Below are positions 1 through 64,000 of a DNA stretch of 64,000 bases, piece after piece. Numbering within the stretch: the stretch's first letter is position 1; every line of letters begins with the position of its first letter. Source of the DNA: a virus (taxonomy: Duplodnaviria; Caudoviricetes); IMG/VR virus record IMGVR_UViG_3300021963_000022; one strand, given 5' to 3'. The notes beneath the pieces were generated by a model. The model made no database searches. It had not been told where the DNA came from and saw nothing but the letters and a program-made list of their open reading frames with translations. Both the position numbers and the translations under genes were made by a program.

Positions 1-2714
1 TTGTTGGTAGTAATCCTTTACCAGCATCTTCTGTAGTTGCTGCCGGTACTGATACACAAGTTCAATTTAATGATAACGGTAGTACTGCAGGACACGCAAA
101 CTTCACATGGGATAAAACAACAGAAACATTATTTGCTACTAATTATGAAGGTAATGGCTTTACATTAAAATGTACATCAGGTCCAAATGTATTAGGGCCA
201 GTATTATGGGCACGTAATTTATTTGAAGGTACAGGCGGTGAAGTACCATATCAAGCACAACCTAATGTAACAAAATTTGTTCCTCCTGGAACAAATGGTG
301 ATGCGTTTATATCTACTGGTACAGGTTCTCCTAAGTGGGTAAAGGGGACAATTAGTGGTACACCAATTGGTCAAAATTTACCTAAACTATTACCTGGCAG
401 TTTCTTAACAGGCTCTACTGGTTATGACGGCACATCAGGACAAACATTTAGCGTTGATGCTACATCTGCACCTACTGGAAGTAAAATTGTTGTTAGAAAT
501 GCATCAGGTAATATTGAAGCTAAAGGTATATCAGGTACAACAATAATATTGACAGACGCTACACCTAGTATATCTTACACAACAGGTGCAGCAATCATAA
601 CAGGTGGTATGGGTGTTGGTGGTAATATTATATCTAATGAAAATATTAGTGCTAAAAGTTTCTTTGGTAACTTTTACGGTAACTTTGTAGGTTCATTTGA
701 AACGGACGCGCCTACAAAAACTGTATTGTTTATGGAGCCTGGCGGCAAAGTAGGTAATGATTCAAAGTTCTATTATGATAAATCACAAGAATCATTAGTT
801 GCTCCTATCTTTAGGGGTCTAGGATCCGGATTAGATGATATACCAGGTAGTAATGTAACCGGTAAAGTGGCAACTGCAATTCTTGCAGATAATGCAACAA
901 AAGCGGCCACAGCCGATCTTGCAACTAGAGCAATAAATTTTGACGGTGGTAGTGCAGGTGGAGTTGTATATCAAAAAGCAACCGGATCTACTGGAATAAC
1001 ATCCCCGGGTGATGCGGGTCAATTCTTAAAATCATCTGGTGGCGGAGCTCCTACATGGGCAGCAGGAACTATTTCTACAATTCCTTTAGGTGATAACTTA
1101 AAAACATTGACATTTGGTACAGGGTTTGAAAAATCTGGTTCAACGTACATAGGTAAAGATGCACTTACTATTGCAGTAGATTTAGATGTAGCAGGTACTG
1201 CTGATAAAATTGTCAAACGTAAATCAGACGGTGGTATTAATGCAAGTGGTGAAAGTAATTTAGGTGATAAAGTTACAGCTAAGTTGTTTGTTGGTGATAT
1301 ACAAGGTAGTATAACTGATGCAGTTAATGCAACGTTTGCAGGCACTGTTAAAACAGCGGATCAGCCTAATATTACTGCAGTCGGAACTCTAACTAAGTTA
1401 GCTGTAACAGGTGGAATAACATCGGGTGGCACAATTGAAGGTAAATCATTTACTGGTAACGGAGCAGGTCTTACTAACATCAAAACTGCAGATGTTGCAA
1501 ATCTTGTAGTAGGTGCAAATGTAACAGGTAAGGTTGCAAATGCAACTTATGCTGATACTACCGGAGCGTCACTGAGTGCGGCAAACATATTAGGCGGAGT
1601 CTTTGGTTCAATACCTTATCAGAATGGTATTAGTACTACAGCTATGCTTGCCCCCGGAACAGCAGATCAGGCATTAATATCTGGTGGTACTGGTGCTGCC
1701 CCTAAATGGGTAGCAGGAACTATATCTGGTATTAAATTAGGTAAAGATTTAAAAGACCATTCGAATGGTGCATACATAATAGGTGGTAAGTACAATGGAA
1801 GTGGTGATATAATTTGGTCAGTCGATGCAGTATCAGGAAATACAGCTAATAAGATTGTATTACGTGATACAAGTAGTAACTTTGAAGCAGGTAACATTAC
1901 TGCTGTACAATTCATTGGTAATCTTAAAGGTAATATATCAGGTGGTGGTGATACGACGGTTATATATCAAACTGCAAAAGATACTACTGCGTTTTTAACT
2001 AAAGGACAACCAAATCAAGTATTGACTATGGCTCCTTCAGGTACAGGTTTGGCATGGACATTACCTCAGATATCTGGTGTAGGTTTAGGTGGCACATTGA
2101 AAAACTTAACAGCTGGTTACGGCCTTGCTGGTGGTTACTATAATGGTACAGGTGACATTACATTTACAGTTGATTCTACCCCATTAGCATTAGCAAATAG
2201 AGTTGCAAATCGTGATAGTACCGGAAGTATGTATATGAATGTTGCATATGCAATAGGATTAAATGCAGGAAGTGCATCAGCTGCAGGTACAATTACTGGT
2301 AATTGGGTGTTGTCAAGTGGATCTAAATTAATGGCAACATACTCTGACTTAGCAGAATACTACGCAGGTGATAAAGATATTGAATCAGGTACTGTAGTAG
2401 AATTTGGAGGTGATAATGAAATCACTACTTCAATGACTCCAATGTCAGCAAAAGTAGCCGGTATTGTAACAACTGCTCCAGCATATGTAATGAATAGTAA
2501 TATTGATTGTGAATTCCCTGTATCATTAGCATTGCAAGGTCGTGTACCTTGCAAAGTAGTGGGTGATATTGCCAAAGGTGATATAATGGTTAGTGCAGGC
2601 AACGGTAGGGCAATGGCATGCAGTCAGCCTATCATGGGTTCAATAATAGGTAAGAGTTTAGAGAATTTTACCGGCACAGAAGGTATAGTTGAAATTGCAG
2701 TTGGTAGACTATAA
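1..2714 (+). CDS. Tail fibre-like protein, 5' partial, with C-terminal intramolecular chaperone / peptidase G2-like autocleavage domain
   Basis: Frame 3 is open from position 3 (VGSNPLPASSVV...) through the track ORF 549..2714, so the true start is upstream of the window. Gly/Thr-rich, with four ~95-aa repeats. C-terminus DLAEYY...PAYVMN...LALQGRVPCKV is typical of phage fibre chaperone domains. Confidence 0.75.
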   Translation, partial: VGSNPLPASSVVAAGTDTQVQFNDNGSTAGHANFTWDKTTETLFATNYEGNGFTLKCTSGPNVLGPVLWARNLFEGTGGEVPYQAQPNVTKFVPPGTNGDAFISTGTGSPKWVKGTISGTPIGQNLPKLLPGSFLTGSTGYDGTSGQTFSVDATSAPTGSKIVVRNASGNIEAKGISGTTIILTDATPSISYTTGAAIITGGMGVGGNIISNENISAKSFFGNFYGNFVGSFETDAPTKTVLFMEPGGKVGNDSKFYYDKSQESLVAPIFRGLGSGLDDIPGSNVTGKVATAILADNATKAATADLATRAINFDGGSAGGVVYQKATGSTGITSPGDAGQFLKSSGGGAPTWAAGTISTIPLGDNLKTLTFGTGFEKSGSTYIGKDALTIAVDLDVAGTADKIVKRKSDGGINASGESNLGDKVTAKLFVGDIQGSITDAVNATFAGTVKTADQPNITAVGTLTKLAVTGGITSGGTIEGKSFTGNGAGLTNIKTADVANLVVGANVTGKVANATYADTTGASLSAANILGGVFGSIPYQNGISTTAMLAPGTADQALISGGTGAAPKWVAGTISGIKLGKDLKDHSNGAYIIGGKYNGSGDIIWSVDAVSGNTANKIVLRDTSSNFEAGNITAVQFIGNLKGNISGGGDTTVIYQTAKDTTAFLTKGQPNQVLTMAPSGTGLAWTLPQISGVGLGGTLKNLTAGYGLAGGYYNGTGDITFTVDSTPLALANRVANRDSTGSMYMNVAYAIGLNAGSASAAGTITGNWVLSSGSKLMATYSDLAEYYAGDKDIESGTVVEFGGDNEITTSMTPMSAKVAGIVTTAPAYVMNSNIDCEFPVSLALQGRVPCKVVGDIAKGDIMVSAGNGRAMACSQPIMGSIIGKSLENFTGTEGIVEIAVGRL

Positions 2715-2724
2715 AGGAAAAAAG

Positions 2725-3348
2725 ATGATAACTATTGAGATTTTACAAAAAATATGTCCTAAAACAAGAACTAGCATATTAGAAACATATGCGATGCCAC
2801 TACATGAAGTAGCAGAGTATTATGATATGTACACTAATCCTAAACGTGTGGCAGCATTTTTAGCTCAAACAGCACACGAATCCGGTGGATTTAATTTTGT
2901 AAAAGAGAACTTGAACTATAGTGCTAAAGGATTAATGGGTACGTTCAAAAAGTATTTTCCTACAGAAGATTTAGCAAGACAATATGAACGTCAGCCAGCT
3001 AAAATCGCTAACAGAGTATATGCAAATCGTATGGGTAATGGACCAGAAGAATCAGGCGACGGCTACAAATTTTGTGGTCGTGGTTTAATTCAATTAACCG
3101 GTAAACAAAACTATACCAAATTTGCTGAAGATTTGGGTATTAGCTTAGAAGATACAGTGGCATATTTAGAAACATCAGCAGGTGCAGTAAGTAGTGCGGG
3201 ATGGTTTTGGGATAACAATAACTTAAATCAATATTGCGATAAAGATGATTTTGTTACATTGACAAAACGTATCAACGGTGGAACTATTGGTTTAGAAGAT
3301 AGAAAACATCACTACGAAATTGCATTACATGCATTAGGCGCACATTAA
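2725..3348 (+). CDS. Glycoside hydrolase family 19 (chitinase-like) endolysin/lysozyme
   Basis: AAFLAQTAHESGGF, ENLNYS, GRGLIQLTGKQNY, SAGWFW and TKRINGGTIGLEDR motifs; AAGGA SD before ATG 2725. Confidence 0.9.
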   Translation: MITIEILQKICPKTRTSILETYAMPLHEVAEYYDMYTNPKRVAAFLAQTAHESGGFNFVKENLNYSAKGLMGTFKKYFPTEDLARQYERQPAKIANRVYANRMGNGPEESGDGYKFCGRGLIQLTGKQNYTKFAEDLGISLEDTVAYLETSAGAVSSAGWFWDNNNLNQYCDKDDFVTLTKRINGGTIGLEDRKHHYEIALHALGAH

Positions 3349-3349
3349 T

Positions 3350-5527
3350 ATGGCACAACCAGTTTGGATAACTAATGCAGGAAGTCTAGGTACTTACCCG
3401 TCTAATTCAGTCATATCTATTCCGGTAAGTGCTCAGGCAGTATTACCTGCTACTTCAGTCACTTACAAATTATTAAGCGGTAGTCTCCCTGCAGGCGCAA
3501 ACGTTTCTATAAATAAGAATGGTTTAATAACTGGTATATTAGATAGTGTAGCTGTTAATATAAATTATACTTTCACTATAAGATGCACGGATGACAAATT
3601 TAACCTCACTGATAGAACATTCTCTATCACTACATCCGCTGCCGCTGAACCTAAACTGACTACCCCAGCTGGTAAGATTTTGCAAACGTTCGATAGTAAG
3701 TGGGTAGACATTCAATTAAATTATACCAATCCAGTAAGTACTAATACAGTAGTTATAACAAAAACTAGTGGCTTGCTTCCTCCTGGTTTGGAAATTAATG
3801 AGACAGGAAGAATCAGAGGGTATCCTGCTCCTCCGGTTAATGCTTCAAATGCGCCTACTACAAAAACATATAGCTTTACCGTATCGTTAGCGAGCCCATT
3901 AGGCAATGACGTAAAAATTTATTCAATAACTGTTAACAATTGGAATTTATCTAATCCTGGAAAAACAAGGGTACCGGCAATACTGAACTTAAATCCAGCA
4001 ACATTTAATATAAGCCCAACTGACTCGTATTATGATTACTATATAACATCTAATTATATTCCCACAGTTACTAGTAGTGACTTCTTTTCATTTAAAATAT
4101 TAGGTAAAGATTTTGATGGATCAAATTTATATTATGATTTTAGAGGTCTACCATTAGGTTTGACAGGTGATACTAATACAGGCTGGATTACAGGTAAACC
4201 AGTTTTGAATTCAACTGGTATCTCTCAATTTAGTTTTACTGTAAGTGTTCAAAAAGCTGACACCAGGTCAATTGCATCCCCGTACCAACCATTCTTAATT
4301 ACTGTAAGTAATAATGTTGTAAATGATGTAGTATGGATAACTGAAGAAGATTTAGGTTACATTTCTAATGGTGCTATCAGTGATTTGTATGTAAACGCAG
4401 ACTCACAATATGCATTGTCATACAGATTGATTAGTGGTGACTTTCCTCCTAACCTAACATTATCTTCAAACGGTGAAATTATAGGTAGAGTAGCCCAACA
4501 ACCTAAAACTACTATGATGGAAGAAGGTGATACTTCTGAGTACATATTTTTAATAGAAGCGTTTTCTCCTACCTATCCTTTATTAGCAATACAAAAACAA
4601 TTTAAATTAACAATTCGTATTGATTATCCTGCAGTTTATGAAAACTTGTACTTCAAAGCCACACCTAGTCTAAATGATAGAGATGTGTTGAATACATTAT
4701 TAGTTAATGATGAACTTATACCACCTGAATATTTGTATAGACCAACCGACCCTTACTTTGGTAAAGCAACTAATGTGTCATATGTACATGCATATGGAAT
4801 GAATTCTAGTTCAATAGAAAGTTACATTGACGCTGTGCAGAAGAATCATTACTGGAGACAAGTTATCTTGGGTGATCTTAAAACAGCAGTAGCAAAAGAC
4901 AAAAACGGTAATGTGATATATGAAGTCGTTTATAGTCAAGTAGTTGATGAGTTAGTCAACAGTCAAACAGGTGTAAGCGTACCACCTGAGATATATTGGC
5001 CCAAGTATATTGACTTAAACTTAGGTCCATGGCAAATTAGTAGTACAAAAATCTTCACTAGTTTTGAAGAAGTATTAGGGCAAGATTACACAACAAGTTT
5101 AACACCGGGACAAGTTAGAAAACTTTACCCTGCTAGTTTTAAAAACATGCGAGAAGAAGTATCGTCTATCATTGGTAATAACTACAATGTAGATTTACTT
5201 CCTAAATGGATGACTACTCAACAGTCTAATGGTGTTATTTTGGGATACATTCAAGCGTGGGTAATATGCTATACATTACCTGGCTACTCTGATACTATTA
5301 AAGAAAATATAGTCAACAATTGGGATTATCGTATCAATAGAATTAACTTCCAAGTTGACCGATATCTTGTAGATAAAACTGCAACATTTGACTACAACAA
5401 TTACTTGTCACCTGCTCAATGGAATGAATTACCTAGCGGTACTCCTGAGCCTAACCCATTAGATATTAATGACTTTGCTGTATTGTTCCCGCAGAAAACT
5501 ATTTTACCAAAGCAAGTTGACTACTAA
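3350..5527 (+). CDS. Virion structural protein with repeated putative Ig-like domains (baseplate/wedge-like)
   Basis: Repeated WITxxGSLG / LPPGL.I...G.I.G / YTFTI units; sits among tail genes. Confidence 0.55.
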   Translation: MAQPVWITNAGSLGTYPSNSVISIPVSAQAVLPATSVTYKLLSGSLPAGANVSINKNGLITGILDSVAVNINYTFTIRCTDDKFNLTDRTFSITTSAAAEPKLTTPAGKILQTFDSKWVDIQLNYTNPVSTNTVVITKTSGLLPPGLEINETGRIRGYPAPPVNASNAPTTKTYSFTVSLASPLGNDVKIYSITVNNWNLSNPGKTRVPAILNLNPATFNISPTDSYYDYYITSNYIPTVTSSDFFSFKILGKDFDGSNLYYDFRGLPLGLTGDTNTGWITGKPVLNSTGISQFSFTVSVQKADTRSIASPYQPFLITVSNNVVNDVVWITEEDLGYISNGAISDLYVNADSQYALSYRLISGDFPPNLTLSSNGEIIGRVAQQPKTTMMEEGDTSEYIFLIEAFSPTYPLLAIQKQFKLTIRIDYPAVYENLYFKATPSLNDRDVLNTLLVNDELIPPEYLYRPTDPYFGKATNVSYVHAYGMNSSSIESYIDAVQKNHYWRQVILGDLKTAVAKDKNGNVIYEVVYSQVVDELVNSQTGVSVPPEIYWPKYIDLNLGPWQISSTKIFTSFEEVLGQDYTTSLTPGQVRKLYPASFKNMREEVSSIIGNNYNVDLLPKWMTTQQSNGVILGYIQAWVICYTLPGYSDTIKENIVNNWDYRINRINFQVDRYLVDKTATFDYNNYLSPAQWNELPSGTPEPNPLDINDFAVLFPQKTILPKQVDY

Positions 5528-5530
5528 ATA
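5524..5530 (+). promoter_or_regulatory. T4-late-like promoter motif CTAAATA
   Basis: Lies at the gene junction upstream of ATG 5549; one of a recurring xTAAATA set. Confidence 0.45.
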
Positions 5531-5548
5531 CAATATCGGAATAATATT

Positions 5549-6355
5549 ATGAGTACAATTGACACAAACGGAATAGACCCAAATTACCCAGTACCCGGAG
5601 TAAACAATAGCTCCCAAGGTTTCAGAGATAATTTTTCTAGTATTAAGGTTAACTTAGATACTGCTGCCACTGAGATTACAGATTTACAAAACAAAGTAGT
5701 TGTAAAGTCTGCATTAACCGGATCAGTAGTTGATAACAACATGGCTAACACATTGATTAGCAATGCTTTAGTGAGAAGCTTTAGAGCAACCACATTTAAT
5801 TTAGGTAATAACATATCAGGCACAGCGACTATTGATGTAAGTAAAGGTGACGTACAATATGGTACAATCGTAGCTAATACTACTCTTAACTTTGGCGGAT
5901 GGAGTCCTTCTAGTACACAAAGCAATGTGCAATTACAATTAACTGTTGCTAATGCTAATGCTGTAGTTTCTTTCCCTGTTACTACTAATGATGCTAATGC
6001 AAAACCAGTATTAGGTATGACAAAAACAGCATCGCTATTAGAAAATTATACAAGTAACTTAGCCACACCTATTGCTAATTCAGTATATACTAATAAAATT
6101 ACTGCACCATACAATACAAAGAATCTATCGTATAACATCACTACAACCGATTGCGGTGTAACACTAGATATTGAACCATTAACTCGCCCACAAAAAACAA
6201 CACAAGTAACTGGTAATAGAACTATAACTGCTATTGGTGCACAGGGTGACTTACCCGGTGCGATAGCTACTGATGGTGCTAACTTGTACTTTTGTACAGG
6301 TACATATGACGGCTCTACTGTTATATGGAAAAAAGTTACTCTAGGTAGTGTGTAA
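5549..6355 (+). CDS. Probable virion structural protein
   Basis: 268-aa ORF; N-terminus IDPNYPVPGVNNSSQGFRDNF; Thr/Asn-rich; tail-gene context. Confidence 0.55.
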   Translation: MSTIDTNGIDPNYPVPGVNNSSQGFRDNFSSIKVNLDTAATEITDLQNKVVVKSALTGSVVDNNMANTLISNALVRSFRATTFNLGNNISGTATIDVSKGDVQYGTIVANTTLNFGGWSPSSTQSNVQLQLTVANANAVVSFPVTTNDANAKPVLGMTKTASLLENYTSNLATPIANSVYTNKITAPYNTKNLSYNITTTDCGVTLDIEPLTRPQKTTQVTGNRTITAIGAQGDLPGAIATDGANLYFCTGTYDGSTVIWKKVTLGSV

Positions 6356-6361
6356 TAAATA
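6354..6361 (+). promoter_or_regulatory. T4-late-like promoter motif AATAAATA
   Basis: 4 nt upstream of ATG 6366, no SD. Confidence 0.45.
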
Positions 6362-6365
6362 CCTA

Positions 6366-6596
6366 ATGCAACATCCCTTCATACATAACTTAGAAGATAA
6401 AACTATAGACGAATTGCAGAAAACTATTTCTCAATTGAATTCTAGGTTATTTCAAGCTAGTAGAACACTACACCCTACGTTGGTTCCGCAAATACAAATG
6501 GCATTAGAAAGCTATAATGCAGAGTACACCCGCCGTATAGATGAAGTATACAAGAAACAAAATTTAGAAAACAAAATTAACATTACCAAATCATAA
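6366..6596 (+). CDS. Hypothetical helical protein
   Basis: ORF 6348..6596; ATG 6366 preferred as start. Confidence 0.6.
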   Translation: MQHPFIHNLEDKTIDELQKTISQLNSRLFQASRTLHPTLVPQIQMALESYNAEYTRRIDEVYKKQNLENKINITKS

Positions 6597-7210
6597 TGAC
6601 AGCTAGAATTAATAGAAGTTTTGACTTCCAAACAGGCGTACACTTCAGTGATGATTTTTTTATGAACTTGTACGATGTAGATATTGACTTTATGGTAGAA
6701 TCAGAATCTATAAGAGAACAAAACATTGCACTAGAACGAATAAAATACTTCTTACAAGAAAGTATTGAGAATTGCATCTTTGTACAAGACACTGAAACAA
6801 TAGCTATTGAAAAATATGCTGAAGCTAACATGAAGGTCTGTATACTACCAGAAGAACCGTATGACCAAATCATAGGCATCATGCTTATGGTAAAACTAAA
6901 CGCTATCACAGAGGGTAGATTATCTATCACTGACCTTTCTATCTGTAGTAAAATGAGCGATGGTGTACGTTGTCTACATGGATATGATGAGAATACCGGG
7001 CCATTCAAGTTACCCGGATGGTGGCATGATAGTAACACTAAAATTTCTAATCTATTATCTAATAGCAAAAACAAGAAGATTCTTAAATTGTCCAAACCAC
7101 CTGTTGATTGGGAAGACGTTTTTTTGGGTTGGGAAGAGAAACCACAATTGGGTAAAAGCACACCAAGCGCAGAAATAGTTTTTGGCATATTTGACAACAA
7201 AAATAAATAA
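6596..7210 (+). CDS. Conserved phage hypothetical protein
   Basis: 204-aa ORF overlapping the previous stop (TAATG). Confidence 0.65.
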   Translation: MTARINRSFDFQTGVHFSDDFFMNLYDVDIDFMVESESIREQNIALERIKYFLQESIENCIFVQDTETIAIEKYAEANMKVCILPEEPYDQIIGIMLMVKLNAITEGRLSITDLSICSKMSDGVRCLHGYDENTGPFKLPGWWHDSNTKISNLLSNSKNKKILKLSKPPVDWEDVFLGWEEKPQLGKSTPSAEIVFGIFDNKNK

Positions 7211-7219
7211 CCATAATAG

Positions 7220-7248
7220 TTGATTATTACAATTAACTATGCTATCAT
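7220..7248 (+). promoter_or_regulatory. sigma70-type promoter (TTGATT-17-TATCAT, extended TG)
   Basis: -35 at 7220-7225, -10 at 7243-7248, ATG at 7254. Confidence 0.6.
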
Positions 7249-7253
7249 ATGGT

Positions 7254-7760
7254 ATGCATGTAGATAAACATAGTAGGCAAATTCTAACTGAACAAGATTT
7301 ATGCAATCTGTATATGTCTGATCCTACACGTTCAATCAGAAATGCATTAGTTGATACTACTATAGATTTTTCAGATATATTGGGTATTACAAATTTACCT
7401 ACAATTACTCAATATCAACCTGAAGATATATCAACAATCGAATTTGATAATCGTAGTCAGAACAATTGGAATATGCCAACTGAATATAGTGAGTTAGATA
7501 TCGCTAAATTTGTGTTGGACCAATGTAAAACTGAAGAAGAATTACAACGTGCGGGAAAAGAACTAATAATGTTTCAAGAACGGGAGATGTTCCCGCTGTT
7601 ACAATATTTAAAGTATCTCGTAGATACAATGCGTAAGAATAATGTAATTTGGGGAGTAGGTAGAGGAAGTAGTGTATCTAGTTATGTTCTTTACCTAATA
7701 GGAGTACATAGGATAAATAGTTTGTTCTACGACCTTTCTATAGACGAATTTTTAAAATAA
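7254..7760 (+). CDS. Stand-alone fragment of DNA polymerase III alpha (DnaE) family
   Basis: YLKYLVDTMRKNNVIWGVGRGSSVSSYVLYLIGVHRIN matches the DnaE GxGRGSxxGSLVAY.LGIT segment; the protein stops shortly after. Confidence 0.75.
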   Translation: MHVDKHSRQILTEQDLCNLYMSDPTRSIRNALVDTTIDFSDILGITNLPTITQYQPEDISTIEFDNRSQNNWNMPTEYSELDIAKFVLDQCKTEEELQRAGKELIMFQEREMFPLLQYLKYLVDTMRKNNVIWGVGRGSSVSSYVLYLIGVHRINSLFYDLSIDEFLK

Positions 7761-7771
7761 GGAGAAAAATC

Positions 7772-8077
7772 ATGTCAATGTACAAATCAGCAAGAGGTAA
7801 AACAATTGATATGTCCACATTAGCTACAAAGAATGAAAAGACACGTGCTGTGGGCAATATGAATGTTAATGCAAGAGGGGATATTATTGATCCTCATGGT
7901 AAGATAGTACGTGATTCTACTAATAGAATCAAAAACTCTTACAATAAAACAGTTACTACTGCTCCTAACAATTTGAATCGATCACCTATTGAAGCAGATA
8001 AAACAATCGATAAAAACGAGTTGACTGCTGAAGAATTAGAATTTGAAGAAGATGATGACGAGGAAATTAAAAAGTGA
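7772..8077 (+). CDS. Conserved phage hypothetical protein with acidic C-terminus
   Basis: 101-aa ORF with AGGAG SD. Confidence 0.65.
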   Translation: MSMYKSARGKTIDMSTLATKNEKTRAVGNMNVNARGDIIDPHGKIVRDSTNRIKNSYNKTVTTAPNNLNRSPIEADKTIDKNELTAEELEFEEDDDEEIKK

Positions 8078-8442
8078 AATTAGCATTTGAACCACATAGA
8101 TTCAACAAGGATCAATTTAAACCATTAGGTGAACATGTCATTGTATATGACATGACATTTGATGAACGTATCACGCACAGTGGTATCATTTTACCAAACG
8201 ATGATATGAAGTCATCAGGTATCAGACCTCGTTGGGCGCAGATTTATGCAGTAGGACCCGATCAAACTGATCCTGAATTAGTTCCGGGTAAATGGATCTG
8301 TATATCACACGGAAGATGGACTCGAGGTGTCGATATTGAAGATGAAACGGGCAAACACACCATACGCAGAGTAGATATTAATGATATACTACTTGTAAGT
8401 GACGAGCCCGTCTACGATTTAACAATGAGTGACAAAGTATAA
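8074..8442 (+). CDS. groES: GroES-like co-chaperonin
   Basis: FKPLGEHVIV, mobile loop THSGIILP, YAVGP, DINDILLV. Confidence 0.7.
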   Translation: MKLAFEPHRFNKDQFKPLGEHVIVYDMTFDERITHSGIILPNDDMKSSGIRPRWAQIYAVGPDQTDPELVPGKWICISHGRWTRGVDIEDETGKHTIRRVDINDILLVSDEPVYDLTMSDKV

Positions 8443-8451
8443 AGGAACACA

Positions 8452-8754
8452 ATGATAAACTGGTTAAGATTAAAACTACATAATTTTATTTTTCCACAGG
8501 ATATTAATGAGGTGGTAGAATCAAAACATCCTTCTACTAGAAGAGGTGTTGCCCTTGTTAGTCGCGGCTCACACCTCGATAGTAGAGGTATGAATTTTAC
8601 AATTCATATGGCTAATGGTGGTTATGTATTGGAGTATTCATCGTATAATGAGAAAACAGACAGGCACGATACCGCACTACATATTATCAATAGTGAAACT
8701 GATTTAGGTCAAGGTATTGCACACGTTATTACATTGGAAATGTTAAAAAAATGA
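8452..8754 (+). CDS. Hypothetical protein
   Basis: 100-aa ORF with AAGGA SD. Confidence 0.6.
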   Translation: MINWLRLKLHNFIFPQDINEVVESKHPSTRRGVALVSRGSHLDSRGMNFTIHMANGGYVLEYSSYNEKTDRHDTALHIINSETDLGQGIAHVITLEMLKK

Positions 8755-9674
8755 AGAATCAACTATGGGTTGAGAAGTATCGTCCTAATATAATTGAGGA
8801 CTATGTTTTTGTAGATGACAATCAACGACAACAGGTTACTGGCTGGGTTAAGACTCAGAGTATCCCTCACTTGTTGTTGAGTGGTGAGCCAGGTACAGGT
8901 AAGACCACACTAGCAAAAATATTGATTAATGAACTAGGTATTAATGAATACGATACACTAGAAATCAATGCTTCACGTGAAAATAGTGTTGACGTTGTAC
9001 GTGACAAAATTTTAGGATTTGTGCAAACAATGCCATTTGGTAAGTTTAAAGTCGTATTATTAGATGAAGCTGATTACTTGACCCCAGCTGGTCAGGCAGC
9101 ATTGCGTAATGATATGGAAGCGTATCATATGACTGCACGATTCATTCTAACATGTAACTATCAGCATCGTATTATACCAGCACTTAAGAGCAGATGTCAT
9201 GAGTTTCACATCACAAAGACAGACAGAACAGAGTTTACTACACGTGCGGCAAAAGTGTTGTTAACTGAGGGTGTTGAATTTGATTTAGATGTATTGGATA
9301 ACTATATACGTGCTACATATCCAGACTTACGTAAGTGTTTGAATCAACTTCAAGTCAACAGTAGTACTGGTAAACTTATCAATACATCCACTACAACAGA
9401 CGGAGAAGACAGTTTGTTAGCAGAAGCTACACAGTTGTTTAAGTCCGGTAAGATTATTGAAGGTCGTCAACAACTACTTCAATATCTTGCGTTGTATCCA
9501 AGTCGTATTGAAGATACATACAGATGGATGTACGAAAATTTAGATTTGTGGGGAAATTCACAAGAACGCAAAGATGCGTCAGTTATTATAATTCGTAATG
9601 GTTTGGCAAACTTAAGTCTTGTGGGTATTCCAGAAATCAATCTAGCAGCCACAATTATTGAACTTACCAGTTAA
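8751..9674 (+). CDS. Clamp loader AAA+ subunit (RFC small subunit / T4 gp44-like)
   Basis: LWVEKYRP, GEPGTGKT, LEINAS, VLLDEAD, FILTCN, ALKSRC, DLRKCLNQLQ. Confidence 0.92.
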   Translation: MKNQLWVEKYRPNIIEDYVFVDDNQRQQVTGWVKTQSIPHLLLSGEPGTGKTTLAKILINELGINEYDTLEINASRENSVDVVRDKILGFVQTMPFGKFKVVLLDEADYLTPAGQAALRNDMEAYHMTARFILTCNYQHRIIPALKSRCHEFHITKTDRTEFTTRAAKVLLTEGVEFDLDVLDNYIRATYPDLRKCLNQLQVNSSTGKLINTSTTTDGEDSLLAEATQLFKSGKIIEGRQQLLQYLALYPSRIEDTYRWMYENLDLWGNSQERKDASVIIIRNGLANLSLVGIPEINLAATIIELTS

Positions 9675-9682
9675 GGAAAAAC

Positions 9683-9934
9683 ATGAGATATTTTTTAGTT
9701 ACATATACCACCAAAGCAGGTGGACAGATCGATGAAGTTGTTAGTGTTAGTAAAAATACTAGACCAAATGACATTCAGACTTGTAATGTGATTATGGATT
9801 ACAAGAATCGGAGAGTAGATAAGTGTGTTATTGAAGGAAAGAAAGTAGATACTGATTGGGAAAAGTTAGATGCCTATTATAGGCAATTATACCCTAACAT
9901 TATTGAACGGTTAGAAGCAGAAGCTAAAACATAA
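9683..9934 (+). CDS. Hypothetical protein
   Basis: 83-aa ORF with AAGGA SD. Confidence 0.6.
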   Translation: MRYFLVTYTTKAGGQIDEVVSVSKNTRPNDIQTCNVIMDYKNRRVDKCVIEGKKVDTDWEKLDAYYRQLYPNIIERLEAEAKT

Positions 9935-9958
9935 AAGAGGGCTTTCGCCCTCTTTTTT
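9933..9958. terminator. Bidirectional rho-independent terminator
   Basis: AAAAGAGGGC-TTTC-GCCCTCTTTT(TT) between convergent genes. Confidence 0.85.
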
Positions 9959-10739
9959 ATAAGTACAATTTAAGTACATGCTCAATTATCTTGTGTCTTT
10001 GAACATCTTTCAGCTCAAAGTGGCACTGTTGCAACCCTGGAATCACCCCCTTCCTCAATCGATTTTGTAAGTCTAGTAGCCCATTGTCGGCTGTTTTTCT
10101 ATCGGCTTGTTCAATGTCGCCAGTAATTACAATCTTACTACCAACGCCGATTCTAGTCATAATCATTTTGAGTTGACCAGGTGTTGCATTTTGAGCTTCA
10201 TCTAATATTATATAGCTATTTTTAAAGTTTCGACCTCGACAGAATGCTAGGGGTGCAATTTCAACTATCTGTTCTTCTAGCATGTGGGCGATTTCCGCTG
10301 CCGTATAATATTCACGTAAAACATCAAGTAAAGGTCTTGTCCATGGTTCCATCTTTTGATTAAGATCACCTGGCAAGAATCCATGCTTTTCATCGTCTAC
10401 ACCCACTGCCGGGCGTGTTAAGATAATACGATCTACCTCACCTGCTTTTAATGACTTAATAGCAGCCAGCATTGCAAGATACGTTTTACCTGTCCCAGCC
10501 GGTCCTCCAACCACAACTATATCAGTATCTTTATCTAAAAGAGCTAGAATGTATTTTTCTTGATTTAAAGATTTGGGTACCAGTTGTATCGGTCTACGGT
10601 CTAGTTTGATGCGACTTTGGTCAAAATTGATTGTTTTGCTTTCTTGTTTATAGAATGTTTGTGGATCATGTTTTTTACTGTGTGAATAACGTGTGTCTTG
10701 TTCTTGTTTGCGTAATGCGCCTGTTTTGCGTTTGCTCAA
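9957..10739 (-). CDS. phoH: PhoH-like ATPase
   Basis: GPAGTGKT, RIILTRPAV, GFLPGDLNQKMEPW, RGRNF, ILDEAQN, MTRIG, GDIEQAD. TTG start at 10739 with AGGAG SD is preferred over 10781. Confidence 0.93.
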   Translation of the reverse strand: MSKRKTGALRKQEQDTRYSHSKKHDPQTFYKQESKTINFDQSRIKLDRRPIQLVPKSLNQEKYILALLDKDTDIVVVGGPAGTGKTYLAMLAAIKSLKAGEVDRIILTRPAVGVDDEKHGFLPGDLNQKMEPWTRPLLDVLREYYTAAEIAHMLEEQIVEIAPLAFCRGRNFKNSYIILDEAQNATPGQLKMIMTRIGVGSKIVITGDIEQADRKTADNGLLDLQNRLRKGVIPGLQQCHFELKDVQRHKIIEHVLKLYL

Positions 10740-10784
10740 AGTATTCTCCTTTGTATCGAGCCGAGTTCTCATAACACTCAAGTC

Positions 10785-10791
10785 TATTTAC
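10785..10791 (-). promoter_or_regulatory. T4-late-like motif GTAAATA upstream of phoH
   Basis: TATTTAC on + strand in the divergent intergenic region. Confidence 0.35.
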
Positions 10792-10894
10792 ATCCATATG
10801 GATCATGCAATATAGAGTAGTTTTTAAGTAATGAAAAACGATAAATATTAGGCTCAGTCCGTTTTTTGATTATCAATACAATGTGTTGATAAAA

Positions 10895-10902
10895 GATAAA
10901 TA
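10895..10902 (+). promoter_or_regulatory. T4-late-like promoter GATAAATA
   Basis: 6 nt before ATG 10909; a second copy lies at 10840-10847. Confidence 0.55.
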
Positions 10903-10908
10903 CTAATT

Positions 10909-11538
10909 ATGAGCAAACTTCCAGCAGACGATTTCTTTACCAACATTGATTACCCTAGTATTATAGATACTGTCAAGGGTATATATACCAGTGATGCTTC
11001 CATTAACACTTTATTAGATTTTGAACGTGTTTTGGATGAAGCTGACTTGTATGCATACAAAAACTGGGGACTAGGTGAACTAGTAGACGGTCCGGACAGT
11101 AAACGATATAGTGTTTCTTGCATTTTTATGTATCCTGAAAAACTAATGCCAGACCCAAGAGGTGGCAAACGTTTAATAAATTTAGGATGCACTATACAGT
11201 TTAAGAAAACTACAATTAAAGTACCAGTAGATATAAAGACTCCTGAAGACTATAAACCAGGAACACATTACCCTAAACTAACTGAGCGCATGGTTTGGTT
11301 AGTTAGAATTGAAATCCCTAGAGAATTGATGAATGATATCCGTGAGGGTAGTATTGATTTAGCAGACCAAACTATTGACCTAGAAGAACTAGATAGTGCA
11401 TACGATGATGATTTAGATAAAGAAGGTTTAGAGGGTGAAGAGGGCAAAGCACCCGCAGATCAAATGGGAGGCATGCCAGCACCCGGAGGACCTGCATTAC
11501 CAGTAGGCGGACAAATTCCCCTAGGCGGAGGTCTATAA
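10909..11538 (+). CDS. Conserved jumbo-phage hypothetical protein
   Basis: 209 aa with acidic and Gly/Pro C-terminus. Confidence 0.7.
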   Translation: MSKLPADDFFTNIDYPSIIDTVKGIYTSDASINTLLDFERVLDEADLYAYKNWGLGELVDGPDSKRYSVSCIFMYPEKLMPDPRGGKRLINLGCTIQFKKTTIKVPVDIKTPEDYKPGTHYPKLTERMVWLVRIEIPRELMNDIREGSIDLADQTIDLEELDSAYDDDLDKEGLEGEEGKAPADQMGGMPAPGGPALPVGGQIPLGGGL

Positions 11539-12077
11539 TGAGAAAAATTATTAATGAAACATTAGATTACCATGATTTAGAAAACATGGTAGTACCTATA
11601 GCAACAATAGATAAGTATGAAGCTAAAATGGGCGATGATGACGAAATCGTTACAGTGACTTTCACGGTTAAGGGCAAACAAGTTGCAGAAGATTTAGTAG
11701 ATTGGTTAGAGCGTGGTTATGACTATGTACTAGATGCACAAACAAGCGAAGGTGAAGTAAGTCCAGGCAAATATTTAGTATTTGTTGAAATGGATCGTAG
11801 AACAAGAACACCTGAACGTATTATTGAAATGATAGAAGATATGGATACATTAACTGATCTTTCTTTAAAAGATTGGTCTGTAATCATTGACGAAGAAGAA
11901 CATGAAGTTACTGTGGAATTATTAAAATCTAAAATAATACTAAGTCCACATGAGTATAGAAAATTAAAAGAAACGGATCTCAATGAGATGCGTAGTCGTG
12001 CTGGATTAGAACCGCACAATGTGTATTTTGAAAAAGATAACATACTAAAAGATTTTATAGCAAAAGCTGGATTATAA
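11538..12077 (+). CDS. Conserved hypothetical protein, possibly head-associated
   Basis: 179 aa; N-terminus MRKIINE|T resembles the leader family described in findings. Confidence 0.65.
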   Translation: MRKIINETLDYHDLENMVVPIATIDKYEAKMGDDDEIVTVTFTVKGKQVAEDLVDWLERGYDYVLDAQTSEGEVSPGKYLVFVEMDRRTRTPERIIEMIEDMDTLTDLSLKDWSVIIDEEEHEVTVELLKSKIILSPHEYRKLKETDLNEMRSRAGLEPHNVYFEKDNILKDFIAKAGL

Positions 12078-12087
12078 GGAGAACATA

Positions 12088-12696
12088 ATGGCGCAAACGC
12101 TACTAGCAAGAAAATCGGGACCACAAGACAATACAATTGCAAAAGATGACGATCACTATGAGCAATTAGCGGCAGATCCTACTGTTAGTGAGTTTTCGAA
12201 AAATAGTAGTTTTGGAGGTTCAAGTAATGCATTCAGTACATCAGCAATCGGTAGTTCAACAGGAGACTTTGGCTCATTTGGTTCACCAACCACAAACAAT
12301 TTTGGATCACAACCATATGGCAGCAGAGGCGGCTTTGGTAGCAATTCAAACTTTGGAGCGGGAGCGAATTCATCTGGATCGACACCAAATCTTACACAAG
12401 CAGGATCAAATGCCGCACAAGGGGCAGACGTATTAGTAGCTAATGACAATACTGATTGGATTAACAAAAAATGGCGTCCAGTTATGGGCTGGGTATATAT
12501 GTTAACTTGTACAGTTGACTTTGTTATATTCCCGGTATTATGGAGTTTATTACAAGCATTAAGTAAAGGTTCAGTAACAAGCCAGTGGCAACCATTAACA
12601 TTACAGGGTGCTGGTCTTTACCACATTGCTATGGGTGCAGTTCTAGGTATCGCCGCGTACGGTAGAACAAAAGAAAAAATTGAGGGTAAATCTTAA
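12088..12696 (+). CDS. Holin-like membrane protein (3TM GTA-holin type) with low-complexity N-terminus
   Basis: KKWRPVMGWVYM...FVIFPVLW...YHIAMGAVLGIAAYGRTKEK. Confidence 0.65.
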   Translation: MAQTLLARKSGPQDNTIAKDDDHYEQLAADPTVSEFSKNSSFGGSSNAFSTSAIGSSTGDFGSFGSPTTNNFGSQPYGSRGGFGSNSNFGAGANSSGSTPNLTQAGSNAAQGADVLVANDNTDWINKKWRPVMGWVYMLTCTVDFVIFPVLWSLLQALSKGSVTSQWQPLTLQGAGLYHIAMGAVLGIAAYGRTKEKIEGKS

Positions 12697-12697
12697 T

Positions 12698-12725
12698 TTG
12701 ACTTTTAACACTAAGGTGTTATAAT
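12698..12725 (+). promoter_or_regulatory. sigma70-type promoter (TTGACT-16-TATAAT, extended TG)
   Basis: -10 ends at 12725; ATG is at 12732. Confidence 0.7.
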
Positions 12726-12731
12726 TATCTG

Positions 12732-13496
12732 ATGGATCATTATCAAATTTTAGGGGTAGCAAAAAACGCTACTCCTGACGAAGTAAAAAAAGCATATCGT
12801 AGACTTGCAAGTATTCATCACCCGGATAAGGGCGGTGATACTGCCCAGTTCCAAAAAATTCAAGTAGCATATGACACATTAAGCGACCCGCAGAAAAAAC
12901 AAGACTATGACAATCCACATGCACAAGGTTTCCCCGGTGGATTTCACTTCTCTAACCAAGGATTTAACATCAACGATTTATTCGGTCAAATGTTTAGTCA
13001 GAGACAACAACCTTCTAATCCAACCTACAAAACCGATGTATGGATATCATTGGAACAGGTGTACACTAGCGGAGAACAGGTATTACATTTCAATGGTAAT
13101 AACCTTAACCAAACCATAAGGGTAGAAATACCACAAGGTATAGAAAACGGTCAACAAATACGCTATGAAAATATGCTTCCTAACGCTATACTTATAGTAG
13201 AGTTTAGAGTTAAACCTCATCATAAATTTGAAAGAAGAGGTATGAACTTGTACTCTACACACAAAATAAGTGTTTTGGATCTAATCGTAGGTGATAGCTT
13301 TGAGTTTACTACTATCAGTGGTAAAACTTTAGCAGTAACAGTTAACCCAAAAACACAACCTGGAAGTTTACTACGTATTTCGGGACAGGGTTTAATTAGA
13401 AATGGTATAGCAGGGGACCAAATGATCTTGCTTGATCCATTCATTCCTGATATAATTGACAGTTCTATCACTAATAGCATTATTGCTAGTAAATAA
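12732..13496 (+). CDS. dnaJ: DnaJ class B / CbpA-like co-chaperone
   Basis: J domain with HPD (HHPDKGG), G/F region and C-terminal domain; no zinc finger. Confidence 0.9.
   Translation: MDHYQILGVAKNATPDEVKKAYRRLASIHHPDKGGDTAQFQKIQVAYDTLSDPQKKQDYDNPHAQGFPGGFHFSNQGFNINDLFGQMFSQRQQPSNPTYKTDVWISLEQVYTSGEQVLHFNGNNLNQTIRVEIPQGIENGQQIRYENMLPNAILIVEFRVKPHHKFERRGMNLYSTHKISVLDLIVGDSFEFTTISGKTLAVTVNPKTQPGSLLRISGQGLIRNGIAGDQMILLDPFIPDIIDSSITNSIIASK
13489..13495 (+). promoter_or_regulatory. T4-late-like motif GTAAATA upstream of clpA
   Basis: At the gene junction, followed by AAGAGG SD. Confidence 0.35.
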
Positions 13497-13514
13497 CTTA
13501 AAAGAGGTAACATA

Positions 13515-15791
13515 ATGAATCATAGCCCAGAAATTGAACATATTATTGAACAGGCAATAGGCCTAGCAAAAGTTCGTAGACATGAATATTGCACTATTGA
13601 ACATTTATTATTGTCTCTAATAACATATTCACCCTTTAGTAAAGTTTTAGACGACTTTGGAGTTGATACTGCAACTATGGTTAAAGATGTAAGTGGATAC
13701 CTAGATAACCAACGTAGTATTGAAGCATCTTCTGATATTGAACAAGAAATTCAACCACGTAAAACAAATAGCTTAGAACGTGTAATGAATCGTTCGGTAA
13801 CACAAGTATTGTTTACTGGTCGTAAATTTGTTACAACTATTGATTTGTATCTTAGCATCAGTAACGAAACAAATACACACGCACATTACTTCTTCTTAAA
13901 GTATGGTATTAATAAAAACGAATTTATACCATTCTGGCAAAAATACTACAAAAACAATGAAGGCGAAGCACCATTAACTACCGATCGGGCTGATGAAATC
14001 TTGGAAGAATATACAACCAACTTAACTGATTTGGCCCGTCAAGGTAAACTTGAACCAATGATAGGTCGTACTAAAGAAGTAGATGACATAGTTAACGTTC
14101 TTGCTAAACGATTTAAATCAAATGTATTGATGGTAGGTGATCCTGGTGTAGGTAAAACTGCAATTGCAGAAGGTCTAGCAAGTAAAATCATCAACGATGA
14201 GGTACCCAAGTTCTTAAAGGATCATGAGTTGTATTCGCTTGAAGTGGGATCATTACTTGCTGGTTCTAAATATCGTGGTGACTTTGAAGAAAAGATTAAA
14301 TCGGTACTAGAAGCATTAGTTACTAAAAAGAAAGCAGTACTATTCATTGATGAAGCGCATACTATGAAAGGCAGTGGTTCAGCTAACAATGGTAGTGTTG
14401 ACTTTGCTAACATGATTAAACCGGCTATTACTAAAGGTAACTTGAAAGTTATTGCTAGCACTACTTGGGAAGAGTACTATGAATCATTTGAGAAGGATCG
14501 TGCATTGATGCGTAGATTCTATCGTGTGGGCGTAGATGAGCCGGATCGTGATTCTACTATTCGTATCCTTAAAGGTCTAAGCACACGATTGAATGACTTC
14601 CACTCAGTAAACATTACCGATGATGCAATTACAGCGGCAGTTGATAGTGCTACACGTTATATGCATGACCGTAAGAATCCTGACAAATCCATAGATTTGA
14701 TTGACGCGGCTTGTGCCAAACAACGTGTATTAGGTAATCAACAAGTAGATATTACAAAAGAGTTAGTATATGAACAAGTTGAACGCATGACTAAAGTTCC
14801 TGCTGATAAACTAAACAGTGATAGTTATGAACGTATCTTTAGTTTAGAAGCTAACATTAAGAATAAGCTTTATGGTCAAGAAGATACAGTTGATAAAGTA
14901 CTTGAGCGTATCTATGTGTCGTTTGCAGGTATCGGTAATCAAACACGACCAATGAGTAGTTTTTTGTTCTTAGGCCCGACTGGTACAGGTAAAACTGAAC
15001 TAGCTAGATTATTGAGTAGTAGTTTAGATATGCCCTTACTCAAATATGATATGTCAGAGTATTCAGAGAAGTATTCAGTTTCTAGTTTGATTGGTCCCCC
15101 ACCGGGTTATGTTGGATTCAATGATAGCCAAGTATCAGGTGGACGATTGATTAATGACTTAAGCAAGAATCCTCACAGTATATTGTTGTTTGATGAAGTT
15201 GAAAAAGCTCATCCTGATATATTTAATATCTTCTTGCAGATGTTAGACGAAGGACGTATTACCGGATCTAATGGTAAAGAAGTTAACTGCAAGAATACTA
15301 TCATTATCTTAACAAGTAATTTAGGTGCAAGTGATAGTGAACGAAATCAGATCGGGTTTGGTAATCAAGAACGTACAGGTGATGATGACCGAGCATTAAA
15401 AGAGTTCTTCAAACCAGAGTTCCGTAATCGGTTAGATATGATATGTAAGTTCACTAAACTTGATATGTTGGCTATTAAGAAGATTGTTATCAAGTTTACC
15501 GATGAGTTGAAGAAATCGTTAAAAGAAAATAACGACATCACAATCAATCTGACTGAACCTGTAGTAGAATATCTAGCAGAGCATGGATATGATAGCAAGA
15601 TGGGTGCTAGACCATTGAGTAGAAAAATTGATGAACTTATTAGAGTTCCTTTAAGTAAGAAGATTCTATTTGATAGAATCAAAGGTGCACATATCAATAT
15701 CAATTTAGTAGATTACAAGATTATGTTTGATGTACAACCTAAATTAACAGCAACGGTGGGTGAGAATGGGATTATTGAAATCAGTCAGTGA
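13515..15791 (+). CDS. clpA: ClpA-type Hsp100 AAA+ unfoldase
   Basis: Clp N-domain (RRHEYCTIEHLL), two Walker A motifs (GDPGVGKT, GPTGTGKT), no ClpB middle domain, IGF ClpP-docking loop (NQIGFGN). Confidence 0.9.
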   Translation: MNHSPEIEHIIEQAIGLAKVRRHEYCTIEHLLLSLITYSPFSKVLDDFGVDTATMVKDVSGYLDNQRSIEASSDIEQEIQPRKTNSLERVMNRSVTQVLFTGRKFVTTIDLYLSISNETNTHAHYFFLKYGINKNEFIPFWQKYYKNNEGEAPLTTDRADEILEEYTTNLTDLARQGKLEPMIGRTKEVDDIVNVLAKRFKSNVLMVGDPGVGKTAIAEGLASKIINDEVPKFLKDHELYSLEVGSLLAGSKYRGDFEEKIKSVLEALVTKKKAVLFIDEAHTMKGSGSANNGSVDFANMIKPAITKGNLKVIASTTWEEYYESFEKDRALMRRFYRVGVDEPDRDSTIRILKGLSTRLNDFHSVNITDDAITAAVDSATRYMHDRKNPDKSIDLIDAACAKQRVLGNQQVDITKELVYEQVERMTKVPADKLNSDSYERIFSLEANIKNKLYGQEDTVDKVLERIYVSFAGIGNQTRPMSSFLFLGPTGTGKTELARLLSSSLDMPLLKYDMSEYSEKYSVSSLIGPPPGYVGFNDSQVSGGRLINDLSKNPHSILLFDEVEKAHPDIFNIFLQMLDEGRITGSNGKEVNCKNTIIILTSNLGASDSERNQIGFGNQERTGDDDRALKEFFKPEFRNRLDMICKFTKLDMLAIKKIVIKFTDELKKSLKENNDITINLTEPVVEYLAEHGYDSKMGARPLSRKIDELIRVPLSKKILFDRIKGAHININLVDYKIMFDVQPKLTATVGENGIIEISQ

Positions 15792-16494
15792 CGTTCCGGG
15801 TATTGATTTTTTCGATTACCGAGATGATAATTACTATGGTAAATATAAGTATAGAGTACGATTCACTATAGAGGGTATAAGATATGCCACATATGAAAAA
15901 AATATTGAAGGTTTAATAAAGCGATATAACGCTACCACAGGTTGGAAAAAAATCAGAAAAGAAGATTTACCTGTTGTAACTTTTAACTTAGAAGCTCTTA
16001 AACTGTTTATAGAACTTCGCAATTCTTTCAAAGAAAACGTTGCAGGAACAGTTAGAGTAGAACATAATAAAATAGCATTTTTTAGTAATGATTTAAGTTT
16101 GTTAAAAACTGTTGAGACCATTAAACCGGGAATATATTATGATTATACCGAAGTACAAACTAGCAATTTTATAGGGGTAAAGTCTTTTGTCAATAACCCC
16201 AAACATAGATTCAGAGTATATCTAAAATCTAAAAAAGTTGAAAATAATTTTGCTATACAACTGAATGATTTATTCAACCGTATTTCGGGATTACATCCTA
16301 GCCCGTCTTTAAAATATTGGGTAAAAGGGTCTACTGACGGTACATCACCTCATTGGAGTTGGCGTTATAGATTTACTAATCCTAATCATTTCATTGATTA
16401 TGATGATGAAAGCGTGTTAAGTTATCTATCATTAATGCATGGTGAATTTTTAGGAAAACGCTACAAATTAGAAAAACGACCTGAACCTATCTAA
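15766..16494 (+). CDS. Hypothetical protein
   Basis: ORF overlapping the clpA 3' end. Confidence 0.6.
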   Translation: MGLLKSVSDVPGIDFFDYRDDNYYGKYKYRVRFTIEGIRYATYEKNIEGLIKRYNATTGWKKIRKEDLPVVTFNLEALKLFIELRNSFKENVAGTVRVEHNKIAFFSNDLSLLKTVETIKPGIYYDYTEVQTSNFIGVKSFVNNPKHRFRVYLKSKKVENNFAIQLNDLFNRISGLHPSPSLKYWVKGSTDGTSPHWSWRYRFTNPNHFIDYDDESVLSYLSLMHGEFLGKRYKLEKRPEPI

Positions 16495-16497
16495 AAT

Positions 16498-16505
16498 GAT
16501 AAATA
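16498..16505 (+). promoter_or_regulatory. T4-late-like promoter GATAAATA
   Basis: Intergenic, upstream of ATG 16530. Confidence 0.55.
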
Positions 16506-16529
16506 CTCTATTACAATAGGGTATATACC

Positions 16530-16694
16530 ATGGCAAAGATTGTCGAAGATGTATTAGTCATCAAATTTAGCAGAATAGTTAAGGACAGTGATGAAGGTAC
16601 TAGCATAACTAGTGCTGAAATTCAGGCTGCATTAGAACAAGTCGCCCAAGAATTAGTAGGCGATTCCGTTGTTGTTGAAGTAGAAAGCGCATAA
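16530..16694 (+). CDS. Small hypothetical protein (54 aa, not in ORF track)
   Basis: MAKIVEDVLVIKFSRIVKDSDEGTSITSAEIQAALEQVAQELVGDSVVVEVESA; AGGG SD; TAATG coupling to the next gene. Confidence 0.7.
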   Translation: MAKIVEDVLVIKFSRIVKDSDEGTSITSAEIQAALEQVAQELVGDSVVVEVESA

Positions 16695-17029
16695 TGAGCC
16701 AAGTTACTACAATAACATTATTACCACAGACGCCGCATACGTCGGGGCCTAATGTGACAGGTACTGCACAACCCGGAGCGGGCTATTACATAAATCATAA
16801 CTATCAAACATTCTCATGGAGTTTGACTAATTTCACAGGTCTTATTATAATACAAGCTACAATAGTAGATGAGCCTTCTGCTACTGATTGGATTAACATA
16901 TATACTATTAATGGTACTAATTTAACTCAAAGAAGTTTTACAAATATACGTGGTAATTTTACATACTTACGTGCTATAGCCGCCGGGTTTACTAATGGGT
17001 TAATTGATAACGTTAAGGTAGCATACTAA
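16694..17029 (+). CDS. Hypothetical beta-rich protein
   Basis: 111-aa ORF. Confidence 0.65.
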   Translation: MSQVTTITLLPQTPHTSGPNVTGTAQPGAGYYINHNYQTFSWSLTNFTGLIIIQATIVDEPSATDWINIYTINGTNLTQRSFTNIRGNFTYLRAIAAGFTNGLIDNVKVAY

Positions 17030-17030
17030 A

Positions 17031-18851
17031 ATGGCGGTAGTTGTTGTTTATGGTGGAGGGTTTCAACCCTTTCATGCAGGACATTTGAGCAGTTATGTAG
17101 AGGCTAAACGTGCCTTTCCTGATGCTGAATTCTTTGTTGCCGCCAGCAATGATGTTAAACAACGACCTATTCCTTTTAAAGTAAAGAAGTTTCTAGCACA
17201 ACAAGCAGGTGTTAGAGATGCGTTTGTTGAAGTAAGGCAGCCGCTCAATCCTAAAGAAATTTTAGAAATATTTGACCCTGCAAAAGATATATTTGTATTA
17301 GTACGTAGTGAGCGTGACCCTATGCCATACACTAAAAAAGATGGTAGTCCCGCATACTTCCAACCATTTGTCAGTTTAGACCAATGTAATCCATATGGTA
17401 AAAATGCTTATGTACTAGTCACAAAGAAAAAAGATTTTACTGTTAATGGTCAAGAAGTATATTCTGGATCACAAGTACGTGACATGTATACTAATGCAGA
17501 CGATGTAAATAAAGAACAAATCATTAGTCAGTTATATCCTAAGAGTAGCCACAAAGATACAATCAAACAAGTTTTGGATCAATATTTGCAATCTACACCT
17601 AAAACAGTTTTGGAGCCCAAAGTGCCAGCAGCTAAACAATTAAAGAATAAGAAACTAGCAGAGATGATTAAACAAGCTAGACCTTTACTAAAAGAAGCAT
17701 CAATTGAAAAGAAAGTAAAGTTTCTTAAGTTGTTAAAAGATTATGCAATAACAAATATAGAAGAAGCAGTTAGTCCTACGTATGGTGACGTAATTAAAAC
17801 ACGTAATAAGATAGCACAACAAACTAATCCTACTCGTAATAAGTTTATATGGAAACGTCCTAATCAGATCCGTGGTAGTTATACTGACCAACAATTAATT
17901 TCACAAGGTTTTCGTAAATCAGCACAAAACAATCTATGGGGCGGTACACAAGAAATGTGGGATCGTTTATCAGAATCATTGAATGAATTTGCCCCACCAA
18001 GTAGAGATGACGGCGGTGGCGAGAATGATAGAAATCGTAGAATAAGAAAACTATTAGAAATTGCCATACAAGTAGCAAAAGAAAAAAATGTCGATGAATT
18101 GGGTATGATACATGCTATGAATATGATAGCAGGTGATGAATTTTTTAATACAGCAGTTGAAGGTATATTACCTGATATAACAGATAAAGAATATATGTTT
18201 GTGCTACAAAGTGCTTATAAAACAGTAAAGCAAGGTTTAGCAGAAGCAAAGAAAAAAAGAAAAAAGAAAAGTAAAAACCGTAGTATTGGAAGATATTTCT
18301 TTCCAGGATATAATTACTACGGTGGCGGCAGTGGAGAATCTGGTGAGAGTGGAGGAGATGGCGGCGGTGAAGGTGTGGCGGAAGGCTCCTTAAACGAACT
18401 TGCACCAGGTGGGAATGGTGGCGACGGAGGAGATGACAGATATATCCCGCCAAATTTTGGTAAGCCCTACGCGGCAAAATATCTAGGCAAGAATGAATTT
18501 GAAGTATTTTGCCGCCCGGATAATGATCCATCTAAAGTGATTAAGTTACGAGCCATCGTTCAAAAATATGGTTTAGAATTTGATGATGACAACTATGATG
18601 AAGAAACTGGCGAAGGCGGCCGATGGTATTTAGACAGTCCCGGTGCTGTATGGCTTGGTTGGCAATATGGTGAAATCCCATTACCTAAGGCCATTGATCA
18701 AGTACGTAATCCAGGACATATTCACGATTTAGTTACCGACTATCTTACCAATGCACATAATTTTGAGATACAAAAAATAGCAATAGAATATTTTGGTTTT
18801 ACTACAGATGGTGAAATGAATGAATCTGTGGATTATTTAGACGAGAAATAA
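17031..18851 (+). CDS. Mosaic protein: N-terminal HxGH nucleotidyl/cytidylyltransferase-like domain plus several short unrelated modules
   Basis: VYGGGFQPFHAGH motif; later modules are separated by LLKEA, NIEEA, LSESLNEF, GLAEA, GVAEGSLNEL and EMNES. Confidence 0.7.
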   Translation: MAVVVVYGGGFQPFHAGHLSSYVEAKRAFPDAEFFVAASNDVKQRPIPFKVKKFLAQQAGVRDAFVEVRQPLNPKEILEIFDPAKDIFVLVRSERDPMPYTKKDGSPAYFQPFVSLDQCNPYGKNAYVLVTKKKDFTVNGQEVYSGSQVRDMYTNADDVNKEQIISQLYPKSSHKDTIKQVLDQYLQSTPKTVLEPKVPAAKQLKNKKLAEMIKQARPLLKEASIEKKVKFLKLLKDYAITNIEEAVSPTYGDVIKTRNKIAQQTNPTRNKFIWKRPNQIRGSYTDQQLISQGFRKSAQNNLWGGTQEMWDRLSESLNEFAPPSRDDGGGENDRNRRIRKLLEIAIQVAKEKNVDELGMIHAMNMIAGDEFFNTAVEGILPDITDKEYMFVLQSAYKTVKQGLAEAKKKRKKKSKNRSIGRYFFPGYNYYGGGSGESGESGGDGGGEGVAEGSLNELAPGGNGGDGGDDRYIPPNFGKPYAAKYLGKNEFEVFCRPDNDPSKVIKLRAIVQKYGLEFDDDNYDEETGEGGRWYLDSPGAVWLGWQYGEIPLPKAIDQVRNPGHIHDLVTDYLTNAHNFEIQKIAIEYFGFTTDGEMNESVDYLDEK

Positions 18852-18877
18852 AAATATTTCGGGCCCCTCTTTATAGT

Positions 18878-18884
18878 GTAAATA
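18878..18884 (+). promoter_or_regulatory. T4-late-like motif GTAAATA inside an SD-sequestering hairpin loop
   Basis: Stem CCTCTTTA 18866-18873 / TAAAGAGG 18895-18902. Confidence 0.55.
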
Positions 18885-18907
18885 TCTTTATCTTTAAAGA
18901 GGACCAA

Positions 18908-19864
18908 ATGGCAACAAAGAAAACAACTAAATCATTAAAAGACGCTAAATCAGAAGCAAAGACCGTACCCATTGAAAAAGTACAAGAAATTGCTGAACAG
19001 GCAGCACAGCAGCAACCAGCTGGCAATCAAGTACAAGTTAATGTAGATTATCTACGCACAACAAGGGTACATATTGCAATGCCATGTTATGGTGGTATGC
19101 TAACAGAATCAACATTCATGTCATTCATTAAGTGGGCAAATACAGCCCGTCAACTTGGTATTGATTGGACACTAGAAACAATGGTTAATGAGTCATTGAT
19201 TTCACGTGCAAGAAATACATTAACTGCTAAGTTTTTAGAACAAAAAGATTCAACTCATTTGTTTTTTGTTGACGCAGACATTGGATGGGAACCATGGCAT
19301 TTACTAGTTCTATTGAACCGTGATGTTGATGTTATCGGTGGACTATATCCAATGAAGACAATGCCAATCAAGTGGGTTGTTAATGGATTTGAAGGTGCCG
19401 AAGAAGGTGCCGACGGATTACAAGAAGTATCTAAAGCAGGTACAGGTTTCTTGTTAATGAAACGTCATGTATTTGAAAAATTAAAAGCACACCCAGCTGT
19501 CAAACAATACAAGAACGACATTGGGCTAGATCCAAAGTATGACCAACACTTAAAAACATATTTTGATACAGCAGTTCGTCAGAATCGCTATTATAGTGAA
19601 GATTGGACATTCTGTGAAAACTGGCGTGATTTAGGTGGTAAAATCTGGATTGACAAACGTGTATTACTACGTCACTCCGGATCATATGTATTCTGTATGG
19701 AAAATCAACAGCATTTAATGGACACAATTGGTCCAATGTATGTACAAGAATTACAGAAAAAACAACAACCTTCAGTAGCGACTCCAGTTGATACACAACC
19801 TGAAATTGTGCCAACATCTGCCCCTGCTATTAAAAAAGCGGCAGCAAGAAAGAAAAAAGTTTAA
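18908..19864 (+). CDS. GT-A fold (family 2-like) glycosyltransferase
   Basis: HIAMPCY, ESLISRARN, FFVDADI (DxD), AGTGFLLM, YSEDWTFC, LRHSG. Confidence 0.75.
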   Translation: MATKKTTKSLKDAKSEAKTVPIEKVQEIAEQAAQQQPAGNQVQVNVDYLRTTRVHIAMPCYGGMLTESTFMSFIKWANTARQLGIDWTLETMVNESLISRARNTLTAKFLEQKDSTHLFFVDADIGWEPWHLLVLLNRDVDVIGGLYPMKTMPIKWVVNGFEGAEEGADGLQEVSKAGTGFLLMKRHVFEKLKAHPAVKQYKNDIGLDPKYDQHLKTYFDTAVRQNRYYSEDWTFCENWRDLGGKIWIDKRVLLRHSGSYVFCMENQQHLMDTIGPMYVQELQKKQQPSVATPVDTQPEIVPTSAPAIKKAAARKKKV

Positions 19865-19883
19865 TATAAACTAATCTTAGCAC

Positions 19884-19909
19884 AAACGGCTGGCATCTGT
19901 CAGCCGTTT
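19884..19909. terminator. GC-rich hairpin, probable terminator or processing site
   Basis: AAACGGCTG...CAGCCGTTT after the stop at 19864; the U-tract is short. Confidence 0.5.
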
Positions 19910-19920
19910 CCATATTTACG

Positions 19921-19928
19921 AATAAATA
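19921..19928 (+). promoter_or_regulatory. T4-late-like promoter AATAAATA
   Basis: 4 nt before ATG 19933, no SD. Confidence 0.5.
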
Positions 19929-19932
19929 CTAT

Positions 19933-21375
19933 ATGCAGTTAAACGAACTAGATAATTTCAGCCTCAGCGATGCGGTCTTCTTTCATGACGAGTTAAATCC
20001 CGCTATATTTGCCGGTGACCATATGAAATACGATGTTAGAGAACAACTATTACATATTGCTGAAGACTTTGTAGAACATCTTGGCATACCGAATATAGAC
20101 ATAGTAGACATTACTATATCAGGTAGTAGTGCAGCCTATTCGTATACAAAATACAGCGATATTGACCTACATATTCTAGTTGACATGAACAAATTCTCCG
20201 ATGATGATGTATATCGTGAACTATTTGATGCTAAAAAAGTCGTATATAATGACCAACACGATATTGTTATTAACGGATATGAAGTAGAGTTATACGTACA
20301 AGATACAAATCAGCCTGTAATTAGTTTAGGTGAGTATTCAGTAATGAATGACAAGTGGATCAAACTTCCTAGAAAACGTAGAGCACATTTAGATCAGGCT
20401 GCTACTAAAGCCAAGTTTGAGAAGTTATATAAGTTATCAGAATATGCTGTAAAATCTAAAAATTTAGAAAAGATAAGACAAGTATTAAAGACAATTAAGA
20501 AGTATAGACAAGCAGGATTAGATGTTCATGGGGAGTTTGGTCCTGAGAATTTAGCATTTAAAGCAATACGTAGTAAAGGTATAATAAAGCATCTATATAA
20601 TATGGTAGATGAATTGCATAGTAAACAGTTAAGCATACCTGAGAGTAAATTGTTAGGTCAACTAGATGAAATCATTGACATGCCTCCAGTAAAAAAACGA
20701 TTGGATATAGAATCAATGTATAATGATTTACAGTACAAAATTAGATACCATGAAGCCAGTGAATTAACTTCAATAAAATTTTCAATGAAAAATCGTGTAT
20801 TTCGTGATGGAGATCATGGATTAAAATTTTTCTTATTTAATAAAGATAAACCAGTCTTTTATCTTGGTATAAGTAAATTCCATGATGGATTTAAAACAGG
20901 TGCGGTTGCTAGTAGTCCTGAAGTACAGGGTCAGGGTTTAGGTTGGAAATTATATAAAGCTGTTAGTGAGTATCTAAATGTACCGTTATATAGTGACAGC
21001 ACACAAACACCTGACAGTAAGAACGGCATTTGGCAGAAATTGATTCAAAATTATCCTAAGCAAGTTATAGGATATAATCAAATATTGCGTAGAAATGTTC
21101 CTATTAATAACATATATCAAACATTGCCTCAAGATCAATTAAAAGATATAGAGGATGATACTAGAAAAAATACATTATTATTAAAGTTATTGCCCATAGC
21201 AGTAACAGATATGTATGAGGCATCAGGTTATATCCCTAGTGAAGGTGAAAAGAACGACCCTAGATGGGAACGTGCATTAAGTATAGATGTGCATCCAGAT
21301 ACAATGAAAAAGCAGGCTAAGAAATTCGGTTGGAAGATTAGTCGTGCCGGAATTCCCCCATTGCTAAGAAAATAA
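19933..21375 (+). CDS. Mosaic protein: Pol-beta-superfamily nucleotidyltransferase + GNAT-like module + short C-terminal module
   Basis: ITISGSSAAY...SDIDLHILVD (GS/DxD); SPEVQGQGLGWKLY (acetyl-CoA motif A); junctions GQLDE|I and DMYE|A. Confidence 0.7.
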   Translation: MQLNELDNFSLSDAVFFHDELNPAIFAGDHMKYDVREQLLHIAEDFVEHLGIPNIDIVDITISGSSAAYSYTKYSDIDLHILVDMNKFSDDDVYRELFDAKKVVYNDQHDIVINGYEVELYVQDTNQPVISLGEYSVMNDKWIKLPRKRRAHLDQAATKAKFEKLYKLSEYAVKSKNLEKIRQVLKTIKKYRQAGLDVHGEFGPENLAFKAIRSKGIIKHLYNMVDELHSKQLSIPESKLLGQLDEIIDMPPVKKRLDIESMYNDLQYKIRYHEASELTSIKFSMKNRVFRDGDHGLKFFLFNKDKPVFYLGISKFHDGFKTGAVASSPEVQGQGLGWKLYKAVSEYLNVPLYSDSTQTPDSKNGIWQKLIQNYPKQVIGYNQILRRNVPINNIYQTLPQDQLKDIEDDTRKNTLLLKLLPIAVTDMYEASGYIPSEGEKNDPRWERALSIDVHPDTMKKQAKKFGWKISRAGIPPLLRK

Positions 21376-21387
21376 GGACAATAAGAA

Positions 21388-24300
21388 ATGGCAACGTCAA
21401 ATCAAAAACCAGTAAAAACAGTTACAATCAACTATGTTGATCCTGCTCCTGGACAATCCACTCAATTAGAAATTATTAATGACCCGGGCGGTAACGTAGG
21501 TGAAGTGCAATTTAATGCAAAAGGTGGCCTCTTCGGAGGATCTAATGCCTTTGTATGGAACAATACTACTAGCAATTTAGGAGTTCGTGGTAACCTCAGT
21601 GTTACGGGTAATATTTATGGAAATATAAGTGCTAGCTCTACAAACTTAAAAATTAAAGGTGGGGTGTCAGGTGACGTTTTAGTTACTGACGGTACTGGTA
21701 ATTTAACTTGGACAAGTCTTCAAGATGCAGGTGGTTACGGTAACAGTGAAGTTGCTAACTATCTACCTACATTTGAAGGTGAGTTATCTGCAGGTAATGC
21801 TGATTTAGGTAATGCGGTTACTGCAAATTACTTTATTGGTAATTTTTATGGTACAGCAAATCTAGCTACATTTGCAACAACTGCAAACGGTGTTGCGGCT
21901 GCAAACGTTTCAGGTCTGGGTAATATAGCTACACTTAACTTAGATGGTAGTAATAACAATGTGTTGTACGGCAACGGAGTGTTTGCTTCAATACCCTCAG
22001 GTGCTAATACAGGTAATGTTACATTTAATGACATTAGTATTATTGGCACTAGCAACTTAAAGTTACAACCTGATTCTGCTAATAGTAGTGCTTATTTAGA
22101 TATCTATCTAACCAGTGGTCCAGACATTCATATTGCTGGAAACGGTGAAACTGTTATTCTTGGAACTGATGACTATGCAAATGTCGCCGTCAATATTGAT
22201 GGTAATGTGTCTATACAAGCCGGTGATGCCAATGGAACACAAACTTGGAACTTTGGTACAGATGGTAATACTACCATCCCAGGTTTTATCACATCAAACA
22301 ATACAATAACTATTGACAATCAAAATTCAGGTAATTCAGCAGATATCAACATTTATTCAGCAGATAATATTTTACTACAAGGTAAAGATATGCCTGTAGG
22401 GGCTGATGCTGAAGGCGGTGATATCAACATCTATGGTGGTGATGGTAGCCCAGATGATGGTACAGACACATCAGGCACTGGTGGAGATATACATATCTCC
22501 GCTGGTGTGGGTGGATATGCTAATACATTTAGTGCATCAGGCGGCGGTACTATGCGACTAAGAGGTGGGGGCGGTGGTGATGCAAGTGTCACATCACAAG
22601 CAGGTAACGGTGGCTATATTGAAATTACTGGGGGGTATGCCGGCAGTGATGGTGGAAACACAGCATTAGGTGCTGCCGGCGGATATGTTGAAATTATTGC
22701 TGGCGGTAGTACTCAAGAAGGAATCAATGGGGCTAGTGTTACTATCTCTTCAGGGGTAAGTGGTCCTAATGCACTAGCAGGTTCTGTAGAAATCTCTACG
22801 CCAATAAGTGCTAATGGACCAGGCGGTACTTGGACATTTGACGGTAACGGTATATTAACATTACCAGATGGGGCAATCATTGATACTATAGGTAATAACT
22901 TTGAAGTTCGTGCAATTGAGAATGTAAACTTTGAAGCAAATGCTGTTGTTAACATTTATACTGATGGATCAAACAATGCTTATCAATGGCAGTTTGATGC
23001 AGACGGTAATTTAACATTACCACGTGGTGGTATGATCTATGAAACTAACATTCCAGGTGGTGTATTAAGCGGCAATACTATTGTTCTAAAACCACAGGGC
23101 GGAACCAATGCTGACCAACAGTTACTTGTTTATCCAACAGCAATTGGTTCTGACTTCAATCACTTACATATGACCTCAGGTAATTTGTACAATACTGAAC
23201 TATTCTTAGGTAATGATGACTTTTATATTAAGCTAGCAAACACCGGTAATGTTGTTATCAATAGTAATGATGGCACTGGCAATACTGCACAGTGGACCTT
23301 TGGCAGTAATAGCAACTTTACGTTACCTGGCGGTAGTTTAATCGATGACACACCAACCGGTGTGCAAATATCCGGAGCGGGACAGACCGCTGTTAATCGT
23401 TTTTATACAAAAGTAAGCAACACCTTATATGAAGCTGTAGATGCAGGCGTTACCTATAGACTAATAGATCAAGGCATTTGGAGTCTTGATGTGGTAGGTG
23501 AGAGCAATCCTCGATATACTTCCGCTGATCTCATAACTTGGGCCGATACTGGAGGCGGCCTTCCTGCTCCAACTGGCACAATAATCAACGGATCAGCCAA
23601 TATCACAGTAAGCGGAAATACTTGGACCTTTAACTCAAATGGTAACTTAACAGTTCCGGGTAGTTTGATTAATGATACGTCAATGGTTCTATCGGCGCCA
23701 GCTGTCTTCAACATCTGCACTATATCTAATGCTGGTAGTGGATATAACACTGGAAGCAGTTTGAAGGCAACTACTGGTGGTTCAGGCACAGGAATGACAG
23801 TAGGCATAGGCTACGGACTGAGCGACCAATTAACAAGTGTCACTGTAGTAGATCCAGGAACAGGCTATGTTAATGGTGATGTGATTACCGTGTCTGAAGG
23901 CACTGGTGGAACATTTGTAATAACCAAATATAATCAATTAGCCAATCAAACTAATAATAATACTGTTCAAACTAATCTTACATTTGCTGATAATACATTA
24001 ACACTACCAACATACGGTGAAATTATTGCTCCCGGCAATATTACAGCAAACAATATTGGTAACATTACACCAATAAACTTAGATGGTAGTTCAAGTAATG
24101 TGTTGTATGGTAATGGTGTGTTTGCTCCTCAGACAGGTGGCGGAGGTGGTGGCGCCGCAATAAGCAATGGCACAAGTTATGCTAATGTTGTATCAAGTGA
24201 CGGCAATGTAGTAATCGGCGTAGATAGCAATAATATGACATGGACATTTGCTACTGACCGTAAGATTTATGGTAAGTTAGATGAAGATGTTACTATCGTA

Positions 24301-25479
24301 GCAGTTGATGATGGCAATGATTCCAGTGTGCGTCAACAAATTGTAGATGACAATCTTGATGCCTTATCACAAACAAGGCTTGAGCCTGGTGATTTTTATA
24401 TTCAGTTTGACCTTGATAGCGGAGGAAATTCTTGGCGCTTTGACAACGGTAGTCTAAGACCACCAGAAGGCGGTGCGTTTGAGCAGTTTGACGGCAATAT
24501 CAGAATGTATGCTATGAATGCAGGTAGTAATCCTGTAGCAAGTTTACAGTCAGTCAGCAATCAGAACGATCCTAACATCTTTACTACTATTGATGCAACA
24601 ACTACTGGGGCTAACATCAGTGTATATAACGGTGGTTCAAACGGTGGCACTGGATATACTTGGCAGTTTGCTAACGACGGTAGTTTAACATTACCAGCAA
24701 ATACGTTTGCTATTAATTACGCTAACGGCACACAAGTATCATTGGGTAGCGGTAGTAGTTCAAATATTAGTAACGGTAATAGTAATGTTAATATAGCAAC
24801 CGCAAACGGTAATGTAACTATTTCCTCTGCCGGTAATACAACGATGACTATTACTGGTACAGGAGCAAATATCACCGGTACACTAAATGTCACTGGTAAT
24901 ATTTCAACATCAACTGGTACATTTGTGGGTAACGGTGCTGGCTTAACTAACGTTACAGTTAATGCCGCAGGTAACATTCAAGGTACAAGTAGCAATGTTT
25001 CATTAGTTGCTGGTAGCTATACAATGACCTTTGACAACACTGGTAACTTGACTTTACCCGGCAACACATTCTCTGTAAACTATGCCAATAACACACCGGT
25101 GAATGTGGTCACTAAGTTTGAGAGTTCCTGGACAGTGCCTGTGGGCAACAGCACTCAAAGTTTCACAGTGGGTGCCAACGAGACCTACTACATGTGGGTT
25201 GATTGCAATATACCCAATGGTATCTTGACTTGGAACGCTACGGCTACTGTTACCAACACCAATGTGCCTGTTGTGGGTGCTCAGTATGCCTGGGTCTACA
25301 ACGGTGGTGGAACACCTATTGATTTTACCAGCATACCCAATCAGTTTATAGGCACCTCAAACACCATAGTTCGTAGCAATGTGGCGCCCAGTTCAACTAC
25401 CAATAGATTTGACTTTGGCATCAACAACACCAGCGGCGGCAATGTCACTGTGCGTTACGGTTGGATCGTAATCAGTTAA
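21388..25479 (+). CDS. Long tail fibre / adhesin-like protein
   Basis: 1363 aa, Gly/Asn/Thr-rich, with a recurring WxFxxxGxLTLP motif. Confidence 0.75.
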   Translation: MATSNQKPVKTVTINYVDPAPGQSTQLEIINDPGGNVGEVQFNAKGGLFGGSNAFVWNNTTSNLGVRGNLSVTGNIYGNISASSTNLKIKGGVSGDVLVTDGTGNLTWTSLQDAGGYGNSEVANYLPTFEGELSAGNADLGNAVTANYFIGNFYGTANLATFATTANGVAAANVSGLGNIATLNLDGSNNNVLYGNGVFASIPSGANTGNVTFNDISIIGTSNLKLQPDSANSSAYLDIYLTSGPDIHIAGNGETVILGTDDYANVAVNIDGNVSIQAGDANGTQTWNFGTDGNTTIPGFITSNNTITIDNQNSGNSADINIYSADNILLQGKDMPVGADAEGGDINIYGGDGSPDDGTDTSGTGGDIHISAGVGGYANTFSASGGGTMRLRGGGGGDASVTSQAGNGGYIEITGGYAGSDGGNTALGAAGGYVEIIAGGSTQEGINGASVTISSGVSGPNALAGSVEISTPISANGPGGTWTFDGNGILTLPDGAIIDTIGNNFEVRAIENVNFEANAVVNIYTDGSNNAYQWQFDADGNLTLPRGGMIYETNIPGGVLSGNTIVLKPQGGTNADQQLLVYPTAIGSDFNHLHMTSGNLYNTELFLGNDDFYIKLANTGNVVINSNDGTGNTAQWTFGSNSNFTLPGGSLIDDTPTGVQISGAGQTAVNRFYTKVSNTLYEAVDAGVTYRLIDQGIWSLDVVGESNPRYTSADLITWADTGGGLPAPTGTIINGSANITVSGNTWTFNSNGNLTVPGSLINDTSMVLSAPAVFNICTISNAGSGYNTGSSLKATTGGSGTGMTVGIGYGLSDQLTSVTVVDPGTGYVNGDVITVSEGTGGTFVITKYNQLANQTNNNTVQTNLTFADNTLTLPTYGEIIAPGNITANNIGNITPINLDGSSSNVLYGNGVFAPQTGGGGGGAAISNGTSYANVVSSDGNVVIGVDSNNMTWTFATDRKIYGKLDEDVTIVAVDDGNDSSVRQQIVDDNLDALSQTRLEPGDFYIQFDLDSGGNSWRFDNGSLRPPEGGAFEQFDGNIRMYAMNAGSNPVASLQSVSNQNDPNIFTTIDATTTGANISVYNGGSNGGTGYTWQFANDGSLTLPANTFAINYANGTQVSLGSGSSSNISNGNSNVNIATANGNVTISSAGNTTMTITGTGANITGTLNVTGNISTSTGTFVGNGAGLTNVTVNAAGNIQGTSSNVSLVAGSYTMTFDNTGNLTLPGNTFSVNYANNTPVNVVTKFESSWTVPVGNSTQSFTVGANETYYMWVDCNIPNGILTWNATATVTNTNVPVVGAQYAWVYNGGGTPIDFTSIPNQFIGTSNTIVRSNVAPSSTTNRFDFGINNTSGGNVTVRYGWIVIS

Positions 25480-25489
25480 TGGATCAACT

Positions 25490-26875
25490 ATGATAATACA
25501 AGGTGTAACACTTAACGGCATATCAGCATACGATTCATCGTTTAACTCAAACGGTGCATTACTATACTTAGACGCAGGCAATACAGCCAGTTATCCTGGC
25601 TCAGGAACAACCTGGACAGACCTTAGCACTTATGAAAACAATGCTACCTTAATTAATAGCCCAACTTTTACTAATGCCGACACTGCTAGTTACTTTACTT
25701 TTAATGGCACTAATCAATATGCCCCGGTGACACAATCTAAATTCAATGTAACCTACACAGGTAAGACTACACTATTTTCTATTAAGACTATTAATGCTAA
25801 TACCGGTAATCTAATTTATCGTTGCTTGTTTGGCGGAGATAACCTTCGTAACTTCAATACCTATATGTATCATGTTTCAGGAAGTACTTGGCAAATACAT
25901 TTTAGTTCTAATGGTCAGGGTAGTATTTCTAATTCTTTTACAATAACAGATAATCAGTGGGTGGTTATAGCTGTTACACAAACTACCGGCGGTGTATTGA
26001 CTTATTATGTCAATGGACAACAGCTAGGGTCAGCACAAACTGGCGTAACATTTTCACAATATCTAAGTGGTGGAGTAGAAGCGGTAGCTAAGGCAGACAA
26101 CTATTGGAATGGTTCTATGGGAGTATGTGCTGTATATGGTAGAGCATTGAATGCCAATGAGATACAACAAAACTACAATGCACTATCTGCTAGATATTCT
26201 CCAGTGACTAATAACTTAGTTGCTTATTATAACCCTGACTTGACCAGTAGTTATCCAGGGACAGGAACTACATTATTTGATATTTCTGGCAACGGATTAA
26301 ATGGTACAATGAGTAACATCACTTACACCGATCCGTACTTTACGTATAACGGGACAAATAGTCAGGTTACTATACCCGACAATGCATTATTAGAACCTGG
26401 ATCTGGAAGTTGGACTATGGAAGCGTGGGTTTATCTTAGCAATACAGGTGCAGGAACTAAAACTATTCTAGGTAAATTTGATCCAGGTGGTAACTCACAA
26501 GATGTATCCTATTCTATGCGTATAAGCACAGCCAATGCGTTTGCTCAGATTGGTGACGGTACCGGTGCATACGTTGACAGTACATTATATACTTTAACAA
26601 TCAATACATGGACACAGATTGTTTATGTTTGGACAAACGGTGCTACTAAAACACTACAAACTTACATCAATGGTGCCAGCATAGGTTCTGTCAATCATAC
26701 TCTAAACAGCATATTAAATACACCATCTAACCTATATCTAGGATCATACAACGGTGGCGAGTACGCTCAGTGGATGAATGGTAGAATAGGTATAACTAGA
26801 CTGTATAATGCCGCACTCACTGCGTCTCAAGTATTACAGAATTACAACGCTAATAGATCAACTTACGGGATATAA
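25490..26875 (+). CDS. Tandem LamG/concanavalin A-like lectin domain protein (virion-associated)
   Basis: Two similar ~220-aa halves (YLDAGNTASYPGSGTTWTDLS / YYNPDLTSSYPGTGTTLFDIS ... YGRALNANEIQQNYNA / YNAALTASQVLQNYNA). Confidence 0.8.
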   Translation: MIIQGVTLNGISAYDSSFNSNGALLYLDAGNTASYPGSGTTWTDLSTYENNATLINSPTFTNADTASYFTFNGTNQYAPVTQSKFNVTYTGKTTLFSIKTINANTGNLIYRCLFGGDNLRNFNTYMYHVSGSTWQIHFSSNGQGSISNSFTITDNQWVVIAVTQTTGGVLTYYVNGQQLGSAQTGVTFSQYLSGGVEAVAKADNYWNGSMGVCAVYGRALNANEIQQNYNALSARYSPVTNNLVAYYNPDLTSSYPGTGTTLFDISGNGLNGTMSNITYTDPYFTYNGTNSQVTIPDNALLEPGSGSWTMEAWVYLSNTGAGTKTILGKFDPGGNSQDVSYSMRISTANAFAQIGDGTGAYVDSTLYTLTINTWTQIVYVWTNGATKTLQTYINGASIGSVNHTLNSILNTPSNLYLGSYNGGEYAQWMNGRIGITRLYNAALTASQVLQNYNANRSTYGI

Positions 26876-26903
26876 TCCAGGATTTTGAGATACGTTAAAT
26901 TTT

Positions 26904-26911
26904 GATAAATA
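26904..26911 (+). promoter_or_regulatory. T4-late-like promoter GATAAATA
   Basis: Intergenic, upstream of ATG 26935. Confidence 0.55.
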
Positions 26912-26934
26912 TATAATATATTGGAAAATATGTT

Positions 26935-29679
26935 ATGAAAATATCAAAATTATTAGAAAATCCTACCCCGTCAAGCACTAGTGACCTTAATGGAGGCGGC
27001 TTCGGTGGTCAAGCTCCTCGTTTTGGTCGTGATCCTGAAATATTAGAAGATGAGCAAATTGATGAAACAACCGCTGGCTCAACAGGAACAGGATCTGTGG
27101 GTGGAGGAGTTGCTACAGATTTAGGTATGCAACGTAGAAGTAAAGGTAGCATATTTCAAGGTGTAAGAACAAGTAAGAAGTTTGTTAATTCTCCAGTAAC
27201 AGAAGATCCATTAAAAGATAAATCATTGGATGCACTAAGTCAAGCAAAAAATGTTATTGCTCAAAAGCGTATGGCTGATTTAGAGCAATGGGAAAAAGAA
27301 TTCAAACAAAGCATGGTTAATAAACTTAAACAAAAGCCATCATTTGAACCAGTTCCAGTAAGTCAGCCCGGTGAAAAGCATTCTGTATTAAAGTCTAGAA
27401 TGTCTAATTTAGATATGGCTATTCAAAAACATCAACAAGTTGAAGCATTGGCACAAAAACTTGATAAGGTAGGAAGACTATCACCCGCAATACAATCTGC
27501 AATAGATACACGTATGCATATTAAACTTGGTCCCAAAGATAACTATCAAACATTGAATAGAAAACTTGACAGTATAATAGAGATGTTAAATAAAAATCTA
27601 AACACTTACAAAATTGCACGTAAGAAACCAAAAAAAATGCGTGAAGATGGCATAACAGCAGGTATTAATAAGTATTATGACGATAGAGCTAGTGGAGCAC
27701 TTGATCCTAGAACTGGACAAAAACAACCATACTTGCAACAATGGGCATTAAAAGTTAACGGTAAAGTAGATGGTAGTAACATCTTTAGAAGTGAACAGGC
27801 TGCAATGCTAGCAAGGTCTGCTCTTTTAAGAAAAAATCCTAATGTGCAGATTGGACTTGTAACTAGAGGTGGATTAGCCGAAGCTGATATGAATCGTAGA
27901 GATTTTATAAAAGGTGTGGGTGCGGTAGCCGCAACTGGTGCTACCGATCAAGCACAACCAACTCAAAGACAAGATTTAGGAAATAGTTTTTCTACAGCAG
28001 TAGTAGAGATTGGTGGAGTACCATTTAATGTTGTACTAGATACAGTAAGTAAATCTATCTACATGTTGAATCAAAAAAGTGATGGCACTCCTCTTGTTAA
28101 TAAGCCAGGATCATTTATCGTAATAAGGAATGGTAAATTAGAACCTAGAATGGACCTTGCTCCAAATATTATGAACGCATTACAAAAAGCAGGCTTACTA
28201 GATAAACAACAAGGTGTAAGAGAAGGTGTTAGAGATTTAGGATATGACGCACAATCTTTAATAATGAAACTACGTAGAGATGTTGAAGAAAGAAGACTAC
28301 AACCAACTAGAGAAGCAGTGTTGTCTGCGGCAAGAGAACTAGCCGGTGATATGGACTTTGCTCCTGAACTATTAGTTCGTCAAGTGTTAGGTCAAAGTGT
28401 GACGGAAGAATTCAACGGCGAATACGATGACGAAGCAGGTATGGCTGACAACAATCTTGAAACATTGCGCCGTGCTGTAGATGGTATTGATAATGTTATT
28501 GACTCAGGTGACAACTTACCTGAATGGTGCCAAGAAAAGATTGCTGTAGCTAAATCAATGTTGGTTACCGTTTGGGATTACATGAAATCTGAAGAAGAAC
28601 GTAATGGTGGTGAAAAAATTGATGAAGGTTGGGTAAAAAATGCTATAGCAAGTGCAACATTAGCTGGTGCCGCTCTTGGTGCAGGCAATGCACAAGCCGC
28701 TGACTTAGGTGGATATAATACTCAATATCTACAGGGTGTAGTGTCTGGACAAGTAGCACGACCAATGATAAGTGTAGATGCCGCTAGACAAGAATTACAA
28801 GCACGTGCTAATGGTAAGACACAAACACAAGCTCCTGCTAATACAAATGTTGCACCTCAACAGGGAACTAATCAAACTCCAAATTTAAGTGCTTACGAAA
28901 CTCGATATCTACAAGGTGTAGTGTTGGGTAAAGTACCGAGACCAACGGTAAGTGTAGATGCCGCTAGACAAGAATTACAGTTACGTGCTAGTAGTACACA
29001 ATCAGATGTTAATACTATTTCATCTCGTTGGGGTTCTAATCAACCCAACAATGCAAACGTTATTACTTCACGTGGAGTACAACGTGAAGGTATGAATGAT
29101 AATCCTAAAGTAGATTTAAGTCCTAACTATCCTAACTATTCAAAATTAGTTGGTGAATTCATTGGAATGAAAAATAATAGAGCAAGATTTTTAATTATAG
29201 ATGCTGAACTTAAACCAGGTGTACGTGAGACTGAAAAAATCTTTAGGGCTAGGACAACTAACACTCCAATCAGTATTGAAATAAGTAAAGTACGTAATCG
29301 TAACGTAGTAGAGGGTGAGTTAAGCGAAGAAAGTTTGTTAGCAAAAGAACTAGCTAATCAATTTAAATTGTTTAATAAAGCAAATGACCGTGACTTAAGT
29401 GGTAAGCCAGAAGATAGAGAAATAATAGCAAAAGAAGCGGCTCATGTACCTGGAATGGTAGATCGTATTGAAAATCAAATTACAACAAAGATAGCTAAAG
29501 AGCACCCTGAAATTATACAACAATATGGTAAACAGATTGTACAAGATGCTATTTCAAGCATTGCAGTATATCATAGACACATGAGAGAAGTAACTCCAGC
29601 TAATATAGATGATATGGTTAATGAAATCATACAACAGTTGGATAGACATTTACATATGAGAGAAGATGAAAATAGTTGA
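26935..29679 (+). CDS. Large mosaic protein (914 aa), candidate processed internal-head polyprotein
   Basis: No single recognisable fold; about 12 hydrophobic-x-E|(G/A/D/E/N/T) junctions; internal duplication. Confidence 0.7.
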   Translation: MKISKLLENPTPSSTSDLNGGGFGGQAPRFGRDPEILEDEQIDETTAGSTGTGSVGGGVATDLGMQRRSKGSIFQGVRTSKKFVNSPVTEDPLKDKSLDALSQAKNVIAQKRMADLEQWEKEFKQSMVNKLKQKPSFEPVPVSQPGEKHSVLKSRMSNLDMAIQKHQQVEALAQKLDKVGRLSPAIQSAIDTRMHIKLGPKDNYQTLNRKLDSIIEMLNKNLNTYKIARKKPKKMREDGITAGINKYYDDRASGALDPRTGQKQPYLQQWALKVNGKVDGSNIFRSEQAAMLARSALLRKNPNVQIGLVTRGGLAEADMNRRDFIKGVGAVAATGATDQAQPTQRQDLGNSFSTAVVEIGGVPFNVVLDTVSKSIYMLNQKSDGTPLVNKPGSFIVIRNGKLEPRMDLAPNIMNALQKAGLLDKQQGVREGVRDLGYDAQSLIMKLRRDVEERRLQPTREAVLSAARELAGDMDFAPELLVRQVLGQSVTEEFNGEYDDEAGMADNNLETLRRAVDGIDNVIDSGDNLPEWCQEKIAVAKSMLVTVWDYMKSEEERNGGEKIDEGWVKNAIASATLAGAALGAGNAQAADLGGYNTQYLQGVVSGQVARPMISVDAARQELQARANGKTQTQAPANTNVAPQQGTNQTPNLSAYETRYLQGVVLGKVPRPTVSVDAARQELQLRASSTQSDVNTISSRWGSNQPNNANVITSRGVQREGMNDNPKVDLSPNYPNYSKLVGEFIGMKNNRARFLIIDAELKPGVRETEKIFRARTTNTPISIEISKVRNRNVVEGELSEESLLAKELANQFKLFNKANDRDLSGKPEDREIIAKEAAHVPGMVDRIENQITTKIAKEHPEIIQQYGKQIVQDAISSIAVYHRHMREVTPANIDDMVNEIIQQLDRHLHMREDENS
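28769..28979 (+). repeat. 31-bp exact direct repeat, 180 bp apart, within a duplicated peptide
   Basis: TAAGTGTAGATGCCGCTAGACAAGAATTACA at 28769-28799 and 28949-28979 (SVDAARQELQ). Confidence 0.9.
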
Positions 29680-29707
29680 GTTTTATTTAAATAAAAAAGG
29701 ATATAAT

Positions 29708-29791
29708 ATGGCAATAGTAATTCCAGGTAAAGTGTTAACCCCTAACCCAGACAACACACCGAAAACGACACCTCCACCTGAGGGTCAATAA
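29708..29791 (+). CDS. Small Pro-rich ORF (27 aa, not in track)
   Basis: MAIVIPGKVLTPNPDNTPKTTPPPEGQ; AAAGGA SD; ends 1 nt before the next ATG. Confidence 0.5.
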   Translation: MAIVIPGKVLTPNPDNTPKTTPPPEGQ

Positions 29792-29792
29792 C

Positions 29793-30236
29793 ATGTTAGC
29801 AGATTCATTAAAAATTGCACTGGCTAGTAGCTATGTGTTTCAAATCAAAGTTCAAAACTTTCACTGGAATGTTGAAGGCCCAGACTTTCCACAATATCAC
29901 GAATTTTTAGATAACTTATATAGCGAAATCAACGATAATGCTATTGACCAAACAGCGGAACTGATTCGTCAATTGGATCAGTATGCACCGGGTAGTATCA
30001 CACGCTTTGTTGAGTTAAGTGTTATTCAGGATCAAGTAAAAATTCCACGTGCTGAATTGATGATTGCTGAGTTATATGAAGATAGTGCAAAATTGTTACA
30101 GTTATGGAAAGAAATGTTCCCTATAGCTGAACAAGAAAACGAACAAGGTATAGCAGACTTCATTGCTAGTCGTATTGATGCACACGGAAAACACAATTGG
30201 ATGCTACGTAGCATATTAAAGAAACAACGTGCTTAA
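29793..30236 (+). CDS. dps: Dps/ferritin-like protein
   Basis: NFHWNVEGPDFPQYHEFL...DQTAELIRQL...HGKHNWMLRS. Confidence 0.88.
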   Translation: MLADSLKIALASSYVFQIKVQNFHWNVEGPDFPQYHEFLDNLYSEINDNAIDQTAELIRQLDQYAPGSITRFVELSVIQDQVKIPRAELMIAELYEDSAKLLQLWKEMFPIAEQENEQGIADFIASRIDAHGKHNWMLRSILKKQRA

Positions 30237-30250
30237 CGGAATAAAATGAA

Positions 30251-30258
30251 TATAAATA
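30251..30258 (+). promoter_or_regulatory. T4 late consensus promoter TATAAATA
   Basis: Exact T4 consensus, followed by AAGGA SD and ATG 30278. Confidence 0.6.
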
Positions 30259-30277
30259 AGATAAAGGATTAATATAA

Positions 30278-31189
30278 ATGTCAATAACAATAACAGGTGG
30301 AATAACAATATCCGGCGGAGGATGGACTCTAGAGGCACCACCAGCTGGTAGTAAGGCTATATTTGGATATGGATACAGTACTGATTATACTGCAATAACC
30401 AATTTAGTTTCGAACACGGGTGTAGTAGCTACTGACACTACTGGCGTTGGTACTGCTAGAATGTATCTAGCAGCCGCTGGATATGGTACTGATAAAGCTA
30501 TATTTGGATACGGCATGACTGCTGGTAATCTATCCATGACCAACCTAGTATCAAATACAGGTGTTGTTGGTAATGATGTTACAGGAGTAGGTACTGCTAG
30601 ACGAGCTCCTGCAGCCGCAGGCTATGGTACAGATAAAGCTATATTTGGATATGGACTCGTGGCGCAGGCGGTATCCATGACTAATTTAGTATCAAATACA
30701 GGTGTAGTTGGTAATGATGTAACTGGTGTAGGTACTGCTAGGCGAATTTTGGCGGCTGCTGGATATGGTACTGATAAAGCTATATTTGGATACGGAGAAG
30801 GAACATCAGTCACTAACAAAGTATCAAATACAGGTGTTGTTGCTACTGACACTACAGGTGTTGGTACTGCAAGGTACGGATTAGCAGCCGCAAGTTATGG
30901 TGGAGATAAAGCTATATTTGGATATGGATACAGTACTGATTATACTGCAATAACCAATTTAGTTTCGAACACAGGTGTTGTAGCCACTGATACTACCGGT
31001 GTCGGTACTGCTAGAGGATATCTTGCGGCCGCTGGATATGGTACTGCTAAAGCTATATTTGGTTATGGAACATATTACGGTAATCTATCAATTACCAATC
31101 TAGTAAGTAATACAGGTGTAGTTGCTACTGACACTACTGGTGTAGGTACTGCTAGACAAGGCCTTGCGGCTGCAGGTTACGGAAATTAA
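30278..31189 (+). CDS. Six-repeat beta-propeller-like (Kelch-like) protein
   Basis: Six 44-47-aa repeats KAIFGYG-x-TNLVSNTGVVATDTTGVGTAR-xxx-AAAGYG. Confidence 0.8.
   Translation: MSITITGGITISGGGWTLEAPPAGSKAIFGYGYSTDYTAITNLVSNTGVVATDTTGVGTARMYLAAAGYGTDKAIFGYGMTAGNLSMTNLVSNTGVVGNDVTGVGTARRAPAAAGYGTDKAIFGYGLVAQAVSMTNLVSNTGVVGNDVTGVGTARRILAAAGYGTDKAIFGYGEGTSVTNKVSNTGVVATDTTGVGTARYGLAAASYGGDKAIFGYGYSTDYTAITNLVSNTGVVATDTTGVGTARGYLAAAGYGTAKAIFGYGTYYGNLSITNLVSNTGVVATDTTGVGTARQGLAAAGYGN
30353..31186 (+). repeat. Coding tandem repeat, ~141-bp unit x6
   Basis: Units 1 and 5 share an exact 62-nt stretch (30356-30417 = 30911-30972). Confidence 0.92.
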
Positions 31190-31222
31190 AAGAGTTGAAT
31201 ACATTTATAAAGGAAAAATAAA

Positions 31223-31438
31223 ATGATAGATTTAGAAAACATGCCTGCTCCAACAGCAGAAGAAATTGCTCAAGCAAGAGAAAACGCATTTAATGCTGAA
31301 CGTCCAGCATCATGGGTTTGGAACGAAGAACTAGTATCATATGTTGCACCCGTAGCTATTCCAACCGATGGTTATCCATACTTGTGGGATGAAGCTACAA
31401 CTAATTGGGTACCATTCCCAGATTTTCCTAGAGGTTAA
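31223..31438 (+). CDS. Small Trp/Pro-rich protein, fibre-accessory-like
   Basis: PASWVWNEE...YLWDEATTNWVP; AAGGA SD. Confidence 0.6.
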   Translation: MIDLENMPAPTAEEIAQARENAFNAERPASWVWNEELVSYVAPVAIPTDGYPYLWDEATTNWVPFPDFPRG

Positions 31439-31503
31439 ATAAAAAATTTAGATACACAAAAAAGCTATTAAATATCTCTATAAACAACTTATAGAGAGAA
31501 AAA

Positions 31504-32199
31504 ATGGCTTCAAATCTAAATTCAGAATTTAACTACCGATATCAAGTTATTGGTTCAACCCCATGGGAAAAAATTAAAACACTTCAAGGCTTCTATGTTG
31601 GTCGCAAACGTGCCGCAGTATTAGAAGAATGTGCCGAACTTAAATATCAGGCTAAACTTGAAGAACTGAAACATCTAAAAACAGTTCCAGCATTACCCCA
31701 CATTCTGCTTAATCTACAAGCAGAAATACTTGAATTAGAATCACACTTGGATGATCAAAAACATGCTTTTGAACTTAATCGTAAAGAGATTAAGATATTA
31801 GAAAAACTTCTTGCTGAACTGTATACAGAAGTAGAACCAACTAGACTGTCGCACGAAGATGGTACACCATACACTGATGATGAGATGTTTGAAGCTAATG
31901 CTAACTATGAATTTACAGTCACAGTTGGTCGTGAGATACAATCTGAAATCATTGCTTTGGGAAGACCTAGTCCAGCTAAATTGTTAAATGCTATGAGTAA
32001 TCCGCAAACATTAAATGCATTGATGCAAATTGGACTTGTTCCACAAAATACAGTTCTATTAGAACAAAAAGATATTATGTTGGAATTAACTAATAACACA
32101 TTTACAAATAAAGATGCAGATAGTAATTCTGATGATTATTCAATATATACAGAAGAGGGTGAATCTGACAGCCCTAATAATCAGATTCCCTTGCAATAA
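31504..32199 (+). CDS. Hypothetical coiled-coil protein
   Basis: 231-aa ORF. Confidence 0.7.
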   Translation: MASNLNSEFNYRYQVIGSTPWEKIKTLQGFYVGRKRAAVLEECAELKYQAKLEELKHLKTVPALPHILLNLQAEILELESHLDDQKHAFELNRKEIKILEKLLAELYTEVEPTRLSHEDGTPYTDDEMFEANANYEFTVTVGREIQSEIIALGRPSPAKLLNAMSNPQTLNALMQIGLVPQNTVLLEQKDIMLELTNNTFTNKDADSNSDDYSIYTEEGESDSPNNQIPLQ

Positions 32200-32203
32200 A
32201 ATA

Positions 32204-32292
32204 CACACCTTAGGACCGGTATTAAGTTACCGTAGTGTGGGCCGGCTGCTGGCCTGATTTACGAATTCGCTACTCGAAAATCTAAAGTGAGC
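32204..32292 (+). ncRNA. Candidate structured non-coding RNA (three stems plus possible pseudoknot)
   Basis: CACAC/GTGTG enclosing CGGTA/TACCG; GGCCGG/CTGGCC; GATTT.CGA/TCG.AAATC; loop TTCGCT complementary to downstream AGTGAG; GC-rich island in an AT-rich intergenic gap. Confidence 0.5.
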
Positions 32293-32305
32293 TTTTACCA
32301 TTTCT

Positions 32306-32313
32306 GATAAATA
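32306..32313 (+). promoter_or_regulatory. T4-late-like promoter GATAAATA
   Basis: 7 nt before ATG 32321, no SD. Confidence 0.55.
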
Positions 32314-32320
32314 TATATAT

Positions 32321-33094
32321 ATGAGAGCATCAGAACTAGAAGAATCCGCCGCCGATGAGTTGAAACGTAAACTCCCAAGTCTTAACAAGACTGATTACTC
32401 AACCATCGACCACTTAATGAAACGTATCAGTAAGCGTTTTAACATTAGTGGTAAAAAACTACATGACTTGTTCGTTAGCAAGTACGGTGAAACACCTGAT
32501 CATTGGATTAAAAAATACAAAGATAAGTTAGATGAGGCACAACTTGCAGGAAATCCTATATATGTAATATATGTTGACGGTAAACCAGCAACAAAATATG
32601 TTGATTCTAATGAAGCAAAACAAGACCTTCAATTACTAAAAAACAAGTTTCCTAATAAAACTTTTGTAATAAAACAACAAAATGATACGACTCCAGGTGG
32701 TACTAATCTTATAGGTGAAGGTGTTGAATCGTCTGACGATGAACAAAAGATTAAAGATTTTATTGAATGGTCTTATAAAAAAGTAAACTTACAAAAGCCT
32801 TATCCCAAGTTTACATTCAGTAGAAATACAGAAGAAGCACAAGAAGGTCATCACACCGGTCGTCATACGCACGACGGTGAAAACAGTCAAATATGGGTGT
32901 ATATTGAGAATCGAAATCTAGTAGATATATTCAGAACTATATTCCATGAGATTGTACATGAAAGACAAATGCAACTTAATATGATTGGTCCTGATGATAG
33001 TTATCCAGGAAGTCCCGTTGAAGCAATGGCTGACATGATGGCTGGCAAATATATCAAAATCTACGGTAAAGAGCATCCTGAGATATTCCAATGA
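32321..33094 (+). CDS. Mosaic protein with C-terminal HExxH (zincin-like) module
   Basis: Leader MRASELEE|S; junctions KLDE|A and LIGE|G; TIFHEIVHERQ. Confidence 0.65.
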   Translation: MRASELEESAADELKRKLPSLNKTDYSTIDHLMKRISKRFNISGKKLHDLFVSKYGETPDHWIKKYKDKLDEAQLAGNPIYVIYVDGKPATKYVDSNEAKQDLQLLKNKFPNKTFVIKQQNDTTPGGTNLIGEGVESSDDEQKIKDFIEWSYKKVNLQKPYPKFTFSRNTEEAQEGHHTGRHTHDGENSQIWVYIENRNLVDIFRTIFHEIVHERQMQLNMIGPDDSYPGSPVEAMADMMAGKYIKIYGKEHPEIFQ

Positions 33095-34365
33095 GAGCTA
33101 GAGAGTTTTTAATAGAATATAACAGAAACACCATGGTAAAAATGATGGGTAAGCAATTACTCAAATCATTTGCTCAGGGTAATGATATTAGATTAGCAAA
33201 TCAACCTCAATTCAGAACACCCGAGAATACATATGATACTAATAAAATGGTTGACTTTGTATTAGCAACATTAGAACAAGCTGACCCTACAACAAACAAA
33301 ATATATACTCCATGGTTAGCACGTGAGTATGTTAAAACTAATATAAAAAGATTAGAAGATGCATCAGCACACGCAACTCCTGCACTATCATTATACGATA
33401 CTTATAAAAGAAGCGGTGCGTTCCCTAGTGAATACAAAGATATCATGCGTATCACGTATAATCAATTGCTTACTTTTATCAGATCATATGATGCACCACC
33501 TACAGAGTTAAAAGATAAGGGTCGATCAACACAAGTTTATAGTGATAGTGAAGTACGTGTTATTGTACCAGAAGATCAAACTGCCGCATGTTATTATGGT
33601 CAAGGAACTCGTTGGTGTACAGCGGCTACTAGGGGTACTAACTATTTCAATCAATACTCACGTCAGGGTAAATTGTATATATTGCTTCCAACTAATCCAA
33701 GAGATGAAGGTGAAAAGTATCAATTACATTTTGAATCAGATCAGTTTATGGATAAAGAAGATGACCCAGTAGATATTGGTTGGTTATTAAGAACTCGTTT
33801 CCCTAGTCTACTTCCATTCTTTTTAAAAAATGAACCTGAATTAAAAACGTTTGTTGTTTTTAGTGACAATGCTATATTAGAAAAGGTCGGTAAACAGATA
33901 CATGACTTTGCTATGGACCGTGTAAATGAAATTATGATGGATTGGGAAACTGATGATGAAAGTTTTCGTGATTGGCAAACAGAACAAGCAATTAACAAAG
34001 GTTATGTTGATGCAGAAGGTAATATAGATTGGGATTTAGTACATGACGATGATTCCATTAACAACTATAGTGATTACAACTATGAAGTTAAAGACTTCTA
34101 CAAACAAATGGATAGAGCATTAAGCGTCAGTCCTGCTGAAATGCGTGATATGGCAGCAGGTGTAGAACAATACCTGGATAATGGTCCACTTAAAATTACT
34201 GAGTTAGATAGTATATACGAAACTGAGCTTGAAGAAACTTTTGGAAAAACAAGGGGCGGTGGTAGTAATGACTATGGTATAGGTGATTGGATAATGGAAC
34301 ACCTACAAGTTCAAAAAGATGGAACGGTCAAATTCTGGCCTGGATCTAAACATACACAAAGTTAA
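33091..34365 (+). CDS. Hypothetical protein with capsid-targeting-like leader
   Basis: MRAREFLIE|Y; central CYYGQGTRWCTAA motif. Confidence 0.65.
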   Translation: MRAREFLIEYNRNTMVKMMGKQLLKSFAQGNDIRLANQPQFRTPENTYDTNKMVDFVLATLEQADPTTNKIYTPWLAREYVKTNIKRLEDASAHATPALSLYDTYKRSGAFPSEYKDIMRITYNQLLTFIRSYDAPPTELKDKGRSTQVYSDSEVRVIVPEDQTAACYYGQGTRWCTAATRGTNYFNQYSRQGKLYILLPTNPRDEGEKYQLHFESDQFMDKEDDPVDIGWLLRTRFPSLLPFFLKNEPELKTFVVFSDNAILEKVGKQIHDFAMDRVNEIMMDWETDDESFRDWQTEQAINKGYVDAEGNIDWDLVHDDDSINNYSDYNYEVKDFYKQMDRALSVSPAEMRDMAAGVEQYLDNGPLKITELDSIYETELEETFGKTRGGGSNDYGIGDWIMEHLQVQKDGTVKFWPGSKHTQS

Positions 34366-34390
34366 TCGGGTAATATTCCTTGCAAAATAG

Positions 34391-34419
34391 TTGACTTTCT
34401 TGCACTGTGCATGTATACT
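34391..34419 (+). promoter_or_regulatory. sigma70-type promoter (TTGACT-17-TATACT)
   Basis: Upstream of the 34442 gene and polB; the spacer contains the palindrome TGCACTGTGCA. Confidence 0.75.
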
Positions 34420-34441
34420 AACTACTTCACAAGGAGAAACT

Positions 34442-34708
34442 ATGTCAGATTACAACAGAACCTTTAATGGTGAAGCTAAAATCAAACTAACACAATTGGT
34501 CAATGAAGGCATGAGTGTATTGCATGAAATTGACACATTGAATGGTGGATTGAACGACACTATTAAGGCAGTCGCAGAAGAACTTGAAATCAAAGCTTCT
34601 ACACTAAAAAAAGCAATTAAGATTGCACATAAAGCATCATTAGGTCAAACAAACAAAGACCATGATGAACTCAACACTATCTTGGAAACTGTCGGCAAAA
34701 CTCTATGA
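34442..34708 (+). CDS. Small DNA-binding protein (T4 DsbA / GapR-like)
   Basis: Helical IKAVAEELEIKASTLKKAIKIAHK pattern; AGGAG SD before ATG 34442. Confidence 0.55.
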   Translation: MSDYNRTFNGEAKIKLTQLVNEGMSVLHEIDTLNGGLNDTIKAVAEELEIKASTLKKAIKIAHKASLGQTNKDHDELNTILETVGKTL

Positions 34709-37422
34709 GTTATGTGGATGCAATACACGCAAAAGATGAGGACCGTATCTACGTTGTAGAGAGGGATAATAACGGCAAGCGTCAGTACAAAGAGTATCCC
34801 ACTAACTATGTATTGTATTATCCCGATCACAAAGGTAAGCAACGCAGTATCTATGGCGATCCTGTAACTAGATTTTCAACTAGGAAAAGAACTGAGTTTG
34901 AAAAAGAAAGACGAATTCACGGTAACAAGAAACTCTTTGAGAGTGATGTTAACGTTGTATTCCGCTGTCTTTCAGAAAACTATTTAGGTGTCGATGCTCC
35001 TAAACTTCATACTTGCTTCTTTGACATTGAGGTAGACTTTGATCCTGTCAAAGGATTCAGTCCAACAGCAGACCCATTTAATCCAGTTACAGCTATCAGT
35101 TGTTACTTAGATTGGCTTGACCAATGTATTACATTAGTTATTGCTCCTAAGCATATGACTAGTGAAACAGCCAATGATATTGTAAATCAATTTGAGAATA
35201 CAATGCTTTTCAATTCAGAGAAGGAAATGTTTGATGTTTTCTTTCAACTGATTGAAGATGCTGATGTATTAACTGGCTGGAACTCAGAGGGATATGATAT
35301 TCCCTATATGGTCAATCGTGTTACTAGAGTGATGAGTAAAGATGATACACGCAAATTCTGTTTGCTAGGTCAACTTCCTAAACCTCGTAAGTATGAACGA
35401 TTCGGTAAAGAAGAAACTACATATGATTTAGTAGGTCGTATTCACATGGACTATTTGCAGTTGTATAAGAAATACAACTATGAATCTCGTCACAGTTACA
35501 AACTTGACTCTATCGGTGAGATGGAAGTAGGTGAGAACAAAACTGTATATGAAGGTACTCTTGACCAATTGTATAACAAAGACTTTAAAAAGTTTATTGA
35601 ATACAATAGACAAGATACTATGTTGTTGGTGAAGATTCACAACAAACTTAAGTTTTTAGAATTAGCTAATCAACTTGCACATGAAAACACAGTACTGCTT
35701 CCAACAGTTATGGGTTCGGTAGCAATGATTGAGATGGCTATTTTTAATGAAGCCCATGAACGTGGGGTTGTTGTTCCAGATAAAAAACGAAAGGTTGAAA
35801 ATGCAGAAGATGTCCAACAGGCAGCAGGTGCCTTTGTTGCTACGCCCAAGAAGGGAATGCACGAATGGGTCGGAGCAGTCGATATTAACTCACTCTATCC
35901 CTCGGTTATTCGTGCCCTCAACATGGCAGGCGAAACCATTATTGCTCAAGTCAGACAAACAATAACTGACCAATACATGAGAGACAAAGGATCACGTCTT
36001 GCCAGCGAAAAGAAATATTTCAAAGAAGGTGATGATGCTGTAACTGGTAGTATCTTGTGGGAGAATTTGTTTGGTGCATTAGAGTACACAGCAATTATGA
36101 ACCAAGAACGTGGTACTATGCTTACAGTAGACTATGAAGATGGTCGTTCAGTGGAAATGTCGGCAGCAGAAATCTGGAAAATGATTTTTGATAGTCACAA
36201 TCCCTGGATGTTATCAGCTAATGGTACAATTTTTACTTATGAAAAAGAAGGCATCGTACCTGGTCTACTAACACGTTGGTACACAGAACGTAAAGTAATT
36301 CAAAAACAAGCTAAAGAAGCATATGGTACAGATATGTATGATTATTATGACAAGCGACAACTTGTTCGTAAAATTTTACTTAACTCAGCATATGGTGCAC
36401 TATTGAATGAACATTGCAGATTCTATGACAAGCGTATTGGTCAAAGTGTTACATTGAGTGGTCGTCAGATTGTTAAGCATATGATGAGTATAATCAATGA
36501 AACAGTTGAAGGTGTGTATTCACACGAAGGAGAAGCAATTGTATACGGTGATACTGATTCTTGCTATTTTACTGCGTTTCCTACGCTTAAAAAGCAAATC
36601 GAAAACAAAGAACTAGACTGGAACAAAGAGACTTGTATCGGATTATACGATGGTATCGCTGACCAAGCTAATGAAAGTTTCCCAGCATTTATGGAGAAAG
36701 CATTTCATGCTCCAAGAAAGAATGGAGCAATCATTAAAGCAGGTCGTGAACTAATCGGTGATCGTGCTATCTTTATTACTAAAAAGCGTTATGCTATCAA
36801 TATCTTTGATAAAGAAGGTAAGCGTAAAGATAAAGATGGTCAAGGTGGTGATATCAAAGCAATGGGTCTTGACTTGAAACGTGCGGACACACCTAAGTAT
36901 GTACAAGAATTCTTAATGAATGTATTGTCAATGGTACTACAGCAAGGTAAAGGTCGTGAGGAAGTTATTACAGTAGTTAAAGACTTTAAACGAAATCTAT
37001 CAGCACAAGATAGTTGGACTAAAGGTTCACCCAAAGGTGTTAACAAACTTACGATGTATGGTGAGCTGGAAGCTCACAGTAAAACTGGTAGAGCTAACAT
37101 GCCCGGTCACGTTCGTGCGGCTCTTAACTGGAATTATTTGCGTAGAGTTTACAACGATAACTACAGTCAGAAGATTGTTGATGGCATGAAAATTGTTGTT
37201 TGTAAACTAAAACAGAATCCAATGGGATTTACTAGCGTAGCTTACCCGACGGATGAACTTAGATTACCCAAATGGTTTTGTGAATTACCGTTTGATGATA
37301 ATGCAATGGAACAAACATTAGTTGATGAGAAGATTGACAACTTATTGGGTGTATTAGATTGGGATTTGCGTTCTAATACTGATACAAAATCTACATTTGA
37401 TGAATTATTTACATTTGGTTAA
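34705..37422 (+). CDS. Family B DNA polymerase (T4 gp43-like)
   Basis: Exo motifs FFDIEV, WNSEGYDIPY, YNRQD; Pol motifs DINSLYPS, KILLNSAYG, YGDTDS, KKRY. Confidence 0.97.
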   Translation: MSYVDAIHAKDEDRIYVVERDNNGKRQYKEYPTNYVLYYPDHKGKQRSIYGDPVTRFSTRKRTEFEKERRIHGNKKLFESDVNVVFRCLSENYLGVDAPKLHTCFFDIEVDFDPVKGFSPTADPFNPVTAISCYLDWLDQCITLVIAPKHMTSETANDIVNQFENTMLFNSEKEMFDVFFQLIEDADVLTGWNSEGYDIPYMVNRVTRVMSKDDTRKFCLLGQLPKPRKYERFGKEETTYDLVGRIHMDYLQLYKKYNYESRHSYKLDSIGEMEVGENKTVYEGTLDQLYNKDFKKFIEYNRQDTMLLVKIHNKLKFLELANQLAHENTVLLPTVMGSVAMIEMAIFNEAHERGVVVPDKKRKVENAEDVQQAAGAFVATPKKGMHEWVGAVDINSLYPSVIRALNMAGETIIAQVRQTITDQYMRDKGSRLASEKKYFKEGDDAVTGSILWENLFGALEYTAIMNQERGTMLTVDYEDGRSVEMSAAEIWKMIFDSHNPWMLSANGTIFTYEKEGIVPGLLTRWYTERKVIQKQAKEAYGTDMYDYYDKRQLVRKILLNSAYGALLNEHCRFYDKRIGQSVTLSGRQIVKHMMSIINETVEGVYSHEGEAIVYGDTDSCYFTAFPTLKKQIENKELDWNKETCIGLYDGIADQANESFPAFMEKAFHAPRKNGAIIKAGRELIGDRAIFITKKRYAINIFDKEGKRKDKDGQGGDIKAMGLDLKRADTPKYVQEFLMNVLSMVLQQGKGREEVITVVKDFKRNLSAQDSWTKGSPKGVNKLTMYGELEAHSKTGRANMPGHVRAALNWNYLRRVYNDNYSQKIVDGMKIVVCKLKQNPMGFTSVAYPTDELRLPKWFCELPFDDNAMEQTLVDEKIDNLLGVLDWDLRSNTDTKSTFDELFTFG

Positions 37423-37429
37423 ACTGGTA

Positions 37430-37458
37430 TTGACATTCGTAATAAAACCCATCATAAT
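37430..37458 (+). promoter_or_regulatory. sigma70-type promoter (TTGACA-17-CATAAT)
   Basis: Immediately after the polB stop. Confidence 0.75.
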
Positions 37459-37506
37459 GACACATATTGCTATATTAAATATTAGCACAAATTACAAAGG
37501 AAAAAC

Positions 37507-38241
37507 ATGAAAGATATTTTAAAAGAGTTAGTATTATACACAAAAAAATTAGGTTTCATTAACCTAATCAAAATTACAGGTACAGATAAAGATGTTACTA
37601 TCAATGCTATTGCTGATAACAAAACAGTTATTGTTAATGGTTTGATGAAGCAACCTGTACCGGGCTTTGATGGTGTATTTGGTATGCCTAACTTAGGCAA
37701 ACTTGATACTATCTTAAACTTAGATGTATATGATGAACTAAGTAACATTACAGTACAACCTAAGATTGAAGATGACGGTACTAGTGTTCCCGGTACTATT
37801 CACTTTGAAACAGTAAACAAAGACTTTGTTAACGATTATCGTTTGATGAGTAAGTCAGTTGTATCAGAGCAAATCAAGTCAGTAATTTTCAATGGTACAG
37901 TTTGGAATGTTGAATTCGAACCAACTATTGTAGGTATTCAACGTTTACGCCGTCAGTCTCAAGCTAATAGCGAAGAAGAATCTTTTATGACAAAAACTGA
38001 GAACGGTGATCTAAAGATTTACTTTGGTGATCATAGTACACACTCGGGTAACTTTATTTTTCAACATTCAGTTAATGGAACACTAAATAAAAGTTGGAGG
38101 TGGCCTATTAAAGAATTCTTAGCAATCGTAGATTTACCCGGCGATAAGAAGATTCGTTTTAGTGACCAAGGTGCGTGTGAGATTGTTATCGACAATGGCA
38201 CAAGCGTATATCAATATCTTTTCCCAGCACAAACAAAATGA
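37507..38241 (+). CDS. Probable sliding clamp (processivity factor)
   Basis: 244 aa with a two-domain beta/alpha pattern; directly after polB; clamp loader is in the same window. Confidence 0.6.
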   Translation: MKDILKELVLYTKKLGFINLIKITGTDKDVTINAIADNKTVIVNGLMKQPVPGFDGVFGMPNLGKLDTILNLDVYDELSNITVQPKIEDDGTSVPGTIHFETVNKDFVNDYRLMSKSVVSEQIKSVIFNGTVWNVEFEPTIVGIQRLRRQSQANSEEESFMTKTENGDLKIYFGDHSTHSGNFIFQHSVNGTLNKSWRWPIKEFLAIVDLPGDKKIRFSDQGACEIVIDNGTSVYQYLFPAQTK

Positions 38242-38972
38242 CAATTAAAAGTATTTCAGGCGGAGTGGGTGTAGTAGTTAACGGCGGAACACCCGCATAT
38301 CCCGTCATAGACATGAAAGAAGTTAGCGCCGGTCTAGTTAGATATAATACGGATCACCTAGAAGTTTTTGATGGTACTGCTTGGAAGCCTCTTGGTTGGT
38401 CTGATTGTAACGTTGATTTGTCTAATCCTGCTATGGATTTACTATCCTGGGTACGTGAGAAGATGATTGAAGAACAATCAAAGGATACTACTAGTGTATT
38501 GTCTCCTGAAGCTATTGACTTACTAACATGGGTCAAGGCTAAAAGACATGAAGAAGAAAATGGTGTAAGTTTAATTACACCTGAGATGGAAGAACTGTTT
38601 GCTTGGGTTAGACTTAAGAAACAGGAAGATGATATCTTAGCACGTAAACGTCAGGAAGAAGAAGCGCAGAAAAGAAAACAAGCTGATTTGCGTAGACTTA
38701 TGGAAGAAGAAGCTAGAAAATCAATGTTGATTAAACAGGAAATTAAACCCGTACCTGTTCTATTTCCAGAGCCTGTACAACAGCCTGTACAACCTGTACA
38801 AGAGTTTGAGCCTGAGGTGATTGAAGAAGTAGTATCTGAAGTAGTTGAAGAAGTTATTCCAGAAACAACTACAAAAGCAACACCCAAAACAAAGAAAAAG
38901 AAAAAGATTGAACCAGTAGTGGTTGTAGTTGAGAAACCAAAAGAGATTCCACCAGAAGACAGGATGTGGTAA
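38238..38972 (+). CDS. Hypothetical protein, paralogue of the next gene, with 3 internal helical repeats
   Basis: RYNTDHLEVFDG..W; three L.xxx.DLL.WV(R/K)xKxxEE repeats. Confidence 0.65.
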   Translation: MTIKSISGGVGVVVNGGTPAYPVIDMKEVSAGLVRYNTDHLEVFDGTAWKPLGWSDCNVDLSNPAMDLLSWVREKMIEEQSKDTTSVLSPEAIDLLTWVKAKRHEEENGVSLITPEMEELFAWVRLKKQEDDILARKRQEEEAQKRKQADLRRLMEEEARKSMLIKQEIKPVPVLFPEPVQQPVQPVQEFEPEVIEEVVSEVVEEVIPETTTKATPKTKKKKKIEPVVVVVEKPKEIPPEDRMW

Positions 38973-39340
38973 TGATAAAAAGTATTCAGACTAATGGTCC
39001 GTTCTTAAGTGTAGCAGGTGGCTATCCATCTGCTACATATATCAGTAATGGTAGTGGACCAGGTGTAGGTAATATGCGATATAACCCCAACAGTCAAAAC
39101 ATTGAAGTATTTGATGGCAGTATTTGGGTTATTATGCAATCTAGTAATGCTTATATTAGTTTAGACCATGAAGCAGTTATATTGTTAGAATGGGTACGTA
39201 AGAAGCGTGATGAGGATCTTGAAGTAGAACGATTAGCAGAAACTAATTCAACTATCAAGGACCTTGTAAATCAAGTTAAAGAAAAACAAGAACAAATTCG
39301 TATTGTTCAAGCACTCGTAAAAGAAGAAGTAAAAGTTTAA
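38972..39340 (+). CDS. Conserved phage hypothetical protein
   Basis: MRYNPNSQNIEVFDGSIW...LLEWVRKKRDE. Confidence 0.7.
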   Translation: MIKSIQTNGPFLSVAGGYPSATYISNGSGPGVGNMRYNPNSQNIEVFDGSIWVIMQSSNAYISLDHEAVILLEWVRKKRDEDLEVERLAETNSTIKDLVNQVKEKQEQIRIVQALVKEEVKV

Positions 39341-40896
39341 TGGAACAAGTAAATCTATCAAATCATCACAAAGATGATTGGGCGTTATTCCTACCAGCAG
39401 TCAGTAGCTTCTATATCTCTGGCTTAGGTAAGCAACGTAAAGGTGAAGAGTATTTTGAACAATCTCGTATACCTGCAGGCTTTAACAATGATGTAGAAAA
39501 ACTAAACTTTCTTAATAGCAAAGAAGGTCTCTATTATTATAAATGGGGCTTGTACTCTGCTGGTCATGCTAACTTAGATACTACTAAAGACGATCCTAGT
39601 GAATCAATCATTAGAGAACGTGAAGCTGGTACATTCATGTTGGGCGACTCTGGTGGATTTCAAATTCTTAAAGGTCAATGGCCGGCTGATTGGAAAGATC
39701 CTAACTGTCCTAAAGCTTTAGAAAAACGTCAAATTGTTTTGAAGTGGATGGATACATACATGGACTATGGTATGTGTTTAGATGTACCTAGTCAATCATT
39801 CTTAAACAAACCTGCTATCAAACTTCATGGCATTCATAACATCGAAGAAGCTATTACTGCTACACATATTAATAACGAATACTTTATTAACAATCGTTCG
39901 GGTAAGTGTAAGTTCTTAAATGTATTGCAAGGTACTACACATACTGAAAGTGATTCATGGTACAACGAAATGAAAAAGTATTGTGATCCAAACATCTATC
40001 CAGACAATCACTTTAATGGTTGGGCGTTTGGTGGCCAGAATAAAATTGATGTTGACTTGATGTTACGTAGATTTGTTGATATTGTATATGACGGATTGTT
40101 ACAAGAAGGTAAACATGATTTGGTTCACTGTTTGGGTGTATCAATCTTAGAGTATGCTGTATTGTTTACTGATATTCAAAAAGCTATTCGTAAGTATCAT
40201 AACCCAAGTTTGAAGATTACGTTTGATTGTGCAAGCCCATTCTTTAGTGCGGCCAAAGGACTTGCTTACTTTAATACAAACATTGAACATAATCAGAAGT
40301 GGTCATATCAAATGGAAAAGACTGCTGAGAAGAAGTCTTATGCTACTGATAATCGGACGTTTATTGATGCTGTTTTGGCTGATGGTATCCATAAACAGTT
40401 TACAAATAGTCCAGTAACTGATAAACTACTTATTAGAGATTTGTGTTATAGAGGGATAGGATTCTTAGGACAACATAACAAAGAAACAAAAACTAGCTGG
40501 GATACACTTAGCTATACATTGTTACAAAGTCATAATGTCTATACTCATATCAATGCTGTGCAAGAAGCTAATCGTAGATATGAGCAAGGAATTCATCCAG
40601 CAATGGTTAGAAATAAAAATACAGGTTTAACCTTTGGTCAGTTGATTGATAGTATTTTTGCATGTAAAACTAAACAAGAAAGTTTAGATATCATTACACA
40701 GTATGAACTATTCTGGACGCAAATGCAATCAGGTAGTCAAGGATTTAGTGGTAAGAAAACTATCAATTCACGTACACAATATAAAGAACTTTTTACAGAA
40801 GAAGAATCAGATTCTGAACTATATTTGTTAGAAGATATTAAACCTAACAAATATTCTTCTAATGAAAAGTTTAACGAACTATTTACACTTGAATAA
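39340..40896 (+). CDS. dpdA: tRNA-guanine-transglycosylase-fold protein, probable DNA 7-deazaguanine transglycosylase (DpdA-like)
   Basis: LGDSGGFQ, MCLDVP, NVLQG, GWAFGG, VHCLG; clustered with folE/queD/queE. Confidence 0.8.
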   Translation: MEQVNLSNHHKDDWALFLPAVSSFYISGLGKQRKGEEYFEQSRIPAGFNNDVEKLNFLNSKEGLYYYKWGLYSAGHANLDTTKDDPSESIIREREAGTFMLGDSGGFQILKGQWPADWKDPNCPKALEKRQIVLKWMDTYMDYGMCLDVPSQSFLNKPAIKLHGIHNIEEAITATHINNEYFINNRSGKCKFLNVLQGTTHTESDSWYNEMKKYCDPNIYPDNHFNGWAFGGQNKIDVDLMLRRFVDIVYDGLLQEGKHDLVHCLGVSILEYAVLFTDIQKAIRKYHNPSLKITFDCASPFFSAAKGLAYFNTNIEHNQKWSYQMEKTAEKKSYATDNRTFIDAVLADGIHKQFTNSPVTDKLLIRDLCYRGIGFLGQHNKETKTSWDTLSYTLLQSHNVYTHINAVQEANRRYEQGIHPAMVRNKNTGLTFGQLIDSIFACKTKQESLDIITQYELFWTQMQSGSQGFSGKKTINSRTQYKELFTEEESDSELYLLEDIKPNKYSSNEKFNELFTLE

Positions 40897-40905
40897 GGAG
40901 ATAAC

Positions 40906-41118
40906 ATGCCATATCGTAGTAGAATCAGTATATTAAAAGAATCACATCGTTTGATTGATGAACAGATTATAGTAATGGAAGCTAACAACGCTGATCCGTT
41001 GAAGATTTCAGAAATGAAAAAACAAAGACTAATTTACAAAGACGAGATCCGAAGAATGGAACGTATTCAATGGGAACATGATCATGATACTGTCGACCTC
41101 AGCGATGATGACTATTAA
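40906..41118 (+). CDS. DUF465/YdcH-like coiled-coil protein
   Basis: LKESHRLIDEQI...MKKQRLIYKDEI pattern; AGGAG SD. Confidence 0.6.
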   Translation: MPYRSRISILKESHRLIDEQIIVMEANNADPLKISEMKKQRLIYKDEIRRMERIQWEHDHDTVDLSDDDY

Positions 41119-41311
41119 ATCAACTATGACTGCCGAAACCGAAGAATCTACTATTTCATTTAGAGGTGGTTCTGATGAAATGCTACGTATAGCAAAAGAT
41201 GGGTTTTATGTACGTGGAGTTCGGGTAAATCAGGATGACAAAGAAGCTGAAATAGTGTATAATACATTTCATCAGTGGTTAACATGGGCCTCACTTAACA
41301 GGAAATATTAA
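41078..41311 (+). CDS. Hypothetical protein (start uncertain)
   Basis: ORF fills the operon gap. Confidence 0.5.
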   Translation: MIMILSTSAMMTIKSTMTAETEESTISFRGGSDEMLRIAKDGFYVRGVRVNQDDKEAEIVYNTFHQWLTWASLNRKY

Positions 41312-41763
41312 TGGAACAACATATTCAAGCAATGAATGAAAAACGTGTACGCATTAAGCATTATGCTAAACGTATGATTTTTGTAACATTTCAAAAAGAG
41401 GGTATTCATATGTACCCGGCAGCGGCAACAGATCCAGCACTCGCAACAGGTGATGAATATGATGTTAGCTTTTTAGGAACTCCACATCGTCACATCTTTC
41501 ATTTTAGTGTGGCGATTGAAGTATTTCACAATGACAGGGATATTGAATTCATTCAATTTAAACGCTGGTTAGAAAATCTCTACAAAGGCGGAACACTTGA
41601 ATTGAATTACAAGAGTTGTGAAATGATTAGTGATGACCTCTATGAGCAAATCGCTACTCGCTATCCCGATCGTAACATTGAGATTACTGTCAGTGAAGAC
41701 GGTGAGAACGGTGCAACGATTTATTATAATACAAGCAAACCTTATCAACAACTCGCTATTTAA
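41311..41763 (+). CDS. QueD-like T-fold protein, DpdL-like (predicted CDG decarboxylase)
   Basis: FLGTPHRHIFHF (LxxxHRHxF), DRDIEFIQFK, SCEMIS, VSEDGENGA; a second QueD paralogue next to dpdA. Confidence 0.65.
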   Translation: MEQHIQAMNEKRVRIKHYAKRMIFVTFQKEGIHMYPAAATDPALATGDEYDVSFLGTPHRHIFHFSVAIEVFHNDRDIEFIQFKRWLENLYKGGTLELNYKSCEMISDDLYEQIATRYPDRNIEITVSEDGENGATIYYNTSKPYQQLAI

Positions 41764-41774
41764 AGGAAAATACA

Positions 41775-41981
41775 ATGGCAAAACATACTTTTCAACCTAA
41801 TCCTCGTGTACGTCAAATTTTCGAGGATCTAGAAAAGTACTTGGCATTCTGCCAAGATTATGGCTACAAATATGACGAATCCTCATTATACGATATGCGT
41901 AGTTACGTATATCGTCAACACACTAAACAGTTATCTGGAAAGTGGGCTAAAGATTCATGGGCTGATGCAATCGTCCGATGA
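41775..41981 (+). CDS. Hypothetical protein
   Basis: 68 aa, AAGGA SD. Confidence 0.6.
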   Translation: MAKHTFQPNPRVRQIFEDLEKYLAFCQDYGYKYDESSLYDMRSYVYRQHTKQLSGKWAKDSWADAIVR

Positions 41982-43156
41982 GAAAATTATTCTATATGGG
42001 TCTCGAACCTTACAAAGCACGTTACACTCTACAATTACAAGAGTGGAATGAACGTGTATTTAAACGTAGAGGTATTAACTATGTTATCGTGCCTGGCGAA
42101 ACATTAAGTGATGACCAAGCTATTGTTACAGGTCAAGTACTAGACGCACATGGACGTACATACTTTGGTATGAGTCAACTAATGAATCTAGTACGTATGA
42201 TGAAAGCAGGAGAGTGTAGTGACCAAGATATTATCTATTTTGAAGATATGTTTCAACCAGGTATTGAGAGTTTGCCGTATATACTTAAGCAAGTACCTAC
42301 TAATCTTCGTCCTCGTATATTTGTCCGTTGTCTTGCTCAGTCAATCGATCCGGATGATTTCGTACATGTATGGGGAATGAGTGAATTCATGGGTCTCTAT
42401 GAGAAGATGGTAGATAGTTTTGTTGATGGCGTACTAGCTACTAACGAAGAAATGATTATGCATATGAAGATTGCAGGCTGGAAGTCACCTCTATATAACA
42501 TTAGTGGTCTTGCATTCGGTAAGAATGAGGTGCGTAGTCGTGTATTAGGACCATTGAAACCCTTTGAAGAACGTACTATGCGTGTAGCATTTAGTGCAAG
42601 ATGGGATCAAGAAAAACAACCTGATTTCTATATGGACTTAATTGAAGCGTTTTATTCTAGGTCAAATAAAAAAATTGAATTCTGTGTATTCAGTGGTAGT
42701 AAGTTAAAAAGCAATAACGAAAGTTATATGGAACGTACTCGCAAACTACAGAGCGAGGGTAAACTTGTCATCTATGAAGACTTGGAAAAGAATGATTACT
42801 ATGACCTATTAAACGATACTAGAGTATTGTTTAACTGTGCTTTACAAGACTGGGTAAGTAATACAGTTAGCGAAGCAGACACATTAGGTTGTAATGTATT
42901 ATATCCGGCATATCGTAGTTTCCCGGAAACGTTTGCTAATGATAATACACGACTGTATGTTCCTTGGAGTATTGATGATGCTATGTCTAAATTGCAAAAT
43001 TTGTTAATGGCACCGCACAATTTTCAAGGTCGTATTAGTGATTATACTGATAAAACTATTGACCGTATCTGTGATATCATGGAAGGCAATGGAGAACAAT
43101 ATTTACGCATGGGTAGTGACTATCGTAAATACACAAGAGAAACAAAATACTCATAA
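41978..43156 (+). CDS. GT-B fold glycosyltransferase (GT4-like)
   Basis: FSARWDQEKQPDF, VLFNCALQDWVSNTVSEA..LGCNVLYP...SFPE. Confidence 0.75.
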   Translation: MRKLFYMGLEPYKARYTLQLQEWNERVFKRRGINYVIVPGETLSDDQAIVTGQVLDAHGRTYFGMSQLMNLVRMMKAGECSDQDIIYFEDMFQPGIESLPYILKQVPTNLRPRIFVRCLAQSIDPDDFVHVWGMSEFMGLYEKMVDSFVDGVLATNEEMIMHMKIAGWKSPLYNISGLAFGKNEVRSRVLGPLKPFEERTMRVAFSARWDQEKQPDFYMDLIEAFYSRSNKKIEFCVFSGSKLKSNNESYMERTRKLQSEGKLVIYEDLEKNDYYDLLNDTRVLFNCALQDWVSNTVSEADTLGCNVLYPAYRSFPETFANDNTRLYVPWSIDDAMSKLQNLLMAPHNFQGRISDYTDKTIDRICDIMEGNGEQYLRMGSDYRKYTRETKYS

Positions 43157-43171
43157 CATAAAGGAAATAAC

Positions 43172-43366
43172 ATGAGCGCACATAACGATATTAACACACA
43201 TTTAGAAGCATACTTGACCGAACATGAAAAGTTTGATAAAGGTAATGCGGCTGCAGGAACACGTGCCCGTAAAGCATTAGCTGAGATGGCTAAGGCAATT
43301 AAAGCACGCCGTAATGAAATTACAGCAGAAAAAGCCGCACGTGCAGAAGCAAAAGCTAAGGCTTAA
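43172..43366 (+). CDS. Histone H1-like (Hc1-like) small basic protein
   Basis: KFDKGNAAAGTRARKALAEMAK..K.RR.EI. Confidence 0.7.
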   Translation: MSAHNDINTHLEAYLTEHEKFDKGNAAAGTRARKALAEMAKAIKARRNEITAEKAARAEAKAKA

Positions 43367-43368
43367 TC

Positions 43369-43599
43369 ATGGCAACTCGCAAGAAAATTCAACTTGAAGA
43401 AGTTAGTTCATTGCCAGACTCAATACAAGTAGGTAGTCACTTAACTGTGTCTACCTACTCTGATGGTCGTACTGAATTGGAATGGGATTGGGATGCATTA
43501 GTTAAAGAGGTACGTGAAGCCTGCGCTAGTGTTGAACTTGCCAATACAAAGCCCGCAGTTAAAGCTAAATCAAAAAAATCAGTTGCTAAATCAAAGTGA
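43369..43599 (+). CDS. Hypothetical protein
   Basis: 76-aa ORF. Confidence 0.55.
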   Translation: MATRKKIQLEEVSSLPDSIQVGSHLTVSTYSDGRTELEWDWDALVKEVREACASVELANTKPAVKAKSKKSVAKSK

Positions 43600-43630
43600 T
43601 AAATACTTGTGTTACACAACGGTAACACAA
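43598..43630 (+). promoter_or_regulatory. Late-like promoter GATAAATA followed by a perfect 9-bp hairpin in the folE leader
   Basis: TTGTGTTAC-ACAACG-GTAACACAA at 43607-43630. Confidence 0.5.
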
Positions 43631-43665
43631 TGTCAAAACAAAACCATCACAAAGGAAGGTTATCT

Positions 43666-44352
43666 ATGAGTTATAATAAAACAAAAACAGATCCAGAGTT
43701 GGGTCAAAAAGTTCATCTACATCTATTAAATATGGGCGTAGAAACGCCAATTGACGATACAATTGATTTAGGTGATCGTAAGGATCGTATTGAAAAGATT
43801 GAAGGTCATTTCAAAGCTATTATGGAAACAATGGGTCTAGACCTAGATGATGATAGTCTTATTGAAACACCTAAACGTGTTGCCAAGATGTATGTAAATG
43901 AAATCTTTTGGGGACTTGATTATGAGGCATTCCCTAAATGTACAACAGTTAACAACAAGATGCAATACAACGAAATGGTTGTAGAGCGTAATGTTAATGT
44001 TCAATCTAACTGCGAACATCACTTTGTAGTGATTGATGGATTGGCTACTGTAGCTTATGTCCCTAAACAAAAAGTATTAGGGCTTAGTAAGATCAACCGT
44101 ATTGTAGAATATTTTAGCAAAAGGCCTCAAATACAAGAGAGGTTAACAGAGCAGATATTTCACACCTTACAGTTCATCCTTGAGACAGAAGATGTTGCAG
44201 TTATGATTGATGCACAACATTATTGTGTAAAATCACGTGGGGTAGAAGATACAGGTAGTAGTACTGTTACTTGTCGCCTAGGTGGAGGCTTTAAAACTGA
44301 TCCAGCGGCAAGACAAGAGTTCTTACAGATTGCTAATAAAGGTTGCAAATGA
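43666..44352 (+). CDS. folE: GTP cyclohydrolase I
   Basis: [49 protein letters not shown]; AAGGAAGG SD before ATG 43666. Confidence 0.95.
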
Positions 44353-44540
44353 AATTTAAATTAGGTGATATGGTTAAAAAAGTGTCTGGTTCAGAATGGC
44401 ACGGTAAAGTAGTGGGTACATATTCAACTGAGTTAACGCCTGAAGGATATGCAGTTGAGAGTCATACAGAAAAAGGGTCTGTGCAAATATACCCCGCTAA
44501 GGCTCTTGAACTTTGGGAGATTAATAATGGGAATGCGTAA
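44349..44540 (+). CDS. dfrB: R67/DfrB-type (type II) dihydrofolate reductase homologue
   Basis: [47 protein letters not shown] matches R67 DHFR, including [10 protein letters not shown] and the VQIY active-site motif; ATGA overlap with folE. Confidence 0.85.
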
Positions 44541-44763
44541 ACAAATGGACTACAATAGTGTGCATCATCAAATCTATATGAGTGGTGTAGAACTTCATAG
44601 TAATTACAATGATGGATACAACCAGTTTGAAATCAAAAAAGATTTACATCGTATTAAATGGTTACTTGATGAGATTATGGCTGACGCACCTACATTTACA
44701 GGTGAAGATGAATTCTTAAAAGAACACGAACAAACCAAGATGTGGAGAACACTTTCAAAATGA
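44527..44763 (+). CDS. Hypothetical protein
   Basis: ATG 44527 within ORF 44449..44763. Confidence 0.55.
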
Positions 44764-45233
44764 TTTTTAATCACATTAAAGAACTAAAAGCACAAGGTAA
44801 AAAGATTGGCATTACTTTCAGTACATTTGATTTGCTTCACGCAGGTCACGTTGCTATGTTAAGTGAGGCGAAGAATCATTGCGATTATTTAATTTGTGGC
44901 TTGCAAACTGATCCAACCATTGATCGTCCTGATACAAAGAATAAACCCATTCAAAGTATTGTAGAACGACAGATCCAACTTGCGGCTTGTCGCTATGTTG
45001 ATGAGGTAGTTGTATATCAAACTGAACAGGACCTTATTGACCTACTACTTATTCTTCCCTTAGATGTTCGCATTTTGGGTGTAGAATATGCTGAAAAAGA
45101 GTTTACCGGAAGATATGAAGGTGGGGAACGAGGTATTGAACTTGTATTCAATGGTCGTGACCATAGTTTCAGTAGTTCAAGTTTAAGAAAACGGGTAGCT
45201 GATGCCCAGATTATTAACACTCTTAATAAATAA
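44760..45233 (+). CDS. Cytidylyltransferase (TagD / glycerol-3-phosphate CTase-like)
   Basis: GITFSTFDLLHAGH, GLQTD, RILGVEY, HSFSSSSLR. Confidence 0.85.
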   Translation: MIFNHIKELKAQGKKIGITFSTFDLLHAGHVAMLSEAKNHCDYLICGLQTDPTIDRPDTKNKPIQSIVERQIQLAACRYVDEVVVYQTEQDLIDLLLILPLDVRILGVEYAEKEFTGRYEGGERGIELVFNGRDHSFSSSSLRKRVADAQIINTLNK

Positions 45234-45300
45234 CTATAGCGGTCTTTGGACATCATCCCGCTTTACAAATTCTGCTGCCTATGCTATAATACAACATAGG
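45225..45300 (+). promoter_or_regulatory. Composite queD control region: late motif, hairpin, sigma70 promoter and SD-sequestering hairpin
   Basis: AATAAATA 45225-45232; AGCGG/CCGCT stem; TTTACA-17-TATAAT at 45262-45290; CCTATG/CATAGG stem overlapping AGGAG. Confidence 0.55.
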
Positions 45301-45308
45301 AGAAATTC

Positions 45309-45791
45309 ATGGCAAACAAAAAATTCTTTTCAACAAAAACATACAGACAAATAGGTCCTGTCGCTTATCGTCAATGGCGTGCTGACAGTCATTGTAACTT
45401 AATTCATGGCTACGCTATGAGTTTTCACTTTGAGTTTGAAGCTGATACACTAGATGCCCGCAACTGGGTAACTGACTTCGGTGGACTACGACCTCTCAAA
45501 GACAAACTAGAAGAATGGTTTGACCATACTCTACTAGTCGCACAAGATGACCCAATGCGTGAACATCTATTAGAACTAGGTCGATTGAAGCTAGCAAAGA
45601 TTACAGAAGTAGAACGTACTGGCTGTGAAGGTATTGCTGACTTCTTATACGAATATGTTAATACAATCTTTTTACCTAACTGCGGTAGTGAAGAAGCAAA
45701 GCGTGTATGGTGCTGTAGAGTAGAGGTTCGTGAGACTGATAGCAATATGGCAGGTAGAGGTGGTCATAGAGAAGATGGGGAGTTTGCATAA
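45309..45791 (+). CDS. queD: 6-carboxy-5,6,7,8-tetrahydropterin synthase
   Basis: HCNLIHGY, WVTDFG, FDHTLL, GCEGIA, VEVRET. Confidence 0.88.
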   Translation: MANKKFFSTKTYRQIGPVAYRQWRADSHCNLIHGYAMSFHFEFEADTLDARNWVTDFGGLRPLKDKLEEWFDHTLLVAQDDPMREHLLELGRLKLAKITEVERTGCEGIADFLYEYVNTIFLPNCGSEEAKRVWCCRVEVRETDSNMAGRGGHREDGEFA

Positions 45792-46222
45792 TGTTTAGTG
45801 TAATTAAATTCTTTTGGTTAGTGAGTCGTTCATCCTGGAACATCATGAACCCCAATCTAAATCCGTTGCGACATGCACCTGTATATATCAAATATTTTCT
45901 TAGCATCCTACTGGGGTGTTTTTGGAGCCTAGCATTTGGAATCTACATTGGTGAACTGTTAACAATTGGCTACAATATGCTAGGTCACATTGCCATCATC
46001 AGCATGGTATTTGCTACTTGGGCTGTATTTCGTTCAGTAGAAAATACTTATGGTCCACGTGGTGGTACAGTAGATTGGTTACGCATGCCAGACTATAGTA
46101 GTCGGTGTGATGAACTTACTGAAGATCAGCGTTTTGCTAAAATCCAAGAATGGAACAATCGGAATGTTTGGAACGAACCTAAACATTCTGAAAAAGATAA
46201 AGAAACTTATTACGGAGCATAA
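45791..46222 (+). CDS. Membrane protein of unknown function
   Basis: Two hydrophobic segments after MNPNLNPLRH. Confidence 0.6.
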   Translation: MFSVIKFFWLVSRSSWNIMNPNLNPLRHAPVYIKYFLSILLGCFWSLAFGIYIGELLTIGYNMLGHIAIISMVFATWAVFRSVENTYGPRGGTVDWLRMPDYSSRCDELTEDQRFAKIQEWNNRNVWNEPKHSEKDKETYYGA

Positions 46223-46224
46223 AC

Positions 46225-46326
46225 GTGACCATTAATGAAATTATTGCTATAGTACTAATGGTAGCCGTAGTGGGCATAGTGCTATGGGATATGAACAGGA
46301 ACAAAGAAAATAAACCAAAGGAATAA
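46225..46326 (+). CDS. Small single-TM peptide (33 aa, not in track)
   Basis: GTG start with GGAG SD; VTINEIIAIVLMVAVVGIVLWDMNRNKENKPKE. Confidence 0.45.
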   Translation: MTINEIIAIVLMVAVVGIVLWDMNRNKENKPKE

Positions 46327-46361
46327 AGAATTCTACGCAGAGAATTTTAAAAGGAAAATAA

Positions 46362-47012
46362 ATGTTAGAAACAATTTGCGATACATTAGTTGAAGCATAT
46401 AGACGCAACTGGATTACTAGTCGTGATGGCAATGTAAGTATTCGTCATCACGACCGTGATCACTTTTACATCACTCCTAGTGGTGTCCGTAAGCAGACAA
46501 TGCAACCTGATCAGTTTAAAAAGATTGGCATTGAACAAGGCTACTATGACCAACCTCCTAAACCATACTATTCTTGGAAAGAACTGGCATATACAGACAT
46601 TAGTGAGAAGCTAAAACCTAGCGGAGAAATACCACTGCACTTCGGCTTACAACGAGAAATGGGGCAACACAGTGATGATGTAAGAGTTGTAGTTCATTTA
46701 CACCCTACTTATTGTATTGCGGCAATGCACGCCGGTATTGATTTAAGCACTATTAGCAAAGCGTTTCCAGAATTGAATCGCTACACTAAGGTAGCACCCA
46801 ATGTAGGAGACGTGCCTCCGATTAGTCAAGAGCTTGCAGACCAGTGCCATAAGATGTTACAATTAGACAATAAAGGCAATATTGTTTACGACATTGTAGG
46901 TATCAAAGGACACGGAGTTGTTGCTATAGATACAAGTCCATGGCGTGCTTTTGAACACATTGAACGATTAGAACATATTTGTCAAATCGTATTAGCATCA
47001 AATAAATTTTAA
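46362..47012 (+). CDS. Class II aldolase/adducin family protein
   Basis: DGNVSIR, YITPSG, KPSGEIPLH, VHLHPTY, GIKGHGVV. Confidence 0.88.
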   Translation: MLETICDTLVEAYRRNWITSRDGNVSIRHHDRDHFYITPSGVRKQTMQPDQFKKIGIEQGYYDQPPKPYYSWKELAYTDISEKLKPSGEIPLHFGLQREMGQHSDDVRVVVHLHPTYCIAAMHAGIDLSTISKAFPELNRYTKVAPNVGDVPPISQELADQCHKMLQLDNKGNIVYDIVGIKGHGVVAIDTSPWRAFEHIERLEHICQIVLASNKF

Positions 47013-47022
47013 GGAGAAAACT

Positions 47023-47712
47023 ATGTTTGAAACAACTTATGAAAATGGAACGTCATATCGTTCCGCAAGCGAAATCAATTCAGCAATGGGTCGTGTCTAT
47101 GGACATATGAGTCTTGCTGTTATTGTATCAATGTTTGTTAGTTACTTTGTAGGCACTAGTCCAGAGTTATTGGCATTCTTTTTTACAGGCTGGATTAAAT
47201 GGATTGTAATATTATCACCACTTGCGGCTATCTTTGGTGTTGCTATGGTACTAGCCAATAACCCAAGTAAAAGTGTAGCACAACTATGCTTACATGGTTT
47301 TGCGGCATTAATGGGATTGAGCTTTGCTACAATCTTTGCTGTATTCACTATGGGTAGTATTGTGTCAGCGTTTATGGGAGCCTCGATACTTTTTGGTGTA
47401 ATGAGTGGATATGGCTACTTTACCAAACAGAGTTTAGACAATGTTGGTAAGTTTATGTTTGTCGGCCTAATTGCTATCATTATTGCTAGTATTGTTAATA
47501 TCTTTATTGGTAGTACAGTTATGCAAATGGTTATCAGTGCATTAGCTATTATTATCTTTTTAGGACTAACTGCTTATGACACACAAAAGATCCGTGAAGA
47601 ACTTAGTATGGAAACTAGTGATAGTGCAGAAGTGCGAGGTGCATTAACATTATATATGGACTTCATTAACTTGTTTATTAACCTATTACAACTGTTTGGT
47701 GATAGAAAATAA
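47023..47712 (+). CDS. Bax inhibitor-1/YccA family membrane protein
   Basis: Seven TM segments; LTAYDTQKI; ALTLYMDFINLFINLLQLFG. Confidence 0.9.
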   Translation: MFETTYENGTSYRSASEINSAMGRVYGHMSLAVIVSMFVSYFVGTSPELLAFFFTGWIKWIVILSPLAAIFGVAMVLANNPSKSVAQLCLHGFAALMGLSFATIFAVFTMGSIVSAFMGASILFGVMSGYGYFTKQSLDNVGKFMFVGLIAIIIASIVNIFIGSTVMQMVISALAIIIFLGLTAYDTQKIREELSMETSDSAEVRGALTLYMDFINLFINLLQLFGDRK

Positions 47713-47722
47713 TTAACAAAAC

Positions 47723-47914
47723 ATGAACAGTTTGGAAAAAATCTGGTCTAGAGCAACAGGTCATCTAATGGGTAATACTGATGATGACCGACCCGATGTA
47801 CCTATTCTTACATTACGGGAAGCAAAAATTGCATTGTTCCTAAAGACTTTCTGGGTGGTACTACATGTGATAACATGTTGTTTTATTATAGCAAATACTT
47901 TACATCATTGGTAA
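47723..47914 (+). CDS. Small membrane protein
   Basis: 63 aa with a C-terminal hydrophobic helix. Confidence 0.55.
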   Translation: MNSLEKIWSRATGHLMGNTDDDRPDVPILTLREAKIALFLKTFWVVLHVITCCFIIANTLHHW

Positions 47915-47917
47915 TAT

Positions 47918-48124
47918 ATGAACAAAAAAATCAAAGAACTAGCAGAACAATGCGGTTTTAGACCAGGTGATAGCATATACGATAGAAATCAATCATTTGA
48001 TATTGAGAAGTTTGCAGAACTTCTAATCAGAGATTGTGCAAAGCAAGTTAATCACATTTACAAACAAGGTGGCGGCACATGGGGTGAAGTCATTCTTAAA
48101 ACTTACAATATAAAAATCAAATGA
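47918..48124 (+). CDS. Small phage protein of the 'IKELAEQ...EKFAELI' family
   Basis: Paralogous to 49546 and 61384. Confidence 0.6.
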   Translation: MNKKIKELAEQCGFRPGDSIYDRNQSFDIEKFAELLIRDCAKQVNHIYKQGGGTWGEVILKTYNIKIK

Positions 48125-48969
48125 GTCATTTAAAAGTAGCAGAATTATTTTATAGCATTCAAGGTGAAGGTAGATACATGGGTGTACCTTCAGTATTTCT
48201 CAGAACATTTGGCTGTAACTTCAAGTGTGCTGGATTTGGTATGCCTAAAGGTGAACTAAGTCGTGAGGTAGAAGACATTGCCGCACGTTCACATTACTAT
48301 GATGATTATAAGAAACTTCCTTTAGTTTCTACAGGTTGTGACAGTTATGCAAGTTGGGATCCTAGATTTAAACATCTTAGTCCTGTACTAACAACAGATA
48401 GTATTGTAGATAGCATTATGGATATGATTCCGCACAAACGTTGGATGGATGAGCATCTTGTTATTACAGGCGGTGAACCTTTATTAGGTTGGCAACGTGC
48501 TTATCCTGACTTGCTTTCACATGAAAAGATGAGGAGTCTTAAAGAGATTACATTTGAAACAAATGGTACTCAAGAACTAAGCCAAGACTTTTCAATATAT
48601 CTACAACAGTGGAAGATAAACAGAGAAAAAAATGCACTTACCTTTAGTGTAAGTCCTAAACTAAGCATCAGTGGTGAGAAGTGGGAAGAAGCTATTCGCC
48701 CTGAGATTATTCATCAATATGAAAGTGTTGGCTTTGTTTATCTCAAGTTTGTTATTGCTACTAAAGAGGATGCACTTGAAGCTGATGACGCAGTAAAAGA
48801 GTTTCGTAGTAGAGGATTCAGAGGTCCTGTATACTTTATGCCATGCGGTGGTGTAGAGTCTGTGTACAACTTGAATGCAAAGAATGTAGCAATTGAAGCA
48901 ATGAATCGTGGTTATCGTTACAGTGATAGACTACAAGTACCTTTATTTAAGAATGAGTGGGGTACATGA
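48121..48969 (+). CDS. queE: 7-carboxy-7-deazaguanine synthase (radical SAM)
   Basis: VAELFYSIQGEG, VFLRTFGCN, GCDS, VITGGEPLL, FETNGT, SVSPKL, RLQV. Confidence 0.9.
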   Translation: MSHLKVAELFYSIQGEGRYMGVPSVFLRTFGCNFKCAGFGMPKGELSREVEDIAARSHYYDDYKKLPLVSTGCDSYASWDPRFKHLSPVLTTDSIVDSIMDMIPHKRWMDEHLVITGGEPLLGWQRAYPDLLSHEKMRSLKEITFETNGTQELSQDFSIYLQQWKINREKNALTFSVSPKLSISGEKWEEAIRPEIIHQYESVGFVYLKFVIATKEDALEADDAVKEFRSRGFRGPVYFMPCGGVESVYNLNAKNVAIEAMNRGYRYSDRLQVPLFKNEWGT

Positions 48970-49151
48970 TGGCACAAATAGTAATTACAAGAACACAGTT
49001 TGAAAAACTGAAAGAAGTATTTGAGATGTATGATCTTGATAGAGTGATTTGGACAGAAGATTCAACTAATGGTATAGGTTCAACTACTACCATTGAGTTT
49101 GATCCTAAATCTACTGTTAAGATGGATATTACTGATTTAGAAAGTTGGTAA
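48966..49151 (+). CDS. Hypothetical protein
   Basis: Overlapping stop/start in the operon. Confidence 0.55.
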   Translation: MMAQIVITRTQFEKLKEVFEMYDLDRVIWTEDSTNGIGSTTTIEFDPKSTVKMDITDLESW

Positions 49152-49375
49152 TGCCATTAGATCAAGTTCAATCATATGACTATTTCTATGAAAAAATAAT
49201 AGGTACTGAACTTAAGTTTGCTTGGTTACCACAAACTTGTGATATATCGGGTAAGCGTATTTGGTTTAAATGGGGCTATCGCATTACTAGAATTATTACA
49301 GGTCCGGGCGAATCTATCTTTGAATATAGATGGCATGAAAAGAATACCCATATTATATGGAAGCTAACGAGGTAA
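49151..49375 (+). CDS. Hypothetical protein
   Basis: FAWLPQTCDISGKRIW motif. Confidence 0.55.
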   Translation: MPLDQVQSYDYFYEKIIGTELKFAWLPQTCDISGKRIWFKWGYRITRIITGPGESIFEYRWHEKNTHIIWKLTR

Positions 49376-49379
49376 ATAT

Positions 49380-49553
49380 ATGTATGAATTAAGATATCTT
49401 GTCCGAAAAGGTTGGGACGGACTAGAAAAAGTGTTACAATATAGAACACAAATTGAAGTAACTGATTATAGTACAACCACTGATAAAGGTAGTTTTACTA
49501 AAAAACGTGAATGGACTGAATGGAAAGATGTACCGGTAGTAAAAGATGAATGA
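49380..49553 (+). CDS. Small hypothetical protein (57 aa, not in track)
   Basis: MYELRYLVRKGWDGLEKVLQYRT...WTEWKDVPVVKDE; GAGG SD. Confidence 0.6.
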   Translation: MYELRYLVRKGWDGLEKVLQYRTQIEVTDYSTTTDKGSFTKKREWTEWKDVPVVKDE

Positions 49554-49767
49554 TAAACTAAAAGAACTGGTAGCGGAATGCTACAATCCTTATTCAGACT
49601 TTGATTATGAAAAGTTTGCTAATCTAATTATTGAAGATGTACTCAGTATTATGGGTGACCCTAAAAACTATAACAGATGCACATATACTAATTTTGATTT
49701 AAATACCGCTTTGTGTATATCAACAGAACTATCTGATAAAATTAAAAAACTTTATGAGAACGTATGA
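49546..49767 (+). CDS. Small phage protein of the 'LKELV...EKFANLI' family
   Basis: Paralogous to 47918. Confidence 0.55.
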   Translation: MNDKLKELVAECYNPYSDFDYEKFANLIIEDVLSIMGDPKNYNRCTYTNFDLNTALCISTELSDKIKKLYENV

Positions 49768-51088
49768 TAAACGTATTGGCTTCTTAGTAAGCTATCAAAC
49801 ACTTATCCCGCACGGGGGTATAGGTCAATTTGCTAAAAGCTTTTGTGAATTGATGGATAAGCACAATATCAAAGTTGATATCATTACTGATAAAGAACCC
49901 AAAGATAATGAGTTTGTCAAATCACTTAAAGCAAACATAATTGCTCCCACTGATTCACTATCATATACTACTCATAGTAATATCTTTATGTACGGTGATA
50001 CATTTTGCTATGAAAGAATGGCTAACTTTCGTAATAGTATCATTAAAGCATTAGAGCATAACTTGTATGATGCATTTGTATGCAACACCTACGAAACTGT
50101 ACAAGTAGCAAGCACTATGGGACTTGAAGATTGTATTCAAATCATTGCTTATACACACTTAGAAAGTCAAATCTTTAACGATACTAAAAATCCTTTTTTA
50201 AACAATACCAATGTGATGATGCGTCAACAATTAAGCACAACAAACATTGATATAGGAACTCAAAGTAAATTTAATCAAGTACACTTAGATGAATCATCCT
50301 ATCATCTTCCTATACCTATTACTGAGCGTGGATTGCTTGAAGAACATCACAAACAACGTGAAGGTATACTATTTGTCGGTCGTTGGGAAGAAGGTAAAAA
50401 TCCTGAGTTGTTCTTAGACTTGATTGAACAAACAAAGTTGCCTGCAAAAGTAATGACTAGTGCAAACGGTGCAAAGAAGTTTGAAGATAGACTAAAGAAG
50501 ATCGGTGTACCATATGAAATCAAAGTGGGCATCATCGGTAAAGAGAAAGTTGACTTTATGACAAGTGCTAGAATTTCATTCAACCCTAGCATTGTTGAGA
50601 GTTATGGTATGGCATTCTACGAACAACATATTCAAATGCCTACATTAGTATTAGAGAATCAGCGTTGGACTAATAACTTTAATAAAGATTTCTTTTACAC
50701 TTGCACTAGGAAAGATATGGCAAGTAAAGCAAAAGAGTTGTATGATATTTTTGAAAAAGCAGAAAGATGGTATAACTTAGGATCATTGAAACACGCACAA
50801 GAACAAGAAGCTACAGTCTTTCACAAATGGAATACATGCTTTAATGATTTTGAGCCTAAACAATCCAACAGCAATACTGCTAAAATTTTACAAAATGAAA
50901 CCATTAAGTATAATGATTTTATTGAAGGATTGGGACGTAGTATAATTTGTATTGATGACTGCCGTTCTGCATTGACTAATAAACATAAGTTTCGTACAAT
51001 CTATACAGATGAAGATACTTACTTAACAAAGGATCCTAGCTTTGAACCAGTTGAAGAAACAAGTCAATCGCTATTTACATTCGCATGA
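49754..51088 (+). CDS. GT-B fold glycosyltransferase (GT4-like)
   Basis: PHGGIGQF, ILFVGRWEEGKNPE, FNPSIVESYGMAFYE. Confidence 0.8.
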   Translation: MRTYDKRIGFLVSYQTLIPHGGIGQFAKSFCELMDKHNIKVDIITDKEPKDNEFVKSLKANIIAPTDSLSYTTHSNIFMYGDTFCYERMANFRNSIIKALEHNLYDAFVCNTYETVQVASTMGLEDCIQIIAYTHLESQIFNDTKNPFLNNTNVMMRQQLSTTNIDIGTQSKFNQVHLDESSYHLPIPITERGLLEEHHKQREGILFVGRWEEGKNPELFLDLIEQTKLPAKVMTSANGAKKFEDRLKKIGVPYEIKVGIIGKEKVDFMTSARISFNPSIVESYGMAFYEQHIQMPTLVLENQRWTNNFNKDFFYTCTRKDMASKAKELYDIFEKAERWYNLGSLKHAQEQEATVFHKWNTCFNDFEPKQSNSNTAKILQNETIKYNDFIEGLGRSIICIDDCRSALTNKHKFRTIYTDEDTYLTKDPSFEPVEETSQSLFTFA

Positions 51089-51930
51089 AAAAAGTTTTAA
51101 TTACAGGTAGTTCAGGATATATCGGTTCACATCTATGTAAGATGCTAGCCGGTAAATACGAAGTTCATGGACTTGATATTAATCCACCACAAACATTTGT
51201 AGATAAATTCTATGACCAAAACATCAATCGACTATTTGAAGCTGAACACGAATATGATGCAGTAATTCATTTGGCTGCATTGGTTCGTGTAGGTGAGAGT
51301 GAACTTATGCCAATCAAGTATTATATTACTAACTTGAATGGTACTATGAACATACTTAATCGTGTGAAAACAAAAAACTTTATCTTTGCTAGTACTGGTG
51401 CCGCACAAGATTGTACTAGTGCCTATGGTATCAGTAAACTTGCCGCTGAAGGTGTTGTTAAAGAATTCTCTACTCACCATCGTCAACAAGATTATACTAT
51501 TTTTAGATTCTATAATGTTGTAGGCAGTGATGGGTTTCCACCAACAAACCCAGATGGATTAATGTATAAACTGTTTGAAGCGACCGACACAGGAGTATTT
51601 ACTATCTATGGTAATGACTATACAGAATCAACTGACGGTACATGTGTCAGAGACTATGTTCATGTGAATGAAATATGTGAAGCTTTGAAAGAAGCTATTG
51701 AAAACCCATCTAATCAAATAGAATGTTTAGGGCATGGTGTTGGTCATACAGTTAAAGAGATTGTTAATAAGTTTCAACAAGTTAATAATGTTGATTTTGA
51801 AGTGACGTACGGCCCAAGAAGAAAGGGTGACTTACCTAGTTCTGTACTAGAAAATGTATCACCCTATATGCGTAATCTCTATACAATGGATCAGTTACTT
51901 ACCTTTAGCGTCCCGGAAAAAACTGAGTAA
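51085..51930 (+). CDS. NAD-dependent nucleotide-sugar epimerase/dehydratase (GalE-like)
   Basis: ITGSSGYIGSH, HLAA, ASTG, YGISK (YxxxK), FRFYNV, VRDYVHV. Confidence 0.9.
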   Translation: MKKVLITGSSGYIGSHLCKMLAGKYEVHGLDINPPQTFVDKFYDQNINRLFEAEHEYDAVIHLAALVRVGESELMPIKYYITNLNGTMNILNRVKTKNFIFASTGAAQDCTSAYGISKLAAEGVVKEFSTHHRQQDYTIFRFYNVVGSDGFPPTNPDGLMYKLFEATDTGVFTIYGNDYTESTDGTCVRDYVHVNEICEALKEAIENPSNQIECLGHGVGHTVKEIVNKFQQVNNVDFEVTYGPRRKGDLPSSVLENVSPYMRNLYTMDQLLTFSVPEKTE

Positions 51931-53419
51931 AGAAATTACTATTAGCACCTGCATCGATGATAACAGGTTTACCTTGATATAATCCCCAGTTTGCTTTTCT
52001 ATTAAGATCACCTAACTCAACCTCATATGATGAACTTAAATCAACCAACTTGTTTGCGTATTCATTAGCAGTGTCAATCTGTTCTTCTGACTTGCCTTTC
52101 TTCTTCATATGAGCAATCAATTGTTGATAATTATATAGTTTACTCTTACCAGACATTGCAGTAGCCAATTGAACTATTTCATTTAATGAATCAACACCCA
52201 TCAGTTCAGCAAGTTGTTTCTCAGTAGCTTTTTGTGCTAACTCAGTGTGTATCCAAGTAGGTTCACGATTCTGTTTATCATAGTCAATCATAGGTATTAG
52301 TATACCAAGCTGACTAGCATATCCATCATCCAGTATATCTACTTCTACATTGTTTTGTACTAAACCCATTCTATTTTTAGCTATTTTAAGAACAGTAGGA
52401 CGACCTTCATATTCAATATCAGTAGCAATACGACTAGATCCACTACCAATACGTTTAGCACGTTCTAATGCATAACCTAGTCGTTGTTTGAATGTAGAGC
52501 CAGGGCTATATTGACTTGCATCCCAATCAGCTGGTAAGGGTGCTTCAGTTATTTCATTGTTCGTTTTTACGATAGGAGGAACCCAGTTGTATAGTTCTAT
52601 TCGTGGTGCACCGGATTCATCGTGATAATAATTCGCTTTAAACGAACCATCATATTTAATAACGTTTTGAATTTCTTTTGGATTGCCACCTGTTAATCTC
52701 TTAAATGCATCTATTGCTTTTTGTTTTGTTAAGCCAACTTTAGTGTCACCGGTATCACCAATCGGCAAGATTAAGCCATCAGGTGTAACACTCCATAATG
52801 TATATCCATCTGGATTGTCTCTCCTTGCTACTATTTGAACTTCATTTGGCTTATAGTAATTTTTAGAATTCAATGGTGGTTTAGCTAACTTACGTGAGAA
52901 CGTGCCTTTATTAGTAGGATCATCTCTCATTGTAGTTAATTCTAAACCACTATCATTAATCAATTTCAATAGACCTTCTGGTACTTTATTCATTAGTTCT
53001 TTACGTATCTGTATGCCTAAAACATATGGTTTCTTAACAGGGATACCTATACCTCTTGGATGATAGATACGTTCTTCTGTTTCTTGTTTATACATTGGAT
53101 TACTAGCAGTAGGACCAGTACCGTCTGCTTGATTATAGAATTGCATATAAGAGAATGGCATTACTTTGAATCCAGCTTGACGTAATGCATTCCTATCTAA
53201 CACAAGTTGAATACTGCCACCACCATATGGGAATCTATAATATTGATTTCTACTTGCACTGATTACTGGTATTTCCCAACCACCTTCTTCATCTGTATCA
53301 GATAAGTGCGGTTGTATTACACCTTTTCTGAGTATATTCCAGATTTGATTAGGTTGTGCTACACTATGATAAATGTAATCGCCACCAACTGCTTCAGCAA
53401 TAAATTCTTTTGCTCTCAT
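51905..53419 (-). CDS. Mosaic protein: N-terminal ADP-ribosyltransferase-like domain + C-terminal protein-kinase-like domain
   Basis: YIYHS...ILRKG...ISASR...ETEERI; after ITE|A come GSGSSR, VLKIAK, QNNVE, GDLNRKANWG and VIIDAG. Confidence 0.65.
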   Translation of the reverse strand: MRAKEFIAEAVGGDYIYHSVAQPNQIWNILRKGVIQPHLSDTDEEGGWEIPVISASRNQYYRFPYGGGSIQLVLDRNALRQAGFKVMPFSYMQFYNQADGTGPTASNPMYKQETEERIYHPRGIGIPVKKPYVLGIQIRKELMNKVPEGLLKLINDSGLELTTMRDDPTNKGTFSRKLAKPPLNSKNYYKPNEVQIVARRDNPDGYTLWSVTPDGLILPIGDTGDTKVGLTKQKAIDAFKRLTGGNPKEIQNVIKYDGSFKANYYHDESGAPRIELYNWVPPIVKTNNEITEAPLPADWDASQYSPGSTFKQRLGYALERAKRIGSGSSRIATDIEYEGRPTVLKIAKNRMGLVQNNVEVDILDDGYASQLGILIPMIDYDKQNREPTWIHTELAQKATEKQLAELMGVDSLNEIVQLATAMSGKSKLYNYQQLIAHMKKKGKSEEQIDTANEYANKLVDLSSSYEVELGDLNRKANWGLYQGKPVIIDAGANSNFFTQFFPGR

Positions 53420-53901
53420 TTTCTATTTAGTAAATAAGGACTGTTAAGTAATTTTGGAAACCAAGGAACATCTTCATAGTCTTTTAATATATTTCTTCTG
53501 TTTGGATTAAAATAGAAACCCTTTATCTTACCACGAACTGGCATAGAACCTTTAGGTACAACAATTACTTCTTCATATTCATCACCAAATGTTTGTGTAC
53601 CTTGACTAGAACTAAACATTTTATATTGATTAGCAATAGAAGGTCTATCCAATACAAGAATTACTGCATTACCATCATATGTTAGATTTAAATTATCAAT
53701 AAATTCATCTGATTCAGCATAATGCCTCGAACGAGTTGTACTAATTGTGGGAGCATTGGTTCTTGCTATAGTTGCTTGTTGAGGACGATAGCTTGCTTTT
53801 AATAAGCCCTTGTCTAGTATATGCAACATTGCCGCTGGTTGCGTAGCATGATAAAGATAATCATTACCCACTGCTTCTACTATGAACTCACTTGCTCTCA
53901 T
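53416..53901 (-). CDS. ADP-ribosyltransferase-like small protein
   Basis: YLYHAT...ILDKGLL...ISTTRS...DEYEEVIV; paralogous to the N-terminus of the adjacent gene. Confidence 0.6.
   Translation of the reverse strand: MRASEFIVEAVGNDYLYHATQPAAMLHILDKGLLKASYRPQQATIARTNAPTISTTRSRHYAESDEFIDNLNLTYDGNAVILVLDRPSIANQYKMFSSSQGTQTFGDEYEEVIVVPKGSMPVRGKIKGFYFNPNRRNILKDYEDVPWFPKLLNSPYLLNRK
53424..53430 (-). promoter_or_regulatory. T4-late-like motif CTAAATA
   Basis: 4 nt upstream of ATG 53419 on the minus strand. Confidence 0.45.
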
Positions 53902-55649
53902 TAGTGCTTCAATAGTAAGGTAGACAACACATCCTGTCTGTTAGCACTGATATCACCCTCACCTGGAGCAATGATAACGTTCCATTTCTTAATGTTGTTC
54001 TTCTCAGGAATGGACATCATTTCACTATAGCTGATGATGCTTTCTCGTTTTAGATTATATTGATTTGCTAATCTATCTTTTAATTCTTCTAGTGCTGCAC
54101 CATCACGTGGTTGCCATGCACCGTCTTCAGTCTTGTCTAAGTTACCCTTCTCATCTTTCTTCAATAAGTCATAGAACAACTTACTTGGAACAATACGACT
54201 ATTCTTAGTTATATCTAATTGAGGATCTTGTTGTTTAACTTGTTTCTCTTGGCTTGTGCTTGCACCTTCACTCCAATTAACAATAAAGTTACTTGGTTTT
54301 TGACCTAATGCCGCATCTGCTATCTTTGTGTAAGCATAAAACTTAACATCAGGGTGTGCTGCCGCTAGCTTAAACGCTAGGTCTTGATATTCTGGACTGA
54401 AGAAATCACCAGCATCATGCCAACGAATAGTTAGATTGTAACCACCTTTTTGTGCTTTCTTTTCTTCTTTTGTAATATCACTACTTAGTTGATTAAAGAA
54501 TCCATCAGGATCATTCAACAAGAAAGTTAAAATTCTTCCATCACTTAACCAAGGACCTTCAAACTGAACTTTACCGCCCTTCATAGCAAAGCAATCTATT
54601 TTGCATGAACCAGCACCTGGACATGTATTAACTACAATTAGTTCATTAGTGTTTTCATCTAGTGCTATACCAACTAGAGCGGCAAAACCAATATTATAGA
54701 ATTGCTCTAGTTCACCGTTACTATGTTTCATCTTCTCATTTTGTTTAAGAAGTTTAGCTGGACGAACACCTAATGCTTGTTTGATTTTATCAGTATCGTA
54801 TTTCTTACCTTCTTCATTGTAGTATTTGACTACACTTGAACGGTGAATATATGGTAGTTTATATTTGTCTGTCTTACCTTTTTCACGATTACGAATTCTA
54901 TCTAAGTAGTCATCTAGTTCTTGACCTTTTAGTTCACGTGTTTGCGCAGGTAGTTTTGTTGCTTCATCTAAGTCTCGATATTTCTGTCTAAATTCTTTTA
55001 CTGCTAACTGAGTTAGTCCCTCTACTGTGTGGAGTAATGCTTCTCTTGAAGCCTCTGGGAATCTATCCATTACAAATTGTGATATACTATTAGCCCATAA
55101 ATACGTTTTTTGGTCATTGTAAAAATCTTGAGGTGTTGGCAACGAAACATAATAATGTTTATTGTTTTTATATTCTTTCCATAATCTTGCATACTGAGAA
55201 GTATCAAGTGGCCCTGTAACTTTACTCATCATACGCTGAAAAGCAAGTTGGTCGTCCTTTGTTTTGATTATTTTTTTACCTAAGACTCTTAATACAATTG
55301 ATTTTAATTTATTGTATGCATCACCCATAAAGCCTTCGTCTACTTCTTGTTTATGATTTGTAGATTGTTTACTACGTTTATCACTATCAGGAAACATTAT
55401 AGAAATGCTTTTACTATAAGCCTTATCAATTGAGTCGGGATTTAATTTTTTAATTTTATTATTTCTAGCATCACTAGTATAATGTGCTAATTGTTCAGGA
55501 GACATTTTATCTAATTCTTCTGAGGACATCTCATCTATCTTTTCGTCATTAGATTGGGCAAGGAATTGATCCATGCTCATTACTTTAATACCCTTAGTTG
55601 CTCCGGGTAATTTGGGTGTTGCACCTTCAAACAATTCTTGGAAATTCAT
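53901..55649 (-). CDS. Mosaic protein with C-terminal 'gene product 88'-like (Fe-S / radical-SAM-like) domain
   Basis: Start MNFQELFE|G (ATGA overlap at 55646-55649); NTCPGAGSCKIDCFA, IRWHDAGDF, FYAYTK. Confidence 0.65.
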   Translation of the reverse strand: MNFQELFEGATPKLPGATKGIKVMSMDQFLAQSNDEKIDEMSSEELDKMSPEQLAHYTSDARNNKIKKLNPDSIDKAYSKSISIMFPDSDKRSKQSTNHKQEVDEGFMGDAYNKLKSIVLRVLGKKIIKTKDDQLAFQRMMSKVTGPLDTSQYARLWKEYKNNKHYYVSLPTPQDFYNDQKTYLWANSISQFVMDRFPEASREALLHTVEGLTQLAVKEFRQKYRDLDEATKLPAQTRELKGQELDDYLDRIRNREKGKTDKYKLPYIHRSSVVKYYNEEGKKYDTDKIKQALGVRPAKLLKQNEKMKHSNGELEQFYNIGFAALVGIALDENTNELIVVNTCPGAGSCKIDCFAMKGGKVQFEGPWLSDGRILTFLLNDPDGFFNQLSSDITKEEKKAQKGGYNLTIRWHDAGDFFSPEYQDLAFKLAAAHPDVKFYAYTKIADAALGQKPSNFIVNWSEGASTSQEKQVKQQDPQLDITKNSRIVPSKLFYDLLKKDEKGNLDKTEDGAWQPRDGAALEELKDRLANQYNLKRESIISYSEMMSIPEKNNIKKWNVIIAPGEGDISANRQDVLSTLLLKH

Positions 55650-56599
55650 TTCTTGAGGTTCCTGATTTTTTGTTCTGCAATCATTACTAGTTCTTGCATT
55701 TGTTGAATAGATTCGCAGTTCCATCTACGTAGTGCTTTATTGATTGGACTATCAGGATCACGTTTAGTTTTAGCACTTGCATGTGCTTTCTTCATGCCTC
55801 CCATTCTAGCACAGAATGATTTGCGACGGTTAGCGGCTTTGCTGCCTTTTTTGAGTTTACTAGGCTTTGTAGTTACGGCAGTCTTTAGTTTACTACCTGG
55901 ATTTTCTCTACGATATGATTTAACAGCTTTACTACTCATGCCGTCAGTCTTGTCACTCTTGTTGACTTTCTGCCAGTCTTCATCTATACTCATGTCTTGA
56001 TACATTGGTCTACCTAATGATCGATTAATTAAATACGTCTGAGCATCTTTAAGGCTGTTATGCTTCATTTGTTTTATAAATTTACCAACTTTTCTTCTAG
56101 TTGTAAAGGGAGGTTGACCTGTCTGACTATATATGTGTCCTATTTTTTGACCATTGTGTATAAATTCATAATCTTTCCATGGGTCTTTTGCTTCAGCTAA
56201 ACCTTGCTGGCCATACATGTCAAGTATTTGTTTAACATAGAAATTATAAAAACCACGACGGTCATTATATTCTCTGTCCCCTAGAACAGTTTTTAATGCT
56301 AGTATAGCATCACTTATTTCAGGGCCCTTCATTATTTTTAATGCGTCGGTAACAAGCGAATCAACACGTTGTGAGCCTTCTGCTACACCTTGTTCTTTTT
56401 TTGCAATGGCAATAGCAGCCTGTCGTTTAGGATTAGCATCTTCAGTTGCGGCATCTTTAAAATTCTGTGCAGAAGGTGCTCCCTTGCTACCAGGTTTACG
56501 CATCTTTTCGCCCGAACCACGCTTGATACGGGCACGTTTAGCGTGAATGTTTGCCCATAAACCTTTTTCACCTTCAGTTATAATTTCTGTAAATTTCAT
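55646..56599 (-). CDS. Mosaic basic protein (several short modules)
   Basis: MKFTEIITE|G; modules KGLWANIHAKRARIKRGSGEKMRKPGSKGAP and DWQKVNKSDKTDG...RRKSFCARMGGM...KALRRWNC; junctions GVAEG, GLAEA and SIDED. Confidence 0.7.
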   Translation of the reverse strand: MKFTEIITEGEKGLWANIHAKRARIKRGSGEKMRKPGSKGAPSAQNFKDAATEDANPKRQAAIAIAKKEQGVAEGSQRVDSLVTDALKIMKGPEISDAILALKTVLGDREYNDRRGFYNFYVKQILDMYGQQGLAEAKDPWKDYEFIHNGQKIGHIYSQTGQPPFTTRRKVGKFIKQMKHNSLKDAQTYLINRSLGRPMYQDMSIDEDWQKVNKSDKTDGMSSKAVKSYRRENPGSKLKTAVTTKPSKLKKGSKAANRRKSFCARMGGMKKAHASAKTKRDPDSPINKALRRWNCESIQQMQELVMIAEQKIRNLKK

Positions 56600-56617
56600 A
56601 TTAGTATCCGTAAATAG

Positions 56618-56646
56618 TTGACTTTATTGCGTAAATATGTTACACT
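56618..56646 (+). promoter_or_regulatory. sigma70-type promoter (TTGACT-17-TACACT, extended TG)
   Basis: Upstream of uvdE; back-to-back with the minus-strand late motif. Confidence 0.65.
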
Positions 56647-56654
56647 ATATCTAT

Positions 56655-56662
56655 TATTTATC
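56655..56662 (-). promoter_or_regulatory. T4-late-like promoter GATAAATA driving the inverted island
   Basis: TATTTATC on the + strand, upstream of ATG 56599. Confidence 0.5.
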
Positions 56663-56675
56663 ACTTTGGACCCTT

Positions 56676-57701
56676 ATGCACTCTTTTGACACCAACATCA
56701 AACGTATCGGTTTTGCTTGTAAATGGGCAGAAATAAACAAAAAAGGAGAGATTGTATCCGCTGAAGGTCTCAATACCGGCGGTACTACACAAGCATGGGC
56801 AAAGCGTAATAGCCGCAATGTAGTAGAAGAAAAGATTATGGATGTTGCTAAAAGTAATATTCTTAATACACATGCATTGGTTAAGAAAGTAGCTACATTA
56901 GACCCTGAATTGCGTATGTTGCGTCTTACTAGTGATATGCTTAGTTTTTACACTATGGATGAGTACAAAGACTTTTGGCATTCAACTGATGTACAGAATA
57001 GTTTAGCACGATGGTTTGCACCTATTGGTGAAACAGCAAGAGCTAATGATGTTCGTTTGTCATTTCACCCTGACCAATTTGTTGTTTTAGCGAGTGACCG
57101 TGAAGAAGTAGTAAATAAGAGTATAGAAGAATTTGAATATCATTGTGACATGGCTCGTTGGATGGGCTATGGTCAAAAGTTTCAAGATATGAAAATCAAT
57201 GTACATATCTCTGGTAGAAAAGGTCCTCAGGGTATCAGAGATGTTTATGATAGACTTAGCCCCGAGGCACGAAACACACTTACATTAGAGAATGAGGAAT
57301 ACACACATGGACTTACAGACTGCTTATCATTATCTGACCTCGTACCTACGGTCATGGACATTCACCATAACTGGATTCGTGAGGGAGAATATATTTCCCC
57401 AACTGATGATAGGGTTAAGATGGTTATTGATAGTTGGCGCGGTATTCGCCCTACTTTACATTACTCCGTTAGCCGTGAAGACTTACTTGTCGGCCATTCC
57501 GGATCACAGTTACCCTCTCATGGTGCGTTGATTGAGTCGGGATACAGTAAACAAAAGCTTCGGGCACATAGTGATTACTATTGGAACGAAGCAGTTAATG
57601 ATTGGGCATTAACGTTCCGTGAGAACTTTGACATGATGTGCGAGAGCAAAGCTAAAAACCTTGCTAGTTTTAAACTACACGAATATGACAACAGAAAATA
57701 A
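56676..57701 (+). CDS. uvdE: UV damage endonuclease (UvdE/UVDE)
   Basis: RIGFACK, LRLTSD, RLSFHPDQF, INVHISG, LTLENEE, MDIHH, PTLHYS, AHSD, MCESKAKNLA. Confidence 0.92.
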   Translation: MHSFDTNIKRIGFACKWAEINKKGEIVSAEGLNTGGTTQAWAKRNSRNVVEEKIMDVAKSNILNTHALVKKVATLDPELRMLRLTSDMLSFYTMDEYKDFWHSTDVQNSLARWFAPIGETARANDVRLSFHPDQFVVLASDREEVVNKSIEEFEYHCDMARWMGYGQKFQDMKINVHISGRKGPQGIRDVYDRLSPEARNTLTLENEEYTHGLTDCLSLSDLVPTVMDIHHNWIREGEYISPTDDRVKMVIDSWRGIRPTLHYSVSREDLLVGHSGSQLPSHGALIESGYSKQKLRAHSDYYWNEAVNDWALTFRENFDMMCESKAKNLASFKLHEYDNRK

Positions 57702-58158
57702 TTCTGCTAATGGTGTTAGTAGCTATGATAGCACTAGCACTGGTAATATAATTCACTTCTTTAATAGGAATGTGAGTGAGTATCCTACCGAGGCAGGAGG
57801 ACCTAAGTTTGATATGATTCCTGTAACCAAACAAAAAGATATAATGATTAATCATGCTAGGATGTATGCCCAGCAAGAGTATGATCGTATCATGGAATTG
57901 GTTGCAGTACTAGAAAAACAAGCACAAGATATTAAACGTAGACTAAAAGTAACGGATGCAGTACATGCCGCAGAATATCAGTTTCAAATTATAATGGGTA
58001 ATACATACTGGTTAGTTTGGGAAAAAAGAAAAGAAAAGACATTGCTAGTACATCTTGGGCCTAATGATTGGTCAACCGGTATACCAGAATTCTATGAGTA
58101 TATTACTCAAGTTAAATACATGGGTGATCATACATGGATGGAAATAAAAGAGGAATAA
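57685..58158 (+). CDS. DUF2452-like conserved protein
   Basis: YPTEAGGPKF...QEYDRIMELV...GNTYWL...LGPNDW. Confidence 0.55.
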   Translation: MTTENNSANGVSSYDSTSTGNIIHFFNRNVSEYPTEAGGPKFDMIPVTKQKDIMINHARMYAQQEYDRIMELVAVLEKQAQDIKRRLKVTDAVHAAEYQFQIIMGNTYWLVWEKRKEKTLLVHLGPNDWSTGIPEFYEYITQVKYMGDHTWMEIKEE

Positions 58159-58159
58159 T

Positions 58160-58582
58160 ATGGGAATATTTGATAAATTGTTTGGTAAAAAGGAAGTTGC
58201 TCCTACAGTAGTAGAAACCCCTAAAGTTAAAAAACCTGCTAAAGAAAAAAAGCCAGAACCAACAATTAGTGCTAAAGAAAAAGCTACGCTTGCTGGTGAA
58301 CCTTATGTTAATATACTAGGATTAGAAATAGATCCTAATGATATTCATAATGGTGCATTTGAACTAGATTGGAATGATAAGTTTATTGTTAACCTTATTC
58401 GTGCAGGCTACAAACAAAAAGATACCGATACAGACAATGTTATAGTTGAACGCTGGTTTCAACATGTCTGTAGAAATATTGCACTAGAGATGTATGAACA
58501 AAATCAAGCTGATCCAACCAACCGGGATCTTCGCCCAATTCAAACAAGAGATTTGGGTAACGGACGTACTGAAGTGAGCTAA
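58160..58582 (+). CDS. Conserved phage hypothetical protein
   Basis: GEPYV...GAFELDWNDKFI..L...Y...V.RWF..VC. Confidence 0.65.
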   Translation: MGIFDKLFGKKEVAPTVVETPKVKKPAKEKKPEPTISAKEKATLAGEPYVNILGLEIDPNDIHNGAFELDWNDKFIVNLIRAGYKQKDTDTDNVIVERWFQHVCRNIALEMYEQNQADPTNRDLRPIQTRDLGNGRTEVS

Positions 58583-58599
58583 ATTTTTACCCATTTCAG

Positions 58600-58627
58600 T
58601 TGAGTTTCCTAATTTGTAGTGTATAAT
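58600..58627 (+). promoter_or_regulatory. sigma70-type promoter (TTGAGT-16-TATAAT) followed by a TGTGCAG/CTGCACA inverted repeat
   Basis: Inverted repeat at 58634-58659; AGGAG SD before ATG 58684. Confidence 0.55.
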
Positions 58628-58683
58628 ACAAATTGTGCAGAGAATAAGATTACTGCACAGACATTAACTTATAGGAGAAAAAA

Positions 58684-59883
58684 ATGTCAAAGTCTAAAAC
58701 TTTTAAATTCGCATGGGTACCAAACTCAAAAACAGTAACTAAGAAGGATCTTCCAAATAATGAATTGGATCAGAAACCCGGTTACATTGAGCAAAACAGT
58801 ATTACTAATCTGGTAGATACTTTTAAGAAAAGTGATTTCTTCAAACAACTGAAAGATTTCTTAAAAACTGATGACTACAAAAATGAGTGCAAAGGCAAGC
58901 CTCAAAAATATAGTCAAATGCCCAAACTAGAGCAAATTCCGATTCTATATCTTTTTACTGCACTAGCAGTTCAACGAAAGATTGATTGGGATCATTTGTT
59001 TAGAATTGTCACTACATGGGATTCTCGAAGACCTGCAACCGTTAACGTAATTCGTTTGCCAGGCACAAATACTTACTATATTACAGATGGTCAACACACC
59101 GTATTAGCTATTGCTATTCGTGCAATGCTAGGGTTGTTTGATGATGTTGACAAGAATGATTGGATGAACGTCAAAGTTAATTGTCAAGTTGTTGAAACGG
59201 CTGACTTCAGTTTTGCACGTGAACACTTCTTGGGTATTAACGGTGAAGATAAGCTGCCAATCATGCCGTTTGACACACATAAGATTCATGTGTTTGGAAG
59301 TCGTTTGGATAACAGTTCACAAGAAAAATATGTGTTAGCCGAAAGAAAACAATCTGCATTTGAGTTGTACAACTTGTATCCAGTACACCCGGAGAGCATG
59401 GATCGATTTAAGCCCGGAGCAGTTGTTCACACTAACTTGATTAAAAAGTTAGATGTTGATGATATCAAGTTCTTTGGTGAGAATCATAATACTTACTGGT
59501 TCCAAGAACCACTAGATTCTATTGAAATGCTTCCGTTTCAGGAATTGCGTAAGAAACTTATTAAAGAAGGTGCAGATTTCAATGCTCCTGAATTCAAAGA
59601 GTTTATGCGTGATTTGAATGCATTAGTAAAAGAAGTAGCCGGAGGATGGGCAGAGTTTAAAAATCTTACACAACAATTGTATCCTAAATACTACGTTAAA
59701 GCATTCGGTGATAAGCCGGCTGGTTGCCCGAAAGACGCATCACTTGTATTACTCATGCAGTTGTATGTCAAGGCCGGCGGCACATATCAATATGTTCCCG
59801 CTAGTTTAACAACACGTTATTGCGAGAATAGGACTCAGATGTTTAATCATTTGACTTCTGCTAAGAAGGAGTTGTTCAAATGA
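58684..59883 (+). CDS. ParB/Srx-like (DGQH-motif) domain protein
   Basis: TVNVIRL...YYITDGQHTVLA. Confidence 0.55.
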   Translation: MSKSKTFKFAWVPNSKTVTKKDLPNNELDQKPGYIEQNSITNLVDTFKKSDFFKQLKDFLKTDDYKNECKGKPQKYSQMPKLEQIPILYLFTALAVQRKIDWDHLFRIVTTWDSRRPATVNVIRLPGTNTYYITDGQHTVLAIAIRAMLGLFDDVDKNDWMNVKVNCQVVETADFSFAREHFLGINGEDKLPIMPFDTHKIHVFGSRLDNSSQEKYVLAERKQSAFELYNLYPVHPESMDRFKPGAVVHTNLIKKLDVDDIKFFGENHNTYWFQEPLDSIEMLPFQELRKKLIKEGADFNAPEFKEFMRDLNALVKEVAGGWAEFKNLTQQLYPKYYVKAFGDKPAGCPKDASLVLLMQLYVKAGGTYQYVPASLTTRYCENRTQMFNHLTSAKKELFK

Positions 59884-60305
59884 TAAGTATGGCATTATAT
59901 ATTGCTGAGATATACAACAAAGTTAAACCCGGTCGATCTAACAATCTTAAATCACGTATTACTTCTTACACTAAAGGAAATAACGAAGCATATATGCATC
60001 ATTGTTATTTTGCTGTTGAAGGTTATGAGGAGCACGTAAGAAATTGTGAAAGCTACCTTTTTCGTCAGCTATTTCCTTTTTTGGAAAACCCTAACGGAAG
60101 TCATAAACCAAGTGAGTATGTTGACCCAAAATACACAGAGGTAAACTTTGAATATGTTAAGAATATTGTAGAGGACCGTATCAGAAGTCACCCACTGAAG
60201 ATTAAACGGTTAAAACAACAGTTCTTGCCCATTACAAGGTATAACATCAAATCTTTAATGGAAGGTATTAACAACTTCCCTGATAAGTATTTGGAAGATA
60301 TCTAA
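59880..60305 (+). CDS. GIY-YIG / T5orf172-like nuclease-domain protein
   Basis: LYIAE...VKPGRSNNLKSRI..Y; CE..L...SE(Y). Confidence 0.5.
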   Translation: MISMALYIAEIYNKVKPGRSNNLKSRITSYTKGNNEAYMHHCYFAVEGYEEHVRNCESYLFRQLFPFLENPNGSHKPSEYVDPKYTEVNFEYVKNIVEDRIRSHPLKIKRLKQQFLPITRYNIKSLMEGINNFPDKYLEDI

Positions 60306-60306
60306 C

Positions 60307-60335
60307 TTGACAACAATTAGTGATGTGTGTATAAT
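60307..60335 (+). promoter_or_regulatory. Perfect sigma70 consensus promoter TTGACA-17-TATAAT
   Basis: Directly upstream of the RNase H gene. Confidence 0.9.
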
Positions 60336-60367
60336 CTACACATATCACTCAACTTTATATACAAAAA

Positions 60368-61387
60368 ATGAAATATGCTCTCATAGATACTGCAAACACT
60401 TTTTTTCGTGCCCGTCACGTTGCGTCATATAACAGTGATGCATGGGAAAAAGTGGGCATGGCTCTACATCTAACACTTGCAAGTGTCAATCAAGTCGTAC
60501 GCAAGTACGGTGTTGACCATGTAGTCTTCTGCTTAGAGGGCAGAAGCTGGCGCAAAGACGTTTATGGTCCTTACAAAAAGAATCGTATTGTTGATGCACA
60601 ATCAGTTACTGAAGAAGAAAAAGAAGAAAACGAGATGTTCTGGGATACGTATGAGAAATTCACTACGTTTATCAAAGAGAAAACAAATGTATCGGTACTT
60701 AGGCATGAACGTGCTGAAGCAGATGACATGATTGCCCGATTCATTCACTTACACCCAAATGACACGCATTATATTATTAGCACTGATTCCGATTATGTTC
60801 AGCTTATTACTGATAAAGTGTTCCAGTACAATGGAGTCACAAATCAACTTATCAAACCCGAGGGATACTTTGACGACAAGGATCGATTGATTGTTGATAA
60901 GAAAACTAAAGAGCCTAAACTACTCGAAGATCCTGAGTACTTATTATTTAAAAAAATAGTTAGGGGAGACGCAGGAGACAACGTATTCACCGCATATCCC
61001 CGAGCACCCGAAAAAGGTAGTAAGAATCGTGTGGGTATTCGTGAAGCATTTGAAGACCGTAATCTGCAAGGCTTCAAGTGGAATAATTTTATGTTGCAAC
61101 GCTGGTTAGATCATAACGGTGAAGAACAACGAGTACGTGAATGTTATGAGCGAAACAAAATGCTTATTGACTTAAAGTCACAACCCGAGGACCTTAAGGT
61201 TTTATTTGATGACCGCATTAAAGAGTCTGTACGTATTGAAACTACTGCACAAGTAGGAATGCACTTTATGAAATTTTGTGGTAAATATGAACTTACTAAG
61301 ATTTCAGAACAAGCAGAGACATATTCCAAATGGCTGAATAGCTCATATAAAGGTGTATTACAACTATCAACTAAGGTTACTGCATGA
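60368..61387 (+). CDS. rnh: T4 RNase H-like 5'-3' exonuclease (FEN/PolI N-terminal family)
   Basis: LIDTAN.FFRA, EGRSWRK..Y..YK.NR, EADD, ISTDSDYVQL, GDAGDNV, NKMLIDL. Confidence 0.88.
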   Translation: MKYALIDTANTFFRARHVASYNSDAWEKVGMALHLTLASVNQVVRKYGVDHVVFCLEGRSWRKDVYGPYKKNRIVDAQSVTEEEKEENEMFWDTYEKFTTFIKEKTNVSVLRHERAEADDMIARFIHLHPNDTHYIISTDSDYVQLITDKVFQYNGVTNQLIKPEGYFDDKDRLIVDKKTKEPKLLEDPEYLLFKKIVRGDAGDNVFTAYPRAPEKGSKNRVGIREAFEDRNLQGFKWNNFMLQRWLDHNGEEQRVRECYERNKMLIDLKSQPEDLKVLFDDRIKESVRIETTAQVGMHFMKFCGKYELTKISEQAETYSKWLNSSYKGVLQLSTKVTA

Positions 61388-61614
61388 GTAAGAAAACTAA
61401 AAAACTTGCCAAACAAGCAGGCTTTGTATTTTGGAAAAATGAATCATGGGGTCCAGGCAAAGGAAAGATTGATTGGTCAAGTGACTATGATAAAGAGTTT
61501 AAGGTTTATACTAAACTTGTAGTAGAAGAAACAGTTAAATGGGTTAACGATAATGTTGGTTTAATTACTGATGAAGCACGTAAAGACTTACATAAACATT
61601 TAGGTATAAAATGA
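61384..61614 (+). CDS. Small phage protein, distant member of the 47918/49546 family
   Basis: KKLAKQAGF...YTKLVVEE. Confidence 0.55.
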   Translation: MSKKTKKLAKQAGFVFWKNESWGPGKGKIDWSSDYDKEFKVYTKLVVEETVKWVNDNVGLITDEARKDLHKHLGIK

Positions 61615-61838
61615 CATTTACATTTCCTGACAAAACTATCAAAACGATTCGCAAAAGTGATCCTGATTTTACGATTATTAACGGGATAACTATGGCTCCG
61701 CGTGCCGGATTTGAAATTGCAAAAGAATGCCCTAGAGAATATAGGATGATTATCAGCACATGTATTAATAATGGATGGCTCAATCCTATAGCCTTTCTGA
61801 AAGAATCAGAATATACTTGGGAAAAATTAGGAAAATAA
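61611..61838 (+). CDS. Hypothetical protein
   Basis: 75 aa, ATGA overlap. Confidence 0.55.
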   Translation: MTFTFPDKTIKTIRKSDPDFTIINGITMAPRAGFEIAKECPREYRMIISTCINNGWLNPIAFLKESEYTWEKLGK

Positions 61839-61839
61839 C

Positions 61840-62100
61840 ATGAATGATGATGAAAAAGAAATTAAGTTTAATGTTGATGGTTACAGCCGAGAGCATATCC
61901 GAATGCTTGATACCATGTGGAGTAAAAAAACTACGGAAGAATATCAGGAATGGTTAAATGGTTTAACCACAAAAGAATTAGAAATGGCACTACAACTTAG
62001 CACAATACTATTGATGGAAATTATAGAACGTGATAAAATGAGTGACATTTCAGTAGCTAAGAACTACTTGAAGAAGTTTACATTAAAAGGAACACAATGA
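61840..62100 (+). CDS. Hypothetical protein
   Basis: 86 aa, AGGA SD. Confidence 0.55.
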   Translation: MNDDEKEIKFNVDGYSREHIRMLDTMWSKKTTEEYQEWLNGLTTKELEMALQLSTILLMEIIERDKMSDISVAKNYLKKFTLKGTQ

Positions 62101-62552
62101 ACTTAAAAGCTAAACCTATTATTAAAAATCAATACTGGGTAGTCACTGATGGTGAGAAAAAAGTAGGTAATGTTATTGCTGAAGGGAGTGGCTATGAGTT
62201 GAAGCTAGGGAAGAATTCACAACACTTTACAACTACTAAAGCTATTGAAAAGACTGCTAGTATTGAATTTGAGAACGTAAAGAAAGTAGTTAATCCTGAA
62301 CTACCTTTTTCAGTATTCCCCACTACGTCAAACAGGGTATATAACAGTGTATTAGATGTAAAACGTAAACTACATTTATTTACTGAAACACCTAAAAGCA
62401 AATGTTATCATGTTGCAGGTTGGTTTGCACTTAAACAAGATATTGAGTATGAAACAGTTTTTTGCCCAAAATATATATTTGTACAGCGTTATCCTTACAT
62501 CGGTCCGTTTAAAACTGAATCAGAAGCAAAAAGTAGCATAAATAGTATATGA
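62097..62552 (+). CDS. Conserved phage hypothetical protein
   Basis: 151 aa; SKCYHVAGWF...FCPK...RY.Y.GPFKT. Confidence 0.65.
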   Translation: MNLKAKPIIKNQYWVVTDGEKKVGNVIAEGSGYELKLGKNSQHFTTTKAIEKTASIEFENVKKVVNPELPFSVFPTTSNRVYNSVLDVKRKLHLFTETPKSKCYHVAGWFALKQDIEYETVFCPKYIFVQRYPYIGPFKTESEAKSSINSI

Positions 62553-62749
62553 TTCAAATTAAGCGTTTTATTGATAAAATAGCAGGTATTGACAGCAGGC
62601 AAGGTAAAGATGTAGTTTTACCTATATCTGATGCACGTGCATTACGTGATGAGATTACAAAATTGTTATTAGATCAAAAAGAAAACGCTACAACTTCAGT
62701 ACAAAATAATGAAACTATTGAAGTTGTGATGAGAGGTGGTAGTTTTTAA
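62549..62749 (+). CDS. Conserved phage hypothetical protein
   Basis: 66 aa, operonic overlaps. Confidence 0.6.
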   Translation: MIQIKRFIDKIAGIDSRQGKDVVLPISDARALRDEITKLLLDQKENATTSVQNNETIEVVMRGGSF

Positions 62750-63042
62750 TGAGTAGAACACAACCAAAAGTATTATTAGAGCATGTTGATAAAGAAACAT
62801 ACAAATCCGATCAAATTGTAGAAGCATCAGGAATTTGGGCTGTATTTTATGACGAACAACCTATCAATCTAAAAAGTCAGCACTACCTGGATAGTGAAGC
62901 TGTACCTAAGTATAAAAAGACAAGTTTTAGTAATCCAGGTCATGCACGTAATTTGTGCCGTAAACTTAACAAACAATTTAAAACAGACAAATTTTCTGTA
63001 GTGTTTATGAATAACGGTACCAAAGTGTACCCAGATGACTAA
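62749..63042 (+). CDS. Conserved phage hypothetical protein
   Basis: 97 aa; KYKKTSFSNPGHA.NL..KLN. Confidence 0.65.
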   Translation: MSRTQPKVLLEHVDKETYKSDQIVEASGIWAVFYDEQPINLKSQHYLDSEAVPKYKKTSFSNPGHARNLCRKLNKQFKTDKFSVVFMNNGTKVYPDD

Positions 63043-63430
63043 GCCAAGTTATAAAGAACTTATCACAGAAACTGTACTTAACCAGTTAAAAGACAAAAAC
63101 TGGTCACAAGAAGAAGCAATGAAAAAATGGTGGATGACCGTGCGTAGTGACCGCGGTCTTCGCCTAACCGACATGGGTGATATGTGCTTCCGTTATGCTG
63201 ATTTAGAATTCTATGAGTATAAGCTAACAATGGACAAAGAACAAAGTATGTATTTTAATATACTTGAACTTAGTAAGAAAATAAAATGTCCTTATTATCT
63301 CGGTGTAAATAAAATTGAAGGAAAAAAGAGTGAGCCATATATAAGATTGTATGATAGTAGAATTGCTATTATGATTAGTTTATATGGAAATATCATGGAT
63401 TACTTAAAATCATTGAAAGAAAGAACATGA
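63035..63430 (+). CDS. Conserved phage hypothetical protein
   Basis: 131 aa; GLRLT..G...CPYY. Confidence 0.6.
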   Translation: MTKPSYKELITETVLNQLKDKNWSQEEAMKKWWMTVRSDRGLRLTDMGDMCFRYADLEFYEYKLTMDKEQSMYFNILELSKKIKCPYYLGVNKIEGKKSEPYIRLYDSRIAIMISLYGNIMDYLKSLKERT

Positions 63431-63594
63431 CAGAAGAAAAGAAAAGTAAAAACCCGTTTATCAATTTAGCTAATGCCGCTAAGAAAGATAGTAAACATCC
63501 CGGTTTAGGTAAAGCTCCTAAATCACAAGGACCTAAGCCAACTAGAGGTTCAGGTGGTGCAACGATGGTAAGAAGAAGTGGACGTGGTGGTTAA
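63427..63594 (+). CDS. Small basic Gly/Lys-rich protein (55 aa, not in track)
   Basis: MTEEKKSKNPFINLANAAKK...RRSGRGG; ATGA overlap. Confidence 0.55.
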   Translation: MTEEKKSKNPFINLANAAKKDSKHPGLGKAPKSQGPKPTRGSGGATMVRRSGRGG

Positions 63595-63675
63595 CATAGT
63601 GTCAACGAAACACTATACTACCGCGTTATATATATACACAATACAATATTGTGTTTAACCTAAAGGAAACTTAAA

Positions 63676-63921
63676 ATGAAAACATTAGCAATCGCCCTAA
63701 TCGCTACATTGTCAGTAGCAACAGCAATGGCTCAGGCTCCTGCCGCTAAGCCAGCAACACCTGCTAAAGCAGAAGCACCAAAAGAAGAAATGAAGTTAGC
63801 TAAGAAGAAAGCTGACAAAGACGCAGAAGCAAAGGCTAAGAAAGACGCTACTAAAAGCCCTGCCAAAGCAGAAGCTACATCGGCTGCACCTGCTAAGCCA
63901 GAAGCCAAACCAGCCAAGTGA
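63676..63921 (+). CDS. Small secreted Ala/Lys/Pro-rich protein with Sec signal peptide
   Basis: MKTLAIALIATLSVATAMA|QAPAAK...; AAGGA SD. Confidence 0.7.
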   Translation: MKTLAIALIATLSVATAMAQAPAAKPATPAKAEAPKEEMKLAKKKADKDAEAKAKKDATKSPAKAEATSAAPAKPEAKPAK

Positions 63922-64000
63922 AGTAGATGATGACTATGAACCTGATACATCTGATTCAGATATGCATCGTGGTTACGGTCGTCCTAGACTAACTAATCTT

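Follow-up and report, generated by a model that had tools for sequence, protein, structure and literature searches.

The DNA studied is a 64,000-nt window of an uncultured giant lake phage (IMG/VR record IMGVR_UViG_3300021963_000022), and all gene coordinates given here refer to its + strand. Positions 39340–51930 hold a deazaguanine block that encodes a transglycosylase of the TGT/DpdA fold, a DpdL homologue, FolE, QueD and QueE. The first-pass annotation had listed a DpdA-like protein, a QueD paralogue, FolE, QueD, QueE, two glycosyltransferases, a cytidylyltransferase-like protein, an aldolase and an epimerase, and every one of these was recovered in place on the + strand. Ahead of the block lie a family B DNA polymerase (PolB, 34705–37422; Pfam DNA_pol_B, 1e-40), which ends in ...STFDELFTFG, and a candidate gp45-like sliding clamp (37507–38241).

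The predicted DpdA-type DNA-guanine transglycosylase (39340–40896), of a PA5oct-like class, had no match in Pfam, PHROG or NCBIfam and was assigned with AF2 plus Foldseek and with hhalign. Its AF2 model has a pLDDT of 85.8, and every one of the best 50 Foldseek matches is a tRNA-guanine transglycosylase, DpdA (7ui4) among them. The protein carries the motifs DSGGFQ (103–108) and FDCAS (295–299) and a disordered C-terminal tail (464–518) that ends in FNELFTLE. It scores 94.7% (hhalign) against DpdA of the ACP17/X1/BUCT type and is 34% identical to PA5oct EST35_0316. The DpdL homologue (41311–41763; phrog_17812, 8e-36) is a QueD-like T-fold protein with the motif LGTPHRHIF. Its identity is 55% with the ACP17 homologue and 35% with phiST CGPG_00067, the protein that was given the name DpdL (PMC10516641); tblastn with the window protein matched DpdL of ACP17, PA5oct and phiST. 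Its activity as a decarboxylase of 7-carboxy-7-deazaguanine (CDG) is a proposed one. The remaining core enzymes are FolE (GTP cyclohydrolase I, 43609–44352; Pfam, 5e-62; phrog_2197, 4e-74), QueD (CPH4 synthase, 45309–45791; Pfam PTPS, 1.4e-15; PHROG QueD-like phrog_2389, 7e-41) and QueE (radical-SAM CDG synthase, 48121–48969; phrog_2076, 1e-53; several NCBIfam QueE models, ~1e-13). The QueD motif, CNLIHGY, is of the CxxxHGY form common to QueD of the window, phiST, ACP17 and BUCT. A small ORF resembling a DfrB (R67)-type dihydrofolate reductase (44349–44540; NCBIfam trim_DfrB, 2e-25) overlaps the folE stop; its 88.5 bits fall under the 137-bit cut-off.

The SGGxDS PP-loop motif is absent from every frame of the window, and Pfam scans of 50 window ORFs found neither QueC nor QueF. 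The queC/queF search proposed earlier was extended to a 335-kb relative, 95% complete, and this genome likewise offered no QueC candidate and no QueF. The sole QueF matches were cross-hits on FolE. Judged by its gene content, the block is a phiST/ACP17-type route to 2'-deoxy-7-deazaguanine (dDG), a kind already known. Because this is a QueC-less FolE-QueD-QueE-DpdL-DpdA system, dDG (or dCDG) is the base expected in the DNA, as had been anticipated. In phiST, which has the same core genes, dDG replaces all G (PMC10516641). When DpdL and DpdA of phiST and ACP17 were placed in E. coli, no dDG was produced (PMC10516641).

GT1 (41978–43156) has a weak Glycos_transf_1 match, and its AF2 model (pLDDT 95.2) is that of a GT-B enzyme of the retaining GT4 type, with Z values of ~27 to MshA, BshA and SPS. 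Residues R208, K213 and D291-x7-E299 are conserved. The structural neighbours act on small molecules or lipids (BshA, MshA, SenB, LmbT and tetrahydrobiopterin glucosyltransferase), and the T4 DNA glucosyltransferases are not among the closest structures. Between dpdL and GT1 lies a 68-aa ORF (41775–41981), conserved at 49–82% identity in almost all clade relatives, whose stop codon overlaps the GT1 start. The GT1 family comprises 794 representative clusters. Co-occurrence across phages, a check suggested by the first-pass annotation, showed that GT1 adjoins dpdL in 76 of 79 diverse IMG/VR viral loci and in 3/3 loci from cellular assemblies (185,579 species' genomes). It stands beside dpdL in six cultured lineages as well (ACP17, X1/BUDD, BCSR5, PA5oct, Phosso and BUCT-ZZ01). 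A tblastn search of 50,697 phage records returned six matches, all in dpdL phages, and none in a phage without dpdL. The tie is to DpdL, not to DpdA: in Phosso, dpdL and the GT abut, with the DpdA-like gene ~170 kb away. GT1 is nevertheless an optional extra that is not needed for DpdL chemistry, since phiST has no GT1 homologue and RHph_I1_18 lacks GT1, although its DpdL is 65% identical to that of the window. No clamp-type C-terminal tail was seen on GT1.

GT2 (49754–51088; Glycos_transf_1, 5e-05) is also of GT-B/GT4 type, with invariant residues R210, K215 and E282-x7-E290, and has an acidic linker and a tail, ...SQSLFTFA. Among 312 stop-to-stop ORFs in the window, an LF-type tail occurs only in PolB, DpdA, GT2 and one 51-aa antisense ORF. 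The pattern is found in 110 of 128 PolB orthologues, and all 18 distinct full-length GT2 orthologues keep xLFx[F/W/G]. The tails take related forms within each of three other phages: TLDDFFS, SLDSFFD and SLEDFFND in PolB, DpdA and GT2 of BUCT-ZZ01; SLESLFG and SLEELFG in PolB and DpdA of X1; and SLDDLFE and TLDELFE in those of ACP17. The tail is missing from GT2-like paralogues that lie elsewhere than in such clusters (X1 WEM34366 and Erwinia pEa13). In RB69 gp43, it is the C-terminal tail that binds the clamp (PMC3012046). Because the tail co-varies from phage to phage across PolB, DpdA and GT2, we read it as a putative sliding-clamp tether that would place GT2 on DNA. Such a tether is not universal, since most DpdA orthologues of the window's clade end in another, acidic tail (...DSDDAMSEILGE). 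GT2 is present in 11 of the 79 diverse GT1 loci. The presumed partner, the candidate clamp, shares 29% identity (E 1e-30) with the sliding clamp annotated in Phosso, and its neighbours by ESM Atlas features fall into PCNA and gp45-slide_C clusters; it has no sequence match in the PDB.

The GT2 stop overlaps the start of a short-form GalE-like NDP-sugar 4-epimerase (51085–51930; Pfam Epimerase, 2e-30; TIGR01179 GalE, 3.5e-47, below cut-off) with the motifs GSSGYIGS and YGISK. A homologue adjoins or follows GT1 in 45 of the 79 loci, and in most lineages the epimerase comes after GT1 or GT2. The HxGH nucleotidyltransferase (RfaE-II/TagD-like, 44742–45233; Pfam CTP_transf_like, 8e-12) is kept in the cluster of the window's clade and occurs in 16 of the 79 GT1 loci. 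Its matches to RfaE-II (6e-23) and TagD (1e-14) are both under cut-off, and its homologues, in 98 phage records, are mostly in phages without dpdL; the earlier idea of a polyol decoration built on a TagD-like enzyme loses its footing here. A variable slot (45791–47712; Pfam) holds a 143-aa membrane-like ORF, the class II aldolase (46362–47012; Aldolase_II, 5e-28) and a Bax-inhibitor-1 family gene (47023–47712; Bax1-I, 4e-53). These three are present in a minority of clade relatives, and some others carry an XGPRT-like gene instead. They are probably passengers, and we no longer count the aldolase in the pathway. The linkage of GT1 to dpdL, the polymerase-type tail of GT2 and the epimerase that follows a GT in most lineages support the view that some of the sugar genes are members of the deazaguanine block.

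We propose, with a probability of about 0.55, that the locus encodes a two-layer DNA hypermodification module in which deazaguanine synthesis and insertion are combined with sugar attachment by the GTs. We infer the first layer by homology to a described system and the second from linkage and sequence features. FolE, QueD and QueE would convert GTP to CDG, the DpdL homologue, with no QueC, would decarboxylate CDG to 7-deazaguanine, and the DpdA-type transglycosylase would insert this base into phage DNA in place of guanine. The two GT4-type enzymes, with intact NDP-sugar-binding motifs, would put one or more sugars on the deazaguanine, supplied by way of the epimerase and possibly also the nucleotidyltransferase. 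GT1, as what would be an obligate companion of DpdL, probably adds the first sugar, either on the free base before insertion or on dDG in DNA. GT2, probably recruited to the sliding clamp through its tail, would act on newly replicated DNA and add or extend a sugar. Candidate acceptor atoms are N2, O6 and, in the electron-rich pyrrole ring, C7; because 7-deazaguanine carries neither a hydroxyl nor an amine on a side chain, such an acceptor would be without precedent. Also counting against the proposal are the small-molecule and lipid GTs that are nearest to GT1 in structure, its tail-less C terminus, the different tail of most DpdA orthologues in the clade, the presence of GT2 in only 11 of the 79 loci, the frequency of the nucleotidyltransferase among dpdL-free phages and the E. 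coli result with DpdL and DpdA. The sugar-decorated deazaguanine suggested previously gains from the linkage of GT1, GT2 and the epimerase, whereas a sugar on the deazaguanine itself is still something that we infer. If true, the modification would protect against restriction and against defences that recognize plain deazaguanine. The locus predicts a sugar-bearing purine in DNA, and we found no report of such a base in the literature.

The DNA could instead resemble that of phiST and contain dDG (or dCDG) with no sugar, the sugar genes serving as auxiliary functions for host-surface or virion glycans and merely lying in an early-gene region. GT4 enzymes usually make glycans or glycolipids, many dpdL-free phages carry the nucleotidyltransferase family, and the genes of the variable slot come and go, all of which would fit. 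We nonetheless consider this unlikely, given that GT1 keeps its place by dpdL in the viral and cellular loci and in six cultured lineages whose genomes are otherwise different, that no dpdL-free phage record contains it, that GT2 shares a polymerase tail co-varying by phage, and that the GalE-like gene tracks GT1. A second possibility, which we hold to be quite unlikely, is that GT1 acts on a soluble intermediate, free deazaguanine or a pterin, with the glycoside serving as a temporary handle, as a carrier or as a sink for by-products; the base that ends up in DNA might then be sugar-free, or the glycoside a metabolite. The production of dDG by phiST with no GT1, the GT1-less DpdL of RHph_I1_18 and the clamp-type tail of GT2, which suggests that a step involving the sugar takes place on DNA, all argue against it. 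In its favor are the link of GT1 to DpdL instead of DpdA, its small-molecule structural neighbours, its tail-less C terminus and the failure of DpdL and DpdA alone to yield dDG in E. coli.

Every described DNA glycosylation uses a pyrimidine hydroxyl (PMC13326640), and GT-B enzymes carry it out in T4, so the target of the GTs might, as in T-even phages, RB69 and RL38JI, be a different modified base (hydroxymethyluracil, or a hydroxymethyl- or hydroxy-cytosine). Pfam scans of the window ORFs found no thymidylate-synthase homologue, however, and the only one in two large relatives (G001 and G002) is a canonical ThyA (350–357 bits) that keeps L143, D169 and N177, by the dTMP synthase criteria of PMC13326640. 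GT1 tracks dpdL and no pyrimidine-modifying gene. The first-pass alternative of another base is weakened by these results, and we regard it as highly improbable.

The proposed module shares with T-even phages, RB69 and RL38JI (glucosyl-5hmC; arabinosyl- and hexosyl-5-hydroxycytosine; PMC13326640) post-replicative NDP-sugar transfer to a non-canonical base, sequential phage GTs and phage-encoded NDP-sugar tailoring enzymes. There, a thymidylate-synthase homologue supplies the pyrimidine hydroxyl that accepts the sugar, whereas no such enzyme was seen in the window, where the GTs are linked to a 7-deazapurine; we found no report in the literature of clamp-binding tails on those GTs. Galactosyl- and mannosyl-queuosine of vertebrate tRNA (PMC10690763) likewise have a sugar attached to a derivative of 7-deazaguanine in nucleic acid, but in RNA and on the queuosine cyclopentenediol hydroxyl, a side chain that the window cannot make because it lacks QueC and the later steps. 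The dDG system of phiST and its predicted relative ACP17 (DpdL/DpdA3; Cui, Hutinet et al., NAR 2023, PMC10516641) has, like the window, FolE, QueD (CxxxHGY), QueE, DpdL (LxxxHRHxF) and a divergent TGT-family DpdA, lacks QueC and QueF, and lies among replication genes near the polymerase. The window DpdA is longer; it resembles the ACP17/X1 type only at the profile level and gives no BLAST match to DpdA3 of phiST (259 aa), and the window cluster adds GT1, GT2, the epimerase and the nucleotidyltransferase; the main text of PMC10516641 contains no word starting with 'glycosyl'. The Pseudomonas jumbo phage PA5oct (Wroclawvirus), whose DNA withstands restriction at G-containing sites (PMC12191111), a point in favour of the first layer, shares the order PolB, clamp-like protein, DpdA-like protein (34%), GT1 homologue, DpdL (62%) and QueE. 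Its DpdA tail differs, the PA5oct stretch showed neither GT2 nor an epimerase or nucleotidyltransferase, and we found no identification of its DNA base in the literature. Synechococcus phage BUCT-ZZ01 (Kyanoviridae), in which the cluster is unannotated, differs from the window in having a DpdA of the ACP17/X1 class and an XGPRT-like gene in the cluster; the epimerase and nucleotidyltransferase were not detected in the retrieved stretch. It has homologues of both GT1 (64% identity) and GT2 (38% identity), a combination found in no other cultured phage, and, as in the window, the GTs lie beside DpdA, DpdL, FolE, QueD and QueE, and one tail type is shared by PolB, DpdA and GT2.

The window comes from an uncultured freshwater T4-like jumbo phage, with genes for a family B polymerase, a clamp loader, PhoH, and RNase H-like and GP88-like proteins. 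Every gene of the block at 39340–51930 lies on the + strand, and all of those named by the first-pass annotation are present. None of 50,697 phage records matched the block when its full length was searched by megablast. Elsewhere (12732–15791, 29793–30236 and 56637–57701), the window encodes DnaJ (J domain and C-terminal domain), a ClpB-like double-AAA chaperone of 758 residues, a ferritin-like protein and a UvdE UV-endonuclease.

DpdA (39340–40896, 518 residues) has no match in Pfam, PHROG or NCBIfam, and HMMER/Pfam detected a TGT domain in none of the phage DpdA3-like proteins scanned, the window's included. BLASTP against phiST CGPG_00065, the DpdA3 reference, showed no similarity, and profiles of DpdA and of the candidate sliding clamp matched no PDB sequence. 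With 21 homologues of 33% identity or more as input, AF2 gave a model (pLDDT 85.8) with the (β/α)8-barrel fold of TGT. Against the PDB, Foldseek ranks only TGT, ArcTGT and 7ui4 among its 50 best matches (E about 4e-07, target TM about 0.5), the last being DpdA, the DNA preQ0 insertase. The aspartates of DSGGFQ (D103) and FDCAS (D296) do not vary in the 21 sequences across this range of identity, and occupy what we take to be the positions of the catalytic aspartates of TGT (DSGG[FL]Q and [FY]D[CS]). Both motifs align with their counterparts in the ACP17/X1 type, and hhalign related the protein to the DpdA class of the cultured phages ACP17, X1 and BUCT-ZZ01 with 94.7% probability over the catalytic core. 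The model thus points to a TGT/DpdA-type transglycosylase, predicted to exchange guanine in DNA for a 7-deazaguanine base.

The remaining core enzymes are FolE (43609–44352), QueD (45309–45791) and QueE (48121–48969), whose identities are clear from Pfam, PHROG and NCBIfam, and DpdL (41311–41763, 150 residues). QueD has the motif CNLIHGY, as do the QueD proteins of phiST, ACP17 and BUCT-ZZ01. DpdL is a QueD-like protein with the signature LxxxHRHxF in place of CxxxHGH (Cui, Hutinet et al., PMC10516641). The window protein reads LGTPHRHIF at residues 55–63, and the motif is shared with the homologues in ACP17, X1, BUCT-ZZ01, Phosso, BCSR5 and phiST. In tblastn, the window protein is 55% identical to ACP17 DpdL (E 8e-39) and 35% identical to phiST CGPG_00067 (E 2e-8). 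DpdL is a proposed decarboxylase of 7-carboxy-7-deazaguanine that would yield 7-deazaguanine; the reaction is unproven in the source paper, where DpdL and DpdA expressed in E. coli gave no 2'-deoxy-7-deazaguanine (dDG) (PMC10516641).

The first-pass annotation saw neither QueC nor QueF in the window, and this holds: no frame contains an SGGxDS PP-loop, no PP-loop ORF is present, and none of 50 window ORFs scanned with Pfam matched a QueC, QueF or thymidylate-synthase family. The window therefore holds DpdA, DpdL, FolE, QueD and QueE without QueC, and not the preQ0/preQ1-type system (DpdA1/2, Gat-QueC, QueF). A search of the rest of the genome had been proposed, and the genomes of relatives served as its proxy. 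The 335-kb contig of one relative (95% complete; DpdA 75% identical to the window's) contains no QueC candidate and likewise no QueF. Weak QueC matches in other relatives are N-terminal PP-loop matches and were rejected as QueC; one is a TilS-like PP-loop ORF (VALSGGVDS...GHHLDD). Weak QueF matches were rejected because they fall on FolE. The TilS-like PP-loop protein behind these false QueC matches has 202 residues and lies near the polymerase in relatives (upstream of PolB in the large relative G001, L088:1468–2076). Because DpdL, FolE, QueD and QueE are present and QueC and QueF were not found, the core is a QueC-less, DpdL-type route to 7-deazaguanine.

Rfam, run over 38900–52100 with E up to 1, detected no preQ1 riboswitch, 45225–45311 ahead of queD included; its single match was a chance-level COG2908. 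Overlapping the folE stop is a candidate ORF of 63–65 residues (44349–44540, + strand) resembling DfrB (R67-type) trimethoprim-resistant dihydrofolate reductase; its match to the NCBIfam DfrB model (2e-25, 88.5 bits) lies under the cut-off of 137, and it overlaps a second ORF of 104 residues (44449–44763). A pterin/folate reductase coupled to FolE is unusual for a phage.

The first of two GT-B genes, GT1 (41978–43156), matches Glycos_transf_1 under threshold and belongs to a family of 794 representative clusters (E up to 0.001, among 1.84 billion proteins). Its model, built on 53 homologues (pLDDT 95.2), shows the two Rossmann domains of the GT-B fold, with structural matches to sucrose-phosphate synthase (6kih, Z 27.3), MshA (26.7) and BshA (26); on this model GT1 is a GT4-type retaining glycosyltransferase. 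T4 AGT and BGT are not among the 50 matches listed for it (Foldseek, VIA). In the 53 sequences, R208 and K213 are invariant and D291-x7-E299 is nearly so. We take the Arg/Lys pair, in this enzyme and in GT2, to bind the diphosphate, and E-x7-E to be the motif of the GT4 C-terminal domain. Conservation of these four residues makes GT1 look like an active NDP-sugar transferase. A basic-aromatic C-terminal tail (DYRKHTRESKY, FRKHVARKKYE) is conserved in GT1 of the window clade, BUCT-ZZ01 and several distant lineages; the ACP17, X1, PA5oct and Phosso types are without it.

GT1 adjoins dpdL in every neighbourhood inspected. The first-pass annotation had suggested asking whether the glycosyltransferases co-occur with dpdA; run for GT1 against dpdL, the check was positive. 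A distant-member profile recovered 79 diverse IMG/VR loci, of which 76 have dpdL, usually 300–700 bases upstream; one of the three loci lacking it ends at the contig end. Genomes of 185,579 species yielded only three GT1 relatives, all beside dpdL and with FolE or QueE nearby. By tblastn, 50,697 phage records gave six matches, each in a dpdL phage. Searches of viral contigs with either of two distant members as the sole query were empty, and for one of the two only short encoding contigs were recovered. Among cultured phages, GT1 lies beside dpdL in ACP17, X1, BUDD, BCSR5, BUCT-ZZ01, PA5oct-like phages and Phosso. In ACP17 the homologue sits between DpdA and DpdL, in BUCT-ZZ01 it abuts DpdL (64% identical to the window's GT1), and in Phosso the DpdL stop overlaps the glycosyltransferase start. 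The 469-kb Phosso genome carries its DpdL-GT-FolE-QueE group beside PolB and the clamp, and a DpdA-like gene (28% identical to the window's) about 170 kb away; the DpdL-GT1 linkage is therefore tighter than that with DpdA.

The converse does not hold. By profile, GT1 is absent from phiST, RHph_I1_18, Ahp1, Bakedbeans, D479 and MA9V-3, all of which have DpdL. Since RHph_I1_18 lacks GT1 despite a DpdL 65% identical to the window's, GT1 has been gained or lost repeatedly. On this distribution GT1 is an optional addition after DpdL, dispensable for DpdL chemistry, which is the pattern expected of a decorating enzyme.

The second glycosyltransferase, GT2 (49754–51088), has a Pfam Glycos_transf_1 match under cut-off (5e-05) and keeps R210, K215 and E282-x7-E290 invariant in 19 sequences. 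The next gene, whose start overlaps the GT2 stop, encodes a GalE-like epimerase (51085–51930) with intact GSSGYIGS (GxxGxxG) and YGISK (YxxxK) motifs; this protein scores 160.9 bits against TIGR01179 (GalE; cut-off 262.3) and lacks about 50 residues at its C-terminal end. A homologous epimerase comes immediately after GT1 in other lineages (45 of 79 loci).

What sets GT2 apart is its C-terminus, SQSLFTFA, which resembles those of PolB (34705–37422; FDELFTFG) and DpdA (FNELFTLE). Among 312 stop-to-stop ORFs of at least 50 residues in six frames, an LF-type ending occurs only in these three and in one antisense ORF of 51 residues. All 18 distinct full-length GT2 orthologues (42–86% identity) combine an acidic linker with an xLFx[F/W/G] tail. 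The tail varies between phages but does so jointly within each, as in the window and loci L083, L084, L085 and L183. BUCT-ZZ01 has FF-type endings (PolB TLDDFFS, DpdA SLDSFFD, GT2 SLEDFFND), X1 has LFG (PolB SLESLFG, DpdA SLEELFG) and ACP17 has LFE (PolB SLDDLFE, DpdA TLDELFE). The tail is missing from GT2-like paralogues that lie apart from deazaguanine clusters (X1 WEM34366, Erwinia pEa13), and it never occurs in GT1. Most DpdA orthologues of the window clade have a different acidic tail (...DSDDAMSEILGE), a second type.

These endings have the features of a clamp-binding (PIP-like) tail: a hydrophobic-aromatic C-terminus, a flexible acidic linker and likeness to the polymerase. In RB69 and T4, gp43 binds the gp45 clamp through its C-terminal tail (PMC3012046). 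The gene after PolB (37507–38241) is 29% identical to the annotated sliding clamp of Phosso and has gp45/PCNA-like Atlas neighbours, and the last 55 residues of DpdA (464–518) have pLDDT under 50, which indicates disorder as expected of a tether. From these observations, together with the likeness of the tails to that of the polymerase, we infer that DpdA and GT2 would be recruited to the sliding clamp, with the caveat that the second tail type prevails among DpdA orthologues of the clade. A complex prediction for the candidate clamp with the last 50 residues of GT2, run without controls, scored 0.11 against a mark of 0.32 and weighs neither for nor against the tether. The shared tail is the strongest indication that a sugar step may take place on DNA, and its co-variation is a possible sequence key to clamp-tethered DNA-modifying enzymes in T4-like phages.

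Other genes of the block are less closely tied to it. The class II aldolase, closest to MtnB or FucA and under all cut-offs, had been listed among the genes mixed into the cluster. It lies between QueD and QueE with a Bax-inhibitor-1 gene and a membrane-like ORF of 143 residues; only a minority of clade relatives share these genes, and in others the slot is filled by an XGPRT-like phosphoribosyltransferase gene, so a place in the pathway is not supported. The adjoining Bax-inhibitor-1 family membrane protein (47023–47712, + strand) is full-length (Pfam 4e-53). The XGPRT-like gene occurs between FolE/QueD and QueE in 36 of the 79 GT1 loci and at L084:7093–7554; tblastn found none in the window (E above 3). 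Its product might return DpdA-released guanine to the GTP pool that FolE draws on, or form a nucleotide of deazaguanine. The supposed TagD-like cytidylyltransferase (44742–45233) is present and has the HxGH motif (HAGH), but the specific label falls away, with scores under cut-off for both TagD (54.5 bits against 165.4) and RfaE-II (81.2 against 181.5); it can be placed in the nucleotidyltransferase superfamily only. The gene is conserved in the cluster of the window clade, but 98 phage records, diverse in kind and with unrelated gene surroundings, also have homologues. A possible role is to activate a sugar phosphate that one of the glycosyltransferases would use.

The boldest reading, tentative and with a probability of about 0.4, is that ACP17, X1, BCSR5, PA5oct, Phosso, BUCT-ZZ01 and the kin of the window carry a glycosylated 7-deazaguanine in DNA, with DpdA and GT2 riding the clamp by polymerase-like tails, which would couple modification to replication. 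Chemically, a glycosylated dDG meets one main objection: 7-deazaguanine offers no side-chain nucleophile. Because the base lacks a side-chain hydroxyl, the linkage may be a C-glycoside at C7; the acceptor would be C7, N2 or O6, or else the product of DpdL differs from the one assumed. Alternatively, the substrate of GT1 may be the free base or some other soluble intermediate: the enzymes nearest to it in structure have small acceptors, tetrahydrobiopterin among them, and its linkage is to DpdL, not to DpdA. A pterin-glycoside pathway (FolE, T-fold and glycosyltransferase, like cyanobacterial biopterin glucoside) was rejected as the main reading, since QueE and DpdA are present in nearly all DpdL-GT1 loci.

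The first-pass annotation had offered two further roles for the sugar genes. Action on a different modified base is unlikely, since the one thymidylate-synthase homologue seen in two large relatives retains L143, D169 and N177 and is on that ground canonical (criteria of PMC13326640). A role in surface glycans accounts for neither the linkage of GT1 to dpdL nor the tail of GT2.

Glycosylated 7-deazaguanine, if correct, would be the first purine in DNA to bear a sugar, a new nucleic-acid chemistry and a new handle against nucleases, CRISPR and glycosylase defences. The DNA glycosylations we found in the literature are all on pyrimidine hydroxyls, and our search, with many subscription papers outside its scope, returned no report of a glycosylated deazaguanine in DNA or of a glycosyltransferase in a DpdL system. 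The prediction is open to immediate test, as six cultured lineages have the GT1-dpdL pair and phiST, with pure dDG, is a natural GT1-less control. The co-varying tails suggest that some DpdA enzymes might manage to replace every G by moving along with the clamp. The inactivity of DpdL and DpdA in E. coli, for which the authors suspected missing partners (PMC10516641), may also be connected with the GT1-dpdL link.

In phiST, dDG replaces all G, and a DpdL route has been predicted for ACP17 (PMC10516641). PA5oct shares with the window the order PolB, clamp-like gene, DpdA-like gene, glycosyltransferase, DpdL and QueE, and its DNA is resistant at G-containing restriction sites (PMC12191111). The core of the window is thus of the known phiST/ACP17 kind; what is new is the added layer of dedicated glycosyltransferases, together with tails of the polymerase type.
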